Shown: positions 1 to 64,000 of the stretch, one piece after another
How the letters are laid out: each line of letters begins with the position of its first letter
How positions within the stretch are numbered: the stretch's first letter is position 1
Assembly (NCBI GenBank): GCA_902547315.1
Contig: CACCND010000002.1
Coordinates: forward strand, 9,609-73,608
Direction of reading: 5' to 3'
DNA: 64,000 nt
Source: an uncultured Pelagibacteraceae bacterium
GTDB taxonomy: Bacteria > Pseudomonadota > Alphaproteobacteria > Pelagibacterales > AG-422-B15
Notes under the pieces: generated by a model
Database searches by the model: none
What the model saw: only the letters and a program-made list of their open reading frames with translations
What the model was told of the DNA's origin: nothing
Made by a program: the position numbers and the translations under genes

Positions 1-144
1 AACTTTTAGAAAGTCTTAATCAAACTCCATTGATTAGATGTGACGAACCGACTTATTTATTTAATTTTATTTCGGTAGCTGAGGCAAACTTGATTATGAC
101 ATTTTTACTATTATCTATAACATTGTATTTTGTATTTTTGAAAA

Positions 145-672
145 ATGAACGTTAAAGAAAAAATTTTAAAAAAGATTATTAGAGTTGATCAGGCAGGTGA
201 GCTTGGTGCTCAGCAAATATATCAGGGCCAGAAAATGATATTCAAACTTCAAAAAAATAAGAAAGATTTTGACCAAATATCGAAAATGGCTAAAGATGAA
301 GAGGAACATTTAGATTTTTTTGACAATATCGCCAAAGAAAAAAAGATCAGACCCACAAAACTGAAAGGCCTATTTGGTATTGGTGCTTACGCAATGGGTG
401 TAGGTACTGCCCTCATGGGCCCCAAAGCAGCCTATGTGTGCACCGAGGCAGTTGAGGAAATTATTGAAAAACATTATCAAAAACAAATTGATCAACTCGA
501 GGGGGTGGACGAGGAATTAAGAAAAAAATTAGTAAAATTTCGCGATGATGAAGTTGAGCATAAAAATACCGCTATTGATGAAGGGTCGCGAGAAGCCTTT
601 GGTTATTCTGTTTTAAGAAAAACAATCAATGAAACAACAAAAGCTGCTATTTTTTTGGCTGAGAGAATTTAA
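145..672 (+). CDS. coq7: Demethoxyubiquinone hydroxylase (Coq7 family di-iron carboxylate protein)
   Basis: 175 aa. N-terminal 'RVDQAGELGAQQIYQGQ' and repeated E..H ligand motifs ('DEEEHL', 'DDEVEH') are typical of Coq7/Clk-1. Confidence 0.85.
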   Translation: MNVKEKILKKIIRVDQAGELGAQQIYQGQKMIFKLQKNKKDFDQISKMAKDEEEHLDFFDNIAKEKKIRPTKLKGLFGIGAYAMGVGTALMGPKAAYVCTEAVEEIIEKHYQKQIDQLEGVDEELRKKLVKFRDDEVEHKNTAIDEGSREAFGYSVLRKTINETTKAAIFLAERI

Positions 673-1230
673 TTATCTTTCTAGTTGAATATCCCAATAT
701 AAAAAATCCATCCAGCTTTCATGCAAAAAGTTAGGTGGAAAAGATCGGCCACATTTATCTAAATCAGCCATTGTAGGTACTTTTGGAACATTGAGAGGCT
801 TCATACCTGAGTTTTTCAAAAGTTTTCCACCCTTTTTTACGTTACAACTTGAACAAGCTGTTACAATATTTTCCCAAGTTGTTTCTCCACCATGTGATCT
901 AGGTATAAGATGATCAAATGTTAAATCTTTCTTTGAACCACAATATTGACAACTAAACTTATCACGCAAAAAAACGTTAAATCTTGAGAATATTGGATTT
1001 CTGTTTGGCTTGATGTACGTTTTTAGACTAATAACGCTTGGTAAATACATTTGAAAACTTGGACTTCTAATTTCTCTTTCATAATTGGATACAATATTTA
1101 CTCTTCCAAGAACAACCGCTTTTACACTGTCTTGCCAGCACCACAAAGACAGCGGATAATGACTAAGAGGCCTGAAATCCGAATTTAGAACCAAAGCTGG
1201 ACATTTTTCTAAAGGAACTGCAATACTCAT
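673..1230 (-). CDS. Standalone HNH endonuclease-domain protein
   Basis: 'CQYCGSKKDLTFDHLIPRSHGGETTWENIVTACSSCNVKKG' is a complete HNH/zinc-finger nuclease motif. The stop abuts the coq7 stop with 0 nt spacer. Confidence 0.8.
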   Translation of the reverse strand: MSIAVPLEKCPALVLNSDFRPLSHYPLSLWCWQDSVKAVVLGRVNIVSNYEREIRSPSFQMYLPSVISLKTYIKPNRNPIFSRFNVFLRDKFSCQYCGSKKDLTFDHLIPRSHGGETTWENIVTACSSCNVKKGGKLLKNSGMKPLNVPKVPTMADLDKCGRSFPPNFLHESWMDFLYWDIQLER

Positions 1231-1274
1231 TAGTAATTAATATATGCAATTGTATAAAAATTTCAAAAAATTTT

Positions 1275-1928
1275 TTAATTTGAAAATTTTTCGACTAAGA
1301 ATTTAATTGCTATGTCTAAGCCGTCTTGAGCAATCGAATGCTGAGTGTTTGTAGAAATATGAGACTTAACATCTATACTCAATTGTGACAATTTTTTTTC
1401 AGCTTCAATAGTTTCTTGATAAGGAACCATAGGATCCATATCTCCATGAATTAGGTAAATTGGAGGTTTAGACTTTAATTCATTTTTAAGAAGTTCTGGA
1501 GCAATTAACCTTCCTGAAAAGCCAACAATTGCTCTCATTGAATTTTCTCTTCTAAGGCCGACATGTAAACTCATCATTGTGCCTTGACTGAAACCTACGA
1601 GCGCCAAATTATCATCACTTAACTCATAATTCTTAAGTTGTTCATCAATAAAATTATTAAGTGTGTCAGCTGCATTTAACACACCTTTCCAAATAGTTGC
1701 AGGATCACCCGATTGAAAATCAAACCATTGATATCCCATTGGGTTTAATCCACATTTTTCAGGTGCGTTAGGTGATAAAAAAACTGCATCGGGCATTTGA
1801 GGCTGAATATAATTAGCAAGGCCAATCAGATCATTGCCATCTGCGCCGTATCCGTGACAAAATATCACTAGTTTTGAAGGCTTTGAAGAGTCTTGAGGTT
1901 CTAAAACTGGTCCACTCAATATAGGCAT
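1275..1928 (-). CDS. Alpha/beta hydrolase, phospholipase/carboxylesterase (acyl-protein-thioesterase-like) family
   Basis: 217 aa. It has the nucleophile elbow 'GFSQG' and a late 'HGDMD'/'H' triad arrangement. The start overlaps the ecm stop (TAATG). Confidence 0.75.
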   Translation of the reverse strand: MPILSGPVLEPQDSSKPSKLVIFCHGYGADGNDLIGLANYIQPQMPDAVFLSPNAPEKCGLNPMGYQWFDFQSGDPATIWKGVLNAADTLNNFIDEQLKNYELSDDNLALVGFSQGTMMSLHVGLRRENSMRAIVGFSGRLIAPELLKNELKSKPPIYLIHGDMDPMVPYQETIEAEKKLSQLSIDVKSHISTNTQHSIAQDGLDIAIKFLVEKFSN

Positions 1929-3883
1929 TAAGATACTTTCCTCTCAACAATGCTCACAATATCACTCATTATATCTTTCAGCTGGTAATCCTTTGGAGTA
2001 TAAACTGCTTGTACTCCATATTTAATTAAGATCTTTTCATCTTCTGTTGGAATGATTCCTCCTACAATTACCGGTATATCATCCACTTTATTTTTTTTCA
2101 TTTCATTCATAATTTCTTCGACAAGCTGAACATGAGAACCGGACAAAATAGACAGTCCGATGATGTGTACATCTTCTTCAACAGATGATTTTACTATTTG
2201 TTCTGGTGTTAATCTAATTCCTTCGTATAGAACATCCATTCCACAATCACTCGCACTTACAGCAATTTGTTCGGCTCCACTAGAATGTCCGTCAAGGCCA
2301 GGTTTGCCTACAAGAAATTTAATTCTTCTTCCCATCTTATCTGACAATGATTCAACTCTTTTACGTATTGGACTGTAATCGTCATTATTGGAAGGTTGAA
2401 TATTAGTTATTCCAGTTGGTGCTTTGAATTCACCAAAAACATCACGAAGTACTTGAGACCATTCACCTGTTGTTACACCTGCTTTTGCAGCTATAATAGA
2501 AGCTTCCATTATATTTTTACCAGATTTTGCTGCTTCACTTAATTGATTTAAAGCGCTATCAACCTGTTTTTGATCTCTGTTTTGTCTCCAATCAACTACT
2601 GCTTTTACTTGTTCATTTTCAATTTTTGGATCAATTGTCTCTATGCCTCCATCATTTGATACAAGTGGTGACTCCTCAGTTTCAACATACTCATTAACTC
2701 CAACAACTATTTGCTCTTTATCGTTAATTCTTTTTAGCCTCTCTTTTTGAGAATTGACCAATTCTTGTTTTAAATAACCGCTTTCAACTGCAGCTACTGC
2801 ACCACCAATTGATTGAATATGATTAAATTCTTTCATCGCGATCTCTTTAAGGTTTTTAACCTTTTCATCAATTACTTCAGAACCATTGAATATATCGTCA
2901 AAATGCAGAAGATCTGTTTCATACGCAACAATTTGTTGTAATCTTAAGGACCATTGTTGATCCCATGGTCTTGGCAATCCCATTGCTTCATTCCAAGCTG
3001 GTAACTGAACTGCTCTTGCTCTTGCATCCTTTGAGAGAACAACGCCTAGCATTTCAATTAATATTCTATATACGTTGTTCTCAGGTTGTTGCTCAGTTAA
3101 TCCAAGGCTGTTTACTTGCATGCCGTATCTAAATCTCCTGTTTTTAGGATCCTTAACACCATATCTCTCTTTTGTAATTTCATTCCACAAAGATACAAAT
3201 GCTCTCATTTTACACATTTCAGTTATAAATTTGATTCCAGAATTAACAAAGAAGCTTATGCGCCCTACTACATTTTCAAATTGTTCCTCTGATAACACAT
3301 TTGAGGTTTTAACTTTATCAAGATAAGCAACAGCAATTGAAAGACCAAAAGCTAATTCCTGCTCTGGAGTTGCGCCCACTTCAACTAAATGGTAAGGACA
3401 TACATTGATTGGATTCCAATTTGGCATTTCTTTAAAAGTAAAAGTAATCACGTCTGAAATTATTTTTAAACTCGGATCAGGTGGGAGAATATATGTTCCT
3501 CTTGAGAGATATTCTTTTAAAACATCATTTTGAGTTGTCCCCCGTAATTTATCTCTGTCTATGCCCTGTTCATCTGCAACGGCTACATATAAACTCAGTA
3601 ACCATGCAGCTGTAGCATTAATGGTCATTGATGTATTCATTTTATCTAATGGAATTTGATTAAAGAGCGATCTCATGTCGCCAATATGACAAATTGGAAC
3701 ACCAACTTTACCAACCTCTCCTTTAGCGAGAATGTGATCGCTGTCATACCCAGTTTGAGTAGGTAAATCGAAAGCTACTGAAATACCTGTTTGACCCTTT
3801 GATAGGTTCTTCAGATAGAGTTCATTTGACTTTTTGGCAGACGAATGTCCTGCGTAAGTTCTTATGAGCCAAGGTTTATCCAT
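1928..3883 (-). CDS. ecm: Ethylmalonyl-CoA mutase (AdoCbl-dependent acyl-CoA mutase, MeaA/Ecm type, fused substrate and B12 domains)
   Basis: 651 aa. The N-terminus 'PWLIRTYAGHSSAKKSNELY..GQTGISVAFDLPTQTGYDSDH..GEVGKVGVP' matches the MeaA/Ecm subfamily as I recall it. The C-terminal B12 domain carries the DxHxxG motif 'DGHSSG'. It is divergent from ccr. Confidence 0.8.
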   Translation of the reverse strand: MDKPWLIRTYAGHSSAKKSNELYLKNLSKGQTGISVAFDLPTQTGYDSDHILAKGEVGKVGVPICHIGDMRSLFNQIPLDKMNTSMTINATAAWLLSLYVAVADEQGIDRDKLRGTTQNDVLKEYLSRGTYILPPDPSLKIISDVITFTFKEMPNWNPINVCPYHLVEVGATPEQELAFGLSIAVAYLDKVKTSNVLSEEQFENVVGRISFFVNSGIKFITEMCKMRAFVSLWNEITKERYGVKDPKNRRFRYGMQVNSLGLTEQQPENNVYRILIEMLGVVLSKDARARAVQLPAWNEAMGLPRPWDQQWSLRLQQIVAYETDLLHFDDIFNGSEVIDEKVKNLKEIAMKEFNHIQSIGGAVAAVESGYLKQELVNSQKERLKRINDKEQIVVGVNEYVETEESPLVSNDGGIETIDPKIENEQVKAVVDWRQNRDQKQVDSALNQLSEAAKSGKNIMEASIIAAKAGVTTGEWSQVLRDVFGEFKAPTGITNIQPSNNDDYSPIRKRVESLSDKMGRRIKFLVGKPGLDGHSSGAEQIAVSASDCGMDVLYEGIRLTPEQIVKSSVEEDVHIIGLSILSGSHVQLVEEIMNEMKKNKVDDIPVIVGGIIPTEDEKILIKYGVQAVYTPKDYQLKDIMSDIVSIVERKVS

Positions 3884-4017
3884 TGTTTTTCAACGTTTTT
3901 TTTTGGTTTTATTAAATCCTTTTGTTTAAAATGTATATACTAATCTAGCTAAAATGGCTATAAACCTAGAAAAAAGAAACATTAGTTTTATATTATCTAC
4001 ACTACAGGAGCAGATTT

Positions 4018-5253
4018 ATGACCACTGAAGAAAAAGATATTTATGCAATAGGTGAGGTTCCACCTCTTGGTTTTGTCCCTAAGAAAATGCACGCATGGGT
4101 AATCAGAAGAGATCGTCATGGAAACCCAATGCAATCATTTAAAGAAGAAGAATTTGATGTTCCTGAAGTTGGATCCAATGACGTTTTGATATTCGTAATG
4201 GCCGCGGGTGTAAACTATAATGGTGTTTGGGCTGGCCTTGGAAAACCTGTATCTACGCTTGATATGACTAAAAAAGACTATCACATTGCCGGTTCTGATT
4301 GTTCTGGGATAGTTTGGAAAGTTGGTTCTGGTGTAAAAAAATGGAAAGTGGGTGATGAGGTAATTATTCATGGTATGCAGTGGGATCATGAAGATGCTGA
4401 GGTTAATGGCGGTGAACCAATGATATCAAAAACAAATAAGGTCTTTGGTTACGAAACAGCAGATGGAACCTTTGCTCAGTTCACAGCTGTTCAAGCGCAC
4501 CAAGTTTTACGTAAGCCGCCAAATTTATCTTGGGAAGAAAGTGGTTGTTATATGCTGACTCTTGCAACCGCATATAGAATGCTATTTGGCCACGCTCCCA
4601 ATGAATTAAAGCCAGGTGAGTTTGTTTTAATATGGGGCGCATCGGGTGGTCTTGGAAGCATGGCAGTGCAACTTGCAAAAATTGTTGGCGCTAAACCAAT
4701 TGGTATTGTCTCTGATAACTCTAAAATTGATTATGTAAAAGATCTTGGAGCTGTAGGCGTTCTAAACAGAAAAGATTTTGATTGTTGGGGTGAACATCCT
4801 GATATTGATGACGCTGAAACATATGCAAACTACATGAAGGAAGTTAGAAAATTTGGTAAGGCCTTATGGGAATTTACAGGTAAGGGTAATAATGTTGACA
4901 TGGTATTTGAGCATCCGGGCGAAACTACCGTTCCTGTTTCGTGTTTTGTAGTAAAACCAGGAGGAATGGTTGTTATTTGTGCTGGTACGACAGGATATAA
5001 TCTCACATTAGATGCTAGATACCTATGGATGCAAAGTAAAAGACTTCAGGGTTCACACTTTGGAAATTCAAAGCAAGCAAATGCAGCAAATGAACTTGTT
5101 ATTGACGGCACATTAGATCCTTGTATGTCAGAGCTTTTTGCATGGAACAATATTCCTGATGCTCATGAAAAGATGCTTAACAATGAACATAAAGGCGGAA
5201 ATATGGCTGTCCTTGTTGGTGCTGCAAAAGAAGGACAAAAATCTCTAAACTAG
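4018..5253 (+). CDS. ccr: Crotonyl-CoA carboxylase/reductase
   Basis: 411 aa MDR-family enzyme. 'GEVPPLGFVPKKMHAWVIRR..VMAAGVNYNGVWAGLGKPVS..YHIAGSDCSGIVWKVG' is characteristic of Ccr. A GGAG-like RBS ('caggag') lies upstream. Confidence 0.85.
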   Translation: MTTEEKDIYAIGEVPPLGFVPKKMHAWVIRRDRHGNPMQSFKEEEFDVPEVGSNDVLIFVMAAGVNYNGVWAGLGKPVSTLDMTKKDYHIAGSDCSGIVWKVGSGVKKWKVGDEVIIHGMQWDHEDAEVNGGEPMISKTNKVFGYETADGTFAQFTAVQAHQVLRKPPNLSWEESGCYMLTLATAYRMLFGHAPNELKPGEFVLIWGASGGLGSMAVQLAKIVGAKPIGIVSDNSKIDYVKDLGAVGVLNRKDFDCWGEHPDIDDAETYANYMKEVRKFGKALWEFTGKGNNVDMVFEHPGETTVPVSCFVVKPGGMVVICAGTTGYNLTLDARYLWMQSKRLQGSHFGNSKQANAANELVIDGTLDPCMSELFAWNNIPDAHEKMLNNEHKGGNMAVLVGAAKEGQKSLN

Positions 5254-5263
5254 AAAGTTAAAC

Positions 5264-6919
5264 ATGCACGAACTAATTTCTAAATGTCAAAAATCTCTTA
5301 TTACAGTCGATAAGTATTACGATGCTGCCCTGCAACACGTAAGAGGTGAGTTAATTGTTAATGGAAGATTATCTCGTGATAATCTAGATAGAGAACAACA
5401 TGCTGCACATGGCTTATCTTGGGTTGCTGCATATAGAGCTACTTTGAAAGAAATGGTTAATTGGGCCTCAAACCTTGACTCGACCGGGACGTTTAATGAA
5501 ACAGAGCAATTAATTTTGCAAATCACTTTTTCGGAATACTGCGCGCAAATTAAATCTGGGATACCAATGTCACAACTAGAGTATGTTCGTCCCCAAGATT
5601 TAGGATTAAAAAATGGTCTTTTTCAAGAAACAGGGACTGAAGAATTTAATGATCTGATTTTGAATGGCAATAGTAATGTAGATCGCATGAAACTTGCTCA
5701 ATTATTAAAAGATGGATTTTCAAGTAAAAACTTTGGTAATAGCGGCCTAGATGAAACTGCATCAATAATTCAAGAACAATTTAGAAAATTTGTTGAAGAT
5801 GATGTGACGCCAAACGCTCATGAATGGCACCTCAAAGATAACCTTATTCCGATGTCAATAATTGAAAAAATGTCTGAACTTGGTGTATTTGGTCTGACGA
5901 TTCCTGAAGAATACGGTGGACTTGGAATGACAAGATTTGTTGACTGTGTGGTAACTGAGGAACTTGCAAGGGGTTATATTGGTATTGGCTCACTTGGTAC
6001 ACGCGGTGATATAGCTGCCGAATTACTGATTACAGGTGGCACTGAAGAACAGAAAAATAAATATTTACCGAAAATTGCATCTGGTGAAATACTTCCATGT
6101 GCTGTATTAACCGAACCTCATTCAGGATCTGATATGGGCTCATTCAAAACAAGAGCAGTTGCTAATGGAGAGCACTATACAATCACAGGAAACAAGACAT
6201 GGGTTACACATGGAGCTAGAAGTGACGTGATGATGTTATTAGCACGTACGAATCCTGATGAAAAAGGCTACAAAGGTCTATCAATGTTCCTTGCTGAAAA
6301 ACAGAGGGGTGATGACGATAATATGTTCCCTGATGAGGGAATAAGTGGTGGCGAAATCGAAGTTTTAGGCTACAGGGGTATGAAAGAGTACGAAATGGCT
6401 TTTGATGGCTTTAAAGTTAAAAAAGGAAATCTACTTGGTGAAAAGGAAGGAAATGGCTTCAAACAAATGATGGAAACTTTTGAAGCAGCTCGTATACAAA
6501 CTGCAGCTAGAGCACTGGGTGTAGCACAATCAGCTTTTGAAACTGCAATGCAATATGCAATAGATAGACTAGATACAAATGGCGGTTCGCTGTATGACAA
6601 GCCTAGAAATGCATCAAAAATTGTTTCTATGGCTACTGAGATTATGGCTGCAAGACAATTAACTTATTATGCTGCAAGAGAAAAAGACAAAGGACACAGA
6701 TGTGATTTGGAAGCAGGAATGGCAAAAATGTTGGCTGCCAGAGTTGCTTGGGCATGCGCAGATAACGGAGTCCAAATCCATGGGGGTAATGGGTTCGCGC
6801 TTGAGTATCCAATAAGTAGGATTTTATGTGACTCTAGAATTTTAAATATATTTGAGGGAACTGCAGAAATACAGGCTGACATTGTAACACGTCGACTTGT
6901 TTCTACGAACCCCGCTTAA
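5264..6919 (+). CDS. mcd: (2S)-methylsuccinyl-CoA dehydrogenase-like acyl-CoA dehydrogenase with about 170-aa N-terminal extension
   Basis: 551 aa against about 380 aa for ordinary ACADs. The ACAD core runs from about residue 170 ('GLTIPEEYGGLG', 'TEPHSGSD', 'IFEGTAEIQ'). It lies 10 nt downstream of ccr. Confidence 0.75.
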   Translation: MHELISKCQKSLITVDKYYDAALQHVRGELIVNGRLSRDNLDREQHAAHGLSWVAAYRATLKEMVNWASNLDSTGTFNETEQLILQITFSEYCAQIKSGIPMSQLEYVRPQDLGLKNGLFQETGTEEFNDLILNGNSNVDRMKLAQLLKDGFSSKNFGNSGLDETASIIQEQFRKFVEDDVTPNAHEWHLKDNLIPMSIIEKMSELGVFGLTIPEEYGGLGMTRFVDCVVTEELARGYIGIGSLGTRGDIAAELLITGGTEEQKNKYLPKIASGEILPCAVLTEPHSGSDMGSFKTRAVANGEHYTITGNKTWVTHGARSDVMMLLARTNPDEKGYKGLSMFLAEKQRGDDDNMFPDEGISGGEIEVLGYRGMKEYEMAFDGFKVKKGNLLGEKEGNGFKQMMETFEAARIQTAARALGVAQSAFETAMQYAIDRLDTNGGSLYDKPRNASKIVSMATEIMAARQLTYYAAREKDKGHRCDLEAGMAKMLAARVAWACADNGVQIHGGNGFALEYPISRILCDSRILNIFEGTAEIQADIVTRRLVSTNPA

Positions 6920-6925
6920 TTTTAT

Positions 6926-7129
6926 ATGCCAGGTTTTTTATATTACTTATTAATTCCTATATCGCTTCTTGCTGTTTTAGCCGTTTTAGGTACAGGTATT
7001 TATGCCATGTTTAAAGGTGGAGAATTTAATAAAAAGTACTCAAATAAACTTATGAGACTTAGAATTACTCTACAGTTTATTGCGATTGTAATAATTATGA
7101 GTGCTCTTTACTTTTCAACTAATTCTTAA
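6926..7129 (+). CDS. Twin-transmembrane-helix small protein (HIG1-domain-like)
   Basis: 67 aa with two hydrophobic helices separated by 'KGGEFNKKYSNKLMRLRITLQF', resembling the bacterial HIG_1_N family. The stop overlaps the pduO start (TAATG). Confidence 0.6.
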   Translation: MPGFLYYLLIPISLLAVLAVLGTGIYAMFKGGEFNKKYSNKLMRLRITLQFIAIVIIMSALYFSTNS

Positions 7130-7692
7130 TGGTAAAACTCAATAAAATTTATACAAGGGCCGGTGATAAAGGCAAAACAGGACTTGTATCTGGGAAACGT
7201 GTATTTAAGGATAATATAAGAATAAAAGCATACGGAACTGTCGATGAACTGAATTCTATACTTGGAATTTTAAACACGAGTGCCAAATCATCTTTGAAAA
7301 AAATAATTTCAGAAATACAAAATGACTTATTTGATTTAGGTGCTGATCTCGCAACTCCAGTTGAAAAAGAACCAAAATATAAACCGCTACGCGTTACAAG
7401 CAATCAGGTTACAAGAATTGAAAAAACAATTGACAAATATAACGCAAAGTTAGCACCCCTTAATTCTTTTGTGCTACCGGGAGGGTCTAAGTCTGCGGCA
7501 TTTTTACACAATGCAAGAACTGTAACGCGCCGAGCCGAAACTCAGATTGTCGCACTCGCAAAAAAAGAAGAAGTCAACGAAGAAGCAATTAAATATATCA
7601 ATCGGTTATCAGATTTATTTTTTGTTTTATCAAGAGCTGAGAACAACAATGGCAAAAAAGATGTTTTGTGGAAACCTGGTAAGAATGTATAA
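7129..7692 (+). CDS. pduO: ATP:cob(I)alamin adenosyltransferase, PduO/MMAB type
   Basis: 187 aa. The N-terminal 'KIYTRAGDKGKTGL' signature and overall length fit PduO-type ATR. Confidence 0.85.
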   Translation: MVKLNKIYTRAGDKGKTGLVSGKRVFKDNIRIKAYGTVDELNSILGILNTSAKSSLKKIISEIQNDLFDLGADLATPVEKEPKYKPLRVTSNQVTRIEKTIDKYNAKLAPLNSFVLPGGSKSAAFLHNARTVTRRAETQIVALAKKEEVNEEAIKYINRLSDLFFVLSRAENNNGKKDVLWKPGKNV

Positions 7693-7734
7693 TTTATGTT
7701 TACTCAACAAAAAAGATATTATAACAAATAAACA

Positions 7735-8484
7735 ATGAAAATTTTAGTCCCAGTTAAAAGAGTTATTGATCCGTACGTTAACATCAGAGTTAAATCTGAT
7801 CAAACTGGTGTTGAAACTGAAAATGTAAAAATGTCTATGAACCCCTTTTGTGAAATTGCAGTTGAAGAGGCAATTAGATTAAAAGAAGCTGGTAAAGCTG
7901 AAGAAATCATCGCCGTTTCAATCGGCAATCAATCTTGTCAAGAGACTATTCGAACGGCGCTTGCAATGGGAGCTGATCGAGGAATACATGTGCTCACAGA
8001 AGAAAAAGTTGAGCCTATTTCAATTGCAAAAATTCTAGCAAAAATTTGTGAAAGCGAGTCACCTGGACTAGTGATATCCGGAAAGCAAGCGATTGATGGA
8101 GACAACAATCAAACTGGTCAAATGCTTGCTGCACTAACAGATATGCCTCAAGGAACGTTTGCTTCAAAAGTTGAAATCGACGGCGACAAGGTTAAAGTCA
8201 CTAGAGAAATAGACGGAGGTTTACAAACTGTAAATCTGAATATGCCAGCTATTATTACCACCGATTTAAGATTGAATGAACCTAGATATGCTTCACTGCC
8301 TAATATTATGAAAGCTAAAAAGAAACCAATTGATCAAAAATCTCCTGACGACTATGGAGTTGACGTTACACCTAGAGTAAGTATTTTAAAAGTTATTGAG
8401 CCTCCAAAGCGTCAGGCTGGAATCAAAGTCGAGAATGTTGGAGATCTTGTAGAAAAATTAAAAAATGAGGCAGGAGTTATATGA
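7735..8484 (+). CDS. etfB: Electron transfer flavoprotein beta subunit
   Basis: 249 aa. '[18 protein letters not shown]' and '[17 protein letters not shown]' are classic EtfB. There is a 4-nt overlap with etfA. Confidence 0.9.
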
Positions 8485-9410
8485 CATCACTTTTTTATAT
8501 AGAGCATGCAAACGGAAAGATCAGCGATCAAAGTTTAAAAGCTATAACAGCAGCGTCTCAAATTGAAGGCGATGTTCACGGACTTATTGTGGGCTCAAAT
8601 ATTGATGAAGCTGTTGTGGAGGCTTCAAAAATTAATGGATTGAGTAAATTACTCCACTTGGATGATGCAGCATTTGATAATGTTTTGGCTGAAAAACTTA
8701 CTCAAGTCATTTTTAATATTGCTGGAGATTATGACTACTTTTTGGCTGCAGCAACAACAACTGGTAAAAATGTGATGCCTAGACTTGCTGCCAAACTTGA
8801 TGTTTCTCAAATATCGGAGATCGTAGCTGTTGAAAGCGCAGATACATTTATTAGAACAATTTATGCTGGTAACGCTATTGCAACTGTACAAACATCTGAC
8901 GCTAAGAAAGTTCTCACGGTTAGACCTACTGCTTTCAAAGCTGCAACAACTGACTCTGCTGAATGTGAGGTTGCAAAGATAAATGCTGAGAATATTCCAT
9001 CAATTTCAGAATTTGTGGGCGAAGAGCTAACAAAATCTGATAGGCCAGAACTTACTTCTGCAAAGACAATTATTTCAGGCGGACGTGGAATGCAAAATGG
9101 AGAAAATTTTGAACTTTTGGATAAAGTAGCTGAAAAACTTGGAGCTGCTGTTGGAGCATCTCGAGCTGCCGTTGATGCAGGCTTTGTTCCAAATGATTAT
9201 CAAGTTGGACAAACTGGTAAAGTTGTAGCACCCGAACTGTATATAGCGGTCGGAATATCTGGAGCAATTCAGCACTTGGCTGGTATGAAAGACTCAAAAA
9301 TTATAGTAGCCATAAATAAAGATGAAGAAGCGCCTATATTTGATGTAGCAGACTATGGTTTGGTAGCAGACTTGTTTCAAGTTCTTCCTGAGTTAGAACA
9401 AGCCTTATAA
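8481..9410 (+). CDS. etfA: Electron transfer flavoprotein alpha subunit
   Basis: 309 aa. The C-terminal FAD domain reads '[49 protein letters not shown]'. Confidence 0.9.
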
Positions 9411-9414
9411 TTAT

Positions 9415-9948
9415 TTATAAATTACTATCAATATAATCTTGAAAGTAGTTACTATCCCATTCAGTTGGACCAATAAACTTTGCTATTTGATTTCCCTCTT
9501 GATCAATAAAAAAAGAAAATGGCAGTCCTGCTGCTCTTACTTCTCGTGGTATATTATTTTTATCGTCAAAGAATAAATCTATATTTTGGATTTCGTATTC
9601 ATTAAAAAAATTTACTGACTTTTTCTTCGGCCCACGATCAACGCTTATTGCAAGTATCTGAAAAGCTTGTTTATCATATTTTTGTTGCAATCTATCGAGT
9701 GATGGCATTTCTTCTTTGCAAGGTTCACACCATGTTGCCCAGAGATTAATTAAAAGCAACTTGCCATTAAAATCATTTAAAGTGACATCATTGCTATTGA
9801 TATCCTCGAATTTACTCAAAAAACCTTGTTTTTTTTCTATTATCAACTCATTCGCGTGTGAATTTGAAGTATATAAACTGTTGCAAAAGATAAGGATTGT
9901 GGCATATACCATCAAAATTATAAATCTACTGCATAAAGAAATTATCAT
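9415..9948 (-). CDS. TlpA-family periplasmic thiol:disulfide oxidoreductase (thioredoxin fold)
   Basis: It has the 'WATWCEPC' CxxC motif. I trimmed the start to the ATG at 9948 (MIISLCSRF..., a signal-anchor-like N-terminus), because the longer track ORF would overlap the argH start. Confidence 0.75.
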   Translation of the reverse strand: MIISLCSRFIILMVYATILIFCNSLYTSNSHANELIIEKKQGFLSKFEDINSNDVTLNDFNGKLLLINLWATWCEPCKEEMPSLDRLQQKYDKQAFQILAISVDRGPKKKSVNFFNEYEIQNIDLFFDDKNNIPREVRAAGLPFSFFIDQEGNQIAKFIGPTEWDSNYFQDYIDSNL

Positions 9949-9976
9949 TATTTGAGAAATAAATAGTTTTAGTAAA

Positions 9977-11374
9977 ATGTCCATTAAAAAAAATAAATTA
10001 AGAGATAGATTTAAAAAAAAATCGAGTGAGTCTTTTGTAAATATCAATTCGTCTTTGGAAAATGACAAATTTTTATTTGAAGAGGATATTGAAGCATCGA
10101 TTGCACACGCCACAATGCTCTCGTCTCAAAAAATAATTTCTAATAAAGACGCAAAAAAGATTATTTCCGGATTAAAAAAAATTAAGACTGAAATTAAAAA
10201 TAATAAATTTATATTTGATGATAATCTTGAAGATATCCACATGAATATTGAAAGTAGACTAGAAGAGCTTATTGGTGATGCCGCTGAAAGGTTACATACT
10301 GGTAGATCTAGAAATGATCAAGTTGTAACAGATTTAAAATTGTGGATGAAAAAAGATAATATACTGATTTCGAAAAAATTAAAAAAACTGAAATCTGCGT
10401 TACTACAGGTTGCAAGTAAAAATATTTTGATTACGTTTCCAGGCCTTACTCACCTACAAACTGCCCAGCCAATCTCAGTTGGACATTTTTTTATGGCTTA
10501 CTTCGAAATGTTTAACAGGGATACAAATCGATTCACCGACTCATTTAGAAGAATGAACGAAAATCCGCTTGGTGCTGGAGCCTTAGCGGGAACTAATTTT
10601 CAAATTAATAGAAACAAAACAACAAAAATGCTTGGCTTTAAAAAACCTACAAAAAATTCATTGGATACAGTTTCTGATCGAGACTTTGTGGTAGATTTTT
10701 TATCTAGTTCATCCTTAATGGCTGTTCACTTATCGAGGTTAGCCGAGGAAATTACTCTTTATAATTCCGATTTAGTGGGTTTCTTTAAAATCGGAGACCA
10801 ATTAATGTCGAGTTCTTCAATTATGCCTCAGAAGAAAAATCCTGATGGCGCTGAATTAATTAGAGCAAAATCTTCAATAATTTCAGGAAATCTATCATCT
10901 ATGCTTAATTTGCTTAAATCTCTTCCACTAACTTACAGCAAAGACCTTCAGGAAGATAAAGCACTTGTAACCTCAACAAGTAAAAACATTCATCTTTGTC
11001 TCGATTGTATGATCGAAATAATTTCTACAATTAAAGTTGAGAAATCAAACATCGAGAAAAAGCTTAAATCTTCTTTTGCCAATGCAACTGATTTAGCAGA
11101 TTGGCTAGTTATAAATCTTGGGTATTCTTTTAGAAGTGCACACAATTTAACCGCAAAAATTGTCAACTTTGCGGAAAAAAAGAAAATAAGTTTAAATAAG
11201 ATATCGATGAAGGATTATAAAAAATTTGATAAAAATATAGATAAATCTTTGTATAGATTTTTAGATTTGAAAAATAGTATTAACAATAAAAAAAGCTATG
11301 GCGGAACAGCAATATCTGAGATAAGAAAAATGATTAGTCAAGCTAGGAAAGAATTAAGTTATGAAAAATATTAG
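9977..11374 (+). CDS. argH: Argininosuccinate lyase
   Basis: 465 aa. The fumarate-lyase signature region 'GSSIMPQKKNPD' and 'TGRSRNDQV' are present. Confidence 0.9.
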   Translation: MSIKKNKLRDRFKKKSSESFVNINSSLENDKFLFEEDIEASIAHATMLSSQKIISNKDAKKIISGLKKIKTEIKNNKFIFDDNLEDIHMNIESRLEELIGDAAERLHTGRSRNDQVVTDLKLWMKKDNILISKKLKKLKSALLQVASKNILITFPGLTHLQTAQPISVGHFFMAYFEMFNRDTNRFTDSFRRMNENPLGAGALAGTNFQINRNKTTKMLGFKKPTKNSLDTVSDRDFVVDFLSSSSLMAVHLSRLAEEITLYNSDLVGFFKIGDQLMSSSSIMPQKKNPDGAELIRAKSSIISGNLSSMLNLLKSLPLTYSKDLQEDKALVTSTSKNIHLCLDCMIEIISTIKVEKSNIEKKLKSSFANATDLADWLVINLGYSFRSAHNLTAKIVNFAEKKKISLNKISMKDYKKFDKNIDKSLYRFLDLKNSINNKKSYGGTAISEIRKMISQARKELSYEKY

Positions 11375-11483
11375 TATTTTGATTATCTTCTTATGTATTC
11401 TTGGTTGTGGGAAAAAAGGCTCTCTTGAATTTCCTCAAAAAGAATCAAAAAGCAATTATAAAATAGAGATCTATAAGGCCTAA
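11361..11483 (+). CDS. 40-aa lipoprotein, LptM/YifL-like (below the ORF-track size cutoff)
   Basis: My manual translation is MKNISILIIFLCILGCGKKGSLEFPQKESKSNYKIEIYKA. It has a signal peptide plus an 'ILGC' lipobox, followed by 'CGKKGSLEFP', which resembles the 'CGxKGPLxxP' motif of E. coli YifL/LptM. The ATG overlaps the argH stop region, and the gene ends 2 nt before lysA. Confidence 0.55.
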   Translation: MKNISILIIFLCILGCGKKGSLEFPQKESKSNYKIEIYKA

Positions 11484-11485
11484 AA

Positions 11486-12718
11486 ATGTCCTTTCTAAAA
11501 TATGAAAATGATGTCCTTAAATTTGAGGATATCTCAATAAGAGAAATTGCTGAAGGTAGAGCTACACCATTCTACTGTTATAGCAAGCAAACTCTCACGA
11601 ATAATTTTAGAGAGTTTTTAGATTCGCTTACTTCACTTGATGCAACAGTGTGTTTTTCTCTCAAATCAAATTCAAATCTAACAATACTAAAAACTCTAAC
11701 CGAACTCGAAGCGGGAGGCGATGTTGTTTCTGAGTGGGAAATGAGAAAAGCATTACAAGCAGGGATGAAGCCAAATAAAATAGTTTTTTCAGGCGTTGGC
11801 AAAACTGCTAGCGATATTCAATTTGCGATCAGTAATAATTGTTTACAAATCAATGCAGAATCACTCGAAGAACTTGATCATATAAATCGAATAGCTTCTG
11901 TGTCTGGAAAAATTCAGAAAGTAGGAATTAGGATTAATCCAGATATCCAATCAGAGACGCACAAAAAAATTAGCACAGGCAGCCTCGAGGATAAATTTGG
12001 AATCAGTATAGAACAAACTTACGAAATTTTTCAGAGTCGACAAAATTATCCAAATTTAGAGATTTCATCTATAGCTTTTCATATAGGTAGCAATATTAAA
12101 GACCTAACATCATTTCAAAGAACATTTGAAATTATTGGTGAATTGGTTGCTAAAATAAATGGTGAAACAAAAAAAATAAATACTGTTGATGTTGGTGGGG
12201 GAATTAGTCCTGAAAAAAGAAATTTTACTTTTGAAGACTATAGAAACTTAATCGTAAAATATTTTGATACAGAAAATCTTAAATTTATCTTTGAACCAGG
12301 TAGGCTTATAGCTGCAAATGCAGGAATATTAGTATCTAAGGTACTTTATACAAAAAATATCACTGGAAAAAAATTTATTATTATCGATGCAGGCATGAAC
12401 GATATGATGAGGCCTGCGTTATATGGTGCTCACCACGAAATTTTACCAGATAGTAAAGTAAAAGAATACGATGAAATAAATACTGATATCGTCGGTCCTA
12501 TTTGTGAAAGTTCAGATATTTTTCTTAATGTTAAAAGCTTCAGTAGAGTTAAAAGTGGTCAATACGTCGTAATAAAGAATGTTGGAGCATACGGATCAAC
12601 TATGAGTTCAAACTACAATGCGCGGCCACTCATAGAAGAAATTCTAATTGATAAACAAAAGATTTTAACAATCAGAAAAACTCAATCATTTCAGGAATAT
12701 ATCAAAAATGAAGTTTAA
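11486..12718 (+). CDS. lysA: Diaminopimelate decarboxylase
   Basis: 410 aa. It shows the PLP-dependent Orn/DAP/Arg decarboxylase fold ('FSLKSNSN', 'DVGGG', 'EPGR', 'GAYGSTMSSNYN'). Confidence 0.9.
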   Translation: MSFLKYENDVLKFEDISIREIAEGRATPFYCYSKQTLTNNFREFLDSLTSLDATVCFSLKSNSNLTILKTLTELEAGGDVVSEWEMRKALQAGMKPNKIVFSGVGKTASDIQFAISNNCLQINAESLEELDHINRIASVSGKIQKVGIRINPDIQSETHKKISTGSLEDKFGISIEQTYEIFQSRQNYPNLEISSIAFHIGSNIKDLTSFQRTFEIIGELVAKINGETKKINTVDVGGGISPEKRNFTFEDYRNLIVKYFDTENLKFIFEPGRLIAANAGILVSKVLYTKNITGKKFIIIDAGMNDMMRPALYGAHHEILPDSKVKEYDEINTDIVGPICESSDIFLNVKSFSRVKSGQYVVIKNVGAYGSTMSSNYNARPLIEEILIDKQKILTIRKTQSFQEYIKNEV

Positions 12719-13104
12719 TAATAGAAAAAACCTAATACTAAATTTACTATTCTCTCAATAAAAATATTTGCATCCTTTGTAAATTCAACTGAGTTAATAT
12801 TTGAATTTTGAACCAGAGCATCGAGGATAATTAAGACAACAGGAAAAATTAAGATTAAAAACGGAAATGGAACTTTGATTTTACCCCTCTCATAAATTAC
12901 GGGTAAATTCTTATCTTTTGAATTATCTCGTTCAGATGAAGAGTCGATTGTTTGTTTAATTAATAATGCACTATCCTTTTTGTAGTTCTTATTTTCGTAA
13001 AACCATGAAAAATTACATCTTGTACATTTTACCTGTCTTCCAAAGCCAATATCATCAATATTTACAAGATAGTTTGCTGAGCAAGATGGACAAGAGATTA
13101 TCAT
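12715..13104 (-). CDS. MJ0042-type zinc-ribbon protein with C-terminal membrane anchor
   Basis: 'MIISCPSCSANYLV....VKCTRCNFSW' is the CxxC...CxxC ribbon typical of this family. A hydrophobic helix 'FPFLILIFPVVLIIL' follows. Confidence 0.6.
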   Translation of the reverse strand: MIISCPSCSANYLVNIDDIGFGRQVKCTRCNFSWFYENKNYKKDSALLIKQTIDSSSERDNSKDKNLPVIYERGKIKVPFPFLILIFPVVLIILDALVQNSNINSVEFTKDANIFIERIVNLVLGFFYY

Positions 13105-13164
13105 GGTCTTATTAAATTTTATAAATAGTAATTTTAATTGGCAAATTAGTGTAACTTATTTGAA

Positions 13165-13743
13165 ATGATTAATGAATTAAAATCACGTTACTATCATTTT
13201 TCTTTTTTGATGATAATAATTATATTGATGCTGCATTTTATTGTCTTTCTTTTCAATATAAAGAGCTACAAAAATAAAGCGATAGATGAGCAGATAATTG
13301 ATGGGGTTGTAGTACTTACTGGTGACAAATTTAGGATCTCAGAAGGGCTTAAAATACTAGACAGTCAAATAGGAAACAAACTTTTAATATCAGGTGCTAA
13401 TAAAGAAATAACTTTAGAGGAAATTAAAAAAGAGTTTCTTGAATATAAAACTCTTTTTGATTGTTGTATCGAATTAGAGAACATTTCAACAAATACCTTC
13501 GAAAATGTTAGAGAAATTTTTTTTTGGAAAAAGAACAATAATATTAAAAATATTCTATTAATAACATCTGATTACCATCTACCAAGAGTTCAACTCGAAG
13601 TAAATCGAATTTTATTAGATAAAGAGACTTTCTATTATGGTGTAAAATATGACAATCAAAAAATAAATATTCGTATGAAGAAATTAATTGTAGAGTATAT
13701 AAAATATTTAAGGACAAAAATAAGTTTGAGTATAGGACTTTAA
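13165..13743 (+). CDS. DUF218 (YdcF/ElyC-like) envelope protein
   Basis: 192 aa with an N-terminal TM helix. 'VVVLTGDKFRISEG', 'LISGAN', 'STNTFENV' and 'ITSDYHLPR' match DUF218 motifs. Confidence 0.7.
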   Translation: MINELKSRYYHFSFLMIIIILMLHFIVFLFNIKSYKNKAIDEQIIDGVVVLTGDKFRISEGLKILDSQIGNKLLISGANKEITLEEIKKEFLEYKTLFDCCIELENISTNTFENVREIFFWKKNNNIKNILLITSDYHLPRVQLEVNRILLDKETFYYGVKYDNQKINIRMKKLIVEYIKYLRTKISLSIGL

Positions 13744-13746
13744 ATT

Positions 13747-14481
13747 ATGATTTATGTAAGATCTCTTTTAGCAAATTTAGCATTTTATATTGTATTATTA
13801 ATTTGTATTTTATTTGCACCTATACTTTTTTTCTTACCTAAAATACATATGCTAGGCATCATACGTTTTCAATCAACACATACAAAATTAAGCCTTAAGC
13901 TATTTGCAAATCTAGAAGTTGAGTACCGTGGGTTAGAAAACATTCCAAGCACTCGAAAATATCTCATAGCTGCTAAACATCAATCTCTTGCAGAAGCTAT
14001 TTTTCTTAATGAAGCGATTGAAACACCGTCAATAATTGCAAAAAAACAATTATTATTCATACCAATTGTTGGACTTTGTTTTAAGAAAGCCAATTTCATA
14101 TATGTCGATAGAAGAAAAGGGGAAACAAATATTCAGGCAATGGTGAATTCTGCAAAAAGAAGTATGGACAATGATCCCCGTCCTTTATTAATTTTTCCTG
14201 AAGGGACCAGAACGCCAGTTGGTGAACGTCGCCCATATAAGTTTGGTGTTACAGCTTTGTACGATGGTCTCAAAATTCCTTGTCTACCAGTTGCAATTAA
14301 TTGTGGTTACTTTTGGTCAAGGAGACGATTTCTTCGTTATCCTGGTAAAATGGTAATTGAATTTTTAAAACCAATTGAGCCAGGACTAGATAAAACTGAA
14401 TTTACAGAAAAATTATATAATTCTATTGAAAATCAGTCTGATAGACTGCTTGAAGAGGCCAAGATTAAATTCCCAAAATGA
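13747..14481 (+). CDS. plsC: 1-acyl-sn-glycerol-3-phosphate acyltransferase
   Basis: The acyltransferase motifs 'AKHQSLAEA' (HX4D-like block) and 'FPEGTRT' are present. Confidence 0.8.
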   Translation: MIYVRSLLANLAFYIVLLICILFAPILFFLPKIHMLGIIRFQSTHTKLSLKLFANLEVEYRGLENIPSTRKYLIAAKHQSLAEAIFLNEAIETPSIIAKKQLLFIPIVGLCFKKANFIYVDRRKGETNIQAMVNSAKRSMDNDPRPLLIFPEGTRTPVGERRPYKFGVTALYDGLKIPCLPVAINCGYFWSRRRFLRYPGKMVIEFLKPIEPGLDKTEFTEKLYNSIENQSDRLLEEAKIKFPK

Positions 14482-15212
14482 AGATATTTTCATTTAATAG
14501 AATAATCGTTTTGGTATTGGCTATTTTGGTCTTTTATTCAATTTATTGGATGTTTATTTCTTTTCAGTTGAAATCCCAATTATCAAGTAACCTTGAAAGA
14601 TACAATATTAAGTATGACGACTTGCGGGTGACGGGGTATCCTTACAGAATATCAGGTTTGATTGTAAATCCTAATCTCAGCAGATCAGATAGCCTATCTA
14701 ATATAGAAATAGGAAATATAAAAATTGATATGAATCCTTTCGATATAAGTAAACTAATGATGAGAACAGATAAAATAAATAGTTCTTTTAGTGAAAACGA
14801 CTCTTTAAATTTTTTTTTTAATGATATTCAGCTTAGAGTATCGATGGATAAAGGACAAATTAATGAGATTTATTCAATTTCAAATGATATGAGTCTGAAC
14901 ATAGGTGATTACAATATAGAGAATATAAGAAAAATTATTTTTAAAATGAATAAAGTTAATGAGAATAGCTATCGCGTTTTTTTTACGGCCGTTGCATCAA
15001 ATGTTTTAGACTCATTTAAAAATGAAACAAGAATTTTGCTAGAGGGAAAAATTTCTGATTTAAGTACAAATTTAAATGGCAATATTCAACTAGACATATC
15101 AAATGTTGAAAACAATGACAATTTATTTAGTACGCCTTTGGTAATTAAAAATGGAATTATTTCTGTGCTTTTCATCCCTTTGATCGATTTAAAGGAATTA
15201 TTTTCTTTTTGA
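14478..15212 (+). CDS. Membrane-anchored hypothetical protein, possibly DUF2125-like
   Basis: It has an N-terminal TM helix. 'VTGYPYRISGLI' resembles the 'GFPFR' motif I associate with alphaproteobacterial DUF2125. There is a 4-nt overlap with plsC. Confidence 0.4.
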   Translation: MKIFSFNRIIVLVLAILVFYSIYWMFISFQLKSQLSSNLERYNIKYDDLRVTGYPYRISGLIVNPNLSRSDSLSNIEIGNIKIDMNPFDISKLMMRTDKINSSFSENDSLNFFFNDIQLRVSMDKGQINEIYSISNDMSLNIGDYNIENIRKIIFKMNKVNENSYRVFFTAVASNVLDSFKNETRILLEGKISDLSTNLNGNIQLDISNVENNDNLFSTPLVIKNGIISVLFIPLIDLKELFSF

Positions 15213-16124
15213 TCTACCAAAATCGGCATCAGAAGTGTCTTGACCTGCTTTAATTATTTTCTCACGCACAATTCTTGTTTTTGAAAATAACTTATGCAAA
15301 CTATCTCCGTCTTCCCACCGTATTGATTTTTGTATAGCACTCAGGTCTTCAGAAAATCTACCAATCATTTCTAATACAGCTTCTCTGTTTGCCAAAATTA
15401 CATCTCTCCACATAGTAGGATCTGAGGAAGCAATTCTTGTGAAATCTCTAAATCCACTCGCGCTATACTTCACAATATCTGATTTTGTAAAGTTTTCTAA
15501 ATCAGCTGCTGTATGGACCATATTATAAGCAATTAGATGGGGTAAATGAGAAGTCACTGCCATTACTTTGTCATGTCTAGAAGGAGTCATAATTTCTACT
15601 TTGCTTCCCAATTTTTTCCAAAAAGTTTTTACTTTATTTATGTCTCTGTTTTTATTGCCTTTTAAAGGTGTAATTATGCACCATCTTTCTTCGAATAGTT
15701 CAGCAAAGCCAGCTTTTGGCCCGCTTTTTTCAGTACCTGCAATAGGATGAGCAGGTACAAAATTTATCTTTTTTTTAATTAAATTCTCGACTTCTGAAAT
15801 AGAGGTCTCTTTCGCAGATCCGACATCTGTTACAATGGCATCTTTTGTAAGATGTGGTGATATCTTTTTAAAAATACTTTTGTAACTACTTAAGTGAGTA
15901 CAAATAATAATCAAATCTGAATTCTTTACACAGTCAGATATATTATTTTTTATTTCACTTGTTAATTTAAGTTTTTTCGCGATAGCTCTTGTTTTTAAAG
16001 ACCTAGAGTAACCAGAGGTAATTTCTGCAAGTTTTTTCTTTTTTATAGCCAAGGCAATAGATGAACCTATTAAACCCAAGCCAATTATACTAATTTTTTT
16101 AAATGGTCTCTTCTTATTTGGCAT
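15198..16124 (-). CDS. tyrC: Prephenate/arogenate dehydrogenase
   Basis: 308 aa with the Rossmann motif 'ISIIGLGLIGSSIA' and 'HPIAGTEKSGP'. It overlaps hisC by 11 nt. Confidence 0.8.
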   Translation of the reverse strand: MPNKKRPFKKISIIGLGLIGSSIALAIKKKKLAEITSGYSRSLKTRAIAKKLKLTSEIKNNISDCVKNSDLIIICTHLSSYKSIFKKISPHLTKDAIVTDVGSAKETSISEVENLIKKKINFVPAHPIAGTEKSGPKAGFAELFEERWCIITPLKGNKNRDINKVKTFWKKLGSKVEIMTPSRHDKVMAVTSHLPHLIAYNMVHTAADLENFTKSDIVKYSASGFRDFTRIASSDPTMWRDVILANREAVLEMIGRFSEDLSAIQKSIRWEDGDSLHKLFSKTRIVREKIIKAGQDTSDADFGRSKRK

Positions 16125-17178
16125 TATAAAACTCTTTCATAGCTTTAAGGACTTTTCTATTTTCTGTAGATTTACCAATAGATAACCTAATGCAATCTGG
16201 AAGATTATACTTATCCATTAACCTTACAATAATTGATTTTGACAATAAATATTGATTAAGTTTTTTTATAGATTTGCCTACATTAATGAGTAGAAAATTT
16301 GCTCTGCTATCATAAACATGTACTGGCAATCTACTTAGTTCACTATTCATTTTTTTCAGCCAAAATTTGTTATGGTTTATTGCATTTTTTTCATATTTTT
16401 TATCTTTTAATGCCTCAATGCCAGCAATTTGGGCAATTTGATTTACATTAAATGGCCCTCTCACTTTATTCATTAATTTTATTATATCTGTATGAGCGTA
16501 GCACCAACCCAATCTTAAGGACGCCAGACCATAAATTTTTGAGAAAGTTCTAGTGACAATGATATTTTTATATTTTTTTGCAAAATTAATGCCATTAGAA
16601 TAATTTTTATCAGTTACATATTCTGCATAGGCAGAATCAATAATTATAAATATCTTCTTTGGGACGCGTGAAATAAGCAATCTTAATTCTTCTTTGGATA
16701 GATAAAATCCTGTTGGATTATTGGGCTGCGCAATAAATATAATTTTAGTTTTTTTTGTGATTTTATTTAAAATACTTTTTATATCAAAACGTAAATTCTT
16801 TGTTGACGAACGTTTAACAACGCCCCCACTGATTTTAGAGTAAATTTCAAACATTAAAAAACTGTGTTTAGGAATAATAACTTCGTCTCCTTTATTTAGA
16901 AAAAGTTGACAAGCCAGGCCTAGTATCTCGTCTGATCCATTTCCAACGAAGAGGTTGTTGATATTTAATTTGGTTTTTTTTGATAAGGCATTTTTTAATT
17001 CCAGACTATTTCCGTCAGGATATTTGTGAGTTTTTGACTTGGCCATTGATATCGCCTTTTGTACTCGCAAGCTTGGACCAAATGGCGATTCATTAGAGGA
17101 CACCTTAATAACTTGCTTTTTGCCAGGAATTGATGAAATGCCTCCTTCGTAAAGCTTTATATTTTTGAGTTTTTTCAT
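16114..17178 (-). CDS. hisC: Histidinol-phosphate aminotransferase
   Basis: 354 aa class-II aminotransferase ('NPNNPTG', 'TFSKIYGLASLRLGW'). Confidence 0.85.
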   Translation of the reverse strand: MKKLKNIKLYEGGISSIPGKKQVIKVSSNESPFGPSLRVQKAISMAKSKTHKYPDGNSLELKNALSKKTKLNINNLFVGNGSDEILGLACQLFLNKGDEVIIPKHSFLMFEIYSKISGGVVKRSSTKNLRFDIKSILNKITKKTKIIFIAQPNNPTGFYLSKEELRLLISRVPKKIFIIIDSAYAEYVTDKNYSNGINFAKKYKNIIVTRTFSKIYGLASLRLGWCYAHTDIIKLMNKVRGPFNVNQIAQIAGIEALKDKKYEKNAINHNKFWLKKMNSELSRLPVHVYDSRANFLLINVGKSIKKLNQYLLSKSIIVRLMDKYNLPDCIRLSIGKSTENRKVLKAMKEFYNAK

Positions 17179-17252
17179 ATTTCAATTGGCTATAAATAGG
17201 TGAATATCGCTAAATTTGAAAGAAAATCTTTGAAATAAATTAATCTTCTAAT

Positions 17253-17279
17253 TTGACAATATCCTATTGAATATATAAT
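17253..17279 (+). promoter_or_regulatory. Sigma-70-like promoter for the metXW leader
   Basis: TTGACA sits at 17253-17258 and TATAAT at 17274-17279, a short 15-nt spacer. The predicted start falls just before the riboswitch P1 stem. Confidence 0.4.
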
Positions 17280-17283
17280 ACAT

Positions 17284-17340
17284 GAATTGCGCCGATTTGA
17301 GCACAGCTTGCGGGCGCAATAAAAATGCAGCTAAAGAGGT
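17284..17340 (+). promoter_or_regulatory. SAM-II/SAM-V-class riboswitch candidate (metX leader)
   Basis: The P1 stem pairs UUGCGCC (17287-17293) with GGCGCAA (17313-17319). The loop contains 'CGAUUU' and 'GCUUG', and the 3' tail contains 'AGCUAAAG'; these are boxes I recall from the SAM-II (metA/metX) consensus. It sits directly upstream of metX. Confidence 0.6.
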
Positions 17341-17345
17341 AGTTG

Positions 17346-17381
17346 AAACCGCCAAACTTAGTTGTTAGGCGGTTTTTTTTT
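17346..17381 (+). terminator. Intrinsic terminator (riboswitch expression platform)
   Basis: The stem pairs AAACCGCC (17346-17353) with GGCGGUUU (17368-17375). A run of 9 T extends to 17381, 10 nt before the metX ATG. Confidence 0.7.
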
Positions 17382-17390
17382 GGAAAAATT

Positions 17391-18506
17391 ATGAGTGAAA
17401 ATAAAATTGTTACTTTAGCAGAAGATGAACCATTAAATTTAGATGGTGGTGGTAGTTTATCTAAATTTAAAACTGCATATACCACATATGGCAAACTTAA
17501 CGATAAAAAAAATAATTCAATCTTAGTTTGTCATGCATTGACTGGTGATCAATATGTTGCAAGTGATCATCCCATTACAAAAAAAAATGGCTGGTGGTCC
17601 ATGGTTGTAGGGCCCAATAAACCAATTGATACGAACAAGTTCTTCGTCATTTGCCCGAATGTTATTGGTGGGTGCATGGGATCAACGGGTCCAAAAGAAA
17701 TAAATCCTGAAAACGGTAAAGAATTCGCGACTGATTTTCCTGTAATTACAATTGCAGATATGGTCAGAGCCCAAAAATTATTAATTGATTATTTGGGAAT
17801 TGAAAAAATATTCTGTGTTACTGGTGGATCGATGGGGGGCATGTTGGTACTCGAATGGCTTTCAAAGTTTCCTGAAATGGTACATTCAGCGGTTCCTATT
17901 GCAACTGCAACAAACCATTCGGCTCAAAATATTGCATTAAATGAACTTGCAAGACAGTCCATAATGGCTGATCCAAATTGGCAATCGGGGAATTACTATC
18001 ATTCTGATAAAAAACCCTTGAAAGGGCTTTCAGTAGCTAGAATGGCAGCACATATTTCATATCTATCTAAAGAAGCTCTACAAAGTAAGTTTGGAAGAAA
18101 TCTCCAAGATAAAAATAGCTTGGATTATTCTTTTGATGCCGATTTTCAAATTGAAAGTTACTTAAGACATCAAGGATTTACTTTTGTTGATCGCTTTGAT
18201 GCGAATAGCTATCTATATATCACTAGGGCAATGGATTATTTTGATGTTTCCTCAGCAAATAATGGCTCCTTAATAGAGGCCTTTAAAGAAACGCAATCTA
18301 AAATTCTTTGTGTGTCATTCACCAGTGATTGGCTATACCCAACATCTGAAAACAAAAAAATTGTAAAAGTTTTCAATTCTCTCGGGCTTAATGTCAGTTT
18401 TATTGAAATTGAAACTGAAAACGGTCATGATTCATTCCTATTGGATGAACCAAAGTTTTTTGAGGCAATAAAAGGATTCATTAATTCAACATTTGAAAAT
18501 TTATGA
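17391..18506 (+). CDS. metX: Homoserine O-acetyltransferase
   Basis: The 'GGSMGGM' nucleophile elbow, 'CHALTG' and overall MetX architecture are present. I moved the start to the ATG at 17391 (MSENKIV...), because the track ORF start lies inside the terminator. Confidence 0.9.
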   Translation: MSENKIVTLAEDEPLNLDGGGSLSKFKTAYTTYGKLNDKKNNSILVCHALTGDQYVASDHPITKKNGWWSMVVGPNKPIDTNKFFVICPNVIGGCMGSTGPKEINPENGKEFATDFPVITIADMVRAQKLLIDYLGIEKIFCVTGGSMGGMLVLEWLSKFPEMVHSAVPIATATNHSAQNIALNELARQSIMADPNWQSGNYYHSDKKPLKGLSVARMAAHISYLSKEALQSKFGRNLQDKNSLDYSFDADFQIESYLRHQGFTFVDRFDANSYLYITRAMDYFDVSSANNGSLIEAFKETQSKILCVSFTSDWLYPTSENKKIVKVFNSLGLNVSFIEIETENGHDSFLLDEPKFFEAIKGFINSTFENL

Positions 18507-19120
18507 GCTTAATAAATGAGAACAAAGATTTTGGGGTAATTGCTGAGCTAATTCCTAACAATGCTTCTGTTATTGATGTCGGGTGCAATGATGGGTCTTT
18601 GTTGGAGTATTTGAGAGAGTATAAAAATATTGATGGTCGCGGGATGGAAATCGATCAAAAAAAGGTTCAGCTTTGTTTAGCCAAAGGCATTTCAGTAATT
18701 GAAGGAGATGCAGATACTGATTTGTATGATTATCCAGATAAGTTATTTGATTATTCAATACTTACTTATACTTTACAAGCTACAAAAAGTCCTAAAACAG
18801 TAATGCAGCAATTGGTGAGAATTTCTAAAAAAGCAATTATATCCTTTCCAAATTTTGGCCACTGGAAAATTGGCACTAGTTTATTGTTGAATAAAAAAAT
18901 GCCAGTAAGCAAGAAACTAAGTTATTCATGGCATGAAACTCCAAATCTACATTTTTGTACGATCAATGATTTTATTGATTTATGTGAGGAGTTAGAAATT
19001 AAAATTGAGAAGAAAGGGGATCTTTCTAATAAAAAACTTTCCAATTTTAGTGGAAAAAATTTTCTTGATAGCTACTTTAATGAAGTCGGACTTTTTTTAG
19101 TTTCAAAGGATCAAATATGA
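18503..19120 (+). CDS. metW: Methionine biosynthesis protein MetW
   Basis: 205 aa methyltransferase-like protein ('VIDVGCNDGSLLEYL'). It has a 4-nt overlap with metX, the canonical metXW pair. Confidence 0.85.
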   Translation: MSLINENKDFGVIAELIPNNASVIDVGCNDGSLLEYLREYKNIDGRGMEIDQKKVQLCLAKGISVIEGDADTDLYDYPDKLFDYSILTYTLQATKSPKTVMQQLVRISKKAIISFPNFGHWKIGTSLLLNKKMPVSKKLSYSWHETPNLHFCTINDFIDLCEELEIKIEKKGDLSNKKLSNFSGKNFLDSYFNEVGLFLVSKDQI

Positions 19121-19875
19121 CTGAAATACTAATTGTTAAATGCTTAAGCGATAATTATGCTTATATATACTCAAATAAAATTGGGGATGCATTTGTTGTT
19201 GATCCTTCTGAAGCAGATCCTGTAATTGATGTTCTAAATAAACACAAACTAAATTTAAAATTCATACTAAATACTCATCATCATTTTGATCATGTAGGAG
19301 GAAATTTTGAGCTTAAAGAAAAGTATGGATGCAAAATAGTTGGGAGCAAAAAAGATTTTGAGAGAATACCAGGAATTGATATACAAGTTTCAGAGGGTGA
19401 TATTTGGAATTTTGATGAACACGATGCTCAGATAATTGAAATACCTGGGCATACTACGGGCCACATCGCTTTTTATTTTGAATCCCTAAAACTTGTTTTT
19501 ACAGGTGACACACTATTTTCACTTGGATGCGGTAGACTTTTTGAAGGTTCGCCAGAAATGATGTGGAAATCTCTTACAAAATTAAGGGAACTACCTGATG
19601 AAACAAAAATTTACTGTGGCCATGAATACACTTTAAGTAATGGAAATTTTATAAGCTCTATTTACCCGTCGGATGAAATAGAGTCAAAAATAGACCGTCT
19701 GAAAAGACTAGATAAACAAAACATACCATCTATTCCATCAACAATTGGGGATGAAAAGAGATTAAATATTTTCTTGAAAGCAGACGATGAAAATTTGATC
19801 AACTCACTGGGGCTTACGGGTAAAAGTCCAGAAGAAGTATTCGGTCATATAAGAAATCTCAAAGATTCCTTTTAA
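19117..19875 (+). CDS. gloB: Hydroxyacylglutathione hydrolase (glyoxalase II)
   Basis: It has the metallo-beta-lactamase motif 'THHHFDHVGG', 'GHTTGHI' and 'CGHEYT'. Confidence 0.85.
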   Translation: MTEILIVKCLSDNYAYIYSNKIGDAFVVDPSEADPVIDVLNKHKLNLKFILNTHHHFDHVGGNFELKEKYGCKIVGSKKDFERIPGIDIQVSEGDIWNFDEHDAQIIEIPGHTTGHIAFYFESLKLVFTGDTLFSLGCGRLFEGSPEMMWKSLTKLRELPDETKIYCGHEYTLSNGNFISSIYPSDEIESKIDRLKRLDKQNIPSIPSTIGDEKRLNIFLKADDENLINSLGLTGKSPEEVFGHIRNLKDSF

Positions 19876-20594
19876 GTAAAATATTGTCCACCGTTTGCAG
19901 ATATCGTAGAACCTGTTATAAAGCCGGCTTCATCACTAGCAAGGAATGTAACTATTCGTGAAACCTCATCAACTGTTCCAAGCCTTCCTACAGGAATTTT
20001 TCCAATTAAACTTTTCATAAAATCCTCGGAGGCATCCGCTAGAATTTCAGTATCGATATAACCAGGTGCAATAGCGTTAACTGTAATATTCTTTCTAGCA
20101 GTTTCTTGCGCTAAGGCTTTGGTAAAACCTAGTAAACCAGCTTTTGCCGCACTGTAATTTATTAGACCCATCTCACCTTTTTGACCGTTAATAGAAGAAA
20201 TGCTAATTATTCTTCCAAAAGATTTTTCTCGCATGCCTTCAAGTACACATCTTGTCATATAAAAAACTGAGTCTAGGTCAGTTCTTATTACATCATCCCA
20301 TTGTTCAACTGACATTTTATGAGCCATTGAAGCTTTGGAAATACCGGCATTATTCACTAAGATGTCAACAGTACCCAGCTTGTCAGCAACTTGCTTTACG
20401 CCCGCTTCACATGCAGTTGCATCAGCAACATTCCATTGAAATACCTCAATACCATTTTCGGATGAAAACTTATTAGCCGCATCTGAATTAGAACTATAAG
20501 TTGCAGCAACATTGCACCCCTCTTTTTTCAAAGCAAGAGATATTGCAGAACCTATTCCTCTTGTTCCACCAGTTACTAACGCTACTTTAGACAT
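19872..20594 (-). CDS. phaB: Acetoacetyl-CoA reductase (SDR)
   Basis: 240 aa with 'VALVTGGTRGIG', 'NNAG' and 'YSAAKAG'. It lies immediately downstream of the thiolase. Confidence 0.85.
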   Translation of the reverse strand: MSKVALVTGGTRGIGSAISLALKKEGCNVAATYSSNSDAANKFSSENGIEVFQWNVADATACEAGVKQVADKLGTVDILVNNAGISKASMAHKMSVEQWDDVIRTDLDSVFYMTRCVLEGMREKSFGRIISISSINGQKGEMGLINYSAAKAGLLGFTKALAQETARKNITVNAIAPGYIDTEILADASEDFMKSLIGKIPVGRLGTVDEVSRIVTFLASDEAGFITGSTISANGGQYFT

Positions 20595-20603
20595 AATTTT
20601 CTC

Positions 20604-21776
20604 CTATCGTTCGACGCACAAAGCGACACCCATGCCTCCACCAATGCATAATGTGGCAAGTCCTTTTTTAGCGTCCTGTCTTTTCATTTGATTTAACAAT
20701 GTTACAAGAATTCTAGCTCCCGACGCGCCAATTGGATGCCCAATAGCAATCGCTCCCCCGTTAACATTAACTTTTGAAACATCCCATCCCATTTCTTTAT
20801 TTACTGCACAAGATTGAGCGGCAAATGCTTCATTTGATTCAATTAAATCTAAATCAGAAACATCCCACCCTGCTTTATCGAGAGCTTTTCTGCTTGCAGG
20901 TATAGGTCCTGTACCCATCACAGATGGATCAACCCCAGCACTTGACCAGGATACAATTCTTGCCATAGGCTCTAAGTTTCTTTTTTTCATTCCATCCAAG
21001 GACATTACTGCTAAAGCAGCTGCGCCATCGTTTATACCACTTGCATTTGCTGCTGTAACTGTTCCCTCTTTAGCAAATGCAGGTCTTAAAGATGAGATTT
21101 TTTCTAATTGAACATTGTCTTTAATATATTCATCACTATCAAAAACTACTGTCTCTTTTCTTGAAGGGACTTCAACTGGAACAATTTCGTCCTTAAATAC
21201 TCCATCTGCTTTAGCCTTACTTGCTTTCTGTTGTGAGTTAAAAGCAAATTCATCTTGTTGATCTCTAGTAATTTGCCATTGTTGTGCAACATTTTCAGCA
21301 GTTGTTCCCATGTGATATCCATTAAAAGCATCCCACAAACCATCTTTGATCATTGAGTCAATCATCTTATCATCACCCATTTTGGTACCATTTCTTAGGT
21401 GCATACAGTGCGGGGATTGACTCATACTTTCTTGTCCACCAGCAATAATAATATTTGCATCGCCATTCATTATAGATTGGTAGGCCAAAGCAACACTTCG
21501 TAAGCCAGATCCACAAACTTGATTCACTAGCCATGCTGGGGTTTCTTTATTTAAACCAGCATTTATTGATGCTTGTCTAGCAGGGTTCTGACCGGTGGCT
21601 GCAGTAAGTACTTGTCCAAGTATCACCTCATCTACATCACCAACTTCAATGTCTGATCTATTAAGCGTTTCTTTTATAACTATTGTGCCTAAATCGTGTG
21701 CTGGCATACCCGATAAAGATCCATTAAAAGAACCAACGGCTGTTCTAACGGCAGATGTAATAAATACTTCATTCAT
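20604..21776 (-). CDS. phaA: Acetyl-CoA C-acetyltransferase (thiolase II)
   Basis: 390 aa with the active-site Cys region 'NQVCGSGLRS' and the C-terminal 'NVNGGAIAIGHPIGASG' and 'CIGGGMG'. Confidence 0.9.
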   Translation of the reverse strand: MNEVFITSAVRTAVGSFNGSLSGMPAHDLGTIVIKETLNRSDIEVGDVDEVILGQVLTAATGQNPARQASINAGLNKETPAWLVNQVCGSGLRSVALAYQSIMNGDANIIIAGGQESMSQSPHCMHLRNGTKMGDDKMIDSMIKDGLWDAFNGYHMGTTAENVAQQWQITRDQQDEFAFNSQQKASKAKADGVFKDEIVPVEVPSRKETVVFDSDEYIKDNVQLEKISSLRPAFAKEGTVTAANASGINDGAAALAVMSLDGMKKRNLEPMARIVSWSSAGVDPSVMGTGPIPASRKALDKAGWDVSDLDLIESNEAFAAQSCAVNKEMGWDVSKVNVNGGAIAIGHPIGASGARILVTLLNQMKRQDAKKGLATLCIGGGMGVALCVER

Positions 21777-21788
21777 AACTTTTCCTTT

Positions 21789-22508
21789 TTATTCCCCAAT
21801 TATTGGCAATTTTTGCGCTCTGGAGGCATCAAGATAACTTGCGGAGTGAATTTTGCAACTATTATTTAGGCTGATAACGAGAGGATTTGCAGTTGGTATT
21901 TCTAAACTTGTTATGTCTTCATCAGACACATCAAACAAGTACTTACATAGAGCTCTTAAGCTGTTTCCATGTGCTGAAATAATAGTGGTATTTTTTAGTA
22001 CTAAAGGTTCTATAGAATTTTCCCAGTAAGGAATTACTCTTGCATACGTATCTTCTAAACATTCCGTTAGGGGTAAATTATTTATTCCTTTATATAAATC
22101 GTCTTTGTTAGGATTCATTTCACTATCAATTGGTAGCGCAGGTGGTGGCGTACTATAGCCTCTCCTCCATTTTAAAAACTGATCTTCACCATATTTTTTT
22201 TTAACTTCATCTTTGTTTAATCCTTGCAGTGCTCCATAGTGTCTTTCATTTAATTCCCAAGCAGTTTCTGTATGAAGATTATATACATTTAATTCCTCAA
22301 GAATTATTTGAAGCGTATTTTGTGCCCTTTTTAGAAATGATGTAAATGCAAATGTAGGAACTATTTCAGCTTCTTTGAGTAACAATGCTGACTTTAATGC
22401 CTCCTTTTTTCCTAAATCGTCTAATTCTACATCAACCCATCCAGTAAAAATATTTTTTACGTTCCAAACACTTTTACCGTGTCTGATTAATATCAGTGTA
22501 TTAGACAT
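21789..22508 (-). CDS. gpmA: 2,3-bisphosphoglycerate-dependent phosphoglycerate mutase
   Basis: 'LIRHGKSVWN' and 'ERHYGALQG' are present. The ATG directly follows the serA TAA. Confidence 0.9.
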   Translation of the reverse strand: MSNTLILIRHGKSVWNVKNIFTGWVDVELDDLGKKEALKSALLLKEAEIVPTFAFTSFLKRAQNTLQIILEELNVYNLHTETAWELNERHYGALQGLNKDEVKKKYGEDQFLKWRRGYSTPPPALPIDSEMNPNKDDLYKGINNLPLTECLEDTYARVIPYWENSIEPLVLKNTTIISAHGNSLRALCKYLFDVSDEDITSLEIPTANPLVISLNNSCKIHSASYLDASRAQKLPIIGE

Positions 22509-23450
22509 TTATTTGTTTACTTGATTAACTGTATTATTATTTAAAAGATAATCGACCATTTGCTCTGCGATTTGTACAGCAACTTTTTCTTGCGCCTCTG
22601 CAGTACTAGCGCCGATGTGAGGCGTCATTACAACTTTTTTCATACCAGAGAATATACTATCAGTTTGTGGCTCTTCCTCGTAAACATCACAGCCGTATCC
22701 TCCTAAACTATTTTTATCAATTGCATTCTTAACATCATTTTCATTTACAATTCCACCTCTCGCACAATTAACAATAATTGCTGTTTTTTTAATTTTTTTT
22801 AGAGTGTCTTTATTAATCATATATTTTGATTTGTCTGATAGTTTATTATGAAAAGTTATAATATCTGAGTGTAACAAAATTTCTTCAAAAGATACTTTTT
22901 CAACTTTATATTTTTTTTCTTCTGTATCACTTAATGAAGCACTATGAACAAGGACATTCATTCCATATGCGTGTGATATTTCAGAAATTTTTTTTCCTAT
23001 ATTCCCATATCCTACGATGCCAATAGTTTTGCCTAACATTTCTGATCCAATAAAATTCTTTTTCTCCCATTTTTTACTGTGCATTGACTCATTTGCCTCT
23101 GTAATTTTTCTCATTAATGCATGTATAATAGAAAACGTAAGTTCAGCAGTTGCTTGAACATTTCCAAGAGGAGTGTTCATGACTACGATGTTATTTTTGG
23201 TAGCTGAGTCGAGGTCAACATTGTCAACCCCTACGCCAGGCCTGCCAATAACCTTCAGATTTTTAGCACTGCTTATTATTTTATCAGTTACGGTGACTGC
23301 TGATCTAATTACTAACCCGGCATACTCTACGATTTCTCTAGAAAGCTCGTCTTCACTAAGTCCAGTTTTCTGAACATATTCAATGTTATTATCGTCAAAT
23401 ACTTTAAAAACAGCTTCAGAAACATTATCAGCAATTAGTACTTTATTCAC
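22509..23450 (-). CDS. serA: D-3-phosphoglycerate dehydrogenase, short form (no ACT domain)
   Basis: 313 aa D-2-hydroxyacid dehydrogenase ('GIVGYGNIGKK', 'CARGGIVNE', 'TPHIGAST'). It has a GTG start overlapping the serC stop (GTGA). The protein ends right after the catalytic domains. Confidence 0.8.
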   Translation of the reverse strand: MNKVLIADNVSEAVFKVFDDNNIEYVQKTGLSEDELSREIVEYAGLVIRSAVTVTDKIISSAKNLKVIGRPGVGVDNVDLDSATKNNIVVMNTPLGNVQATAELTFSIIHALMRKITEANESMHSKKWEKKNFIGSEMLGKTIGIVGYGNIGKKISEISHAYGMNVLVHSASLSDTEEKKYKVEKVSFEEILLHSDIITFHNKLSDKSKYMINKDTLKKIKKTAIIVNCARGGIVNENDVKNAIDKNSLGGYGCDVYEEEPQTDSIFSGMKKVVMTPHIGASTAEAQEKVAVQIAEQMVDYLLNNNTVNQVNK

Positions 23451-24607
23451 TTTTTAAAGGCTTCTTTAGTTGTTAAGTAAGCCCAATCAATCCAAGGTAG
23501 AACAAGCTCAACATTTTTATTTTCAACTGTTGAGCCACCCCATATTCTAATTCCCGGTGGTGCCGTTTTATAGGAGTTTAGATCATATCCTGCTTCATTG
23601 CTTTCAAGCAATGAACAAACTTCCTTCATAAAATTTACTTTGTCTTCGTCATTAAGAGATTTAAACCACTCATCCTTTGGAAGTATACAAATTGAAGTAC
23701 AAGATCTGGTCTCTGGATCTTTAGCAAGAAATTCGAAATTATCATGCTTATCAATCCAATTATTAACTAATTTTAAATTTGTTTCAGATATATCAATTAA
23801 TTTATTTAAACCACCTGACTCTATGCCCCAGTTAAGAGAATTTAATACATCTTCCACACTGATCATAGATGGGGTATTTATTGTTACTCCAGAAAATATT
23901 CCTGAAATTAATTTTTGGTTATTTGCTAGGCGAAAAATTTTTGGGATGGGCCATGGTGGGGTGAAAGTTTCAAGCCTTTCAACTGCTCGAGGCGATAAAA
24001 TCAACATACCATGGGCAGCTTCGCTTCCTAAAACTTTTTGCCATGAGTAAGTAACCACATCTAATTTATGCCAATCCATGTGCATTGAAAATACTGCAGA
24101 TGTGGCATCACATATTGTTAATCCTTTTCTTTGATCACTTATCCAATCAGTATTTTTTATTCTTACTCCTGCGGTAGTACCATTCCATGTAAAAACAATG
24201 TCGTTGTCAGGATTGCTATCAGAAAAATCAGGAAGTTCCCCATATTCGGCTTTAATTAACTTTTTATCTTTTAGAGGCAGCTGTTCTCCTGCGTCTATAT
24301 TCCAGTCATGACCAAAATTTTCCCATGAATAAACTTCAACTCCTCTTTGACCAAGCATACACCACATAGCCATTTCAACAGCGCCAGTATCAGATGCAGG
24401 AACAATACCAATTAAGTAGTCATCAGGGATTTCCAACAGTTGTCTTGATTTATCAATTACCTCTTGAAGTTTTTTAACAGCTGCTCCAGATCTGTGAGAC
24501 CTTGAAAGAGCTGCATTTTTTAAATTATCAAACGACCATCCTGGAGGTTTGGCGCAGGGACCAGATGAAAAATAAGGATAATGAGGCTTCTGAGCAGGCT
24601 TTTCCAT
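23447..24607 (-). CDS. serC: Phosphoserine aminotransferase
   Basis: 'PYFSSGPCAKPPGW' is the N-terminus typical of the alphaproteobacterial SerC type. I trimmed the start to the ATG at 24607, because the longer track ORF would overlap the upstream gene. Confidence 0.85.
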   Translation of the reverse strand: MEKPAQKPHYPYFSSGPCAKPPGWSFDNLKNAALSRSHRSGAAVKKLQEVIDKSRQLLEIPDDYLIGIVPASDTGAVEMAMWCMLGQRGVEVYSWENFGHDWNIDAGEQLPLKDKKLIKAEYGELPDFSDSNPDNDIVFTWNGTTAGVRIKNTDWISDQRKGLTICDATSAVFSMHMDWHKLDVVTYSWQKVLGSEAAHGMLILSPRAVERLETFTPPWPIPKIFRLANNQKLISGIFSGVTINTPSMISVEDVLNSLNWGIESGGLNKLIDISETNLKLVNNWIDKHDNFEFLAKDPETRSCTSICILPKDEWFKSLNDEDKVNFMKEVCSLLESNEAGYDLNSYKTAPPGIRIWGGSTVENKNVELVLPWIDWAYLTTKEAFKK

Positions 24608-24611
24608 TAAA

Positions 24612-25826
24612 TTAAATATCCATAAGCAAATTAACCAAGCCATCAGCTGGCTTCGGATCAAAGTAAGTTGACTTTTTAGGGACAATCTTACCTTTGTCTG
24701 CGATGGACATTATCTTTTTCATCGGTAAAGGGCAAATAAAAAATCCTATATCTGCCACACCTTTATCCACTTCATTCGCTAACTTTTTATGATCAAATTT
24801 GCCAGGAATATTCGACAAATTTACTAAAGAACAATTACATTGTTTTTTAATGATACTATTTATCATTATTTTCTCAACTATGTCAGTGTCAGTTTCATAT
24901 TTAGTATAGAGTTTTTTGTTTGATGTGAGTGAAACGTTGTACCAAGTTTTATTTAAATATACCATCACGCTGCCTGGGTCACACGGATTTTTAAATTTTA
25001 ATTTTTTTTCTAGCTTAAACTTTTTCTGTAAGGCCTGAATTATTTTTTGTTGGTTAAAATTTTTAAATTTAGCTAGTCGATGAAAGCTCAATATATTGAC
25101 AGAATGCTCATCAAATATTGCCGCAAGAAGGTTTATTTTTTCTTTTTTATTTTTATTAAGATTTTTCTTTTTATTTAAATTTTCAATGGCGGAGTACCTG
25201 TGATGCCCATCAGCAATATAAAATTTTTGAATTTTTGATAATTTCTTTCTCAAAGATTGAATTTCATTTTTTTCACTTACTTTCCAAAGAGATCTAGTTG
25301 TACCGCCTGGCGACTTAAATTTATAAAGAGGTTTTTTTCTTTCGTATTTTTTAAAATCAATGGGTCTACTATTTTGATTTTTATAGGATAAATAAACTGG
25401 ACCTATTTGCATTTTTGTATGTTCAATTGTTTCCATAATAGAATTCGATCGTGCTTTGAATATTGCTTCATGTTTCAGGATTTTGTTATTCCCTTCCTCG
25501 AACTCTATTGATGCAACTATACCAAACTGCTTCTTATTATATTTATCTAAACAATATACATAAAAACATTCTTCCTTCTCCTGAAAAATAATATTATTCT
25601 TTATCATAGACTCTAAGTGCTCGTATGCGTGCTTTTTAGAATTTTTTTTGGTAATGTTAGGGTAAAATGCTTTTGGGCTTACTACATTTAAGAAATTATA
25701 TTCTGACTCTTTTAAAATTTTATTTAGCTGTTTGTTCGTTAAATTATCAAAAGTTGGCAATACCACTTCCTCTACTCTTTTCTGTAAAGGCCTAAAGGCT
25801 TTGAATGGTTTTATTGATAAGGTCAT
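24612..25826 (-). CDS. DUF1015 family protein (unknown function)
   Basis: 404 aa. 'IKPFKAFRP', 'LKHEAIF' and 'YIADGHHRY' match DUF1015 hallmarks. It is the first gene of the serC-serA-gpmA string, 4 nt from serC. Confidence 0.8.
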   Translation of the reverse strand: MTLSIKPFKAFRPLQKRVEEVVLPTFDNLTNKQLNKILKESEYNFLNVVSPKAFYPNITKKNSKKHAYEHLESMIKNNIIFQEKEECFYVYCLDKYNKKQFGIVASIEFEEGNNKILKHEAIFKARSNSIMETIEHTKMQIGPVYLSYKNQNSRPIDFKKYERKKPLYKFKSPGGTTRSLWKVSEKNEIQSLRKKLSKIQKFYIADGHHRYSAIENLNKKKNLNKNKKEKINLLAAIFDEHSVNILSFHRLAKFKNFNQQKIIQALQKKFKLEKKLKFKNPCDPGSVMVYLNKTWYNVSLTSNKKLYTKYETDTDIVEKIMINSIIKKQCNCSLVNLSNIPGKFDHKKLANEVDKGVADIGFFICPLPMKKIMSIADKGKIVPKKSTYFDPKPADGLVNLLMDI

Positions 25827-25928
25827 ATTTGTTTATTTGATAAAACGTTGATTAAGTAAGGTATTTACAAGTATATTTTATGCATAAATCTCCCAGATTT
25901 TAAGTTTTTTTATCTGAAATTATGGCTA

Positions 25929-25956
25929 TTGACATAAGAAAAGTGACGTTTATATT
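25929..25956 (+). promoter_or_regulatory. Sigma-70-like promoter upstream of rplU
   Basis: TTGACA sits at 25929-25934 and TATATT at 25951-25956, with a 16-nt spacer. It lies about 36 nt upstream of the rplU ATG. Confidence 0.4.
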
Positions 25957-25991
25957 CAGGCCACTTTTAATATCAAATAGTAATTTCTATT

Positions 25992-26426
25992 ATGTTTGCG
26001 ATTATTTCAACTGGCGGAAAGCAGTATAAAGTTAGCGAAAACACTATGTTGAGTGTGAGCAAAATTGATGGCAAAGATGGTGATAAGATCACTATCGATG
26101 ATGTCCTTTTCGCTTGTGATAAAGAACAATTTGCTGTGGGGTCTCCACAAATCAGTGGCGCGAAAGTTAATGCTGAAATTGTTAAACAAGACAGAGATAG
26201 AAAAATCTTAGTGTTTAAGAAGAAAAGAAGAAAAAACTATCGAAGGCTTAATGGTCACAGACAGGATATAACTTTTTTAAAAATTAATTCACTTGATATA
26301 CCTGGATTAACTTCAAAAAAAGCTGTAAAGAAAGCAAGTGATACCAAGTTAGAAACTGAAAAGAAAACAGTTACAAAAAAGAAAACTACAGTTAAAAAGA
26401 AAACTGTGAAAAAAAAGGATAGCTAA
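25992..26426 (+). CDS. rplU: 50S ribosomal protein L21 with Lys-rich C-terminal extension
   Basis: '[14 protein letters not shown]' is the canonical L21 start. The core is about 100 aa, followed by a tail of about 40 aa of the '[19 protein letters not shown]' type. Confidence 0.9.
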
Positions 26427-26428
26427 TA

Positions 26429-26686
26429 ATGGCAACTAAAAAAGCCGGCGGCTCATCGAGAAACGGAAGAGATTCAGCTGGAAGAAGGTTAGGTATAAAA
26501 AAATACAGTGGTCAAACTGTAATACCTGGTAACATTATAGCCAGACAAAGGGGTACTAAATGGCACCCAGGTGATAATGTAGGCCTTGGAAAAGATCATA
26601 CAATTTTTTCACTTGTTGATGGCTTTGTAAAGTTTGGTAAGAAAAAAAATGGAAAAACATTTATTTCTGTTGTTCCGAAACAGTAA
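26429..26686 (+). CDS. rpmA: 50S ribosomal protein L27
   Basis: '[24 protein letters not shown]' is the canonical L27 N-terminus. Confidence 0.95.
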
Positions 26687-26705
26687 ATCTAAATCTTTTT
26701 TCTAA

Positions 26706-27695
<990 letters not shown>

Positions 27696-28805
27696 ATGAA
27701 ATTAGAACAAACAAATAGAATTATTATCAAAATTGGATCTGCGCTTCTATTCAATGAAACTTCGGGAAGTCTTAATAAAGAATGGCTTAATAGTCTTGCT
27801 GAAGATGTTAAATATTTAATAGAAAATGACAAAGAGGTTATAATTGTTTCTTCTGGAGCAATTGCGATGGGTGCAAAAGATTTAGATCTTGATATGAAAA
27901 ATATGAAGATGGATATGAATCAAGCTGTATCTGCTGTAGGCCAAATACATTTGATGGGCTCATTTAAGAGTGCCTTTGAAAAAAGTGAAATTAAAATTTC
28001 CCAAATTCTTCTTACCTTAGATGATACCGAGCAGAGAAGAAGATCAATAAATGCTAGAAGAACAATAGATACATTATTAAAATTGGGTATTGTTCCAGTC
28101 GTTAATGAAAATGATACGATTGCGACAAGTGAAATAAGATATGGGGACAATGATAGACTTGCATCAAGAGTGGCTCAAATAACAAGTGCAGATTGTCTTA
28201 TCTTATTATCTAATATTAATGGCCTTTATTCTGCTGATCCTGGTACTGATGAGGATGTAAAATTGATAAACAAGGTAAGTGAAATTGATAAAGATATTGA
28301 AAAAATGATTGGGCAATCAATTTCGGATTACGGAAAAGGTGGAATGAAGACAAAAATTCAAGCCGCAAAGACAGCCATGCTATCAGGCTGTCACTTAGCA
28401 ATTACTAATGGTTCAATAATGAGACCTGTGAAGTCCTTATTTGAGGGACGTCCATGTACATGGTTTGAACCAACTAAGACCCCTTTGGCAGCACGCAAGC
28501 AATGGATCGCGGGAACAATGAAGCCCGTAGGTAAAATAATAATTGATGATGGAGCTGTTGATGCACTTAAAAAAGGAAGCAGTCTCTTACCAGCTGGTGT
28601 AAAGTCAGTAGAGGGAAACTTTGAGAGAGGAGATGTAATTGAAGTATTGTCGTCGGACCAAAATAAAATAGGTATAGGATTAGCAGGTTACGCTGCAGAA
28701 GAAAGTATTAAAATTATGGGACACAAAAGTGATGAAATAGCTAACATTCTAAGTTACTCTTACAGAGAAGAAATGATACATAAGGACGATTTAGTTTTGA
28801 TATGA
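27696..28805 (+). CDS. proB: Glutamate 5-kinase (with PUA domain)
   Basis: 369 aa with 'IIKIGSALL', 'VSSGAIAMG' and 'ENDTIATSEIRYGDNDRLA'. Confidence 0.9.
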   Translation: MKLEQTNRIIIKIGSALLFNETSGSLNKEWLNSLAEDVKYLIENDKEVIIVSSGAIAMGAKDLDLDMKNMKMDMNQAVSAVGQIHLMGSFKSAFEKSEIKISQILLTLDDTEQRRRSINARRTIDTLLKLGIVPVVNENDTIATSEIRYGDNDRLASRVAQITSADCLILLSNINGLYSADPGTDEDVKLINKVSEIDKDIEKMIGQSISDYGKGGMKTKIQAAKTAMLSGCHLAITNGSIMRPVKSLFEGRPCTWFEPTKTPLAARKQWIAGTMKPVGKIIIDDGAVDALKKGSSLLPAGVKSVEGNFERGDVIEVLSSDQNKIGIGLAGYAAEESIKIMGHKSDEIANILSYSYREEMIHKDDLVLI

Positions 28806-30058
28806 GCATTGAATTAGAATTAGAAAAGATGGGCGAAAACAGTGTTAGGGCCTCAAAAGACATTAGATCTTTGAACGAAAGAGATAAAAATAATATTTTA
28901 AAATCAATAATAGTAAGTTTAGAAAAAAATAAAAAAAATATTCTAGATGCTAATTCATTAGATATTAGTAACTCTGAAAATAGTCTTTCAAAAGCAATGG
29001 TTGATCGACTTATGCTAGATGACGAACGATTTGATGGAATATTGTCGTCAATTGAAAATGTAATTTCTTTAGAAGACCCAGTTGGAAACAAACTTTATTC
29101 TAATAAACGGCCAAATGGAATGTTAGTTGAAAGAGTGTCTGTTCCTCTTGGTGTTATTGGAATTATTTATGAAAGTAGACCAAACGTTACAGTTGATGCG
29201 ACAGTTTTATGTCTAAAAGCTGGCAATAGCGTAATACTAAGAGGAGGATCTGAGTGTTTTAATACTAACTCAGAAATGGTAAAATCTATACAAGGGGCTT
29301 TAAAGGAAAATTCTGTTAGCGAACATATTGTTCAATATGTGAGCACCACAGATAGAGCGGCAGTAGATTACATGCTTGCTAAAATGGGAAAATATATTGA
29401 TGTTGTAGTACCTAGAGGCGGGAAAGGTTTAGTAAAAAAAGTTCAAGACACCGCAAAAATACCTGTTATTGGACATCTTGATGGAATATGTCATTTATAC
29501 GTTGATGAAACATCAGATACAGAAATAGCAAGCAAAATCATAGAAAATGCAAAACTGAGAAGAACTGGAATTTGTGGTGCAGCTGAAACTATATTAATTG
29601 ATGAAAACTGTGTCGATACTCATTTACCAAGAATTATTACTGATTTAATTAATGGGGGCTGTGAAGTAAGAGGAGATAATGTATGTATGAAAATCTCAGA
29701 CAAAGTTCAAAAAGCATCCGAAGAAGATTGGGGTACAGAATATTTAGATGCAATAATATCTATAAAGACTGTTAAAGGGGTAGATGAAGCAATAGAACAT
29801 ATTGCTACATATGGATCAGGTCATACAGAGAGTATTATTTCTGAAGATAAAAAGAAAGTTGAAAAGTTTTTAAATACCGTAGGTAGTGCAATTGTTATGC
29901 ATAACACCTCAACCCAATTTGCAGATGGAGGCGAATTTGGTTTAGGTGCTGAAATAGGAATTGCTACTGGCAAATTGCACGCCAGAGGGCCAGTTGGATT
30001 AGAGGGGCTGACAACTTATAAATATATAGTGAGAGGAAATGGACAGGTTAGACCGTAA
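28802..30058 (+). CDS. proA: Gamma-glutamyl phosphate reductase
   Basis: 418 aa with 'GVIGIIYESRPNVT' and 'CGAAETILI'. There is a 4-nt overlap with proB. Confidence 0.9.
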   Translation: MSIELELEKMGENSVRASKDIRSLNERDKNNILKSIIVSLEKNKKNILDANSLDISNSENSLSKAMVDRLMLDDERFDGILSSIENVISLEDPVGNKLYSNKRPNGMLVERVSVPLGVIGIIYESRPNVTVDATVLCLKAGNSVILRGGSECFNTNSEMVKSIQGALKENSVSEHIVQYVSTTDRAAVDYMLAKMGKYIDVVVPRGGKGLVKKVQDTAKIPVIGHLDGICHLYVDETSDTEIASKIIENAKLRRTGICGAAETILIDENCVDTHLPRIITDLINGGCEVRGDNVCMKISDKVQKASEEDWGTEYLDAIISIKTVKGVDEAIEHIATYGSGHTESIISEDKKKVEKFLNTVGSAIVMHNTSTQFADGGEFGLGAEIGIATGKLHARGPVGLEGLTTYKYIVRGNGQVRP

Positions 30059-30616
30059 ATGAAAATTGGCATTTTAGGAAGTTCATTTAATCCAGCACAT
30101 TTAGGACATTTAAAATTATCAGATAAAGCAATTCAAATTTTTGATCTTGATGAAGTCTGGTGGATGATCACAAAGCAAAATCCATTGAAGGAAAAAGATG
30201 ATTATATGTCATTTGAAGACAGAAATAATCAAGCAAAAAAACTAATAGGCAATAACAATATTAAACTGAAATTTTTTGAAGATATTACTAACTCAAATTA
30301 TTTAATTGATAATTTGAAACATATCAAATCTAGCTTTACCGAGGATGAGTTCATATTTTTAATGGGTAGTGACTCTTTTGAAGAAATGGATAAATGGAAA
30401 AATTATTTAGATATTTTTAATCAAATGCCTATTGCTGTGTTTAATCGTAATGAAAAATTATATAATCCACTAACTTCCATAGTTGCGGAAAAATTTAAAA
30501 ACAACCAAGTAAAATTATCTGATGCAAAGTTGATATTTACCAAATCACCTGCTTGGATATTTATTCGTGACTTCGATGTAAGTGAGTCATCAACTGCCAT
30601 TAGAAATAATAAATGA
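30059..30616 (+). CDS. nadD: Nicotinate-nucleotide adenylyltransferase
   Basis: 'GILGSSFNPAHLGHL' is the (H/T)xGH nucleotidyltransferase motif, and there is a C-terminal 'SSTAIR'. Confidence 0.85.
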   Translation: MKIGILGSSFNPAHLGHLKLSDKAIQIFDLDEVWWMITKQNPLKEKDDYMSFEDRNNQAKKLIGNNNIKLKFFEDITNSNYLIDNLKHIKSSFTEDEFIFLMGSDSFEEMDKWKNYLDIFNQMPIAVFNRNEKLYNPLTSIVAEKFKNNQVKLSDAKLIFTKSPAWIFIRDFDVSESSTAIRNNK

Positions 30617-30936
30617 CGCAAATACTAAAAAAAATATTAAGTGATTTAGAGGATAATAAGGCTCTGGATATAGTCTCAATTGATATATCTAAAAAAACTT
30701 CACTAGCTGACCACCTAGTATTTGCAACCGGAACATCAAATAGACATATAAACGCGATTTCCCAATCAGTTCATAAAATGCTTAAAAGTCTAAATATTGC
30801 ACTGCCATCAATTGAAGGAAATCAAGACAGTGGCTGGATAGTAATTGATAGTGGTGACGTTATTATACATTTATTCAAAGATGAAATTAGAAAATTTTAT
30901 AACTTAGAAAATATGTGGTCCGCAGAAATTGAATAA
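30613..30936 (+). CDS. rsfS: Ribosome silencing factor RsfS
   Basis: 107 aa with 'DHLVFATGTSNRHINAI' and 'WIVIDSGDVIIHLF'. It sits in the conserved nadD-rsfS-rlmH order. Confidence 0.85.
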   Translation: MTQILKKILSDLEDNKALDIVSIDISKKTSLADHLVFATGTSNRHINAISQSVHKMLKSLNIALPSIEGNQDSGWIVIDSGDVIIHLFKDEIRKFYNLENMWSAEIE

Positions 30937-30947
30937 TTGATCCTTAA

Positions 30948-31382
30948 ATGAAAATTGAAATTCTACATTTTGATAAATTTAAATTTGATCATGAAGAACA
31001 ACTTCATGATATTTATATAAAACGTATTTCACAGTTTAGAAATATTATAACTGATATAAAAACAGTAAAAATTAATAATAAAGGAATTGAAAATAGAATT
31101 GTTAAAAAGAAGGTCAATGAGTGTTTTGTAAGCCTTGATGAGAAAGGTGAACATTTTTCAACTGAAGATTTAAAAGTATTCTTATTTAATAATAATTTCA
31201 AAAACTTGAAATTTATTGTTGGCAGTACTGATGGTATTCAGAAAGGTATACTAGAAAAAAGTAATAAGGTTATTTCCTTGAGTAAAATGACATTAACGCA
31301 CTCATTTGCACTAATAATTTTATTAGAACAAATATATAGATCTGCTACTATTGTATCTAATCATCCATATCATAGAGTTTAA
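30948..31382 (+). CDS. rlmH: 23S rRNA (pseudouridine1915-N3)-methyltransferase RlmH (SPOUT)
   Basis: 144 aa. The C-terminal 'LSLSKMTLTHSFALIILLEQIYRS..I.SNHPYHR' is the RlmH signature. Confidence 0.8.
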   Translation: MKIEILHFDKFKFDHEEQLHDIYIKRISQFRNIITDIKTVKINNKGIENRIVKKKVNECFVSLDEKGEHFSTEDLKVFLFNNNFKNLKFIVGSTDGIQKGILEKSNKVISLSKMTLTHSFALIILLEQIYRSATIVSNHPYHRV

Positions 31383-31384
31383 AA

Positions 31385-32533
31385 ATGAAAATTTTTTTTA
31401 TTACACTATCGTTTGTTATATCACTTTTTAGCTTTAATTATATTTCTGCAAATAACCAAGATCTTTACAAAAAATTGGATGTCTTTGGGGATGTCTTTGA
31501 CATTATAAAAAATAATTATGTCGAGGATATAGATGACGAGAAGGTAATTGAATACGCAATTAACGGTATGCTTCAATCATTGGATCCATTTTCAAGCTAT
31601 ATGGATTCAGAAATTTATACTGATATGCAAGAAGAAACTAAAGGCGAATTTGGGGGACTTGGAATTGAGGTAACAATGGAAAACGGGTATGTAAAAGTAA
31701 TTTCCCCAATTGATGACACTCCGGCTGCGAGAGCAGGGATGCGCCCTGGTGATTATATTACACATATTGATGATATTGACGTGCTTGGATTAACGTTAAG
31801 TGAAGCTGTTGAACTTTTACGAGGGCCTGTAGGTAAATCATTAACAATAAAAGTGGTTAGAATCGGAGAGGAAGACCCCATAAGTGTGACTTTAAAAAGG
31901 GCGGTTATAACTGTACAAGCAGTTAAATTTAAGGCTGAGGGTAACATTGGATACATAAGATTAATATCATTCAGCGAACAAGCCGATAAAGGCATTAGAA
32001 ATGCTGTAAAAGAATTATCAAACAGTATCGGAAAAAATAATGTTGAAGGCTACATAATTGATTTAAGGAATAATCCTGGTGGTTTATTGGATCAATCGGC
32101 AAAAGTTACAAATAACTTCCTTAAATCTGGTGAAATTGTATCAATAAAGGGAAGAGATAAAAATGATATATCAAAATTTACAGCGTCAGGTGGGGACATT
32201 GCTAACGATAAGCCAATTATTGTTCTTATAAATCAGGGATCCGCATCAGCCTCTGAAATTGTTGCGGGTGCGCTTCAAGATCATAAACGTGCAATTATTC
32301 TTGGAGAACAATCATATGGAAAGGGGTCAGTTCAAACGATTTTTCCATTAAAAGACTATAGTGCCATCAGAATGACAACAGCGCTTTATTATACACCCTC
32401 TGGTGACTCTATCCATAGAGTTGGAATAACTCCAGATATTGAAGTTGAATATATTTATGATGAGGACGAAGAAACCGATAATCAATTAAATTATGCTCTA
32501 GATCTTTTTGATAAAGAAAAGATGGTTGAATAA
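31385..32533 (+). CDS. ctpA: Carboxy-terminal processing protease (S41)
   Basis: It has a signal peptide, a PDZ region ('GGLGIEV', 'DDTPAARAG') and the catalytic block 'INQGSASASEI'. Confidence 0.85.
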   Translation: MKIFFITLSFVISLFSFNYISANNQDLYKKLDVFGDVFDIIKNNYVEDIDDEKVIEYAINGMLQSLDPFSSYMDSEIYTDMQEETKGEFGGLGIEVTMENGYVKVISPIDDTPAARAGMRPGDYITHIDDIDVLGLTLSEAVELLRGPVGKSLTIKVVRIGEEDPISVTLKRAVITVQAVKFKAEGNIGYIRLISFSEQADKGIRNAVKELSNSIGKNNVEGYIIDLRNNPGGLLDQSAKVTNNFLKSGEIVSIKGRDKNDISKFTASGGDIANDKPIIVLINQGSASASEIVAGALQDHKRAIILGEQSYGKGSVQTIFPLKDYSAIRMTTALYYTPSGDSIHRVGITPDIEVEYIYDEDEETDNQLNYALDLFDKEKMVE

Positions 32534-32560
32534 AATTAATATTTTCAGCAACAGAACAGA

Positions 32561-33031
32561 ATGGATCAAAAACCAAGATATAGAAGAGGAGTTGGAATGA
32601 TTATTCTCAACTCTAAGAAGCAAATTTTTATTGGACAGAGATTTGATAAAGATAAATCAGCTTGGCAGATGCCACAAGGTGGAATTGATAAAGGGGAAAG
32701 CCCTGCAAAAGCTGTTATACGAGAAATGAAGGAGGAAACTGGAATTAAAAAAAATTATAAAATTATATATGAATGTAAAACTTGGTATTTTTATAAACTT
32801 CCTTCTTATTTAAGAAAAAAACTTTGGAAAGGTAGATTTATTGGTCAAAAACAAAAATGGTTTATAATAAGTTTTACTGGAAACGATGAAGATATAAATA
32901 TTAAAACAAAAAAACCGGAATTTAAGAAATGGGAATGGTCTACACAAAATAATATACTTAAAAAAATTGTTCCCTTTAAAAGAAGACTTTATACAAGCAT
33001 ATTTAAAGAGATTAATAATATTGATGGTTAA
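32561..33031 (+). CDS. rppH: RNA pyrophosphohydrolase (Nudix)
   Basis: 'YRRGVGMII..WQMPQGGIDKGESPAKAVIREMKEETG' contains the Nudix box in an RppH-type context. Confidence 0.85.
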   Translation: MDQKPRYRRGVGMIILNSKKQIFIGQRFDKDKSAWQMPQGGIDKGESPAKAVIREMKEETGIKKNYKIIYECKTWYFYKLPSYLRKKLWKGRFIGQKQKWFIISFTGNDEDINIKTKKPEFKKWEWSTQNNILKKIVPFKRRLYTSIFKEINNIDG

Positions 33032-33414
33032 TTTAAAAGAAGTTTTAAACTATCAATTTTTTTCTGAATTTTCATTTTTTGAGCTTCATCAGCGGCATCA
33101 AGAGCTGAAGAATAATTCTTAATTTTATCATTAATAAAATCATTATTCAGGGCAGCTTCTTCATCCAAACCTACGGCTATAACAAGTAGCTCGTTGTTAG
33201 AGAATTTAGTAAAGCCCTCTTCAACAAATAATGATTGTGTTTGATCTGAATTAATTACTTTTATGATTCCTGGCCTAAGAGAGGTAATAATATTTGAGTG
33301 ATTTGGAAGTACTCCAAGATCACCTTCCGCACCAGGCAAGACAACCATTTGAGCATCACCCTCAAGGTATATTTTTTCAGGGGTTACTAATTTATAGTTA
33401 AATTGATCAGACAT
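33028..33414 (-). CDS. atpC: F1 ATP synthase epsilon subunit
   Basis: 128 aa. 'LVTPEKIYLEGDAQMVVLPGAEGDLGVLPNHS' and its position after atpD support the call. Confidence 0.85.
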   Translation of the reverse strand: MSDQFNYKLVTPEKIYLEGDAQMVVLPGAEGDLGVLPNHSNIITSLRPGIIKVINSDQTQSLFVEEGFTKFSNNELLVIAVGLDEEAALNNDFINDKIKNYSSALDAADEAQKMKIQKKIDSLKLLLN

Positions 33415-33419
33415 TCAAG

Positions 33420-34856
<1,437 letters not shown>

Positions 34857-34860
34857 TTAA

Positions 34861-35745
34861 TTAAACTGCTTCTGCTCCAGAAATTATCTCAATAAGCTCT
34901 TTAGTAATAACAGCTTGTCTAGAACGGTTATAAAATAGTGTTAAATTATCAATCATATCAGACGCGTTTCTTGATGCATTATCCATAGCGCTCATTCTAG
35001 CACCTTGTTCGCTGGCTGCACTTTCTAGTAAAGCTTTAAATATTTGTATTGTAAAGTTCAGTGGGAGTAGTTCATCGAGTATTTCACTCTCACCAGGCTC
35101 AAATTCAAAAAAAGTATTGTCATTTTTCGTTGTATCTGACTCGTTTTCAGGAATATCAATTGGAACAATTTGTTGTTCAGTTGGAATCTGTGATATTACT
35201 GATTTAAACTTATTATAAAAGATAGAACATTTATCAAATTCTTCGTCAAAATACATTTTTATTATTTTGTCAGCTATATTTTTTGCATCCTGATAAGAAG
35301 CAGACTTAACAGATCTCATATCAACAACTTCGACTATTTTTTCTTCATGCTGTCTTTTAATAATGTCATAACCCTTTTTTCCGACACAAATAATTTTTAC
35401 TTGTTTGCCTGATTCCTCGAGACTTGCTACTTTATCTCGGAGTGATTTAGTGACAATTGAATTAAATCCACCACATAGTCCTCTCTCAGATGTAAAGAGG
35501 ATCAACATATGAATTGAGTCCTTATTATCTCCGGTTAATAAATTTCTTTCATTTGAAGTTGGAGAGTACCCAGACGATATAGATGATATAAGATCTTCCA
35601 TGGTCTCAGAATAAGGACGACTTGACTCAGCAGATTCTTGGGCACGCCGTAATTTTGCAGCCGCAACCATTTTCATGGCTTTAGTTATTTTTTGAGTAGA
35701 CTTAACGCTACCAATTCGTTTTTTTAGATCGTCTAAACTTGGCAT
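34861..35745 (-). CDS. atpG: F1 ATP synthase gamma subunit
   Basis: 'MPSLDDLKKRIGSVKSTQKITKAMKMVAAAKLRRAQ' and the C-terminal 'ITKELIEIISGAEA' are present. Confidence 0.95.
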   Translation of the reverse strand: MPSLDDLKKRIGSVKSTQKITKAMKMVAAAKLRRAQESAESSRPYSETMEDLISSISSGYSPTSNERNLLTGDNKDSIHMLILFTSERGLCGGFNSIVTKSLRDKVASLEESGKQVKIICVGKKGYDIIKRQHEEKIVEVVDMRSVKSASYQDAKNIADKIIKMYFDEEFDKCSIFYNKFKSVISQIPTEQQIVPIDIPENESDTTKNDNTFFEFEPGESEILDELLPLNFTIQIFKALLESAASEQGARMSAMDNASRNASDMIDNLTLFYNRSRQAVITKELIEIISGAEAV

Positions 35746-37272
35746 TTACCTATTTTTTTTAAACTCTTCAATTATTGATGTTAATTTACTGGAAGTATCA
35801 TCGTTCAAGTCTCCAGACGAATTGATAGACTCAATAATATCTGAATGAGATGATTTTATAAGTTCAAATAGATCTTTTTCGAAATCCCTTATCTGATTCA
35901 ACTCCAGATCATCTAAGTAACCGTTCACACCAGTAAAAATTGAAACAACTTGCTCTGCAATTGTCATCGGTGAATACTGGTTTTGCTTTAATAGTTCGGT
36001 AAGTTTTGAGCCTCTATTTAATAGTTTCTGTGTCGAGGCATCTAGGTCTGAACCAAATTGGGCAAATGCCGCCATTTCACGGTACTGGGCCAGTTCAAGT
36101 TTTATCGAGCCTGCAACCTTCTTCATCGCCTTGGTTTGCGCTGCAGAACCAACTCGGGACACACTTAAACCTACATTAACTGCAGGTCTGATACCTTGGT
36201 TAAACAATTCAGTTTCTAGAAAAATTTGACCATCAGTGATTGAGATCACGTTTGTTGGTATAAATGCACTAACATCATTTGCTTGAGTTTCAATCACAGG
36301 CAAAGCTGTTAATGAACCACCTCCATTTTCATCATTCATCTTGGCTGCTCTCTCAAGTAATCTGCTGTGAAGATAAAATACATCTCCTGGAAATGCTTCA
36401 CGTCCTGGCGGTCTTCTAAGAAGTAATGACATTTGTCTATAAGCTACTGCTTGTTTTGATAAATCATCATAAATTATTAAAGCATGCATTCCATTATCAC
36501 GGAAATATTCACCCATTGAACAACCAGTATAAGGAGCAAGAAATTGTAGTGGAGCAGCGTCACTTGCTGTTGCTGCAACAACTGTAGTATATTCCATGGC
36601 ACCAGCGTCTTCTAAGGCTTTCACTGTTTGAGCAATCGAAGATCTTTTTTGACCTATACCGACATAAATACAATAAAGTTTCTTAGTTTCATCGCCAGAT
36701 TCATTAATAGATTTTTGATTTATGATAGTATCGATAGCGATTGCTGTTTTTCCAGTTTGTCTGTCACCAATAATTAATTCACGTTGCCCTCTGCCAATGG
36801 GAATCAAGCTGTCGATCGCTTTAAGACCTGTTTGCATTGGTTCGGACACTGATTTTCTTGGTATTATACCTGGCGCTTTAACTTCAATACGACTTCTATT
36901 CTGTGACTCTATGTTTCCTTTTCCATCTATAGGATTTCCAAGAGCATCTACAACTCTTCCTAGCAGCTCTTTACCTACCGGAACATCAACAATAGAATTT
37001 GTCCTTTTAACTGTATCACCTTCTTTAATATTTGCATCACTTCCAAATAGAACAACACCTACATTATCATCCTCCAGGTTAAGGGCCATTCCTCTTGTAC
37101 CATCATCAAACATTACCATTTCACCGGCCTGAACATTATCAAGTCCATAAATTCTTGCGATACCATCTCCAATTGAAAGAACTTGACCAACTTCCGTAAT
37201 TTCAGAGTCAGATCCAAAATTTTTAATTTCTTCTTTGAGTATTTTTGATATTTCTGATGGTTGTATGTCCAT
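35746..37272 (-). CDS. atpA: F1 ATP synthase alpha subunit
   Basis: It has the Walker A 'GDRQTGKT' and '[22 protein letters not shown]'. Confidence 0.97.
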
Positions 37273-37832
37273 TAAGCGACCTCTTTCATTTTTTCTTTTA
37301 ATGTTTGGAGTTGATTTTTAATACTGCTATCAATCATTTGACTACCAACTTGTATTTTAAGACCTCCTATTAAAGTCTCATCAACTATAGTGTTAATATT
37401 AAATTCTGAACTAAACTTATCTTTGAGTTTGTCCTTAATTTGTTTTAATTCTTCTTCTTTCAGAACTTTAGCTGAAGTAATTGTTGCTGACATCTCACCC
37501 TTAAGTCCTGACATTAATTTCTCAAATGAATTAATTATATCCATTAAGTAGTTTATTCGATTTTTATTAATTATTACTCCAATAAAATTTTTTGCCAGCT
37601 TAGACATTTCAATTTTCTCAGAAAGTGAATTAAAAAAATTAAATTTATTAGATTTGCTGATTGAAGGATTCTTAACCATGGATAGTAAACTATCATCTTC
37701 ATTCAGTATTTTTTTTAAATTTAAAAGTTCACTAGAAACAGTTTCGAGTACTTTAGCCTCTTTTGCCAGCTGAAATAATGCATTAGCATATCTATCAACT
37801 GATGCGATTTGTCTTGTACTTGCGTTGGCCAT
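37272..37832 (-). CDS. atpH: F1 ATP synthase delta (OSCP) subunit
   Basis: 186 aa. '[10 protein letters not shown]' and the C-terminal '[19 protein letters not shown]' are present. It overlaps the atpA start by 1 nt. Confidence 0.85.
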
Positions 37833-37916
37833 TATGTGGAAATTCCTTAAAAATTCACTCTTTCCGTACCATTAACTCTCATATTTTTCAAGTATTGGAA
37901 TGTCGCAATTCGAATT

Positions 37917-39932
37917 TTATACAAAGCTAAATGGGTCGATATCCACAGATATGTTTACGCTAGATAATGATTTGGAATTATTGAGCCAAGCATTGACTAT
38001 TTTTTGCATATTTCTGGCTTTTTTGTCATGTATCAAAAATCTCTGCCTGTGGCGTCCTTTTAACTTGGACAATGGGGCTGGCGCTGGACCATATATTTCA
38101 AGTTCTGAAATATTTGGAATAGAACCAAACATGATACTGCATTGCTCCCTCACCTTAGCAATATTATTTCCACTAACAATAATTGCTGCCATTTTTCCTG
38201 AGGGTGGAAGGTTATTAAGCTTGCGATAATATATTTCATTTTCATAAAATGCATCTCGATCTAATTGTGCAAGAGACTGAATAGTTTCGTTTTCAGGATA
38301 ATATGTTTGAATAATCACTCTTCCTTTTGTTTGAGCCCGTCCTGCTCTTCCGGATACTTGGTATAAGGCCTGATAAGTTTTTTCAGAAGCTCTCAGATCA
38401 CCACCTTTCAGTGTCATATCCGCATCAATTATTCCAACACATGCAAGGTTAGGAAAGTGATAACCTTTAGTTATAAGTTGAGTTCCAATAATAATATCAT
38501 ATTCATGATCTTTAATTTGTTTTACTTTAATTTCTAATTCATCTTGTGATTTTATATGATCACTAGAGAATAGGCATATCTTTGCCAAGGGAAAAGTTTT
38601 TGAAATTTCTGTAAATATTTTTTCAATGCCGGCCCCATAATCAATAAAGTGGCTATCATTATTTTGACATGAAGGACATTCTAAGCCCTTTGTTAAAATA
38701 CTATGACCGCAGTGATGACATAGTAATTTTTTATTTTTTAAATGTTCTACTAAGTAACTTGAACAGTTTTTACATGTTATTTTATGCCCACATGACTTAC
38801 AAATAATTACGGGAGCATATCCTCTTTTATTGATATAAAGCAATGTCTGCTGTTTTTTTTTCAATGTCTGACTGATTTCTTTAATGAGTTTTTCAGATAA
38901 CCATTGATCTTTTTTTAATTTTTCCTTTTTCATATTAACTATGAAAATTTCATTCTCTTCTTGATTAAAATACTTATTTTTAATCGAAACTTTATTATAT
39001 TTTTTATTCATCACATTAAAAATTGTCTCGAGTGATGGGGTGGCGCTTGTTAAAATAATTGGAATATCTTCTATTGAACTCTTAACAACTGACATATCCC
39101 GTGCGTGGTATATACCTTGTTCTTCTTGTTTATATGAGCTGTCATGTTCTTCATCTAAGACAATCATTGATAGGTTTTTGTACGGTAGAAATAAAGAGGA
39201 GCGAGCACCAATAATAATTTGAGAAGTGCCATCAATAATGCTCTTTAATACTTTTGTTTTATAAGCAGTACTTATCTTTGAGTGCCAAACTACTGGTGAA
39301 AACCCAAATCTTTCTTCAATTCTATTTACAAAATCTCCTGTCAATGAAACTTCTGGGAACATAATTAAAACTTGTTCACCGTCTTTAATAAATTTTTTTA
39401 TAACATCAAAATAAACTTCTGTTTTTCCTGATCCAGGGACACCATCAAGTAGGACGGGCTTAAAATTTCGTTGTTGGAAAATTTTTAGTATATCTTGAGA
39501 AGCTCTTTTTTGCTCCAAACTTAGCTTTATTGCCTTAATATTTTTTTTAATATTCGTAGTGAGTTCTTTTGTTTTTTTCTTCTTAAAATAAAATTTACTA
39601 TGCGACAAAATCATTTTGAGAACTAATCCTCTATCAATTAAATTGTAATTACTAACCCAATTTAAAAACTTAATCATTTTTGAATTCAGTCTATATTCGG
39701 GTGAAATTTCTTTTATAAATTTCAACTTTATTTTTGAATCATTTAAAACACTGTTTACTTTGGTGATAACTCCAATTTTTTCTCCTGAGCGTAAAGGAGC
39801 TAAAACAATCATTCCAACTCTAGGTTTTTCAATCGTTTCATGCTTATAGGTAAATTCTTCACTTACATTGTGAGCTAATAAGACATCTATATAGTAAATA
39901 TTTTTATTCATAAATTTTGTTTGAATCTCCAA
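37917..39932 (-). CDS. priA: Primosomal protein N' (replication restart helicase)
   Basis: 671 aa with the Walker A '[11 protein letters not shown]', 'DEEHD', and the Cys-rich zinc insert '[25 protein letters not shown]...CPSC'. Confidence 0.9.
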
Positions 39933-39969
39933 CTATGATATAAATATATCAGTCAAAATATTATTTGTT

Positions 39970-40626
39970 ATGGAATTCTTTTTAGATACAGCAGATGTAG
40001 ATGTAATTAGAGAATTTAAAGAAACCGGCTTGATTAATGGAATTACAACCAATCCGTCATTAGTGGCCAAATCAGGAAAAGATTTTAAAAAAATACTTAA
40101 AGAAATTTCTAAAATGATAAAAGGGCCGATCAGTGCTGAAGTTACGGCCATTGAATGCAAGGGAATGATTGCGGAAGCAAAAATACTATCAAAAATATCT
40201 AAAAATATTGTTATTAAGTTACCTTTAACAGAAGAAGGACTTAAAGCTTGTAAGATACTAAGCAGCAAAAAGATCAAGACCAATGTAACCCTATGTTTTT
40301 CAGCTGCACAGGCATTAATTGCTGCTAAATGTGGAGCAACATATATATCTCCATTTGTTGGACGGTTAGATGATATAGGTGAAAATGGAATGAACCTAAT
40401 TAGAGAAATCAAAGCGATATATTCAAATTATAAAAATATTAAAACAAAAATATTAGTTGCTTCAGTTAGAACTGTTGATCATGTAATTGAATCTGGAATG
40501 ATTGGTGCTGATGTAGTTACCTTGCCACCTGCAACGCTTGCAAAGCTATATAAGCATCCCTTAACAGATAAGGGTTTAAAAGCTTTTCTCGATGATTGGA
40601 AAAAAACAAAACAAAAAATTCTTTAG
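39970..40626 (+). CDS. tal: Transaldolase (short, fructose-6-phosphate-aldolase-like subfamily)
   Basis: 218 aa with '[23 protein letters not shown]' and the Schiff-base Lys block 'VIKLP'. Confidence 0.9.
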
Positions 40627-40629
40627 TAC

Positions 40630-41547
40630 GTGAGTAATCAAGTTAAAGAATGCTTTCATGATTGGATTGAGAATTTACAGAAAGTAAGAAACTTAAGTGA
40701 CAATACGCTTACAAGCTACAAAAATGACATTGAAAAATTTTTAATTTTTTCAAAGGATCATTTTGGGGGGAACTTATCAATACGTGATCTTGATAGTATG
40801 CAAATTTCTGACTTCAGAAGTTTTTTATCTTTTTTAAGAAATCGAGGCATTGGAAATACATCCATTGCACGAATGATATCATCATTAAAATCTTTTTTTA
40901 ATTTCTTAGTAAAGAATGAAAAAATAAAAAATAGTACGATACAATCTTTAAAATCTCCAAAAACAAAAAAGTCTTTGCCCAGACCAATTTCAGCTGATCT
41001 TGCAATTGAAGCTATTAAATACTCACAAGAAATTGAAAAAGAGAAATGGGTAGGATTACGAAATAAGTCAATCCTTATGCTTTTATATGGATGCGGATTA
41101 AGAATATCTGAGGCATTAAATTTAAATTATGAAGATATTAATGATAATGAATATTTGGTCATTAGAGGAAAAGGCAATAAAGAAAGACTCGTGCCTTTAA
41201 TGAAATTTATCAAGCACGAAATAAAAGAATATATAAAAGAGTGTCCAAAAGGTTTTGAAAACGGTGATCCACTTTTTTTAGGTAAAAGAATGAATCGTCT
41301 TAGTCCGAGAATTATTCAATATACTTTGGAAAAAATCAGACATAATTTGTCTTTACCTGAAACTGCAACCCCGCATGCGTTGAGACATAGTTTTGCTACA
41401 CATTTGCTGGATTCAGGTGGAGACCTGAGAACAATTCAGGAATTATTAGGACATAGCAGTCTTTCCACAACTCAAAGATATACCAAAGTTGAAACTGAGC
41501 GGCTATATGAAGCATATTCAAAAACCCATCCGCTTGCTAAGAAGTAA
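40630..41547 (+). CDS. xerC: Tyrosine site-specific recombinase XerC/XerD
   Basis: 305 aa with a GTG start. 'GLRISEAL', 'HALRHSFATHLL' and 'LLGHSSLSTTQRYT' give the R..HxxR..Y catalytic set. The C versus D assignment is uncertain. Confidence 0.8.
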   Translation: MSNQVKECFHDWIENLQKVRNLSDNTLTSYKNDIEKFLIFSKDHFGGNLSIRDLDSMQISDFRSFLSFLRNRGIGNTSIARMISSLKSFFNFLVKNEKIKNSTIQSLKSPKTKKSLPRPISADLAIEAIKYSQEIEKEKWVGLRNKSILMLLYGCGLRISEALNLNYEDINDNEYLVIRGKGNKERLVPLMKFIKHEIKEYIKECPKGFENGDPLFLGKRMNRLSPRIIQYTLEKIRHNLSLPETATPHALRHSFATHLLDSGGDLRTIQELLGHSSLSTTQRYTKVETERLYEAYSKTHPLAKK

Positions 41548-41568
41548 AAAAATTATATATTATTTAAT

Positions 41569-41964
41569 ATGCAAAACCCCATTTCAAAATGGCATGATGT
41601 TGTAAATCTACGTGATTATAATGCTCTCACTGAGATACTAGATGAACATGTAATATTTTATTCTCCAGTTGTGTATACACCTCAGCGAGGAAAAGATATT
41701 ACATTAAAATATTTAATGGCTGCATCAGAAGTATTTAATGCTTCGAATTTTAAATATCACAAAGAAATAATTGGAGAAACAAATGCCAGCCTTGAATTTA
41801 CTTTGACTATTGAAGATACTGATATTAATGGAATCGACCTTATTACATGGAATGAAGCTGGACTTATTACTGAATTTAAAGTATTTATCAGACCACTCCA
41901 GGGTGTTAATATAATACACAAGATGATGGGTAACATGTTAGAGAGTTTTAAAAATGTCAGTTGA
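41569..41964 (+). CDS. NTF2/SnoaL-like fold small protein
   Basis: 131 aa. The size and pattern ('W...V...D...L..IL.E.V.FYSP') fit SnoaL-like/DUF4440-type cone folds. This is a motif-level call only. Confidence 0.5.
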   Translation: MQNPISKWHDVVNLRDYNALTEILDEHVIFYSPVVYTPQRGKDITLKYLMAASEVFNASNFKYHKEIIGETNASLEFTLTIEDTDINGIDLITWNEAGLITEFKVFIRPLQGVNIIHKMMGNMLESFKNVS

Positions 41965-42874
41965 TTTTTTGTTCCAATATTCCGCACTAGAGCTTTTTTG
42001 GTTATTGGTACCAATTTTAATTGGAATAGCAGTTGTAGAAACATTAGCTATATATTTCTTTAAATTGAAAGGTAAAAATGATTTTAAAGAATGGATATTA
42101 AATATGTCCATGGGAGTTTTAAGTTACCCTGTTAATGGAATATTTGCGTTTATAACACTAGGAGCTCTATTTTGGGCTAAGGAATTTCAGATTTATACAT
42201 TCCCATTTACTTTAAGCGCTTTAGTTTTATGCTTCATACTTGATGATTTAACTTTTTATTTACATCACAGAATTTGTCATCGATGGCGATGGGGCTGGGG
42301 GCTGCATCGAACTCACCACTCTTCAGAAAGAATGGGCATCGATGTGGGTGCAAGACAACCATTTACAAAACACTTCACTGGAACACGAATGCTCAAAATA
42401 CCACTTGTAATCATTGGCTTTGATCCAGTAATGGTTTTATTCTGTGTGTTTATAAACGGTTACTACCAATATTTATGCCACACTCAAACTATATATAAGT
42501 TACCACGCTGGTATGAGTATTTATTTAACACACCTTCACACCATAGAGTTCATCATGCAAGAAATCCGAAATACCTTGATGCAAATTATGCTGGAACACT
42601 AATGGTTTGGGATAGAATGTTTGGAACATTTGTTGCTGAAGATCCAAAAGAACCTTGTGACTATGGATTGGTGGTTCCGATGACATCTTTGAATCCTCTT
42701 AGGATATTATTTGAAGAATATGCAAATATATTTAAAGACATTTCAATGCGCGGTATTTCGCTTAAAGATAGATTTATGTATCTTTTCGGCCCTCCTGGAT
42801 GGTCGCATGACGGAACCCGAAAAACTTCAACTCAAATTAAAGAAGACTATAACAGGGCCATTAAAAGTCATTAA
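41954..42874 (+). CDS. Fatty acid hydroxylase / sterol desaturase superfamily membrane di-iron enzyme
   Basis: The histidine boxes 'HHRICH', 'HRTHHSSE' and 'HHRVHH' occur together with multiple TM helices. It overlaps the snoaL-like gene by 11 nt. Confidence 0.75.
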   Translation: MSVDFLFQYSALELFWLLVPILIGIAVVETLAIYFFKLKGKNDFKEWILNMSMGVLSYPVNGIFAFITLGALFWAKEFQIYTFPFTLSALVLCFILDDLTFYLHHRICHRWRWGWGLHRTHHSSERMGIDVGARQPFTKHFTGTRMLKIPLVIIGFDPVMVLFCVFINGYYQYLCHTQTIYKLPRWYEYLFNTPSHHRVHHARNPKYLDANYAGTLMVWDRMFGTFVAEDPKEPCDYGLVVPMTSLNPLRILFEEYANIFKDISMRGISLKDRFMYLFGPPGWSHDGTRKTSTQIKEDYNRAIKSH

Positions 42875-43464
42875 TGACACCTCCAGCTCATTTTGCTCTT
42901 TCCGAAATACTGATTGTAATAGCTGGTGCATACTCAATAAGAGTCTTTTTGCAACATAAGCTAAACTTTGCTGCTGCTGGAGTTTTAGTACTGGCAATCG
43001 CAGCTTTTTTAGCAACCCTTAGGTTTGGCTTGAACATGCATACCGAGCTGAAGTCTTCACATCAATTGTTCACAGCTCTATCACTCCTATTCGGAGTACC
43101 CCTCATCACGATAGACGTCATTAAAAAAAGTCAGTTCATTAATGAAAAGATAATTTCAATTTTTGCACTGATAATGGCATTGATAAGTATATATATTTTC
43201 TTTCAAGCAAAGAGTTTAATCATTATGTATGCTGTTATGTGGCTTGTTCTTGGAATAATTTTTTCTTTTTTGATACCAAGAGAAAAAATTTCTTCTCGTT
43301 TCGTATCAAGCTTCATTTTTTCAATAATACTGGTTAATTTTATTATTAGACAGGTTCAGCTGTTTGAACCAAATCTCAGCTGGCATTTTTATCATGTAGT
43401 TGTAGCAGTCTGGCTGTACTTGATGACTTTATTAATAACAAAAAAGGAAGCTAAATATGAATAG
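42874..43464 (+). CDS. Polytopic membrane protein, unknown function
   Basis: 196 aa with about 6 hydrophobic segments. The start overlaps the hydroxylase stop (TAATG). I recognised no motif. Confidence 0.5.
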   Translation: MTPPAHFALSEILIVIAGAYSIRVFLQHKLNFAAAGVLVLAIAAFLATLRFGLNMHTELKSSHQLFTALSLLFGVPLITIDVIKKSQFINEKIISIFALIMALISIYIFFQAKSLIIMYAVMWLVLGIIFSFLIPREKISSRFVSSFIFSIILVNFIIRQVQLFEPNLSWHFYHVVVAVWLYLMTLLITKKEAKYE

Positions 43465-44842
43465 CTTGATTATCCACGTTTAACGCAGCTTCTTTTATTG
43501 ATTCTGTTAGAGTTGGATGTGCGTGACACGTTCTTGCGATATCTTCAGCTGATGCTCCAAATTCCATTGCAATTGTGAGTTCGCCAATAAGGTTGCCAGC
43601 GTCTGCTCCAATGATATGAACACCTAATACTTCATCTGTATTTTTATCAGATAAAATCTTCACAAACCCGCTTGTTTCATTCATCACTTTAGCTTTACCA
43701 TTTGCTGAAAACGGAAATTTACCTATTTTGTATGTGATGTTGTTTTTCTTTAATTCTTCCTCTGTTTTTCCAACTGATGCAACTTCAGGGGCAGTATAAA
43801 TAACCGATGGAATTGTATTATAGTTAACGTGTCCAGCCTGACCGTCAATAATCTCAGCTACAGCAGTACCTTCTTCAGAAGCTTTATGGGCAAGCATTGG
43901 CCCTACTTTACAATCACCGATTGCATAAATATTTTCAATCGAGGTATTAAAATGCTGATTAGTTTCAATAAAGCCTTTATCATTCGTTTTTACTCCTATC
44001 TTCTCTAAGTTCAGACCAAAAGTGTAAGGTTTTCGACCAGTCGATATTAAAACTTTGTCACAATCCATATCAAGAGTTTGACCGTTGTTTTCAACCGAAA
44101 CAGAGAGCGAGCCGTCGCTTTTATTTACCTTTCTTAGAGCAGTGGAAAGCTTAAAATCAAATCCTTGTTTAATGAGTATTTTTTGAAAAGCATCAGAAAT
44201 TTCTTGGTCCATTCCAGGTAGTATTCGGTCAGCATATTCAATAACCGTTATCTTTGACCCTAGTCTTGACCAAACAGATCCCATTTCTAGGCCAATGTAA
44301 CCTGCACCAATAACCATTAAGTGCTTTGGAACAGACGATAAACTTAAAGCTCCAGTGGATGATAAGATATCAATTTCATCAATGATCACTCCCTCAGGTG
44401 AAACAACTTCTGAACCTGTAGCAATAATTGTTTTAGATGATTTAATAACCTCAGAACTATCGCCAGTTAAAATCTCAATTTGCTCATTGTCATTGAACTT
44501 CGCAAATCCCAATTTTCTTGTAATTTTATTTTTTTTAAAAAGAAAATCGATGCCACTTGTAAGTGACTCGACGCTTTCATTTTTAGATTTCATTATTTTA
44601 TTTAGATCAAACGATACGTTATCAAAATTAATGCCTAATTGACTAAGTTCTGAAGCTTGATGAAATAAATGAGAAGAATGCAATAGAGATTTTGAGGGAA
44701 TACATCCAATATTTAAGCAGGTACCGCCAAGAGTTTGTCCCTTTTCGATACAACAAACTTTGTATCCAAGTTGTGATGCCCTAATTGCACAAACGTAACC
44801 AGCAGGCCCGCTACCAATCACTGTGATATCAAATTGTTCCAA
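43451..44842 (-). CDS. lpdA: Dihydrolipoyl dehydrogenase (E3)
   Basis: It has 'GSGPAGY', the redox-active 'GGTCLNIGCIPSK' and the C-terminal 'HAHPTLTE'. Confidence 0.9.
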   Translation of the reverse strand: MEQFDITVIGSGPAGYVCAIRASQLGYKVCCIEKGQTLGGTCLNIGCIPSKSLLHSSHLFHQASELSQLGINFDNVSFDLNKIMKSKNESVESLTSGIDFLFKKNKITRKLGFAKFNDNEQIEILTGDSSEVIKSSKTIIATGSEVVSPEGVIIDEIDILSSTGALSLSSVPKHLMVIGAGYIGLEMGSVWSRLGSKITVIEYADRILPGMDQEISDAFQKILIKQGFDFKLSTALRKVNKSDGSLSVSVENNGQTLDMDCDKVLISTGRKPYTFGLNLEKIGVKTNDKGFIETNQHFNTSIENIYAIGDCKVGPMLAHKASEEGTAVAEIIDGQAGHVNYNTIPSVIYTAPEVASVGKTEEELKKNNITYKIGKFPFSANGKAKVMNETSGFVKILSDKNTDEVLGVHIIGADAGNLIGELTIAMEFGASAEDIARTCHAHPTLTESIKEAALNVDNQAIHI

Positions 44843-44843
44843 A

Positions 44844-46082
44844 TTAAACTCCTAACAATAGTCTACTTGGATCCTCTAGACCCTCTTTAACTCTGACTAA
44901 AAAAGTTACGGCTCCTTTACCGTCTACTATTCTATGATCGTAAGAAAGGGCAAGATACATCATGGGTCTAATTTTTATTTCACCATCAATAGCTATCGGT
45001 CTTTCTTCTATTTTATGCATTCCCAATATTCCTGATTGAGGTGGATTTAATATTGGAGTTGACATTAAAGATCCATAAACACCACCATTGGATATTGTAA
45101 ATGTACCACCCTGCATATCTTCAATACTTAATTGGCCAGAACGAGCTTTCTGTCCCAGTTGATAGATTTCTTTTTCTACTTCAACAAGAGATTTTTTATC
45201 GGCGTCTTTAACAACGGGTACGACAAGGCCTTGATCAGTTCCAACAGCAACACCAATATTGTAAAAATTTTTATAAATGACGTCGTTGTTTTCAATTTCT
45301 GCGTTTACTTCAGGAATATCTCTCAGCGCAGTTATACATGCTTTCACGAAAAAAGACATGAAGCCTAATTTCACGCCATACTTTTTTTCAAATTCTGATT
45401 TATGATCATTACGTGTCTTGATAAGCTCACTCATATCAACCTCATTAAATGTTGTGAGCATAGCAGCATTATTCTGAGCATCCTTTAGACGTTTCGCTAT
45501 GGTTTGCCTTAAACGCGACATGGGCACTCGTTCTTCTCTTTTATCGGTTTGTCTAATTGTTTGAGGAATATTTTCTTGTTTTTCTATGTTTTGATAATTT
45601 ATAACGTCAGATTTAGTAATTCTACCATCCTCTCTTGAAGAGGTGACAGTATTAATATTTATATTCTTTTCAGCAGCAATTTTTCTTACAGCAGGAGATA
45701 ATTTTTGATTATTTAAATTATCAATTTGAATGGGCATCTCTTCTTTTGGTGGAGACTTTACTTCCTCAGGAATAATTTTTTCTGGAGTCGTGACTGATTT
45801 TTCATTTACTGGATCTGACTGTTTAACTTTTTGTTCTATAGAAGCATTTTCATCAATAGACCCTAAGATTGCACCAACTTCAACAGTTGAACCTTCTTCT
45901 GCGTTGATTTTTTGTATACAGCCATTTGATGGAGAAGGAACTTCAAGAGTTACTTTATCTGTTTCAAGCTCAAGCAATGGTTCATCGACGGATACAGAGT
46001 CACCTTCATTCTTATACCATTTTGCTACCGTTGCTTCTACAACGCTTTCTCCGAGAGAAGGAACTTTGATTTCAACAGACAT
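44844..46082 (-). CDS. sucB: 2-oxoglutarate dehydrogenase E2 (dihydrolipoyllysine succinyltransferase)
   Basis: It has the lipoyl domain 'ETDKVTLEV', the E3-binding 'LSPAVRKI' and the catalytic 'SYDHRIVDG'. Confidence 0.9.
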
Positions 46083-46108
46083 ATTTAATATTTAACACTT
46101 TAAGATTA

Positions 46109-49069
46109 TTATTCAATCGGCAGTTTAAATTTAACTAATGTTACGCCATCCTTGTGTTTTTTAATTTCATTTATATCGTTCTCTACAGCTAGCTTTATAA
46201 TATTGGCTTGGTTTTCTGCATGACGATTAGCTATACCAGTAGCAGGAGATGCGGATGCCTTTCTACCAATAAATAGTAGTTCTTTATATTTTCCTGTTAT
46301 TCCCTGTAATACTGACTCAATACGATGTTTAACAAATCTGAATGCTCCCATATTTGATGGCTCTTCTTGAACCCAAATTATTTCAGCATTTGGAAACTGT
46401 AACACTTCTTCTTTTAAAACTTCATAAGGAAATGGATACAATTGATCAAATCTTAAAATGTGCACATTATCTTTTTTTAATTTTTCAAGATGGTCATCAA
46501 GCTCAAAATATATTTTTCCAGAACATAAAAGCAATCTATTTACTTTTGATTTTTGTTCTGAAGTCAGTTCTTTTCTTAAAATTCGATGAAAGGTTGATCC
46601 ATTTGTAAATTCTTCAATGCTAGATGTATTTTTTTTGTGCCTTAATGTAGATTTAGGTGTCATGATAACTAGTGGTTTCCTGAAATCTCTATGAAGCTGT
46701 CTTCTAAGAGCATGAAAATAATTTGCGGGTGAAGTACAATTAACAACTTGAATATTGTCCTCGGCACACATTTGTAAAAATCTCTCTAATCTTCCACTTG
46801 TATGTTCAGGCCCCTGACCTTCATGGCCGTGTGGCAAAAGTAGTGTCAGACCTGACATTCTTAACCATTTTCTCTCACCAGTGGTTATAAATTGGTCAAT
46901 TATTGTCTGAGCATTGTTCGCAAAGTCACCAAATTGACCCTCCCAAAGCACTAGAGTTCTTGGATCAACTTGTGAATAACCATATTCGAAACCCAAAACA
47001 CCATACTCAGATAAAAAACTATCAATGATTTCAAAAAATCCTTGTTTTTCTCTAAAATGTCTCAATGGTACAAATCTTTTCTCACTTACTTGATCATAAA
47101 GAACTGCATGTCTTTGACTAAAAGTGCCTCTGCCCGAGTCTTGACCTGAAAGCCTTACTCCATAACCTTCTGATAACAATGAAGCAAATGCAAGAGACTC
47201 AGCAGTTGCCCAGTCAATTCCATTACCTGTTTGTATACTTGATAATCTATCATCATAAATTTTTTTTATTCTTCTATGCGGGTTAAAGTTTTCTGGAATG
47301 GTATGTATTTCTTCCCCAATTTTTAAAAGCTCATTTTCAGTAATAGCTGTTTTACCTCTTCTTGCATCGATTGACGCTACCGTTATACCTTTCCATGAAC
47401 CTTCAAGCCAGTCAGCTTTATTTGGCTTATACGACTTTGCAAATTTTAACTCTTCGTTCAATTTACTGGCGTAAATTGATCTTTCATTTTCAACATCGTC
47501 ATTAGTTAAAACACCTTCTTCAATAAGTTTTTTTTCATAAATTTTAAGAGTAGACGGGTGAGATTTAATTTTTTGATACATTAGCGGCTGTGTAAATTCT
47601 GGTAAATCCATTTCATTATGGCCAGATCGACGATAACAAAACATATCTACTACAACGTCAGTTTTAAATTTATTTCTAAATTCAACTGCTAGTCTACATA
47701 CATGAACGACTGCTTCAACATCATCTCCATTAACATGAAATATCGGCGCCTGTATGATTTTTGCTATTTCGGTACAGTATGGAGCTGAACGACCATAATG
47801 AGGCATTGTGGTGAAACCTATTTGATTGTTAATAACAAAATGAATTGTACCTCCTGTGCGAAAACCCCTTAATTGTGACATCGCAAAAGTTTCTGCGACA
47901 ACACCTTGCCCAGCCATTGCAGCATCACCATGAATTAATAGTCCTATTACTCTGTCGTTTGTTTTATCTTGAAGCAATGTTTGCTCAGCTCTAACTTTTC
48001 CTATCACTACGGGATCCACTGCCTCCAAATGCGACGGGTTTGGCGTCAAAGAAAGATGAATTTTTTTATCATCAAACTCTCTATCACTTGAAATCCCTAA
48101 ATGGTACTTCACATCCCCGGATCCTAAAACTTCATTGGGATCCTCACCTCCACCCTCAAATTTTGCCATAATTGATCGCAGGGGAACTTCCATAACAGAT
48201 GAAAGAAGTGTTAATCTGCCACGGTGTGCGGTTCCTATATATATGTCCTCGACTCCGGCTAAGCAGCTTTGTTTAATTATTTGTTCAATGCCTGGGACAG
48301 TCGACTCACTGCCAACGAGCCCGAACCTTTTGGTGCCTATAAATTTTTTATCAAGGAATTGCTCAAACATTTCAGCTTCAAGTAAACGTTTGAATATTGC
48401 TTTCTTACCATTTGAGGTAAACTGTGTTTTATTTCTAACATCCTCTATTCTTTCTTGAACCCATTGCTTTTGATCAGCATCTTGAATATGAACAAATTCA
48501 ACACCTATAGATCCGCAATAAGTTTCTTTAAGTATTTCAATAATATTTCTGAGTTTAGCAAAGTTTAGTCCAAGACTTCCGTCAATAAAAATTTCTTTAT
48601 CAAGGTCATTTTCTTTGAAACCATAATTTCTATAATCAAGTTCAGAATATGTTCTAATTTCTTTTAAATTTAGTGGATCCAGATTTGATGCGAGATGACC
48701 ATTAACTCTATAAGCTCTGATAAGTCTTATTGCCCTTATTGAGTCAAAAACCTGTTCTTTAAATACTTCACTCGTAACAATGTTATCTTTATTTAATGTT
48801 TGGGACTCTATTTTGGTTTCACTCTCATTAATATTTTCTAAAATATCTTGTTCATTATTAGTTTCAACATTTTGAGATGCCCAACTAGCACGAAGAATGT
48901 TTTGTTGATTTAAGTTATCTGTAATGCCAGAAAAAAAAGTTCTCCAATCGTCTGGAATGTCAGTGGGATTATTTTGAAATCTTTCGAACATTTGTTCGAT
49001 ATAAACTGCGTTTGCACCATGCAGAAAAGATGTTTTATCAAAAATGTCGTTTATGGATGACTTTGTCAT
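46109..49069 (-). CDS. sucA: 2-oxoglutarate dehydrogenase E1
   Basis: 986 aa. 'GANAVYIEQMFERF', 'RAYRVNGH' and the ThDP region 'HGDAAMAGQGVV' are present. Confidence 0.95.
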   Translation of the reverse strand: MTKSSINDIFDKTSFLHGANAVYIEQMFERFQNNPTDIPDDWRTFFSGITDNLNQQNILRASWASQNVETNNEQDILENINESETKIESQTLNKDNIVTSEVFKEQVFDSIRAIRLIRAYRVNGHLASNLDPLNLKEIRTYSELDYRNYGFKENDLDKEIFIDGSLGLNFAKLRNIIEILKETYCGSIGVEFVHIQDADQKQWVQERIEDVRNKTQFTSNGKKAIFKRLLEAEMFEQFLDKKFIGTKRFGLVGSESTVPGIEQIIKQSCLAGVEDIYIGTAHRGRLTLLSSVMEVPLRSIMAKFEGGGEDPNEVLGSGDVKYHLGISSDREFDDKKIHLSLTPNPSHLEAVDPVVIGKVRAEQTLLQDKTNDRVIGLLIHGDAAMAGQGVVAETFAMSQLRGFRTGGTIHFVINNQIGFTTMPHYGRSAPYCTEIAKIIQAPIFHVNGDDVEAVVHVCRLAVEFRNKFKTDVVVDMFCYRRSGHNEMDLPEFTQPLMYQKIKSHPSTLKIYEKKLIEEGVLTNDDVENERSIYASKLNEELKFAKSYKPNKADWLEGSWKGITVASIDARRGKTAITENELLKIGEEIHTIPENFNPHRRIKKIYDDRLSSIQTGNGIDWATAESLAFASLLSEGYGVRLSGQDSGRGTFSQRHAVLYDQVSEKRFVPLRHFREKQGFFEIIDSFLSEYGVLGFEYGYSQVDPRTLVLWEGQFGDFANNAQTIIDQFITTGERKWLRMSGLTLLLPHGHEGQGPEHTSGRLERFLQMCAEDNIQVVNCTSPANYFHALRRQLHRDFRKPLVIMTPKSTLRHKKNTSSIEEFTNGSTFHRILRKELTSEQKSKVNRLLLCSGKIYFELDDHLEKLKKDNVHILRFDQLYPFPYEVLKEEVLQFPNAEIIWVQEEPSNMGAFRFVKHRIESVLQGITGKYKELLFIGRKASASPATGIANRHAENQANIIKLAVENDINEIKKHKDGVTLVKFKLPIE

Positions 49070-49083
49070 TAATCAGCTTAATT

Positions 49084-49965
49084 TTAGTTTTGATTCTTTA
49101 ATACCTCAAGTAAAGTTGATCCTAAAGCTGCTGGAGAATTTGAAATTTGAATCCCAGCACTCTTCATGGCTTCAATTTTATCTTCTGCTCCACCTTTCCC
49201 TCCAGATACAATTGCTCCAGCGTGTCCCATTCTTCTTCCTGGAGGGGCTGACGTTCCTGCAATAAATCCAACGGTTGGCTTTTTTACCTTTTCTTTACTC
49301 AAAAATTCAGCTGCTTCTTCCTCAGCTGAACCACCAATTTCACCAATCATGATTATTGACTCAGTTTCTGGATCGGATAGGAAAAGTTCCAAACAATCAA
49401 TAAAGTTGGTTCCATTGACTGGATCGCCCCCTATTCCAATACAGGTGGATTGTCCAAGACCTTCCACAGTTGTTTGATAAACTGCCTCATAAGTTAGTGT
49501 TCCAGACCTAGATACAATTCCAACATTCCCCTTTTGATGAATATGTGCTGGCATTATACCAATCTTGCACTCATCAGGAGTTATGATTCCCGGACAATTG
49601 GGGCCAATGAGACGTGATTTGGAAGATCTTAATTTATCTTTGACCTCCAGCATGTCCATAACAGGAATTCCCTCTGTTATACAAACTATTAGATCCATCT
49701 CACTATCTATTGCCTCTAAAATTGCTTTTGCGGCAAATGGGGGCGGAACATAAATTACCGTGGCATTTGCATCCGTTTTATCTTTAGCTTCTTTTACTGT
49801 ATCAAATACTGGTAACCCTAAGTGCTCAGTTCCTCCTTTTTTTGGAGTAACTCCACCAACCATGTTAGTGCCATATTTAATTGCCTGTTCTGAATGAAAG
49901 GTACCTTGTGATCCGGTGAAACCCTGACAAATAACTTTTGTATCTTTGTTAACTATTACTGACAT
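49084..49965 (-). CDS. sucD: Succinyl-CoA synthetase alpha subunit
   Basis: '[12 protein letters not shown]', 'SRSGTLTYE' and the phosphohistidine loop 'GHAGAI' are present. Confidence 0.95.
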
Positions 49966-51122
49966 TAAACTAGCTTGACTATTTTTTTTGCTGCATCATC
50001 TAAATCATTGGCAGAAATAATTTCGATACTTGAATTATCAAGAATTTTTTTACCTTCATCAACATTTGTGCCTTCGAGTCTAACTACAAGCGGTACAGAG
50101 ATTTCTAATTCCTTTGCAGCAGCAACAATTCCTTCGGCAATGATGTCACATCTCATGATTCCACCAAAGATATTAACTAAAATGCCTTTTACACCTTTAT
50201 CAGAAAGAATAATTTTAAATGCACTCGAAACCTTTTCTTTAGAAGCTCCACCGCCAACATCAAGAAAGTTGGCGGGCTCACCACCATACATTTTAATTAT
50301 ATCTAAGCTAGCCATTGCCAAGCCTGCGCCATTGACCATACAGCCTATATTCCCATCCAATTTTATATATGCGAGATCATATTTTGATGCCTCTCTTTCA
50401 TATTCATCCTCTTCATTCTCATCCCTTAAGTCCTCAATTTCTGGATGGCGGTATAATGCATTATCATCAAAATTAACTTTAGCATCGAGACACAATAGTT
50501 TGTCAGTCTCAGTTATAATCAAAGGATTAACTTCAACAAGACTAGCATCTTTTTCTAGAAAAAATTTATACATATTTTTTATAAGATCAGAAAGTTGGCC
50601 CTCAAGATCTTTTTTGAGTTCAAAAGCTTTACTAATTGTATTTATATCATTTTCAGTAACACCTATTGAAGGCTCTATTTGAACTGTTGTTATATTTTCT
50701 GGGGTATCTTTTGCAACTGCTTCAATGTCCATACCTCCCATCTTAGATACAATAAAGGCAACTTTGCTTGTCGCTCTGTCTAATAAACAAGAAAGGTATA
50801 ATTCTTTTTTAATATCCGACCCATTTTCAATGTAGATACGTTTTACTTCTTTTCCTGCTGGGCCTGTTTGAGGCGTTATTAAATTCATACCAAACATTTT
50901 TTCAGCCTCATGTACAGCTTCTTCTTTTGAAGAAACTACTTTAACGCCTCCACCTTTACCTCTGCCACCCGCATGAATTTGCGCTTTAACAACCCAAATT
51001 GGACCCTTAACTTTTCCTACTGCTTCATTTATCTGACTTTTTTCATATGCAACGCTTCCTGTGGACACAGGTATATCATAACCGTCAAATAATTCCTTTG
51101 CTTGATGTTCGTGTATATTCAT
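49965..51122 (-). CDS. sucC: Succinyl-CoA synthetase beta subunit
   Basis: '[12 protein letters not shown]' and '[15 protein letters not shown]' are present. It overlaps sucD by 1 nt. Confidence 0.95.
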
Positions 51123-52085
51123 TTATTTAAGTGAAGGATCAATATTTTTTGCAGCCTCAAATAGCTCACTGACTGCTTCGATTGAAGTTTTAAAATATTT
51201 TTTTTCTTCTTCGTCTAAATCAAGTTCAACAACTTTTTCAATTCCAGCTGAGCCAATAACAACAGGAACTCCAACATATAAATCTGAAACACCGTATTCA
51301 CCATTTAAATATGCTGCGCATGGTAACGTTTTTTTCTTATCATTTAGATATGAATCGGCCATTTCAATTCCTGAGGCTGCTGGCCCATAAAAAGCGGATC
51401 CGGTTTCCAATAATTTTACAACTTCGGCTCCACCTTTTCTCGTCCTATCAATAATCTCGTCAAGCCTAGCCTTTGAAATTTTTCCTTTATTCACTAAATC
51501 AGTCAGGCTTTCACCGCTAACCATAGTTCTATTTGGGACTGGTACCATTGTATCACCATGGCCACCAAGAACAAATGAGTCTACTTCGCTAATTGGAACA
51601 TTCAATTCTTGTGATAAGAAATATTTAAAACGTGAAGTATCTAAAACTCCAGCCATACCAATAACTTTATTTTTTGGAAGTCCTGAATATTTTTGAAGAG
51701 CCATAACGATTACATCCAATGGATTTGTAATACAAATAACGAAGGCATTAGGAGAAGTTGATTTTATACCTTCAGCTACTTGCTTGATAATTTTTAAGTT
51801 TGTTCCCAAAAGGTCGTCTCTGGTCATTCCTGGTTTTCGAGGAACTCCGGCTGTTATAATTATAACATCAGAGTCACTTGTATCCTCATAATTATCAGTA
51901 CCAGACAAGGAAACATTAAAACCATCTATGGCTGAGGACTGCGCTATATCAAGAGCTTTACCTTTTGCCAGTCCAGACATCAGATCAAAAAGAACTACAT
52001 CTCCAAGCTCTTTCATGGCAGCTAAATGAGCAAGTGTACCTCCAATTTGTCCAGCTCCTATAAGTGATATTTTTTTATTTGTCAT
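51123..52085 (-). CDS. mdh: Malate dehydrogenase (LDH-like type)
   Basis: 320 aa with '[14 protein letters not shown]', '[13 protein letters not shown]' and 'GGHGDTMVP'. Confidence 0.95.
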
Positions 52086-52146
52086 GATGAGTTTATAGCT
52101 CGGTAAACTAACTAGATAGCGATTAAAATCAAGATAAATTAAATAT

Positions 52147-53640
52147 TTACTTCATTGTTGGAATGGTAAATTCAGCACCTTTTCTAATACCAGTTGGCCA
52201 TCTCGAAGTAACAGTTTTGAGACGCGTAAAGAACCTTACTCCATCCATGCCATGCATTGCATGATCCCCAAATAAGGATCTTTTCCAACCACCAAAGCTA
52301 TGAAAAGCCATGGGTACTGGTATGGGAACATTCACTCCAACCATTCCAATTTTGCATTGATTAGCAAAAGCTCTAGCTGTGTCACCATCACGAGTATAAA
52401 TAGTGGTGCCGTTTCCGAATTCATGATTGTTAACCATTTTTAAAGCATCGTCAAAAGTAGGTTGACGTACAACAGATAATACAGGTCCAAATATTTCTTC
52501 TCTATATATCTTCATATCTTCCTTAACATGGTCAAATAAACAGCCTCCGATGAAGTATCCATTTTCATAACCTTGAAGAGATATTGATCTTCCATCCACT
52601 ATAAGATCAGCTCCTTCAGCAACTCCAGAGTCAACATAGCTTTTTACTTTTGATAAATGTACATCACTGATGAGTGGACCCATTTCAACTTCTGGATCTG
52701 TTCCGGGGCCAACTTTAAGTCCCTGAACGCGAGGGGTAAGCTTTTCAATTAATTTATCACCCACATCACCAACAGCTACAGCAACAGAGAGAGCCATGCA
52801 TCGCTCTCCTGCAGATCCATACCCTGCGCCGATCAGACCATCAACAACTTGGTCTAAATCTGCATCAGGCATTACAACCATATGATTTTTTGCACCGCCT
52901 AATGACTGGACGCGCTTGTTGTGTTTAGAAGATGTATGATAAATGTACTCAGCAACTGGAGTCGAGCCAACAAAACTAACTGATGCAACTTCAGGATCGG
53001 TGATCAGAAGATCTACTGCTTCTTTATCGCCGTTAACCACATTGAAAACACCATCTGGCAACCCTGCTTCTTTAAGTAAATCTCCCATCATGTATGGAAC
53101 CGTTGGATCTTTTTCACTCGGTTTTAAAATAAATGAATTACCGCATGCAATAGACATAACAAACATCCACATTGGAACCATAGCGGGAAAATTGAAAGGT
53201 GAAATTCCCACACAAACCCCTAGAGGCTGTCGCATACTCCAGCTGTCGATATTTGATCCAACGTTTTCAGAATATTCTCCTTTAAGCAAATGAGGAATAC
53301 CACAAGCAAACTCAACTACTTCCATGCCTCTTGTTATTGAGCCAACTGAGTCTGATAAAATTTTTCCATGCTCTGTTGTTAATTCCAGAGCCAATTTGTC
53401 CATATCTCTGAGAATTAAATCTTTGAATTTAAATAAAACTCGAGATCTAGTCAGTGATGGAGTAGCAGCCCATTCTTTACCTGCTTTGACTGCACAACTT
53501 ATTGCCACGGATACATCTTCTTTGTTAGCAAAGTTAACTTCTCTTATTTTTTCTCCATTTGCAGGGTTGTATACGTCACCAAATCTATCTGACTTACTCA
53601 CGTACTCTTTACCATTAATAAAATGATTAACTATATTCAT
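52147..53640 (-). CDS. mmsA: CoA-acylating methylmalonate/malonate-semialdehyde dehydrogenase
   Basis: 497 aa ALDH. 'HFINGKEY', the catalytic Cys block 'GERCMA' and the C-terminal 'VTSRWP' are typical of MmsA. Confidence 0.85.
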
Positions 53641-53649
53641 CTAAATTAC

Positions 53650-54657
53650 CTAGATTTCAAAACTTTCGCCTATAGCCTCACAACTTTTGACCCACAGCAT
53701 GCTCTTGACTTCAGGATTATCATAAAAAGACTCAAGTGAAAAAGATTTTGCTTTACCTTTCATTCCTTTTAAACCAGGCCCTACCATTGAGCCTGAATTA
53801 ATTTTAGGATCTGCAATACATCTTAGGAGACCCAACGTTCCATCTTTTTCAGACTGCCCAAACTTCATTAAATATTTTGTAAAAAAACTGCCCATTCCGC
53901 CATCCTCTACTGTTGTAGATTGTAAATCACTTTCTGCAAGACCTGGATGAGCAACCATCGCTCTAATTTTTGAATTATTTTTTTGCAACTTTTCATGCAA
54001 ACATGCAGTGAATGCAGCATTAGCAAGCTTTGTCTGGGCATAACGCTCCCATCGGCCGCCACCAAACATCAAATTACCTCCATCTCCACCTAAGTTGCCA
54101 CCTTTTTTTTCAAGAAACTTTTCTTTAAGTCTTTTTGTTTGAAAGCGTGCAATACTAGAATGATTAACTATTCTTGCTTCATTTCTTAATTGTGATGCTT
54201 TTTCTAGTAAGGGCATACATAATTTAGTTAGAAGAAAATGGGACAAGTGATTAGTTTGCATTTGTACATCAAAGCCGTCGATTGTGGCTTTATCTTTAAG
54301 TGCCATTACGCCCGCATTATTGCATAATACATCAAGGCCATCGCTACATATTTCATTAATTTTTGGAAATGCAGTTTTTACCGAATCAAAACTTTGTAGA
54401 TCACAATCCACTCTGTGAAAATTTCCATTTGCACAATTTTGTCTAAGTAAATTTAAAGATGACTCGGCTCTAGTTGAAGGACGATTCAATAGTAGGACTT
54501 TAGCACCAAGCTTAGCTACTGACTCAGCAGCATAAAATCCAAGCCCAGAAGTTGTACCTGTTATAGCGACTGTTTTATTCTCCATTGAAGGTAGTGAGTT
54601 GAATAAATCATCAAAATACTTAGTATCGAGATTAGGTTTAGTATAAGAATTTTTCAT
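53650..54657 (-). CDS. Short-chain dehydrogenase/reductase, retinol-dehydrogenase-like subgroup
   Basis: 335 aa with 'VAITGTTSGLG', 'NNAGVM' and 'YAQTKLAN' (YxxxK). It lies 9 nt upstream of mmsA. Confidence 0.75.
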   Translation of the reverse strand: MKNSYTKPNLDTKYFDDLFNSLPSMENKTVAITGTTSGLGFYAAESVAKLGAKVLLLNRPSTRAESSLNLLRQNCANGNFHRVDCDLQSFDSVKTAFPKINEICSDGLDVLCNNAGVMALKDKATIDGFDVQMQTNHLSHFLLTKLCMPLLEKASQLRNEARIVNHSSIARFQTKRLKEKFLEKKGGNLGGDGGNLMFGGGRWERYAQTKLANAAFTACLHEKLQKNNSKIRAMVAHPGLAESDLQSTTVEDGGMGSFFTKYLMKFGQSEKDGTLGLLRCIADPKINSGSMVGPGLKGMKGKAKSFSLESFYDNPEVKSMLWVKSCEAIGESFEI

Positions 54658-54698
54658 ATAATGAAATATTCTAGTTTAAATACAACTAATGGCAATGT

Positions 54699-54941
54699 TT
54701 GAAAATTATGAGAAAACTTGACCTTCATGGATTCACACTTGAGGATGCTTATCAAGAATTCACTGACTTTATTTACGAAGCTTACCAAAGAAGTATACCC
54801 AAAGTAGAGGTCATAACAGGTAAAAGTGGACAAATCAGAAAAGAGTTTCCTCATTGGGCAGAAAGCAGTCACCAAATACAGTACATTGAACAGAGTTGGC
54901 ATGAAGGCAGTTTTGTTGTCAAAATCCAGAGGAAATATTGA
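54699..54941 (+). CDS. Smr-domain small protein
   Basis: 80 aa. 'LDLHGFTLEDAYQEF' and 'VEVITGKSGQIRKEFPHW' match the Smr (MutS2 C-terminal-like) domain. It is preferred over the antisense 97-aa ORF. Confidence 0.65.
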   Translation: MKIMRKLDLHGFTLEDAYQEFTDFIYEAYQRSIPKVEVITGKSGQIRKEFPHWAESSHQIQYIEQSWHEGSFVVKIQRKY

Positions 54942-55009
54942 AATCAAGCTCTGTCATTTTGGCAAACTTATTAGAGTTTAATTAGAAAGTTTTACACTTA
55001 TATGTATAA

Positions 55010-55068
55010 CTCAATGGTGGGTACGTAATATTTTCATTAAATCCCCTAATCAACTACCCGCCATTGAG
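55010..55068. other. Long-stem hairpin in the only large convergent spacer (possible ncRNA or terminator element)
   Basis: CTCAATGGTGGGTA (55010-55023) pairs with TACCCGCCATTGAG (55055-55068), giving 14 bp including one G-U wobble. The loop is 31 nt. No canonical U-tract follows on either strand. Confidence 0.4.
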
Positions 55069-55156
55069 ATTTATAGTGGTTAATTATTTTATCGTAGTTA
55101 CAATTATTATTTCAGTTCTGTTGGTAAGTATACTTTTTGATTTTACAATAATTTAA

Positions 55157-55933
55157 TTACTGCTGTGCTATCATTTGTTTGATACCAGCAATAGCCTTTG
55201 CGGGGTTGAGACCTTTTGGACAAGCTTGAGTGCAGTTCATTATTGTGTGGCATCTATAAACTTTAAACGTATCATCTAATTCTTTTAATCTCTCTTTTCT
55301 TTCCTCATCACGGCTATCTTGTAACCAGCGATATGACTGAAGCAAGACTGCAGGGCCCAAATATTTGTCACTGTTCCACCAATAACTTGGGCATGAAGTT
55401 GAACAACATGCACACAAGATGCATTCATACAAGCCATCTAATTTTTCACGGTCATTTCTTGATTGAATATTTTCAGTATCGTTTGCGTTTTGTTTCTTAT
55501 TCATAAGCCATGGCTTGATGGACTTTAATTGCTTATAGAGTGTTTTTAAATTTGTAACCAAGTCTTTTATAACTGGCATGTGAGGCAGAGGATAAATTTT
55601 TATGTCACCTTTCACATCACTAATTGCTTTAGTACAAGCGAGTGTATTTGTCCCATCAATATTCATTGCACAAGAACCACATATACCCTCGCGACATGAT
55701 CGTCTAAAGGTTAATGAAGTATCAATTTCACTTTTGATTTTCATAACTGCGTCCAATACCATCGGACCACAATCGTCTAGATCAACTTCATAAGTGTCCA
55801 TCCTTGGGTTTTTTTCATCGTCGGGAGACCAACGGTAGATTTTGAATTTTTTAGTATTCCCATTGCTTTTTTCAGACTTGTAATAATCACCGTCTGTTAA
55901 TTTAGAATTGTCGGGAAGATTAAACTGAACCAT
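55157..55933 (-). CDS. sdhB: Succinate dehydrogenase iron-sulfur subunit
   Basis: The Cys clusters '[15 protein letters not shown]', '[12 protein letters not shown]' and '[15 protein letters not shown]' are present. Confidence 0.95.
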
Positions 55934-57708
55934 TAATAAACTCTGGCCTTTGGCGCAATATATTTAACTTCATTTGATAATGTGTATTCGTGAACTGATC
56001 TATAATCCAGTTCACAACTCTTATCGTTCAGCCATGACATTGTATGCTTCATCCAATTTTTATCATCTCTTTCCTTATAGTCTTCTCGAGCATGAGCCCC
56101 TCTACTTTCTTTTCTATTTAGTGCGGAGTTCATTGTAACAACAGCTTGTGCAATTAGGTTTTTATATTCAAGTGTTTCTAACAAATCAGTATTCCATATA
56201 AGTGATTTGTCTTTAATTTTAATATTTTCTGAGTTTAACCAAGTTTCTTCGATGAGTTTTTTTCCTTCAGACATAATCTCATCATCTCTAAATACAGCGC
56301 AGTGTTTCTGCATAACTCTCTGCATTTGAGACCTTAATTCTGAAGTTGAAATATCCCCATCAGAAGATCGTGTACTATCAAACCTTGCAATGACTTCATC
56401 GATTACATGGCTTGGAATTTCCTTATTGGGTTCATCTTTATTTACCGTGTCATTTATTCTATCTGCTGCTGCTTTGCCAAAAACCACTAAATCAATTAGG
56501 GAATTTGATCCGAGTCTATTTGCACCATGAACACTCACACAAGCAGCTTCACCAACTGCCATCAAACCCTGTACGACTGTTTCATTTCCTTTTTCAAGGT
56601 TCATTACTTCTCCATGAAAATTTGTCGGAATTCCACCCATATTATAATGAACTGTAGGTATAATTGGAATTGGCTCTTTAGTTACATCAACTCCTGCAAA
56701 AACTTTTGCGGACTCTGAAATTCCTGGCAATCTTTCTTCCAATATATCTGAGTCTATGTGATCAAGATGTAGATAAGCATGATCCTTATCTTTGCCAACG
56801 CCTCTACCCTCTAAAATTTCTTTTGTTATAGAACGAGACACAACATCTCTTGAAGCTAAGTCTTTCGCTGATGGTGCATATCTCTCCATGAAACGTTCGC
56901 CTTCACTGTTTACTAAATAACCACCTTCTCCTCTTGCGCCCTCTGTTATAAGACAACCAACGCCATAAATACCTGTTGGGTGAAATTGAACAAATTCCAT
57001 ATCTTGTAGAGGTAATCCAGCTCTTAAAACCATTGCGTTACCATCACCTGTGCAGGTGTGAGCTGAAGTTGCAGAAAAATAAACACGACCATATCCACCA
57101 GACGCTAGTATTGTTTGTTTAGAATTAAATACATGTAATTTACCGTCCTCTAAACACCATGCAACAACACCCCTGCATTCACCCTCAACCATTAATAAGT
57201 CCAAAACAAAATATTCAATATAATAGTCAACGTCATGTTTTAATGATTGCCCGTATAAAGTATGAATTATTGCATGGCCAGTTCGATCAGCAGCAGCACA
57301 TGTTCTTTGTGCAGTACCTTCACCATAATTTTTGGTCATCCCTCCAAAGGCTCTTTGATAAATTTTTCCATCCTCTGTTCGACTAAATGGAACTCCATAG
57401 TTCTCTAATTCTAAAACAGCTTTTGGTGCATTTTTGCACAAATACTCAATTGCATCCTGGTCCCCGAGCCAATCAGAGCCTTTCACGGTATCATACATGT
57501 GCCATCTCCAATCATCATCACCCATATTTCCAAGTGCAGCAGAGATGCCTCCCTGTGCTGCAACCGTATGACTTCTGGTTGGGAATACTTTTGAAATACA
57601 AGCAGTCTTGTAACCATTCTCAACAGCACCTACTGTCGCTCTCAAACCAGATCCACCAGCACCAACAACAACTACATCGTAATCATGATATTCAATTTCG
57701 TAATTCAT
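55933..57708 (-). CDS. sdhA: Succinate dehydrogenase flavoprotein subunit
   Basis: '[13 protein letters not shown]', the FAD-attachment '[10 protein letters not shown]' and 'HPTG' are present. It overlaps sdhB by 1 nt. Confidence 0.97.
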
Positions 57709-57712
57709 TAAG

Positions 57713-58042
57713 TTAACCCATAAAAATTAGTAGTAGAGACAAACAAACAAAAATTAGTATTAGTAAAAAAAATATTGAAATTATTACATTTAATATCCTT
57801 TTAACCACATCAGAGTGAACGTAATCATCAAGGATTTCATGCACACCTGTATTCATATGAACTAATCCTAAGACCGTGAAAATCAATATATACCCTACAC
57901 CCCATAAGTTGCTTAATTCACTCAAAATTAAATGATATGGCAGAGTGGAAAGGTGTATTATTTTTATAAATAAATAAACAATGAGTGGTAGCAGTAAAAT
58001 CGTGCTCCATCGATGAAGTTTCCAAGTATTTTTGGCAGACAT
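57713..58042 (-). CDS. sdhD: Succinate dehydrogenase membrane anchor subunit
   Basis: 109 aa with 3 TM helices. Its position between sdhC and sdhA supports the call. Confidence 0.8.
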
Positions 58043-58045
58043 AAA

Positions 58046-58423
58046 TTAATATCCAATCATAATTAAAAACCAAAATAGAACAGTGAGCAAAACAGTAAAC
58101 AAAATAGTAATCCAACCTGTCAATTTGGCAGTATTTAATTCGAGCCCAATACCAACGTCCCAGAATAAGTGTCTTAAGCAGTTTAAAAAATAAAATAAAT
58201 ATGAAAACGTAAGACCTATTAATATTGCTCTTATAAAAATATTTTCTGATAAGGAAATTATAAATTGGAAAGTTTCTTCGCCAGCGCTAATTGAATATAA
58301 AAATATTATTAATATGATTACACCTAATGATGAAACAATACCCGTTATTCTATGAAGAATTGATAGTATCGATGTAATTTGCCATCTATAAACTTGCAAA
58401 TGTGGTGATAAGGGACTGCTCAT
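58046..58423 (-). CDS. sdhC: Succinate dehydrogenase cytochrome b556 subunit
   Basis: 125 aa. 'PLSPHLQVYRWQITSILSILHRITG' is the typical SdhC N-terminus with a haem-ligand His. Confidence 0.8.
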   Translation of the reverse strand: MSSPLSPHLQVYRWQITSILSILHRITGIVSSLGVIILIIFLYSISAGEETFQFIISLSENIFIRAILIGLTFSYLFYFLNCLRHLFWDVGIGLELNTAKLTGWITILFTVLLTVLFWFLIMIGY

Positions 58424-58471
58424 TAGTAATATTTATATATACCAAATTGCCGGTGATTAAACGACAGTAAA

Positions 58472-60430
58472 TTATTTTTTTCTTGGAATTAAAGCCCAAT
58501 AATCAAGACTTAACAAAACGGACGGATCAAAACGCTTGTTACTATCTTGGTGTTGAAACTGATAAGCCTGCGCATCACCAATTCCATTTGTTCTGATTCG
58601 AATAGCACCTAATGATTCTGATACTTCGACTTTGTCTAAAATCAGACTCCAGGCAAAAACAGTTGTTCCTGCAAAACACGGTGATGCGTGGGTTCCACCG
58701 TTGATCGCGATAATTTTGAAAGCATTTGAAAGTCCATTAAATGATAAAGCTCTTGTTAAACTTATAACGTGACCACCGTAAACAATTCTTTTTCCAAACC
58801 TGCCACCTTTTTCAACAAAATGGTTAAAGTGAACTTTAGCATTATTCTGATATAATTTTGTTGCCATCATATGTTCAGCTTCTTCAACTGTCATACCGTC
58901 AATATGATTTATTTTTTCATTAATAGAATAATCCTCATAACAAAGATCAGAGCCTGAAGCTTTATAATCATATCCTGTACAATCAAAATCATATTTTTTT
59001 GCAATTTCTACAACCTCCTCACTTGTAAGCTCTTTTTTTAATTCAGGTATTGACGGTTCTGCTTTATTTAGATTTCTATTTTTTTTTCTTACCATAACCC
59101 ATCTTTTATAATCAATAACTGGTTCGTCATGCTGGTTAGTGCCTACAGAGTGAACATAAACTACTCCATTTTCTCCACTTGAATTCTCTTTAATGCCAAT
59201 CACTTCTGAAGTTGAGCTAATTGTATCACCTGAATAAACTGGCTTTAAAAACTTGCACTCTGCGTAGCCTAAATTGGCAATTGCATTTAAAGAGATATCG
59301 GGGACAGTTTTACCAAAAGCTATATTAAATAAAAGAAAATCGTCAATTGGTGATTTTTCTAATGAGAGTTTTTTTGCAAACTCATCTGAGCAGTGCAGGG
59401 CGTACCTTGAACCGTATAAAGCCGTATAAAGTGCACAATCTCCATATGTTATTGTTCGTGGAGTTGCATGTATTATTTTTTGTCCTAGCTTAAAATTTTC
59501 AAAAAAGTTACCAATTTTATATTTACTCGAAGAAGTTTGTAAAACTTCTGATTGATCTAGTTCTGTAACTTTTGAAACAAGCAATTCTGCTTCTATAATT
59601 CGTTTTGCATGATTTACGTGCAATTCCTCTATCTGACTGCCTTCAAACGTAATTACTCCAACATTTGGATCCTTTTTTCTTGCATCCTCAAAGGCTGCAA
59701 CAATTCGTTTTGCTTTGTCTAGTTGTTCAGCCGTAGGGGTGAATATTTTATTACATATTTGTATTTGTCCCGGGTGTATTAAGGTTTTACCATCAAATCC
59801 GAGGCCATGACTATAGATGCACTCTTCTTCAAATCCATTTGCATCTCTGATGTCATTAAAAACTCCGTCAAGTAGTGATAATTTGTAGGCTTTTGTTGCC
59901 ATCATACATTTCTCAAAACTTGTGACTAATGCAGTTCTTTTTAGTTCTTCCTCTATACCCAACTCTGCAGACAAGTCATTTGTCCCCATCACAAAACATT
60001 TTAAGTATTTTGATGACTTTGCAATATCATATGCGTTTACAATGGATAAAGCCGTTTCCATCATAACCCAAATCTTAGTTTCTTTATTTTTAAGATATTT
60101 TTCAAAAGCTTTAACATCCTTAGCTTCATTTACTTTAGGAATTAATATTGCGTCAGGATTACATTTGTCTAAGACCTTAATATCTATTTTACCATCATCG
60201 GTATCCAAGGCATTTACTCTTATCACCTGTTCCTTATTTTTGTTTACACCAGAATTTATAATTTCAATAATTGCTGTACGTGCATCATTTCTGGCGTTTG
60301 CGGCTACCGAGTCTTCTAAGTCGTAAATAATTGCATCTACATCAAGCGTACTACTTTTTTTTAATGCTTTTGGATTAGATCCAGGAACATAAAGTATACT
60401 TCTTCTTGGTTTTCTTACATCTTGTCTCAT
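58472..60430 (-). CDS. Fusion protein: N-terminal HpcH/CitE-like (malyl-CoA/beta-methylmalyl-CoA or citramalyl-CoA) lyase + C-terminal double hot-dog MaoC-type enoyl-CoA hydratase (mesaconyl-CoA/itaconyl-CoA hydratase-like)
   Basis: Residues 1 to about 285 carry 'RRSILYVPGSNP', 'DLEDSV', 'RVNAL', 'METALS', 'GTNDLSAEL' and 'IHPGQI', the CitE/HpcH fold. Residues from about 300 to 652 form two hot-dog halves, including the MaoC-like 'VHFNHFVEKGGRFGKRIVYGGHVISL'. It is one uninterrupted frame, and its start overlaps the asd stop by 4 nt. Confidence 0.75.
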   Translation of the reverse strand: MRQDVRKPRRSILYVPGSNPKALKKSSTLDVDAIIYDLEDSVAANARNDARTAIIEIINSGVNKNKEQVIRVNALDTDDGKIDIKVLDKCNPDAILIPKVNEAKDVKAFEKYLKNKETKIWVMMETALSIVNAYDIAKSSKYLKCFVMGTNDLSAELGIEEELKRTALVTSFEKCMMATKAYKLSLLDGVFNDIRDANGFEEECIYSHGLGFDGKTLIHPGQIQICNKIFTPTAEQLDKAKRIVAAFEDARKKDPNVGVITFEGSQIEELHVNHAKRIIEAELLVSKVTELDQSEVLQTSSSKYKIGNFFENFKLGQKIIHATPRTITYGDCALYTALYGSRYALHCSDEFAKKLSLEKSPIDDFLLFNIAFGKTVPDISLNAIANLGYAECKFLKPVYSGDTISSTSEVIGIKENSSGENGVVYVHSVGTNQHDEPVIDYKRWVMVRKKNRNLNKAEPSIPELKKELTSEEVVEIAKKYDFDCTGYDYKASGSDLCYEDYSINEKINHIDGMTVEEAEHMMATKLYQNNAKVHFNHFVEKGGRFGKRIVYGGHVISLTRALSFNGLSNAFKIIAINGGTHASPCFAGTTVFAWSLILDKVEVSESLGAIRIRTNGIGDAQAYQFQHQDSNKRFDPSVLLSLDYWALIPRKK

Positions 60431-61443
60431 TTAGATAAATGTTCCTCAATTAGCATTTCAGCGATTTGGATTGTATTTAAAGCAGCTCCTTTCCTTAAAT
60501 TATCAGAAACTACCCAAATAGATAATCCATTTTTTGTAGACGTATCCTCTCGAATTCGTGAAACATATGTGTCATCATTTCCAGCACACTCTTTTGGAGT
60601 TACATAACCCCCATCAGCTCTTTCATCAAGAAGTGTACACCCAGGAGCATTTTTAATAGCTTCACGTGCTTCTTCTACTGAAATTTTGTTTTCAAACTCA
60701 ATATTTACAGCTTCAGAGTGACCAATAAATACAGGAACGCGAACACATGTAGCGCTAAAGCTGATCTCATTACTTAAAATTTTATGAGTTTCTTGTCTCA
60801 TTTTTAATTCTTCTTTTGTGTATCCATCATCCATGAATTTATCAATATGAGGTATGACATTAAAGGCAATTGGTTTAGTAAACTTAACATTATCTTTAAT
60901 CTCATCAGAGAACATATTTTTTGTTTGCTCAAACAACTCGTCCATACCAGCCTTACCTGCACCCGAAACAGATTGATAAGTTGATACAATAACTTTTTTT
61001 ATTTTTGAAATTTCGTGCAATGGTTTTAAGGCAACCACCAATTGAATTGTTGAGCAGTTTGGATTAGCAATTATATTTCTTTTTTTATAATTATTTAGAT
61101 CACTTGGGTTAACCTCAGGCACGACCAAAGGAATATCTTCTTCCATTCTAAAATGACTAGAGTTATCTATAACAATACAATTTTTTTCTGCAAACTTTGG
61201 TGCCCATTCCTCTGAGGTACTAGCTCCTGCGGAGAAGAGTGCCAATTCTACTTTTGAAGGATCAAACTTTTCAATAGATTCTACAATTAGTTTATCCTCC
61301 CCAAATTCAATTTCCATGCCTTCACTTCTACTAGAAGCTACAGGAAATATTTTTGACGCATCATATTTTTTTTCAGAGAGAATATTTAACATTTCTCTTC
61401 CAACATTTCCTGTGGCACCCACTATAGCAATATTAAAATTCAT
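60427..61443 (-). CDS. asd: Aspartate-semialdehyde dehydrogenase
   Basis: 338 aa with 'IAIVGATGNVGREM', the active-site 'NPNCSTIQ' and 'SGAGKAGMDEL'. Confidence 0.9.
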   Translation of the reverse strand: MNFNIAIVGATGNVGREMLNILSEKKYDASKIFPVASSRSEGMEIEFGEDKLIVESIEKFDPSKVELALFSAGASTSEEWAPKFAEKNCIVIDNSSHFRMEEDIPLVVPEVNPSDLNNYKKRNIIANPNCSTIQLVVALKPLHEISKIKKVIVSTYQSVSGAGKAGMDELFEQTKNMFSDEIKDNVKFTKPIAFNVIPHIDKFMDDGYTKEELKMRQETHKILSNEISFSATCVRVPVFIGHSEAVNIEFENKISVEEAREAIKNAPGCTLLDERADGGYVTPKECAGNDDTYVSRIREDTSTKNGLSIWVVSDNLRKGAALNTIQIAEMLIEEHLSK

Positions 61444-61446
61444 AAT

Positions 61447-62556
61447 TTAAAAGTTTTCTTTTAATTGATTTAATATTTGATCACCCATTTCAACTGTTGA
61501 TAGGTTTTTGTTATCATCGCCTATTAAATCCGCAGTTTTAAAGCCACTGGCAAGTACATTATTTACAGCCTTATTTATGAGATCTGATTCCTTGTCCATA
61601 TTAAATGAGTACTTTAAACACATCGCAAAACTAAGAATAGATGCAATTGGGTTTGCTATTCCTTTACCTGCTATGTCTGGCGCAGACCCATGAACTGGCT
61701 CGTATAAAGACTTTCTAAAATTATTACTATCGACTGCACCCAAAGAAGCAGAGGGCAACATTCCAAGCGACCCTGTGAGCATGGCCGCCTCATCTGAAAG
61801 AATGTCTCCAAATAAATTATCAGTAACAATAACATCAAATTGTTTAGGGTTTCTAACTAATTGCATCGCACAATTATCTGCATACATATGAGATAACTCG
61901 ACATTTGAATATTCATTTTCATGCACATGAGAGACTTCTTCTCTCCACAATATTCCAGACTCCATTACATTTGATTTTTCACAAGAAGTAACCCTGTTAC
62001 CTCTTTTGCTTGCAAGTTCAAATGCTATACGTGCAACTCTTCTAACTTCTTCAGTGCTATAAGATTGAGTGTTAATTCCAACACGATTTCCGTTACCTTT
62101 ATCTTCAATACCTCTTGGTTCACCAAAATAAATACCACCAGTAAGCTCTCTAACAATTAATATATCGAGACCTGATACTAAGTCTGGTTTAAGAGAAGAG
62201 GCGTCAACCATTGACTCAAAACATAGAGCAGGCCTTAAGTTTGCAAACAAGTCTAATTCTTTTCTAATTCTCAAAAGGCCTTGTTCAGGTTTAAGAGAAA
62301 AATCTAAATTATCCCATTTTTCTCCACCCACAGCACCAAGTAAAACTGCGTGAGAGTTTTTAGCTTTTTCAAGAGTCTCATCAGAGAGAGGGGTGCCATA
62401 GCGATCATAGGCAGATCCACCAATATCGTCCTCCTCTATCTCAAATTTAACTTTACTAAGTTCACCAATACTCTTAGCAACCTTTATGACCTCATTCATT
62501 ACTTCAGGCCCTATACCGTCGCCAGGTAAGACTAATAATTTATAAGAATTGCTCAT
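61447..62556 (-). CDS. leuB: 3-isopropylmalate dehydrogenase
   Basis: '[11 protein letters not shown]', '[26 protein letters not shown]' and '[19 protein letters not shown]' are present. Confidence 0.95.
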
Positions 62557-63179
62557 TTTATTTGCTGGCTATACAACCAGGGTGTTCTTGACTTTTGCTT
62601 ATTTTCAAAATCAGAAATATGATTAACTTTAGCTAGTGTCAATCCAATATCGTCTAAACCCTCTAATAGGCTAGTTTTTTTGGCTTTATCAAGTTCAAAA
62701 CTTACCTCATGATTTATATTTTTATCAAAATAAGAAATCTTCTGATTTTCTAAATCAATTATAAAACTAAGACTGTTTTCCGCTGCTTTTTGCAATTTAG
62801 TTACTTCAGACTCATCTAATTTGATTGGAAGAATACCATTCTTGAAACAATTATTATAAAAGATATCCGCAAAGCTCGAAGCGATGATGCATTTAATACC
62901 ATAATCTAAGATTGACCAGGGTGCATGTTCACGAGATGACCCGCAGCCAAAATTTTTACCAGTAATCAAAATTTGAGAATCTTTAAATTTATCTTGATTA
63001 AGGACAAACGAATCTATAGGTGCATCTTTTTCATCATATCTTAATTCATAAAATAAATTTTTACCTAAACCTGTTCGCTTAATTGTTTTGAGAAATTGTT
63101 TTGGAATAATCATATCAGTATCAACATTCACCATTGGTAAAGGAATTGCATTACTTTCTATTTTTTTAAATTTTTCCAT
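62553..63179 (-). CDS. leuD: 3-isopropylmalate dehydratase small subunit
   Basis: 208 aa with '[14 protein letters not shown]' and '[15 protein letters not shown]'. Confidence 0.9.
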
Positions 63180-64000
63180 TATATCTCTCTACTGTCTGAT
63201 AGTTTTCCATTGATAGCCGCAGCAGCAGCCATAGCTGGACTCATTAAATGAGTACGACCCCCTCTTCCTTGCCTACCTTCAAAGTTCCTATTTGAAGTGG
63301 AAGCACATCTTTCTTGAGGTTTAAGTTTATCGGCATTCATTGCAAGACACATTGAACATCCAGGCTCTCTCCATTCAAAGCCTGACTCAATAAATATTTT
63401 GTCCAAACCTTCCTCTTCTGCCTGCTGTTTAACTAAACCAGACCCTGGAACGATTATTGCATTTACATGGTCCGCGACTTTTCTATTTTTTGCAATTTTT
63501 GATGCAGCTCTAAGGTCTTCAATCCGTCCATTAGTACATGAACCAATGAATACCTTATCTACTTTCACCTCTTTAAGTGGTGTATTCGGAACAAGACCCA
63601 TGTATTCCAAAGCTCTAATCATTGATTTTTTCTTTGTATCATCACTTTCATCCTCAGGGTTTGGAACCAATCCATCAATCGAAACTACATCCTCAGGACT
63701 TGTGCCCCATGTGACTTGTGGAATGATGTCGCTTGCATCAATATTTACTGTTTTATCGTATGCTGCACCTTCATCAGAAGCTAGCGACAACCAATAATCT
63801 GATGCTGACTGATATTCATTTTCTGCTGGAGAAAATGGTCTTCCCTTTAAGTATTCAATTGTTTTTTCATCAGGACTGATTAAACCAGCTCTTGCTCCTG
63901 CTTCAATTGACATATTACAGACAGTCATTCTTCCCTCCATTGTTAGGGATTTGATTGCGTCACCTGTGTATTCAATAACATACCCAGTACCTCCAGCAGT
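63179..64000 (-). CDS. leuC: 3-isopropylmalate dehydratase large subunit (partial; 5' end beyond window)
   Basis: The frame stays open to position 64000 (my manual translation is ...[30 protein letters not shown]...). '[12 protein letters not shown]' and '[13 protein letters not shown]' are aconitase-family motifs. The track ORF start at 63940 is an internal Met. Confidence 0.9.

Follow-up and report, generated by a model that had tools for sequence, protein, structure and literature searches.

The window analysed here, a 64-kb stretch of Pelagibacteraceae (SAR11) DNA, contains a single open reading frame that runs from a CitE-like domain into a MaoC-like hydratase. The question it raises is which two reactions are joined in this polypeptide, and whether they are neighbours in one pathway. 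Public annotation names the protein only as an "aldolase/citrate lyase family protein" or as "2-methylfumaryl-CoA hydratase", and pathway reconstructions that rely on these one-sided names therefore miss one of the two activities.

The open reading frame and its domains

The fused reading frame, its parts and its immediate neighbours are located as follows.

58472..60430, minus strand: whole fused open reading frame, 652 amino acids plus TAA stop (58472-58474), ATG start, frame uninterrupted in the open reading frame list
59576..60430, minus strand: N-half, residues 1-285, CitE-like TIM-barrel plus C-terminal lid, Mcl2-type by Pfam, NJ tree and signature residues
59975..59980, minus strand: Asn151-Asp152 codons AAT GAC; Asp152 is a Mg2+ ligand, Asn151 stands in place of the MCL-invariant Ala167
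59627..59629, minus strand: Glu268 codon GAG, at the position of catalytic Asp299 in the R. sphaeroides lyase (MCLR); a hallmark of the thioesterase cluster
59525..59575, minus strand: inter-domain linker, residues 286-302, hypervariable in the junction alignment and without an internal start codon
58475..59524, minus strand: C-half, residues 303-652, Mch, double hot-dog by PDB alignments and Pfam
60427..60430, minus strand: 4-nt ATGA overlap of the fusion start codon with the asd stop codon (the plus strand reads TCAT)
60427..61443, minus strand: asd, upstream neighbour, from the open reading frame list and Pfam Semialdhyde_dh on the syntenic gene in L083
55157..58423, minus strand: sdhCDAB, downstream neighbours; sdhC begins 48 nt after the fusion stop codon

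The N-half carries the motifs RRSILYVPGS (residues 9-18), YDLEDSV (36-42), GTNDL (149-153) and LIHPGQ (217-222), and Pfam HpcH_HpaI scored 146 bits on residues 10-220 (cutoff 25). On the other side of the linker, MaoC_dehydratas scored 53.5 bits on residues 315-426 (gathering cutoff 27) and MC_hydratase 43.9 bits on residues 296-601 (gathering cutoff 26.5). When the whole fusion was modelled with AlphaFold2, residues 10-285 reached a pLDDT of ~80-94, and residues 289-307, in and just past the linker, fell below 50, consistent with disorder. The pLDDT of the C-half was mostly 25-70, from an alignment that is shallow there and covered by SAR11 fusions only; its double hot-dog fold is inferred from PDB alignments, not from the AlphaFold2 model.

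The original prediction had described a single polypeptide in which a CitE-like domain is followed by a complete MaoC double-hot-dog hydratase, with no stop or frameshift in its frame, and had proposed Pfam searches as a check. Each of these points is borne out: the open reading frame list, Pfam and the PDB alignments agree on one 652-aa protein, all three Pfam families score above cutoff, including a MaoC hot-dog domain in the C-terminal half, and the frame is intact in every Pelagibacteraceae locus compared (39 of 39). The earlier account of the ATGA overlap with asd (bases 60427-60430) and of sdhCDAB as the next genes downstream (sdhC 48 nt on) was also correct.

The C-half is a full-length Mch by homology

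Residues 303-651 of the C-half aligned end to end with residues 7-351 of 4e3e (E 1.1e-127), and the C-half likewise aligned end to end with residues 5-348 of 8hgn, a "beta-methylmalyl-CoA dehydratase" (E 4.2e-116). Both are solved double-hot-dog hydratases; against single-hot-dog enzymes the C-half gave only E ~1e-13. Compared with Mch genes at 38 alphaproteobacterial and Chloroflexales loci, its identity is 50-58%. Homology identifies the C-half as a full-length mesaconyl-C1-CoA hydratase / beta-methylmalyl-CoA dehydratase (Mch), the assignment that had been favoured earlier and to which the full-length PDB alignments and Pfam scores both point.

The N-half groups with Mcl2 rather than Mcl1

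An insertion after beta-strand 6 is described as MCL-specific by Zarzycki and Kerfeld (PMC3832036). In the N-half this region is 25 residues long, compared to 42 in MCLR and 49-51 in Chloroflexus-type MCLs; its residues 156-174 match residues 171-212 of 5ugr, and the MCL insertion of ~30-40 residues is absent. At the position of Ala167 (MCLR numbering), which is 100% conserved in both MCL clusters, the N-half has Asn151, and all of the Mcl2-like proteins examined have Asn or Ser. Side chains bigger than Ala at 167 have been argued to hinder the binding of propionyl-CoA and beta-methylmalyl-CoA (PMC3832036). In the C-terminal lid, Glu268 occupies the position of the catalytic Asp299; this Asp is otherwise universal in CitE-like enzymes, and its replacement by Glu is reported only for the R. 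sphaeroides malyl-CoA thioesterase (Mcl2) and its cluster (PMC3832036). The same Glu was present in the SAR11 fusions of the tree alignment (4/4), in the thioesterase-annotated proteins (6/6) and in the "upstream-of-mch" proteins (15/15), and it was invariant in an alignment of 30 sequences, of which 12 were fusions and 18 Mcl2-like proteins. The N-half retains the Mg2+-binding and catalytic residues E39, D40, R71, E125 and D152, which correspond to E44, D45, R76, E141 and D168 of MCLR, and all five are invariant across the same 30 sequences.

A phylogeny had been proposed earlier as a check on the N-half. In an NJ tree, the N-half shared a clade, at a bootstrap support of 100/100, with all "upstream-of-mch" proteins and with those annotated as (3S)-malyl-CoA thioesterase or malyl-CoA thiolesterase; the Mcl2 clade is defined here by names from UniRef, JGI or NCBI, the R. 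sphaeroides Mcl2 sequence itself being absent from the tree. Mcl1 (4l9y, 5ugr) falls in another clade together with the Chloroflexus-type MCLs, and CLYBL and RipC also fall apart from the N-half. Within the Mcl2 clade the branch of SAR11 and P0124 is basal, sister to all other Mcl2-like sequences, and could therefore have diverged in function. The N-half is 36-43% identical to Mcl2-like proteins and 37.5% identical to M. extorquens Mcl. A true citrate lyase beta subunit was also considered; TIGR01588 scored 195.6 bits against a cutoff of 443.4, and the gene is flanked by asd and sdhC instead of citD or citF.

At the level of family, sequence assigns the N-half to the Mcl2 cluster. Because it lacks the MCL insertion, has Asn for Ala167 and Glu for Asp299, and lies in a separate clade, its reading as an Mcl1 is not supported. 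The fused steps are not consecutive unless the N-half has gained lyase activity. By homology, the fusion would combine an Mcl2-type enzyme with Mch, pathway steps n and n+3. The claim of two consecutive steps, which depended on reading the N-half as Mcl1, is not upheld: the three MCL signatures are missing and the clade stands apart from Mcl1 at 100/100.

Ethylmalonyl-CoA (EMC) pathway genes in the window

The window contains the following genes, in agreement with the earlier statement that ccr, ecm, mcd and phaAB lie in the same 64 kb (the ecm and phaB genes as an ecm-like mutase and a phaB-like SDR).

1928..9410, mixed strands: EMC gene cluster
1928-3883, minus strand: ecm-like B12 mutase, 651 aa
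4018-5253, plus strand: ccr, TIGR01751, 558 bits (cutoff 378.6)
5264-6919, plus strand: mcd, E 1.3e-201 to 6es9, N-terminal extension included
7129-7692, plus strand: PduO-type adenosyltransferase
7735-9410, plus strand: etfB and etfA
19872-20594, minus strand: phaB-like short-chain dehydrogenase (SDR)
20604-21776, minus strand: phaA thiolase

Search for a separate MCL-type lyase

No second CitE-like or MaoC-like gene was found in the window, within 10 kb on either side of each of the 39 SAR11 loci, or in 10-kb extensions beyond the window ends, and no MCL-type gene lies in the ~84 kb covered around the fusion. A scan of metagenome contigs for the motif DGPFGDF, which is specific to Mcl1, used an AT-biased pattern and returned 82 MCL-type loci. 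One MCL-type cluster is from Pelagibacteraceae and lies in an mcl-mtkA-mtkB-ppc operon; others were named Gammaproteobacteria, Ca. Thioglobus or unclassified Alphaproteobacteria. Judged by its sequence, a true MCL-type lyase gene exists in Pelagibacteraceae. No genome with both the fusion and the mcl-mtkAB-ppc operon was found among the assembly accessions compared. The MCL-bearing single-cell genome has a codon GC3 of 0.18-0.19, lower than the window lineage (~0.23-0.24) but near the 77%-identity fusion group (~0.20), a comparison that is only suggestive as to whether the two genes co-occur.

Proposed function of the fusion

The best explanation, to which we assign a probability of about 0.62, is that the locus carries a SAR11 fusion of coupled EMC genes, a predicted Mcl2-type malyl-CoA thioesterase and an Mch hydratase. 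The C-half would hydrate mesaconyl-C1-CoA, supplied by the Mcd encoded in the window, to (2R,3S)-beta-methylmalyl-CoA. The N-half, with its catalytic residues intact, most likely hydrolyses (3S)-malyl-CoA to malate and CoA, which would be the last and irreversible step of the EMC pathway. Two intervening reactions, the cleavage of beta-methylmalyl-CoA and the joining of glyoxylate to acetyl-CoA, would fall to a separate MCL-type lyase. The benefit of such a fusion may lie mainly in fixed 1:1 co-expression and in one gene fewer in a streamlined genome rather than in direct substrate channelling. CitE-like enzymes are trimers and Mch is a dimer, so the fusion may form a higher-order assembly.

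It is doubtful, though it deserves weighing, that the N-half is instead a lyase and that the fused protein turns mesaconyl-CoA into glyoxylate and propionyl-CoA in consecutive steps, possibly with channelling. Such a role would fit the CitE superfamily positions for metal binding and for general acid/base catalysis, all of which are intact, the near-equal identities to M. extorquens Mcl and to Mcl2-like proteins, and the basal place of the SAR11 branch. The surroundings of the fusion could be read in the same direction: no separate MCL gene occurs within ~84 kb and none is tied to a fusion-bearing genome, and in a genome without an MCL the N-half would have to be the lyase. Dual chemistry is also known in the superfamily, as human CLYBL acts both as lyase and as thioesterase. 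Haloarchaeal CitE-like enzymes do the same (PMC3832036). A reverse-order fusion of Mch with an MCL-type domain, P0130, exists, so a hydratase-lyase fusion is selectable. However, the missing insertion, the Asn and the Glu all lie on the thioesterase side, and the residue at 167 is of the size argued to hinder propionyl-CoA and beta-methylmalyl-CoA (PMC3832036). The gene pair is moreover orthologous to the mcl2-like and mch pairs of EMC-type alphaproteobacteria, and a bona fide MCL gene is present in Pelagibacteraceae.

A promiscuous Mcl2-derived N-half with both lyase and thioesterase activity, comparable to the haloarchaeal enzymes and human CLYBL, which would let one protein of these streamlined genomes run the end of the EMC pathway from mesaconyl-CoA to malate, seems quite improbable. 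If true, mesaconyl-CoA would pass through beta-methylmalyl-CoA to glyoxylate and propionyl-CoA, glyoxylate would be condensed with acetyl-CoA on the way to malate, and a trimer-by-dimer assembly might keep the glyoxylate sequestered.

The original prediction had also mentioned the Ich/Ccl pair. The protein would then serve itaconate or citramalate degradation, with an Ich-like itaconyl-CoA (or mesaconyl-C4-CoA) hydratase joined to a Ccl/CLYBL-like citramalyl-CoA lyase, and would yield pyruvate and acetyl-CoA. CLYBL and RipC are among the PDB matches to the N-half, and NCBIfam gave weak matches to RipC_Ccl (159.7 bits) and RipB_Ich (96.7 bits). Both fall well short of the equivalog cutoffs (375 and 340, respectively), however, and the alternative is abandoned as very improbable: the C-half matches beta-methylmalyl-CoA dehydratase structures over its full length (E ~1e-116 to 1e-127), CLYBL and RipC lie outside the N-half clade and have Asp at the Asp299 position, and the ccr, ecm and mcd of the window make mesaconyl-C1-CoA.

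Conservation and origin of the fusion

Identity across the 39 SAR11 loci with an intact frame is 77-99%, and the fusions form three sequence groups, at 99%, 83% and 77% identity, drawn from single-cell and metagenome-assembled genomes. The fusion is carried by more than 120 clusters (90% identity) and by hundreds of metagenome contigs; the cluster of the window itself has 746 members. Where dS could be estimated (1.5-3.2, saturated in some comparisons), dN/dS was 0.03-0.09 in both halves, and it was ~0.7-1.4 in the linker. These ratios point to strong purifying selection on both halves and near-neutral evolution of the linker. In the junction alignment, the start codon of the former mch is gone. 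The 652-aa open reading frame is a real, conserved fusion. That the read-through reflects an error in sequencing or assembly or a merger of two genes by a recent pseudogenising mutation, or that one half is a decaying non-catalytic remnant, has next to no probability and is already refuted by population data: the clusters include some members annotated as truncated or as 355 aa long, and an apparent fusion elsewhere (L082/P0142) resembles a frameshift artefact, but the frame is intact in all 39 independent SAR11 genomes and in hundreds of contigs, dN/dS is at most 0.09 in both halves, the catalytic residues are all conserved, and no start codon remains where mch once began.

The survey of fused and split genes proposed earlier gave a clear division, fused in all 39 SAR11 loci and split in 23 other alphaproteobacterial loci, where the same two genes are adjacent and in the same order. 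In four of these 23 (L040, L042, L043 and L056), mch starts in frame 0-12 nt past the stop codon. The gene order leuB-asd-...-mcl2-like-mch-sdhCDAB-...-mdh recurs in Rhodospirillales and other alphaproteobacterial loci, so that the placement between asd and sdhCDAB, previously called odd, is not unusual. The closest relative, P0124, is 56% identical to the N-half, and the gene after it encodes an Mch of 355 aa with 69% identity to the C-half; its locus has the identical context, leuCDB-asd before the pair and sdhCD after it, and a junction that reads TAG-ATTA-ATG, a 4-nt gap. P0142, an apparent fusion of ~50% identity, was set aside as a frameshift artefact; it comes from a noisy 68% GC long-read contig on which the adjoining sdhA is also broken.

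The unfused adjacent pairs, together with the 4-nt gap at the same locus in P0124, indicate that the fusion arose by stop-codon loss at the ancestral location. The stop codon and 4-nt spacer between a translationally coupled mcl2-type gene and mch were lost, leaving a linker of ~15 residues free of sequence constraint. The fusion is specific to the SAR11 (Pelagibacteraceae) lineage and is a new domain architecture made from known families.

Significance

SAR11 carbon metabolism is usually described via the glyoxylate shunt. The fusion, together with ccr, ecm, mcd and phaAB, indicates that an abundant SAR11 lineage has an EMC route for C2/C4 assimilation; the exact COQ7 protein of the window was found in 2,475 blocks of the sequence collection. 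No description of the fusion or of the EMC pathway in SAR11 was found in the full text of the literature searched, an absence that is not proof. The split (L079) and fused (window) states of one locus offer a clean natural case of streamlining in which two translationally coupled genes lost the stop codon that separated them. The fusion also lets one ask whether the Asp-to-Glu and Ala-to-Asn replacements set hydrolase versus lyase chemistry in CitE-like enzymes, a determinant left open in PMC3832036, where the structures do not explain why Mcl2 is a hydrolase rather than a lyase.

Comparison with known systems

R. sphaeroides offers the nearest described counterparts. Its Mcl2 is a (3S)-malyl-CoA thioesterase according to Erb et al. 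2010, as cited in PMC3832036 and PMC2948502. The cluster of this Mcl2 and the N-half share the Glu-for-Asp replacement, a length of ~285 aa and the lack of the MCL insertion, and the C-half corresponds to a full-length Mch such as that of R. sphaeroides. In many alphaproteobacteria the Mcl2 and Mch genes are neighbours beside sdh genes, as in the SAR11 locus. The described systems and all 23 non-SAR11 loci encode Mcl2 and Mch as separate proteins, whereas they form one polypeptide in SAR11, and the N-half, whose activity is predicted, differs from Mcl2-like proteins in its low identity and basal branch.

The MCL/Mcl1 lyases, which cleave malyl-CoA and beta-methylmalyl-CoA reversibly, share with the N-half the CitE-like TIM-barrel superfamily, the Mg2+ ligands and the Arg, at 34-37.5% identity, and in Chloroflexales (L055) mcl lies directly upstream of mch. 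They have the insertion, Ala167 and Asp299, however, and the N-half has none of the three and belongs to another clade. Human CLYBL, Yersinia RipC and M. tuberculosis Rv2498c are of similar size and align to the N-half in one continuous stretch with no MCL insertion, but they lie outside its clade, have Asp at the Asp299 position and are 28-29% identical. P0130 (725 aa, metagenome locus L081, 55% GC) is also one polypeptide with an Mch-type double hot-dog and a CitE-like half. Its order is the reverse of that in SAR11, with the hydratase first, and in its CitE-like half, which belongs to the Chloroflexus MCL type, the insertion, the Ala and the Asp are all present; its sequence marks it as a real fusion of a predicted hydratase and lyase, of independent origin.

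The fused gene and its conservation

58472-60430, minus strand: fused ORF of 652 aa

Both the single 652-aa frame and the motifs quoted in the original prediction are present in the ORF listing, and its domain assignments were borne out by Pfam, where HpcH_HpaI (residues 10-220, 146 bits), MaoC_dehydratas (residues 315-426) and MC_hydratase (residues 296-601) all scored above their gathering cutoffs. The window is AT-rich (34% GC). In a scan of species-representative genomes, the same full-length gene was found at 77-99% identity in 39 records whose titles name Pelagibacteraceae or Pelagibacterales (SAR11), with the frame uninterrupted in 39/39. In the protein database the fusion protein forms more than 120 clusters at 90% identity, the window's own cluster having 746 members. 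Where dS could be estimated among three fused sequence groups, dN/dS was 0.03-0.09 for each half, values limited by a high and partly saturated dS; for residues 286-302 it was ~0.7-1.4. The intact frames, cluster counts and dN/dS show that the fusion is a real, selectively maintained gene, predicted to be expressed as one. Assembly error as its source is ruled out by the frame kept in every SAR11 record and the low dN/dS.

Genomic placement and origin

The start of the fusion overlaps the asd stop codon as ATGA, in agreement with the coupling originally predicted, and sdhC starts 48 nt past the fusion stop codon. The prediction had called this placement odd; the gene order leuB-asd-...-mcl2-like-mch-sdhCDAB-...-mdh recurs in several Rhodospirillales loci, however, so the placement is ancestral.

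In the proposed survey of fused versus split genes, all 39 SAR11 records were fused. Outside SAR11 the pair was unfused, with both genes adjacent and in the same order, at 23 loci from Rhodospirillales, Rhizomicrobium, Hyphomicrobiales, Magnetospirillaceae, a Rhodobacteraceae genome and others. Coupling between the split genes is tight. At four split junctions (L040 ~10862, L042 ~1882, L043 ~6623 and L056 ~1943) the mcl2-like and mch genes share a frame, with one stop codon and a further 0-12 nt between them; one substitution or stop-codon read-through would give a fused protein. In locus L049 the mcl2-like stop and mch start codons overlap. The nearest relative of the N-terminal half, the split protein P0124 (287 aa, 56% identical), is encoded on 33% GC marine contigs in the same context as the fusion, leuC-leuD-leuB-asd-(287 aa)-(355-aa Mch, 69% identical)-sdhC-sdhD, with the junction TAG-ATTA-ATG between P0124 and Mch. 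In fused genes the stop codon, spacer and start codon have given way to a polar, hypervariable linker about 15 residues long, and no start codon for an independent Mch is left in the junction alignment. The junction layout is common to all fused groups, a pattern indicative of one fusion event in SAR11, in which loss of the stop codon, spacer and start codon between coupled genes would have given rise to the linker.

Pathway context

1928-3883, minus strand: 651-aa ecm-like B12 mutase, scoring under the equivalog cutoff for methylmalonyl-CoA mutase and lacking the first ~80 residues of that enzyme
4018-5253, plus strand: ccr, crotonyl-CoA carboxylase/reductase (TIGR01751, 558 bits; cutoff 378.6)
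5264-6919, plus strand: mcd, 551-aa acyl-CoA dehydrogenase, full-length match to 6es9 including the N-terminal extension (E 1.3e-201)
7129-9410, plus strand: PduO-type adenosyltransferase, etfB and etfA
19872-21776, minus strand: phaB-like SDR and phaA thiolase

We take 6es9 to be the P. denitrificans methylsuccinyl-CoA dehydrogenase. All of the predicted neighbours (ecm, ccr, mcd and phaAB) were found, the first as an ecm-like gene and phaB as a phaB-like SDR, and they indicate that an ethylmalonyl-CoA (EMC) route ending in mesaconyl-CoA is encoded in the window, so that Mch has a substrate. Positions 1928-9410 and 19872-21776 hold a near-complete EMC gene set in SAR11 (ecm-like, ccr, mcd, PduO-type, etfBA and phaAB), and no description of this pathway in SAR11 was found in the full-text literature searched. 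This is a very abundant lineage: the collection lists the exact COQ7 protein of the window in 2,475 blocks.

Other features of the window

673-1230 and 1275-1928, minus strand: HNH-endonuclease-like ORF region between coq7 and the ecm-like gene
23447-24685 / 24612-25826, minus strand: 412-aa TTG-start ORF overlapping the end of a DUF1015 gene by 74 nt
40630-41547, plus strand: tyrosine recombinase (Phage_integrase and SAM-like N-terminal domain) between transaldolase and fatty-acid hydroxylase genes

The HNH-like ORF has a partial, sub-threshold match to the IscB HNH region (46.8 bits; cutoff 175). On a near-identical contig (L204, 10529-11575) it is cut down to 125 aa, and the esterase gene next to it is absent, indicating a small indel polymorphism in the coq7/ecm-like interval. 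The 412-aa ORF has no Pfam match, and its listed start is probably too far upstream. The recombinase is presumably a housekeeping XerC/XerD.

Identity of the two halves

The assignment of the hydratase half to Mch was upheld. Over residues 303-651 there are end-to-end alignments with PDB 4e3e (MaoC-domain dehydratase, E 1.1e-127) and 8hgn (deposited as beta-methylmalyl-CoA dehydratase, E 4.2e-116). Matches to single-hot-dog hydratases are confined to the first 145 residues of this half (E about 1e-13). Identity to mch of other alphaproteobacteria and of one Chloroflexales metagenome-assembled genome is 50-58%. By homology, the C-terminal half is Mch.

For the N-terminal half, three discriminators are available from Zarzycki & Kerfeld (PMC3832036). 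After beta-strand 6, MCLs carry a specific insertion about 30-40 residues long. At position 167 (R. sphaeroides Mcl1 numbering) Ala is 100% conserved in the two MCL clusters, and bulkier side chains there are argued to impede propionyl-CoA and beta-methylmalyl-CoA binding. Catalytic Asp299 is conserved across the CitE-like superfamily and malate synthases; only the R. sphaeroides malyl-CoA thioesterase and its cluster have Glu instead.

Discriminating features in the alignment
Feature; SAR11 N-terminal half; MCLs
Insertion-region residues; 25; 42-51
Ala167 position; Asn151; Ala
Asp299 position; Glu268; Asp

All three place the SAR11 half on the thioesterase side, with the Mg2+ ligands and Arg (E39, D40, R71, E125, D152) intact. 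The same pattern occurs in every protein directly upstream of mch in other alphaproteobacteria and in six Rhodobacteraceae-type proteins named (3S)-malyl-CoA thioesterase or malyl-CoA thiolesterase. In a neighbour-joining tree (100 bootstraps), SAR11 N-terminal halves and Mcl2-like proteins form one clade (100/100), the SAR11 branch being basal within it, and Mcl1 and Chloroflexus-type MCLs form a separate clade; the thioesterase references are database-named proteins other than authentic R. sphaeroides Mcl2, their names being homology transfers. A CitE-like domain is therefore fused to Mch, as predicted, but its reading as Mcl1 is contradicted by the missing insertion, Asn151, Glu268 and the tree, and by homology the half is of the Mcl2 (thioesterase) type.

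In the EMC pathway (PMC2948502), Mch hydrates mesaconyl-CoA, Mcl1 cleaves beta-methylmalyl-CoA, Mcl1 condenses glyoxylate and acetyl-CoA, and Mcl2 hydrolyses malyl-CoA. Where two consecutive steps had been predicted, the hydratase step stands, and by homology the fusion joins the first of these four reactions to the last.

Search for an MCL-type lyase

No MCL-type gene was found in the window, in the 10 kb adjoining each of its ends, or in the sequence flanking the fusion at the 39 SAR11 loci. Metagenomes scanned with an AT-biased DNA pattern for DGPFGDF, a motif specific to Mcl1, yielded 82 MCL-type loci. The largest cluster (34 loci, 27-34% GC, operon mcl-mtkA-mtkB(-ppc)) includes a protein named by NCBI as CoA ester lyase of Pelagibacteraceae bacterium / Ca. 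Pelagibacter sp. and a single-cell contig (GCA_902569405.1), so SAR11 does carry a bona fide MCL, on contigs not tied to a fusion-bearing genome. Other AT-rich clusters were named Gammaproteobacteria, Ca. Thioglobus or unclassified Alphaproteobacteria. Because the SAR11 MCL is not placed in a fusion-bearing genome, we give the reading of the fusion as thioesterase plus hydratase a probability of about 0.6, and consider it unlikely that the N-terminal half is, or is also, the lyase, as originally claimed.

The mcl-mtkA-mtkB-ppc operon (MCL-type malyl-CoA lyase, malate-CoA ligase and PEP carboxylase) is serine-cycle-like and occurs in Pelagibacteraceae single-cell or metagenome-assembled genomes (L208 10001-15714, L209 10001-15722; also L131, L091, L162 and L164). 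It could supply glyoxylate from malate. It adjoins amtB and genes with glutamine-synthetase-like, GATase, GXGXG and Glu_synthase domains, a set that we take to resemble the N-methylglutamate pathway. An AT-rich marine alphaproteobacterium (L087, contig MDTG01216391.1, GC 0.29) is a distant relative, its proteins being 31-62% identical in amino-acid sequence to those of the window. It has the phaB-phaA / argH-lysA neighbourhood too and encodes nearby an R. sphaeroides-type Mcl1 (Mcl-like gene, 7723-8715), a gene absent from the corresponding position in the window.

Comparison with known systems

When representatives of 1.84 billion protein clusters were searched, the SAR11 cluster was alone among the best 150 matches in having this architecture over the full length. 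An apparent mcl2-mch read-through on a 68% GC long-read contig (L082 4178-6110, ~42% identity), where sdhA is also fragmented, is most likely a frameshift error and cautions against counting fusions from noisy long-read assemblies. Each half of the SAR11 protein belongs to a known family, and what is new is a domain architecture variant, for which streamlining of two coupled genes is the best explanation. It is of interest chiefly for SAR11 carbon metabolism, for annotation and as a natural test of what makes a CitE-like enzyme a lyase or a hydrolase. One other fused architecture was seen, P0130, and neither fusion was described in the literature searched.

L081 163-2340, 55% GC metagenome contig: P0130, 725 aa, with an MCL-type lyase domain after an Mch-type hydratase

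Unlike the MCLs, the SAR11 N-terminal half lacks the insertion and has Asn for Ala167 and Glu for Asp299; Mcl1, Chloroflexus-type Mcl, CLYBL, RipC and Rv2498c all carry Asp at the last position. In contrast to the SAR11 fusion, P0130 has the reverse domain order and a Chloroflexus-type MCL domain with the MCL insertion, Ala167 and Asp299, which makes it a true hydratase-lyase fusion in a single polypeptide; the two fusions are independent.
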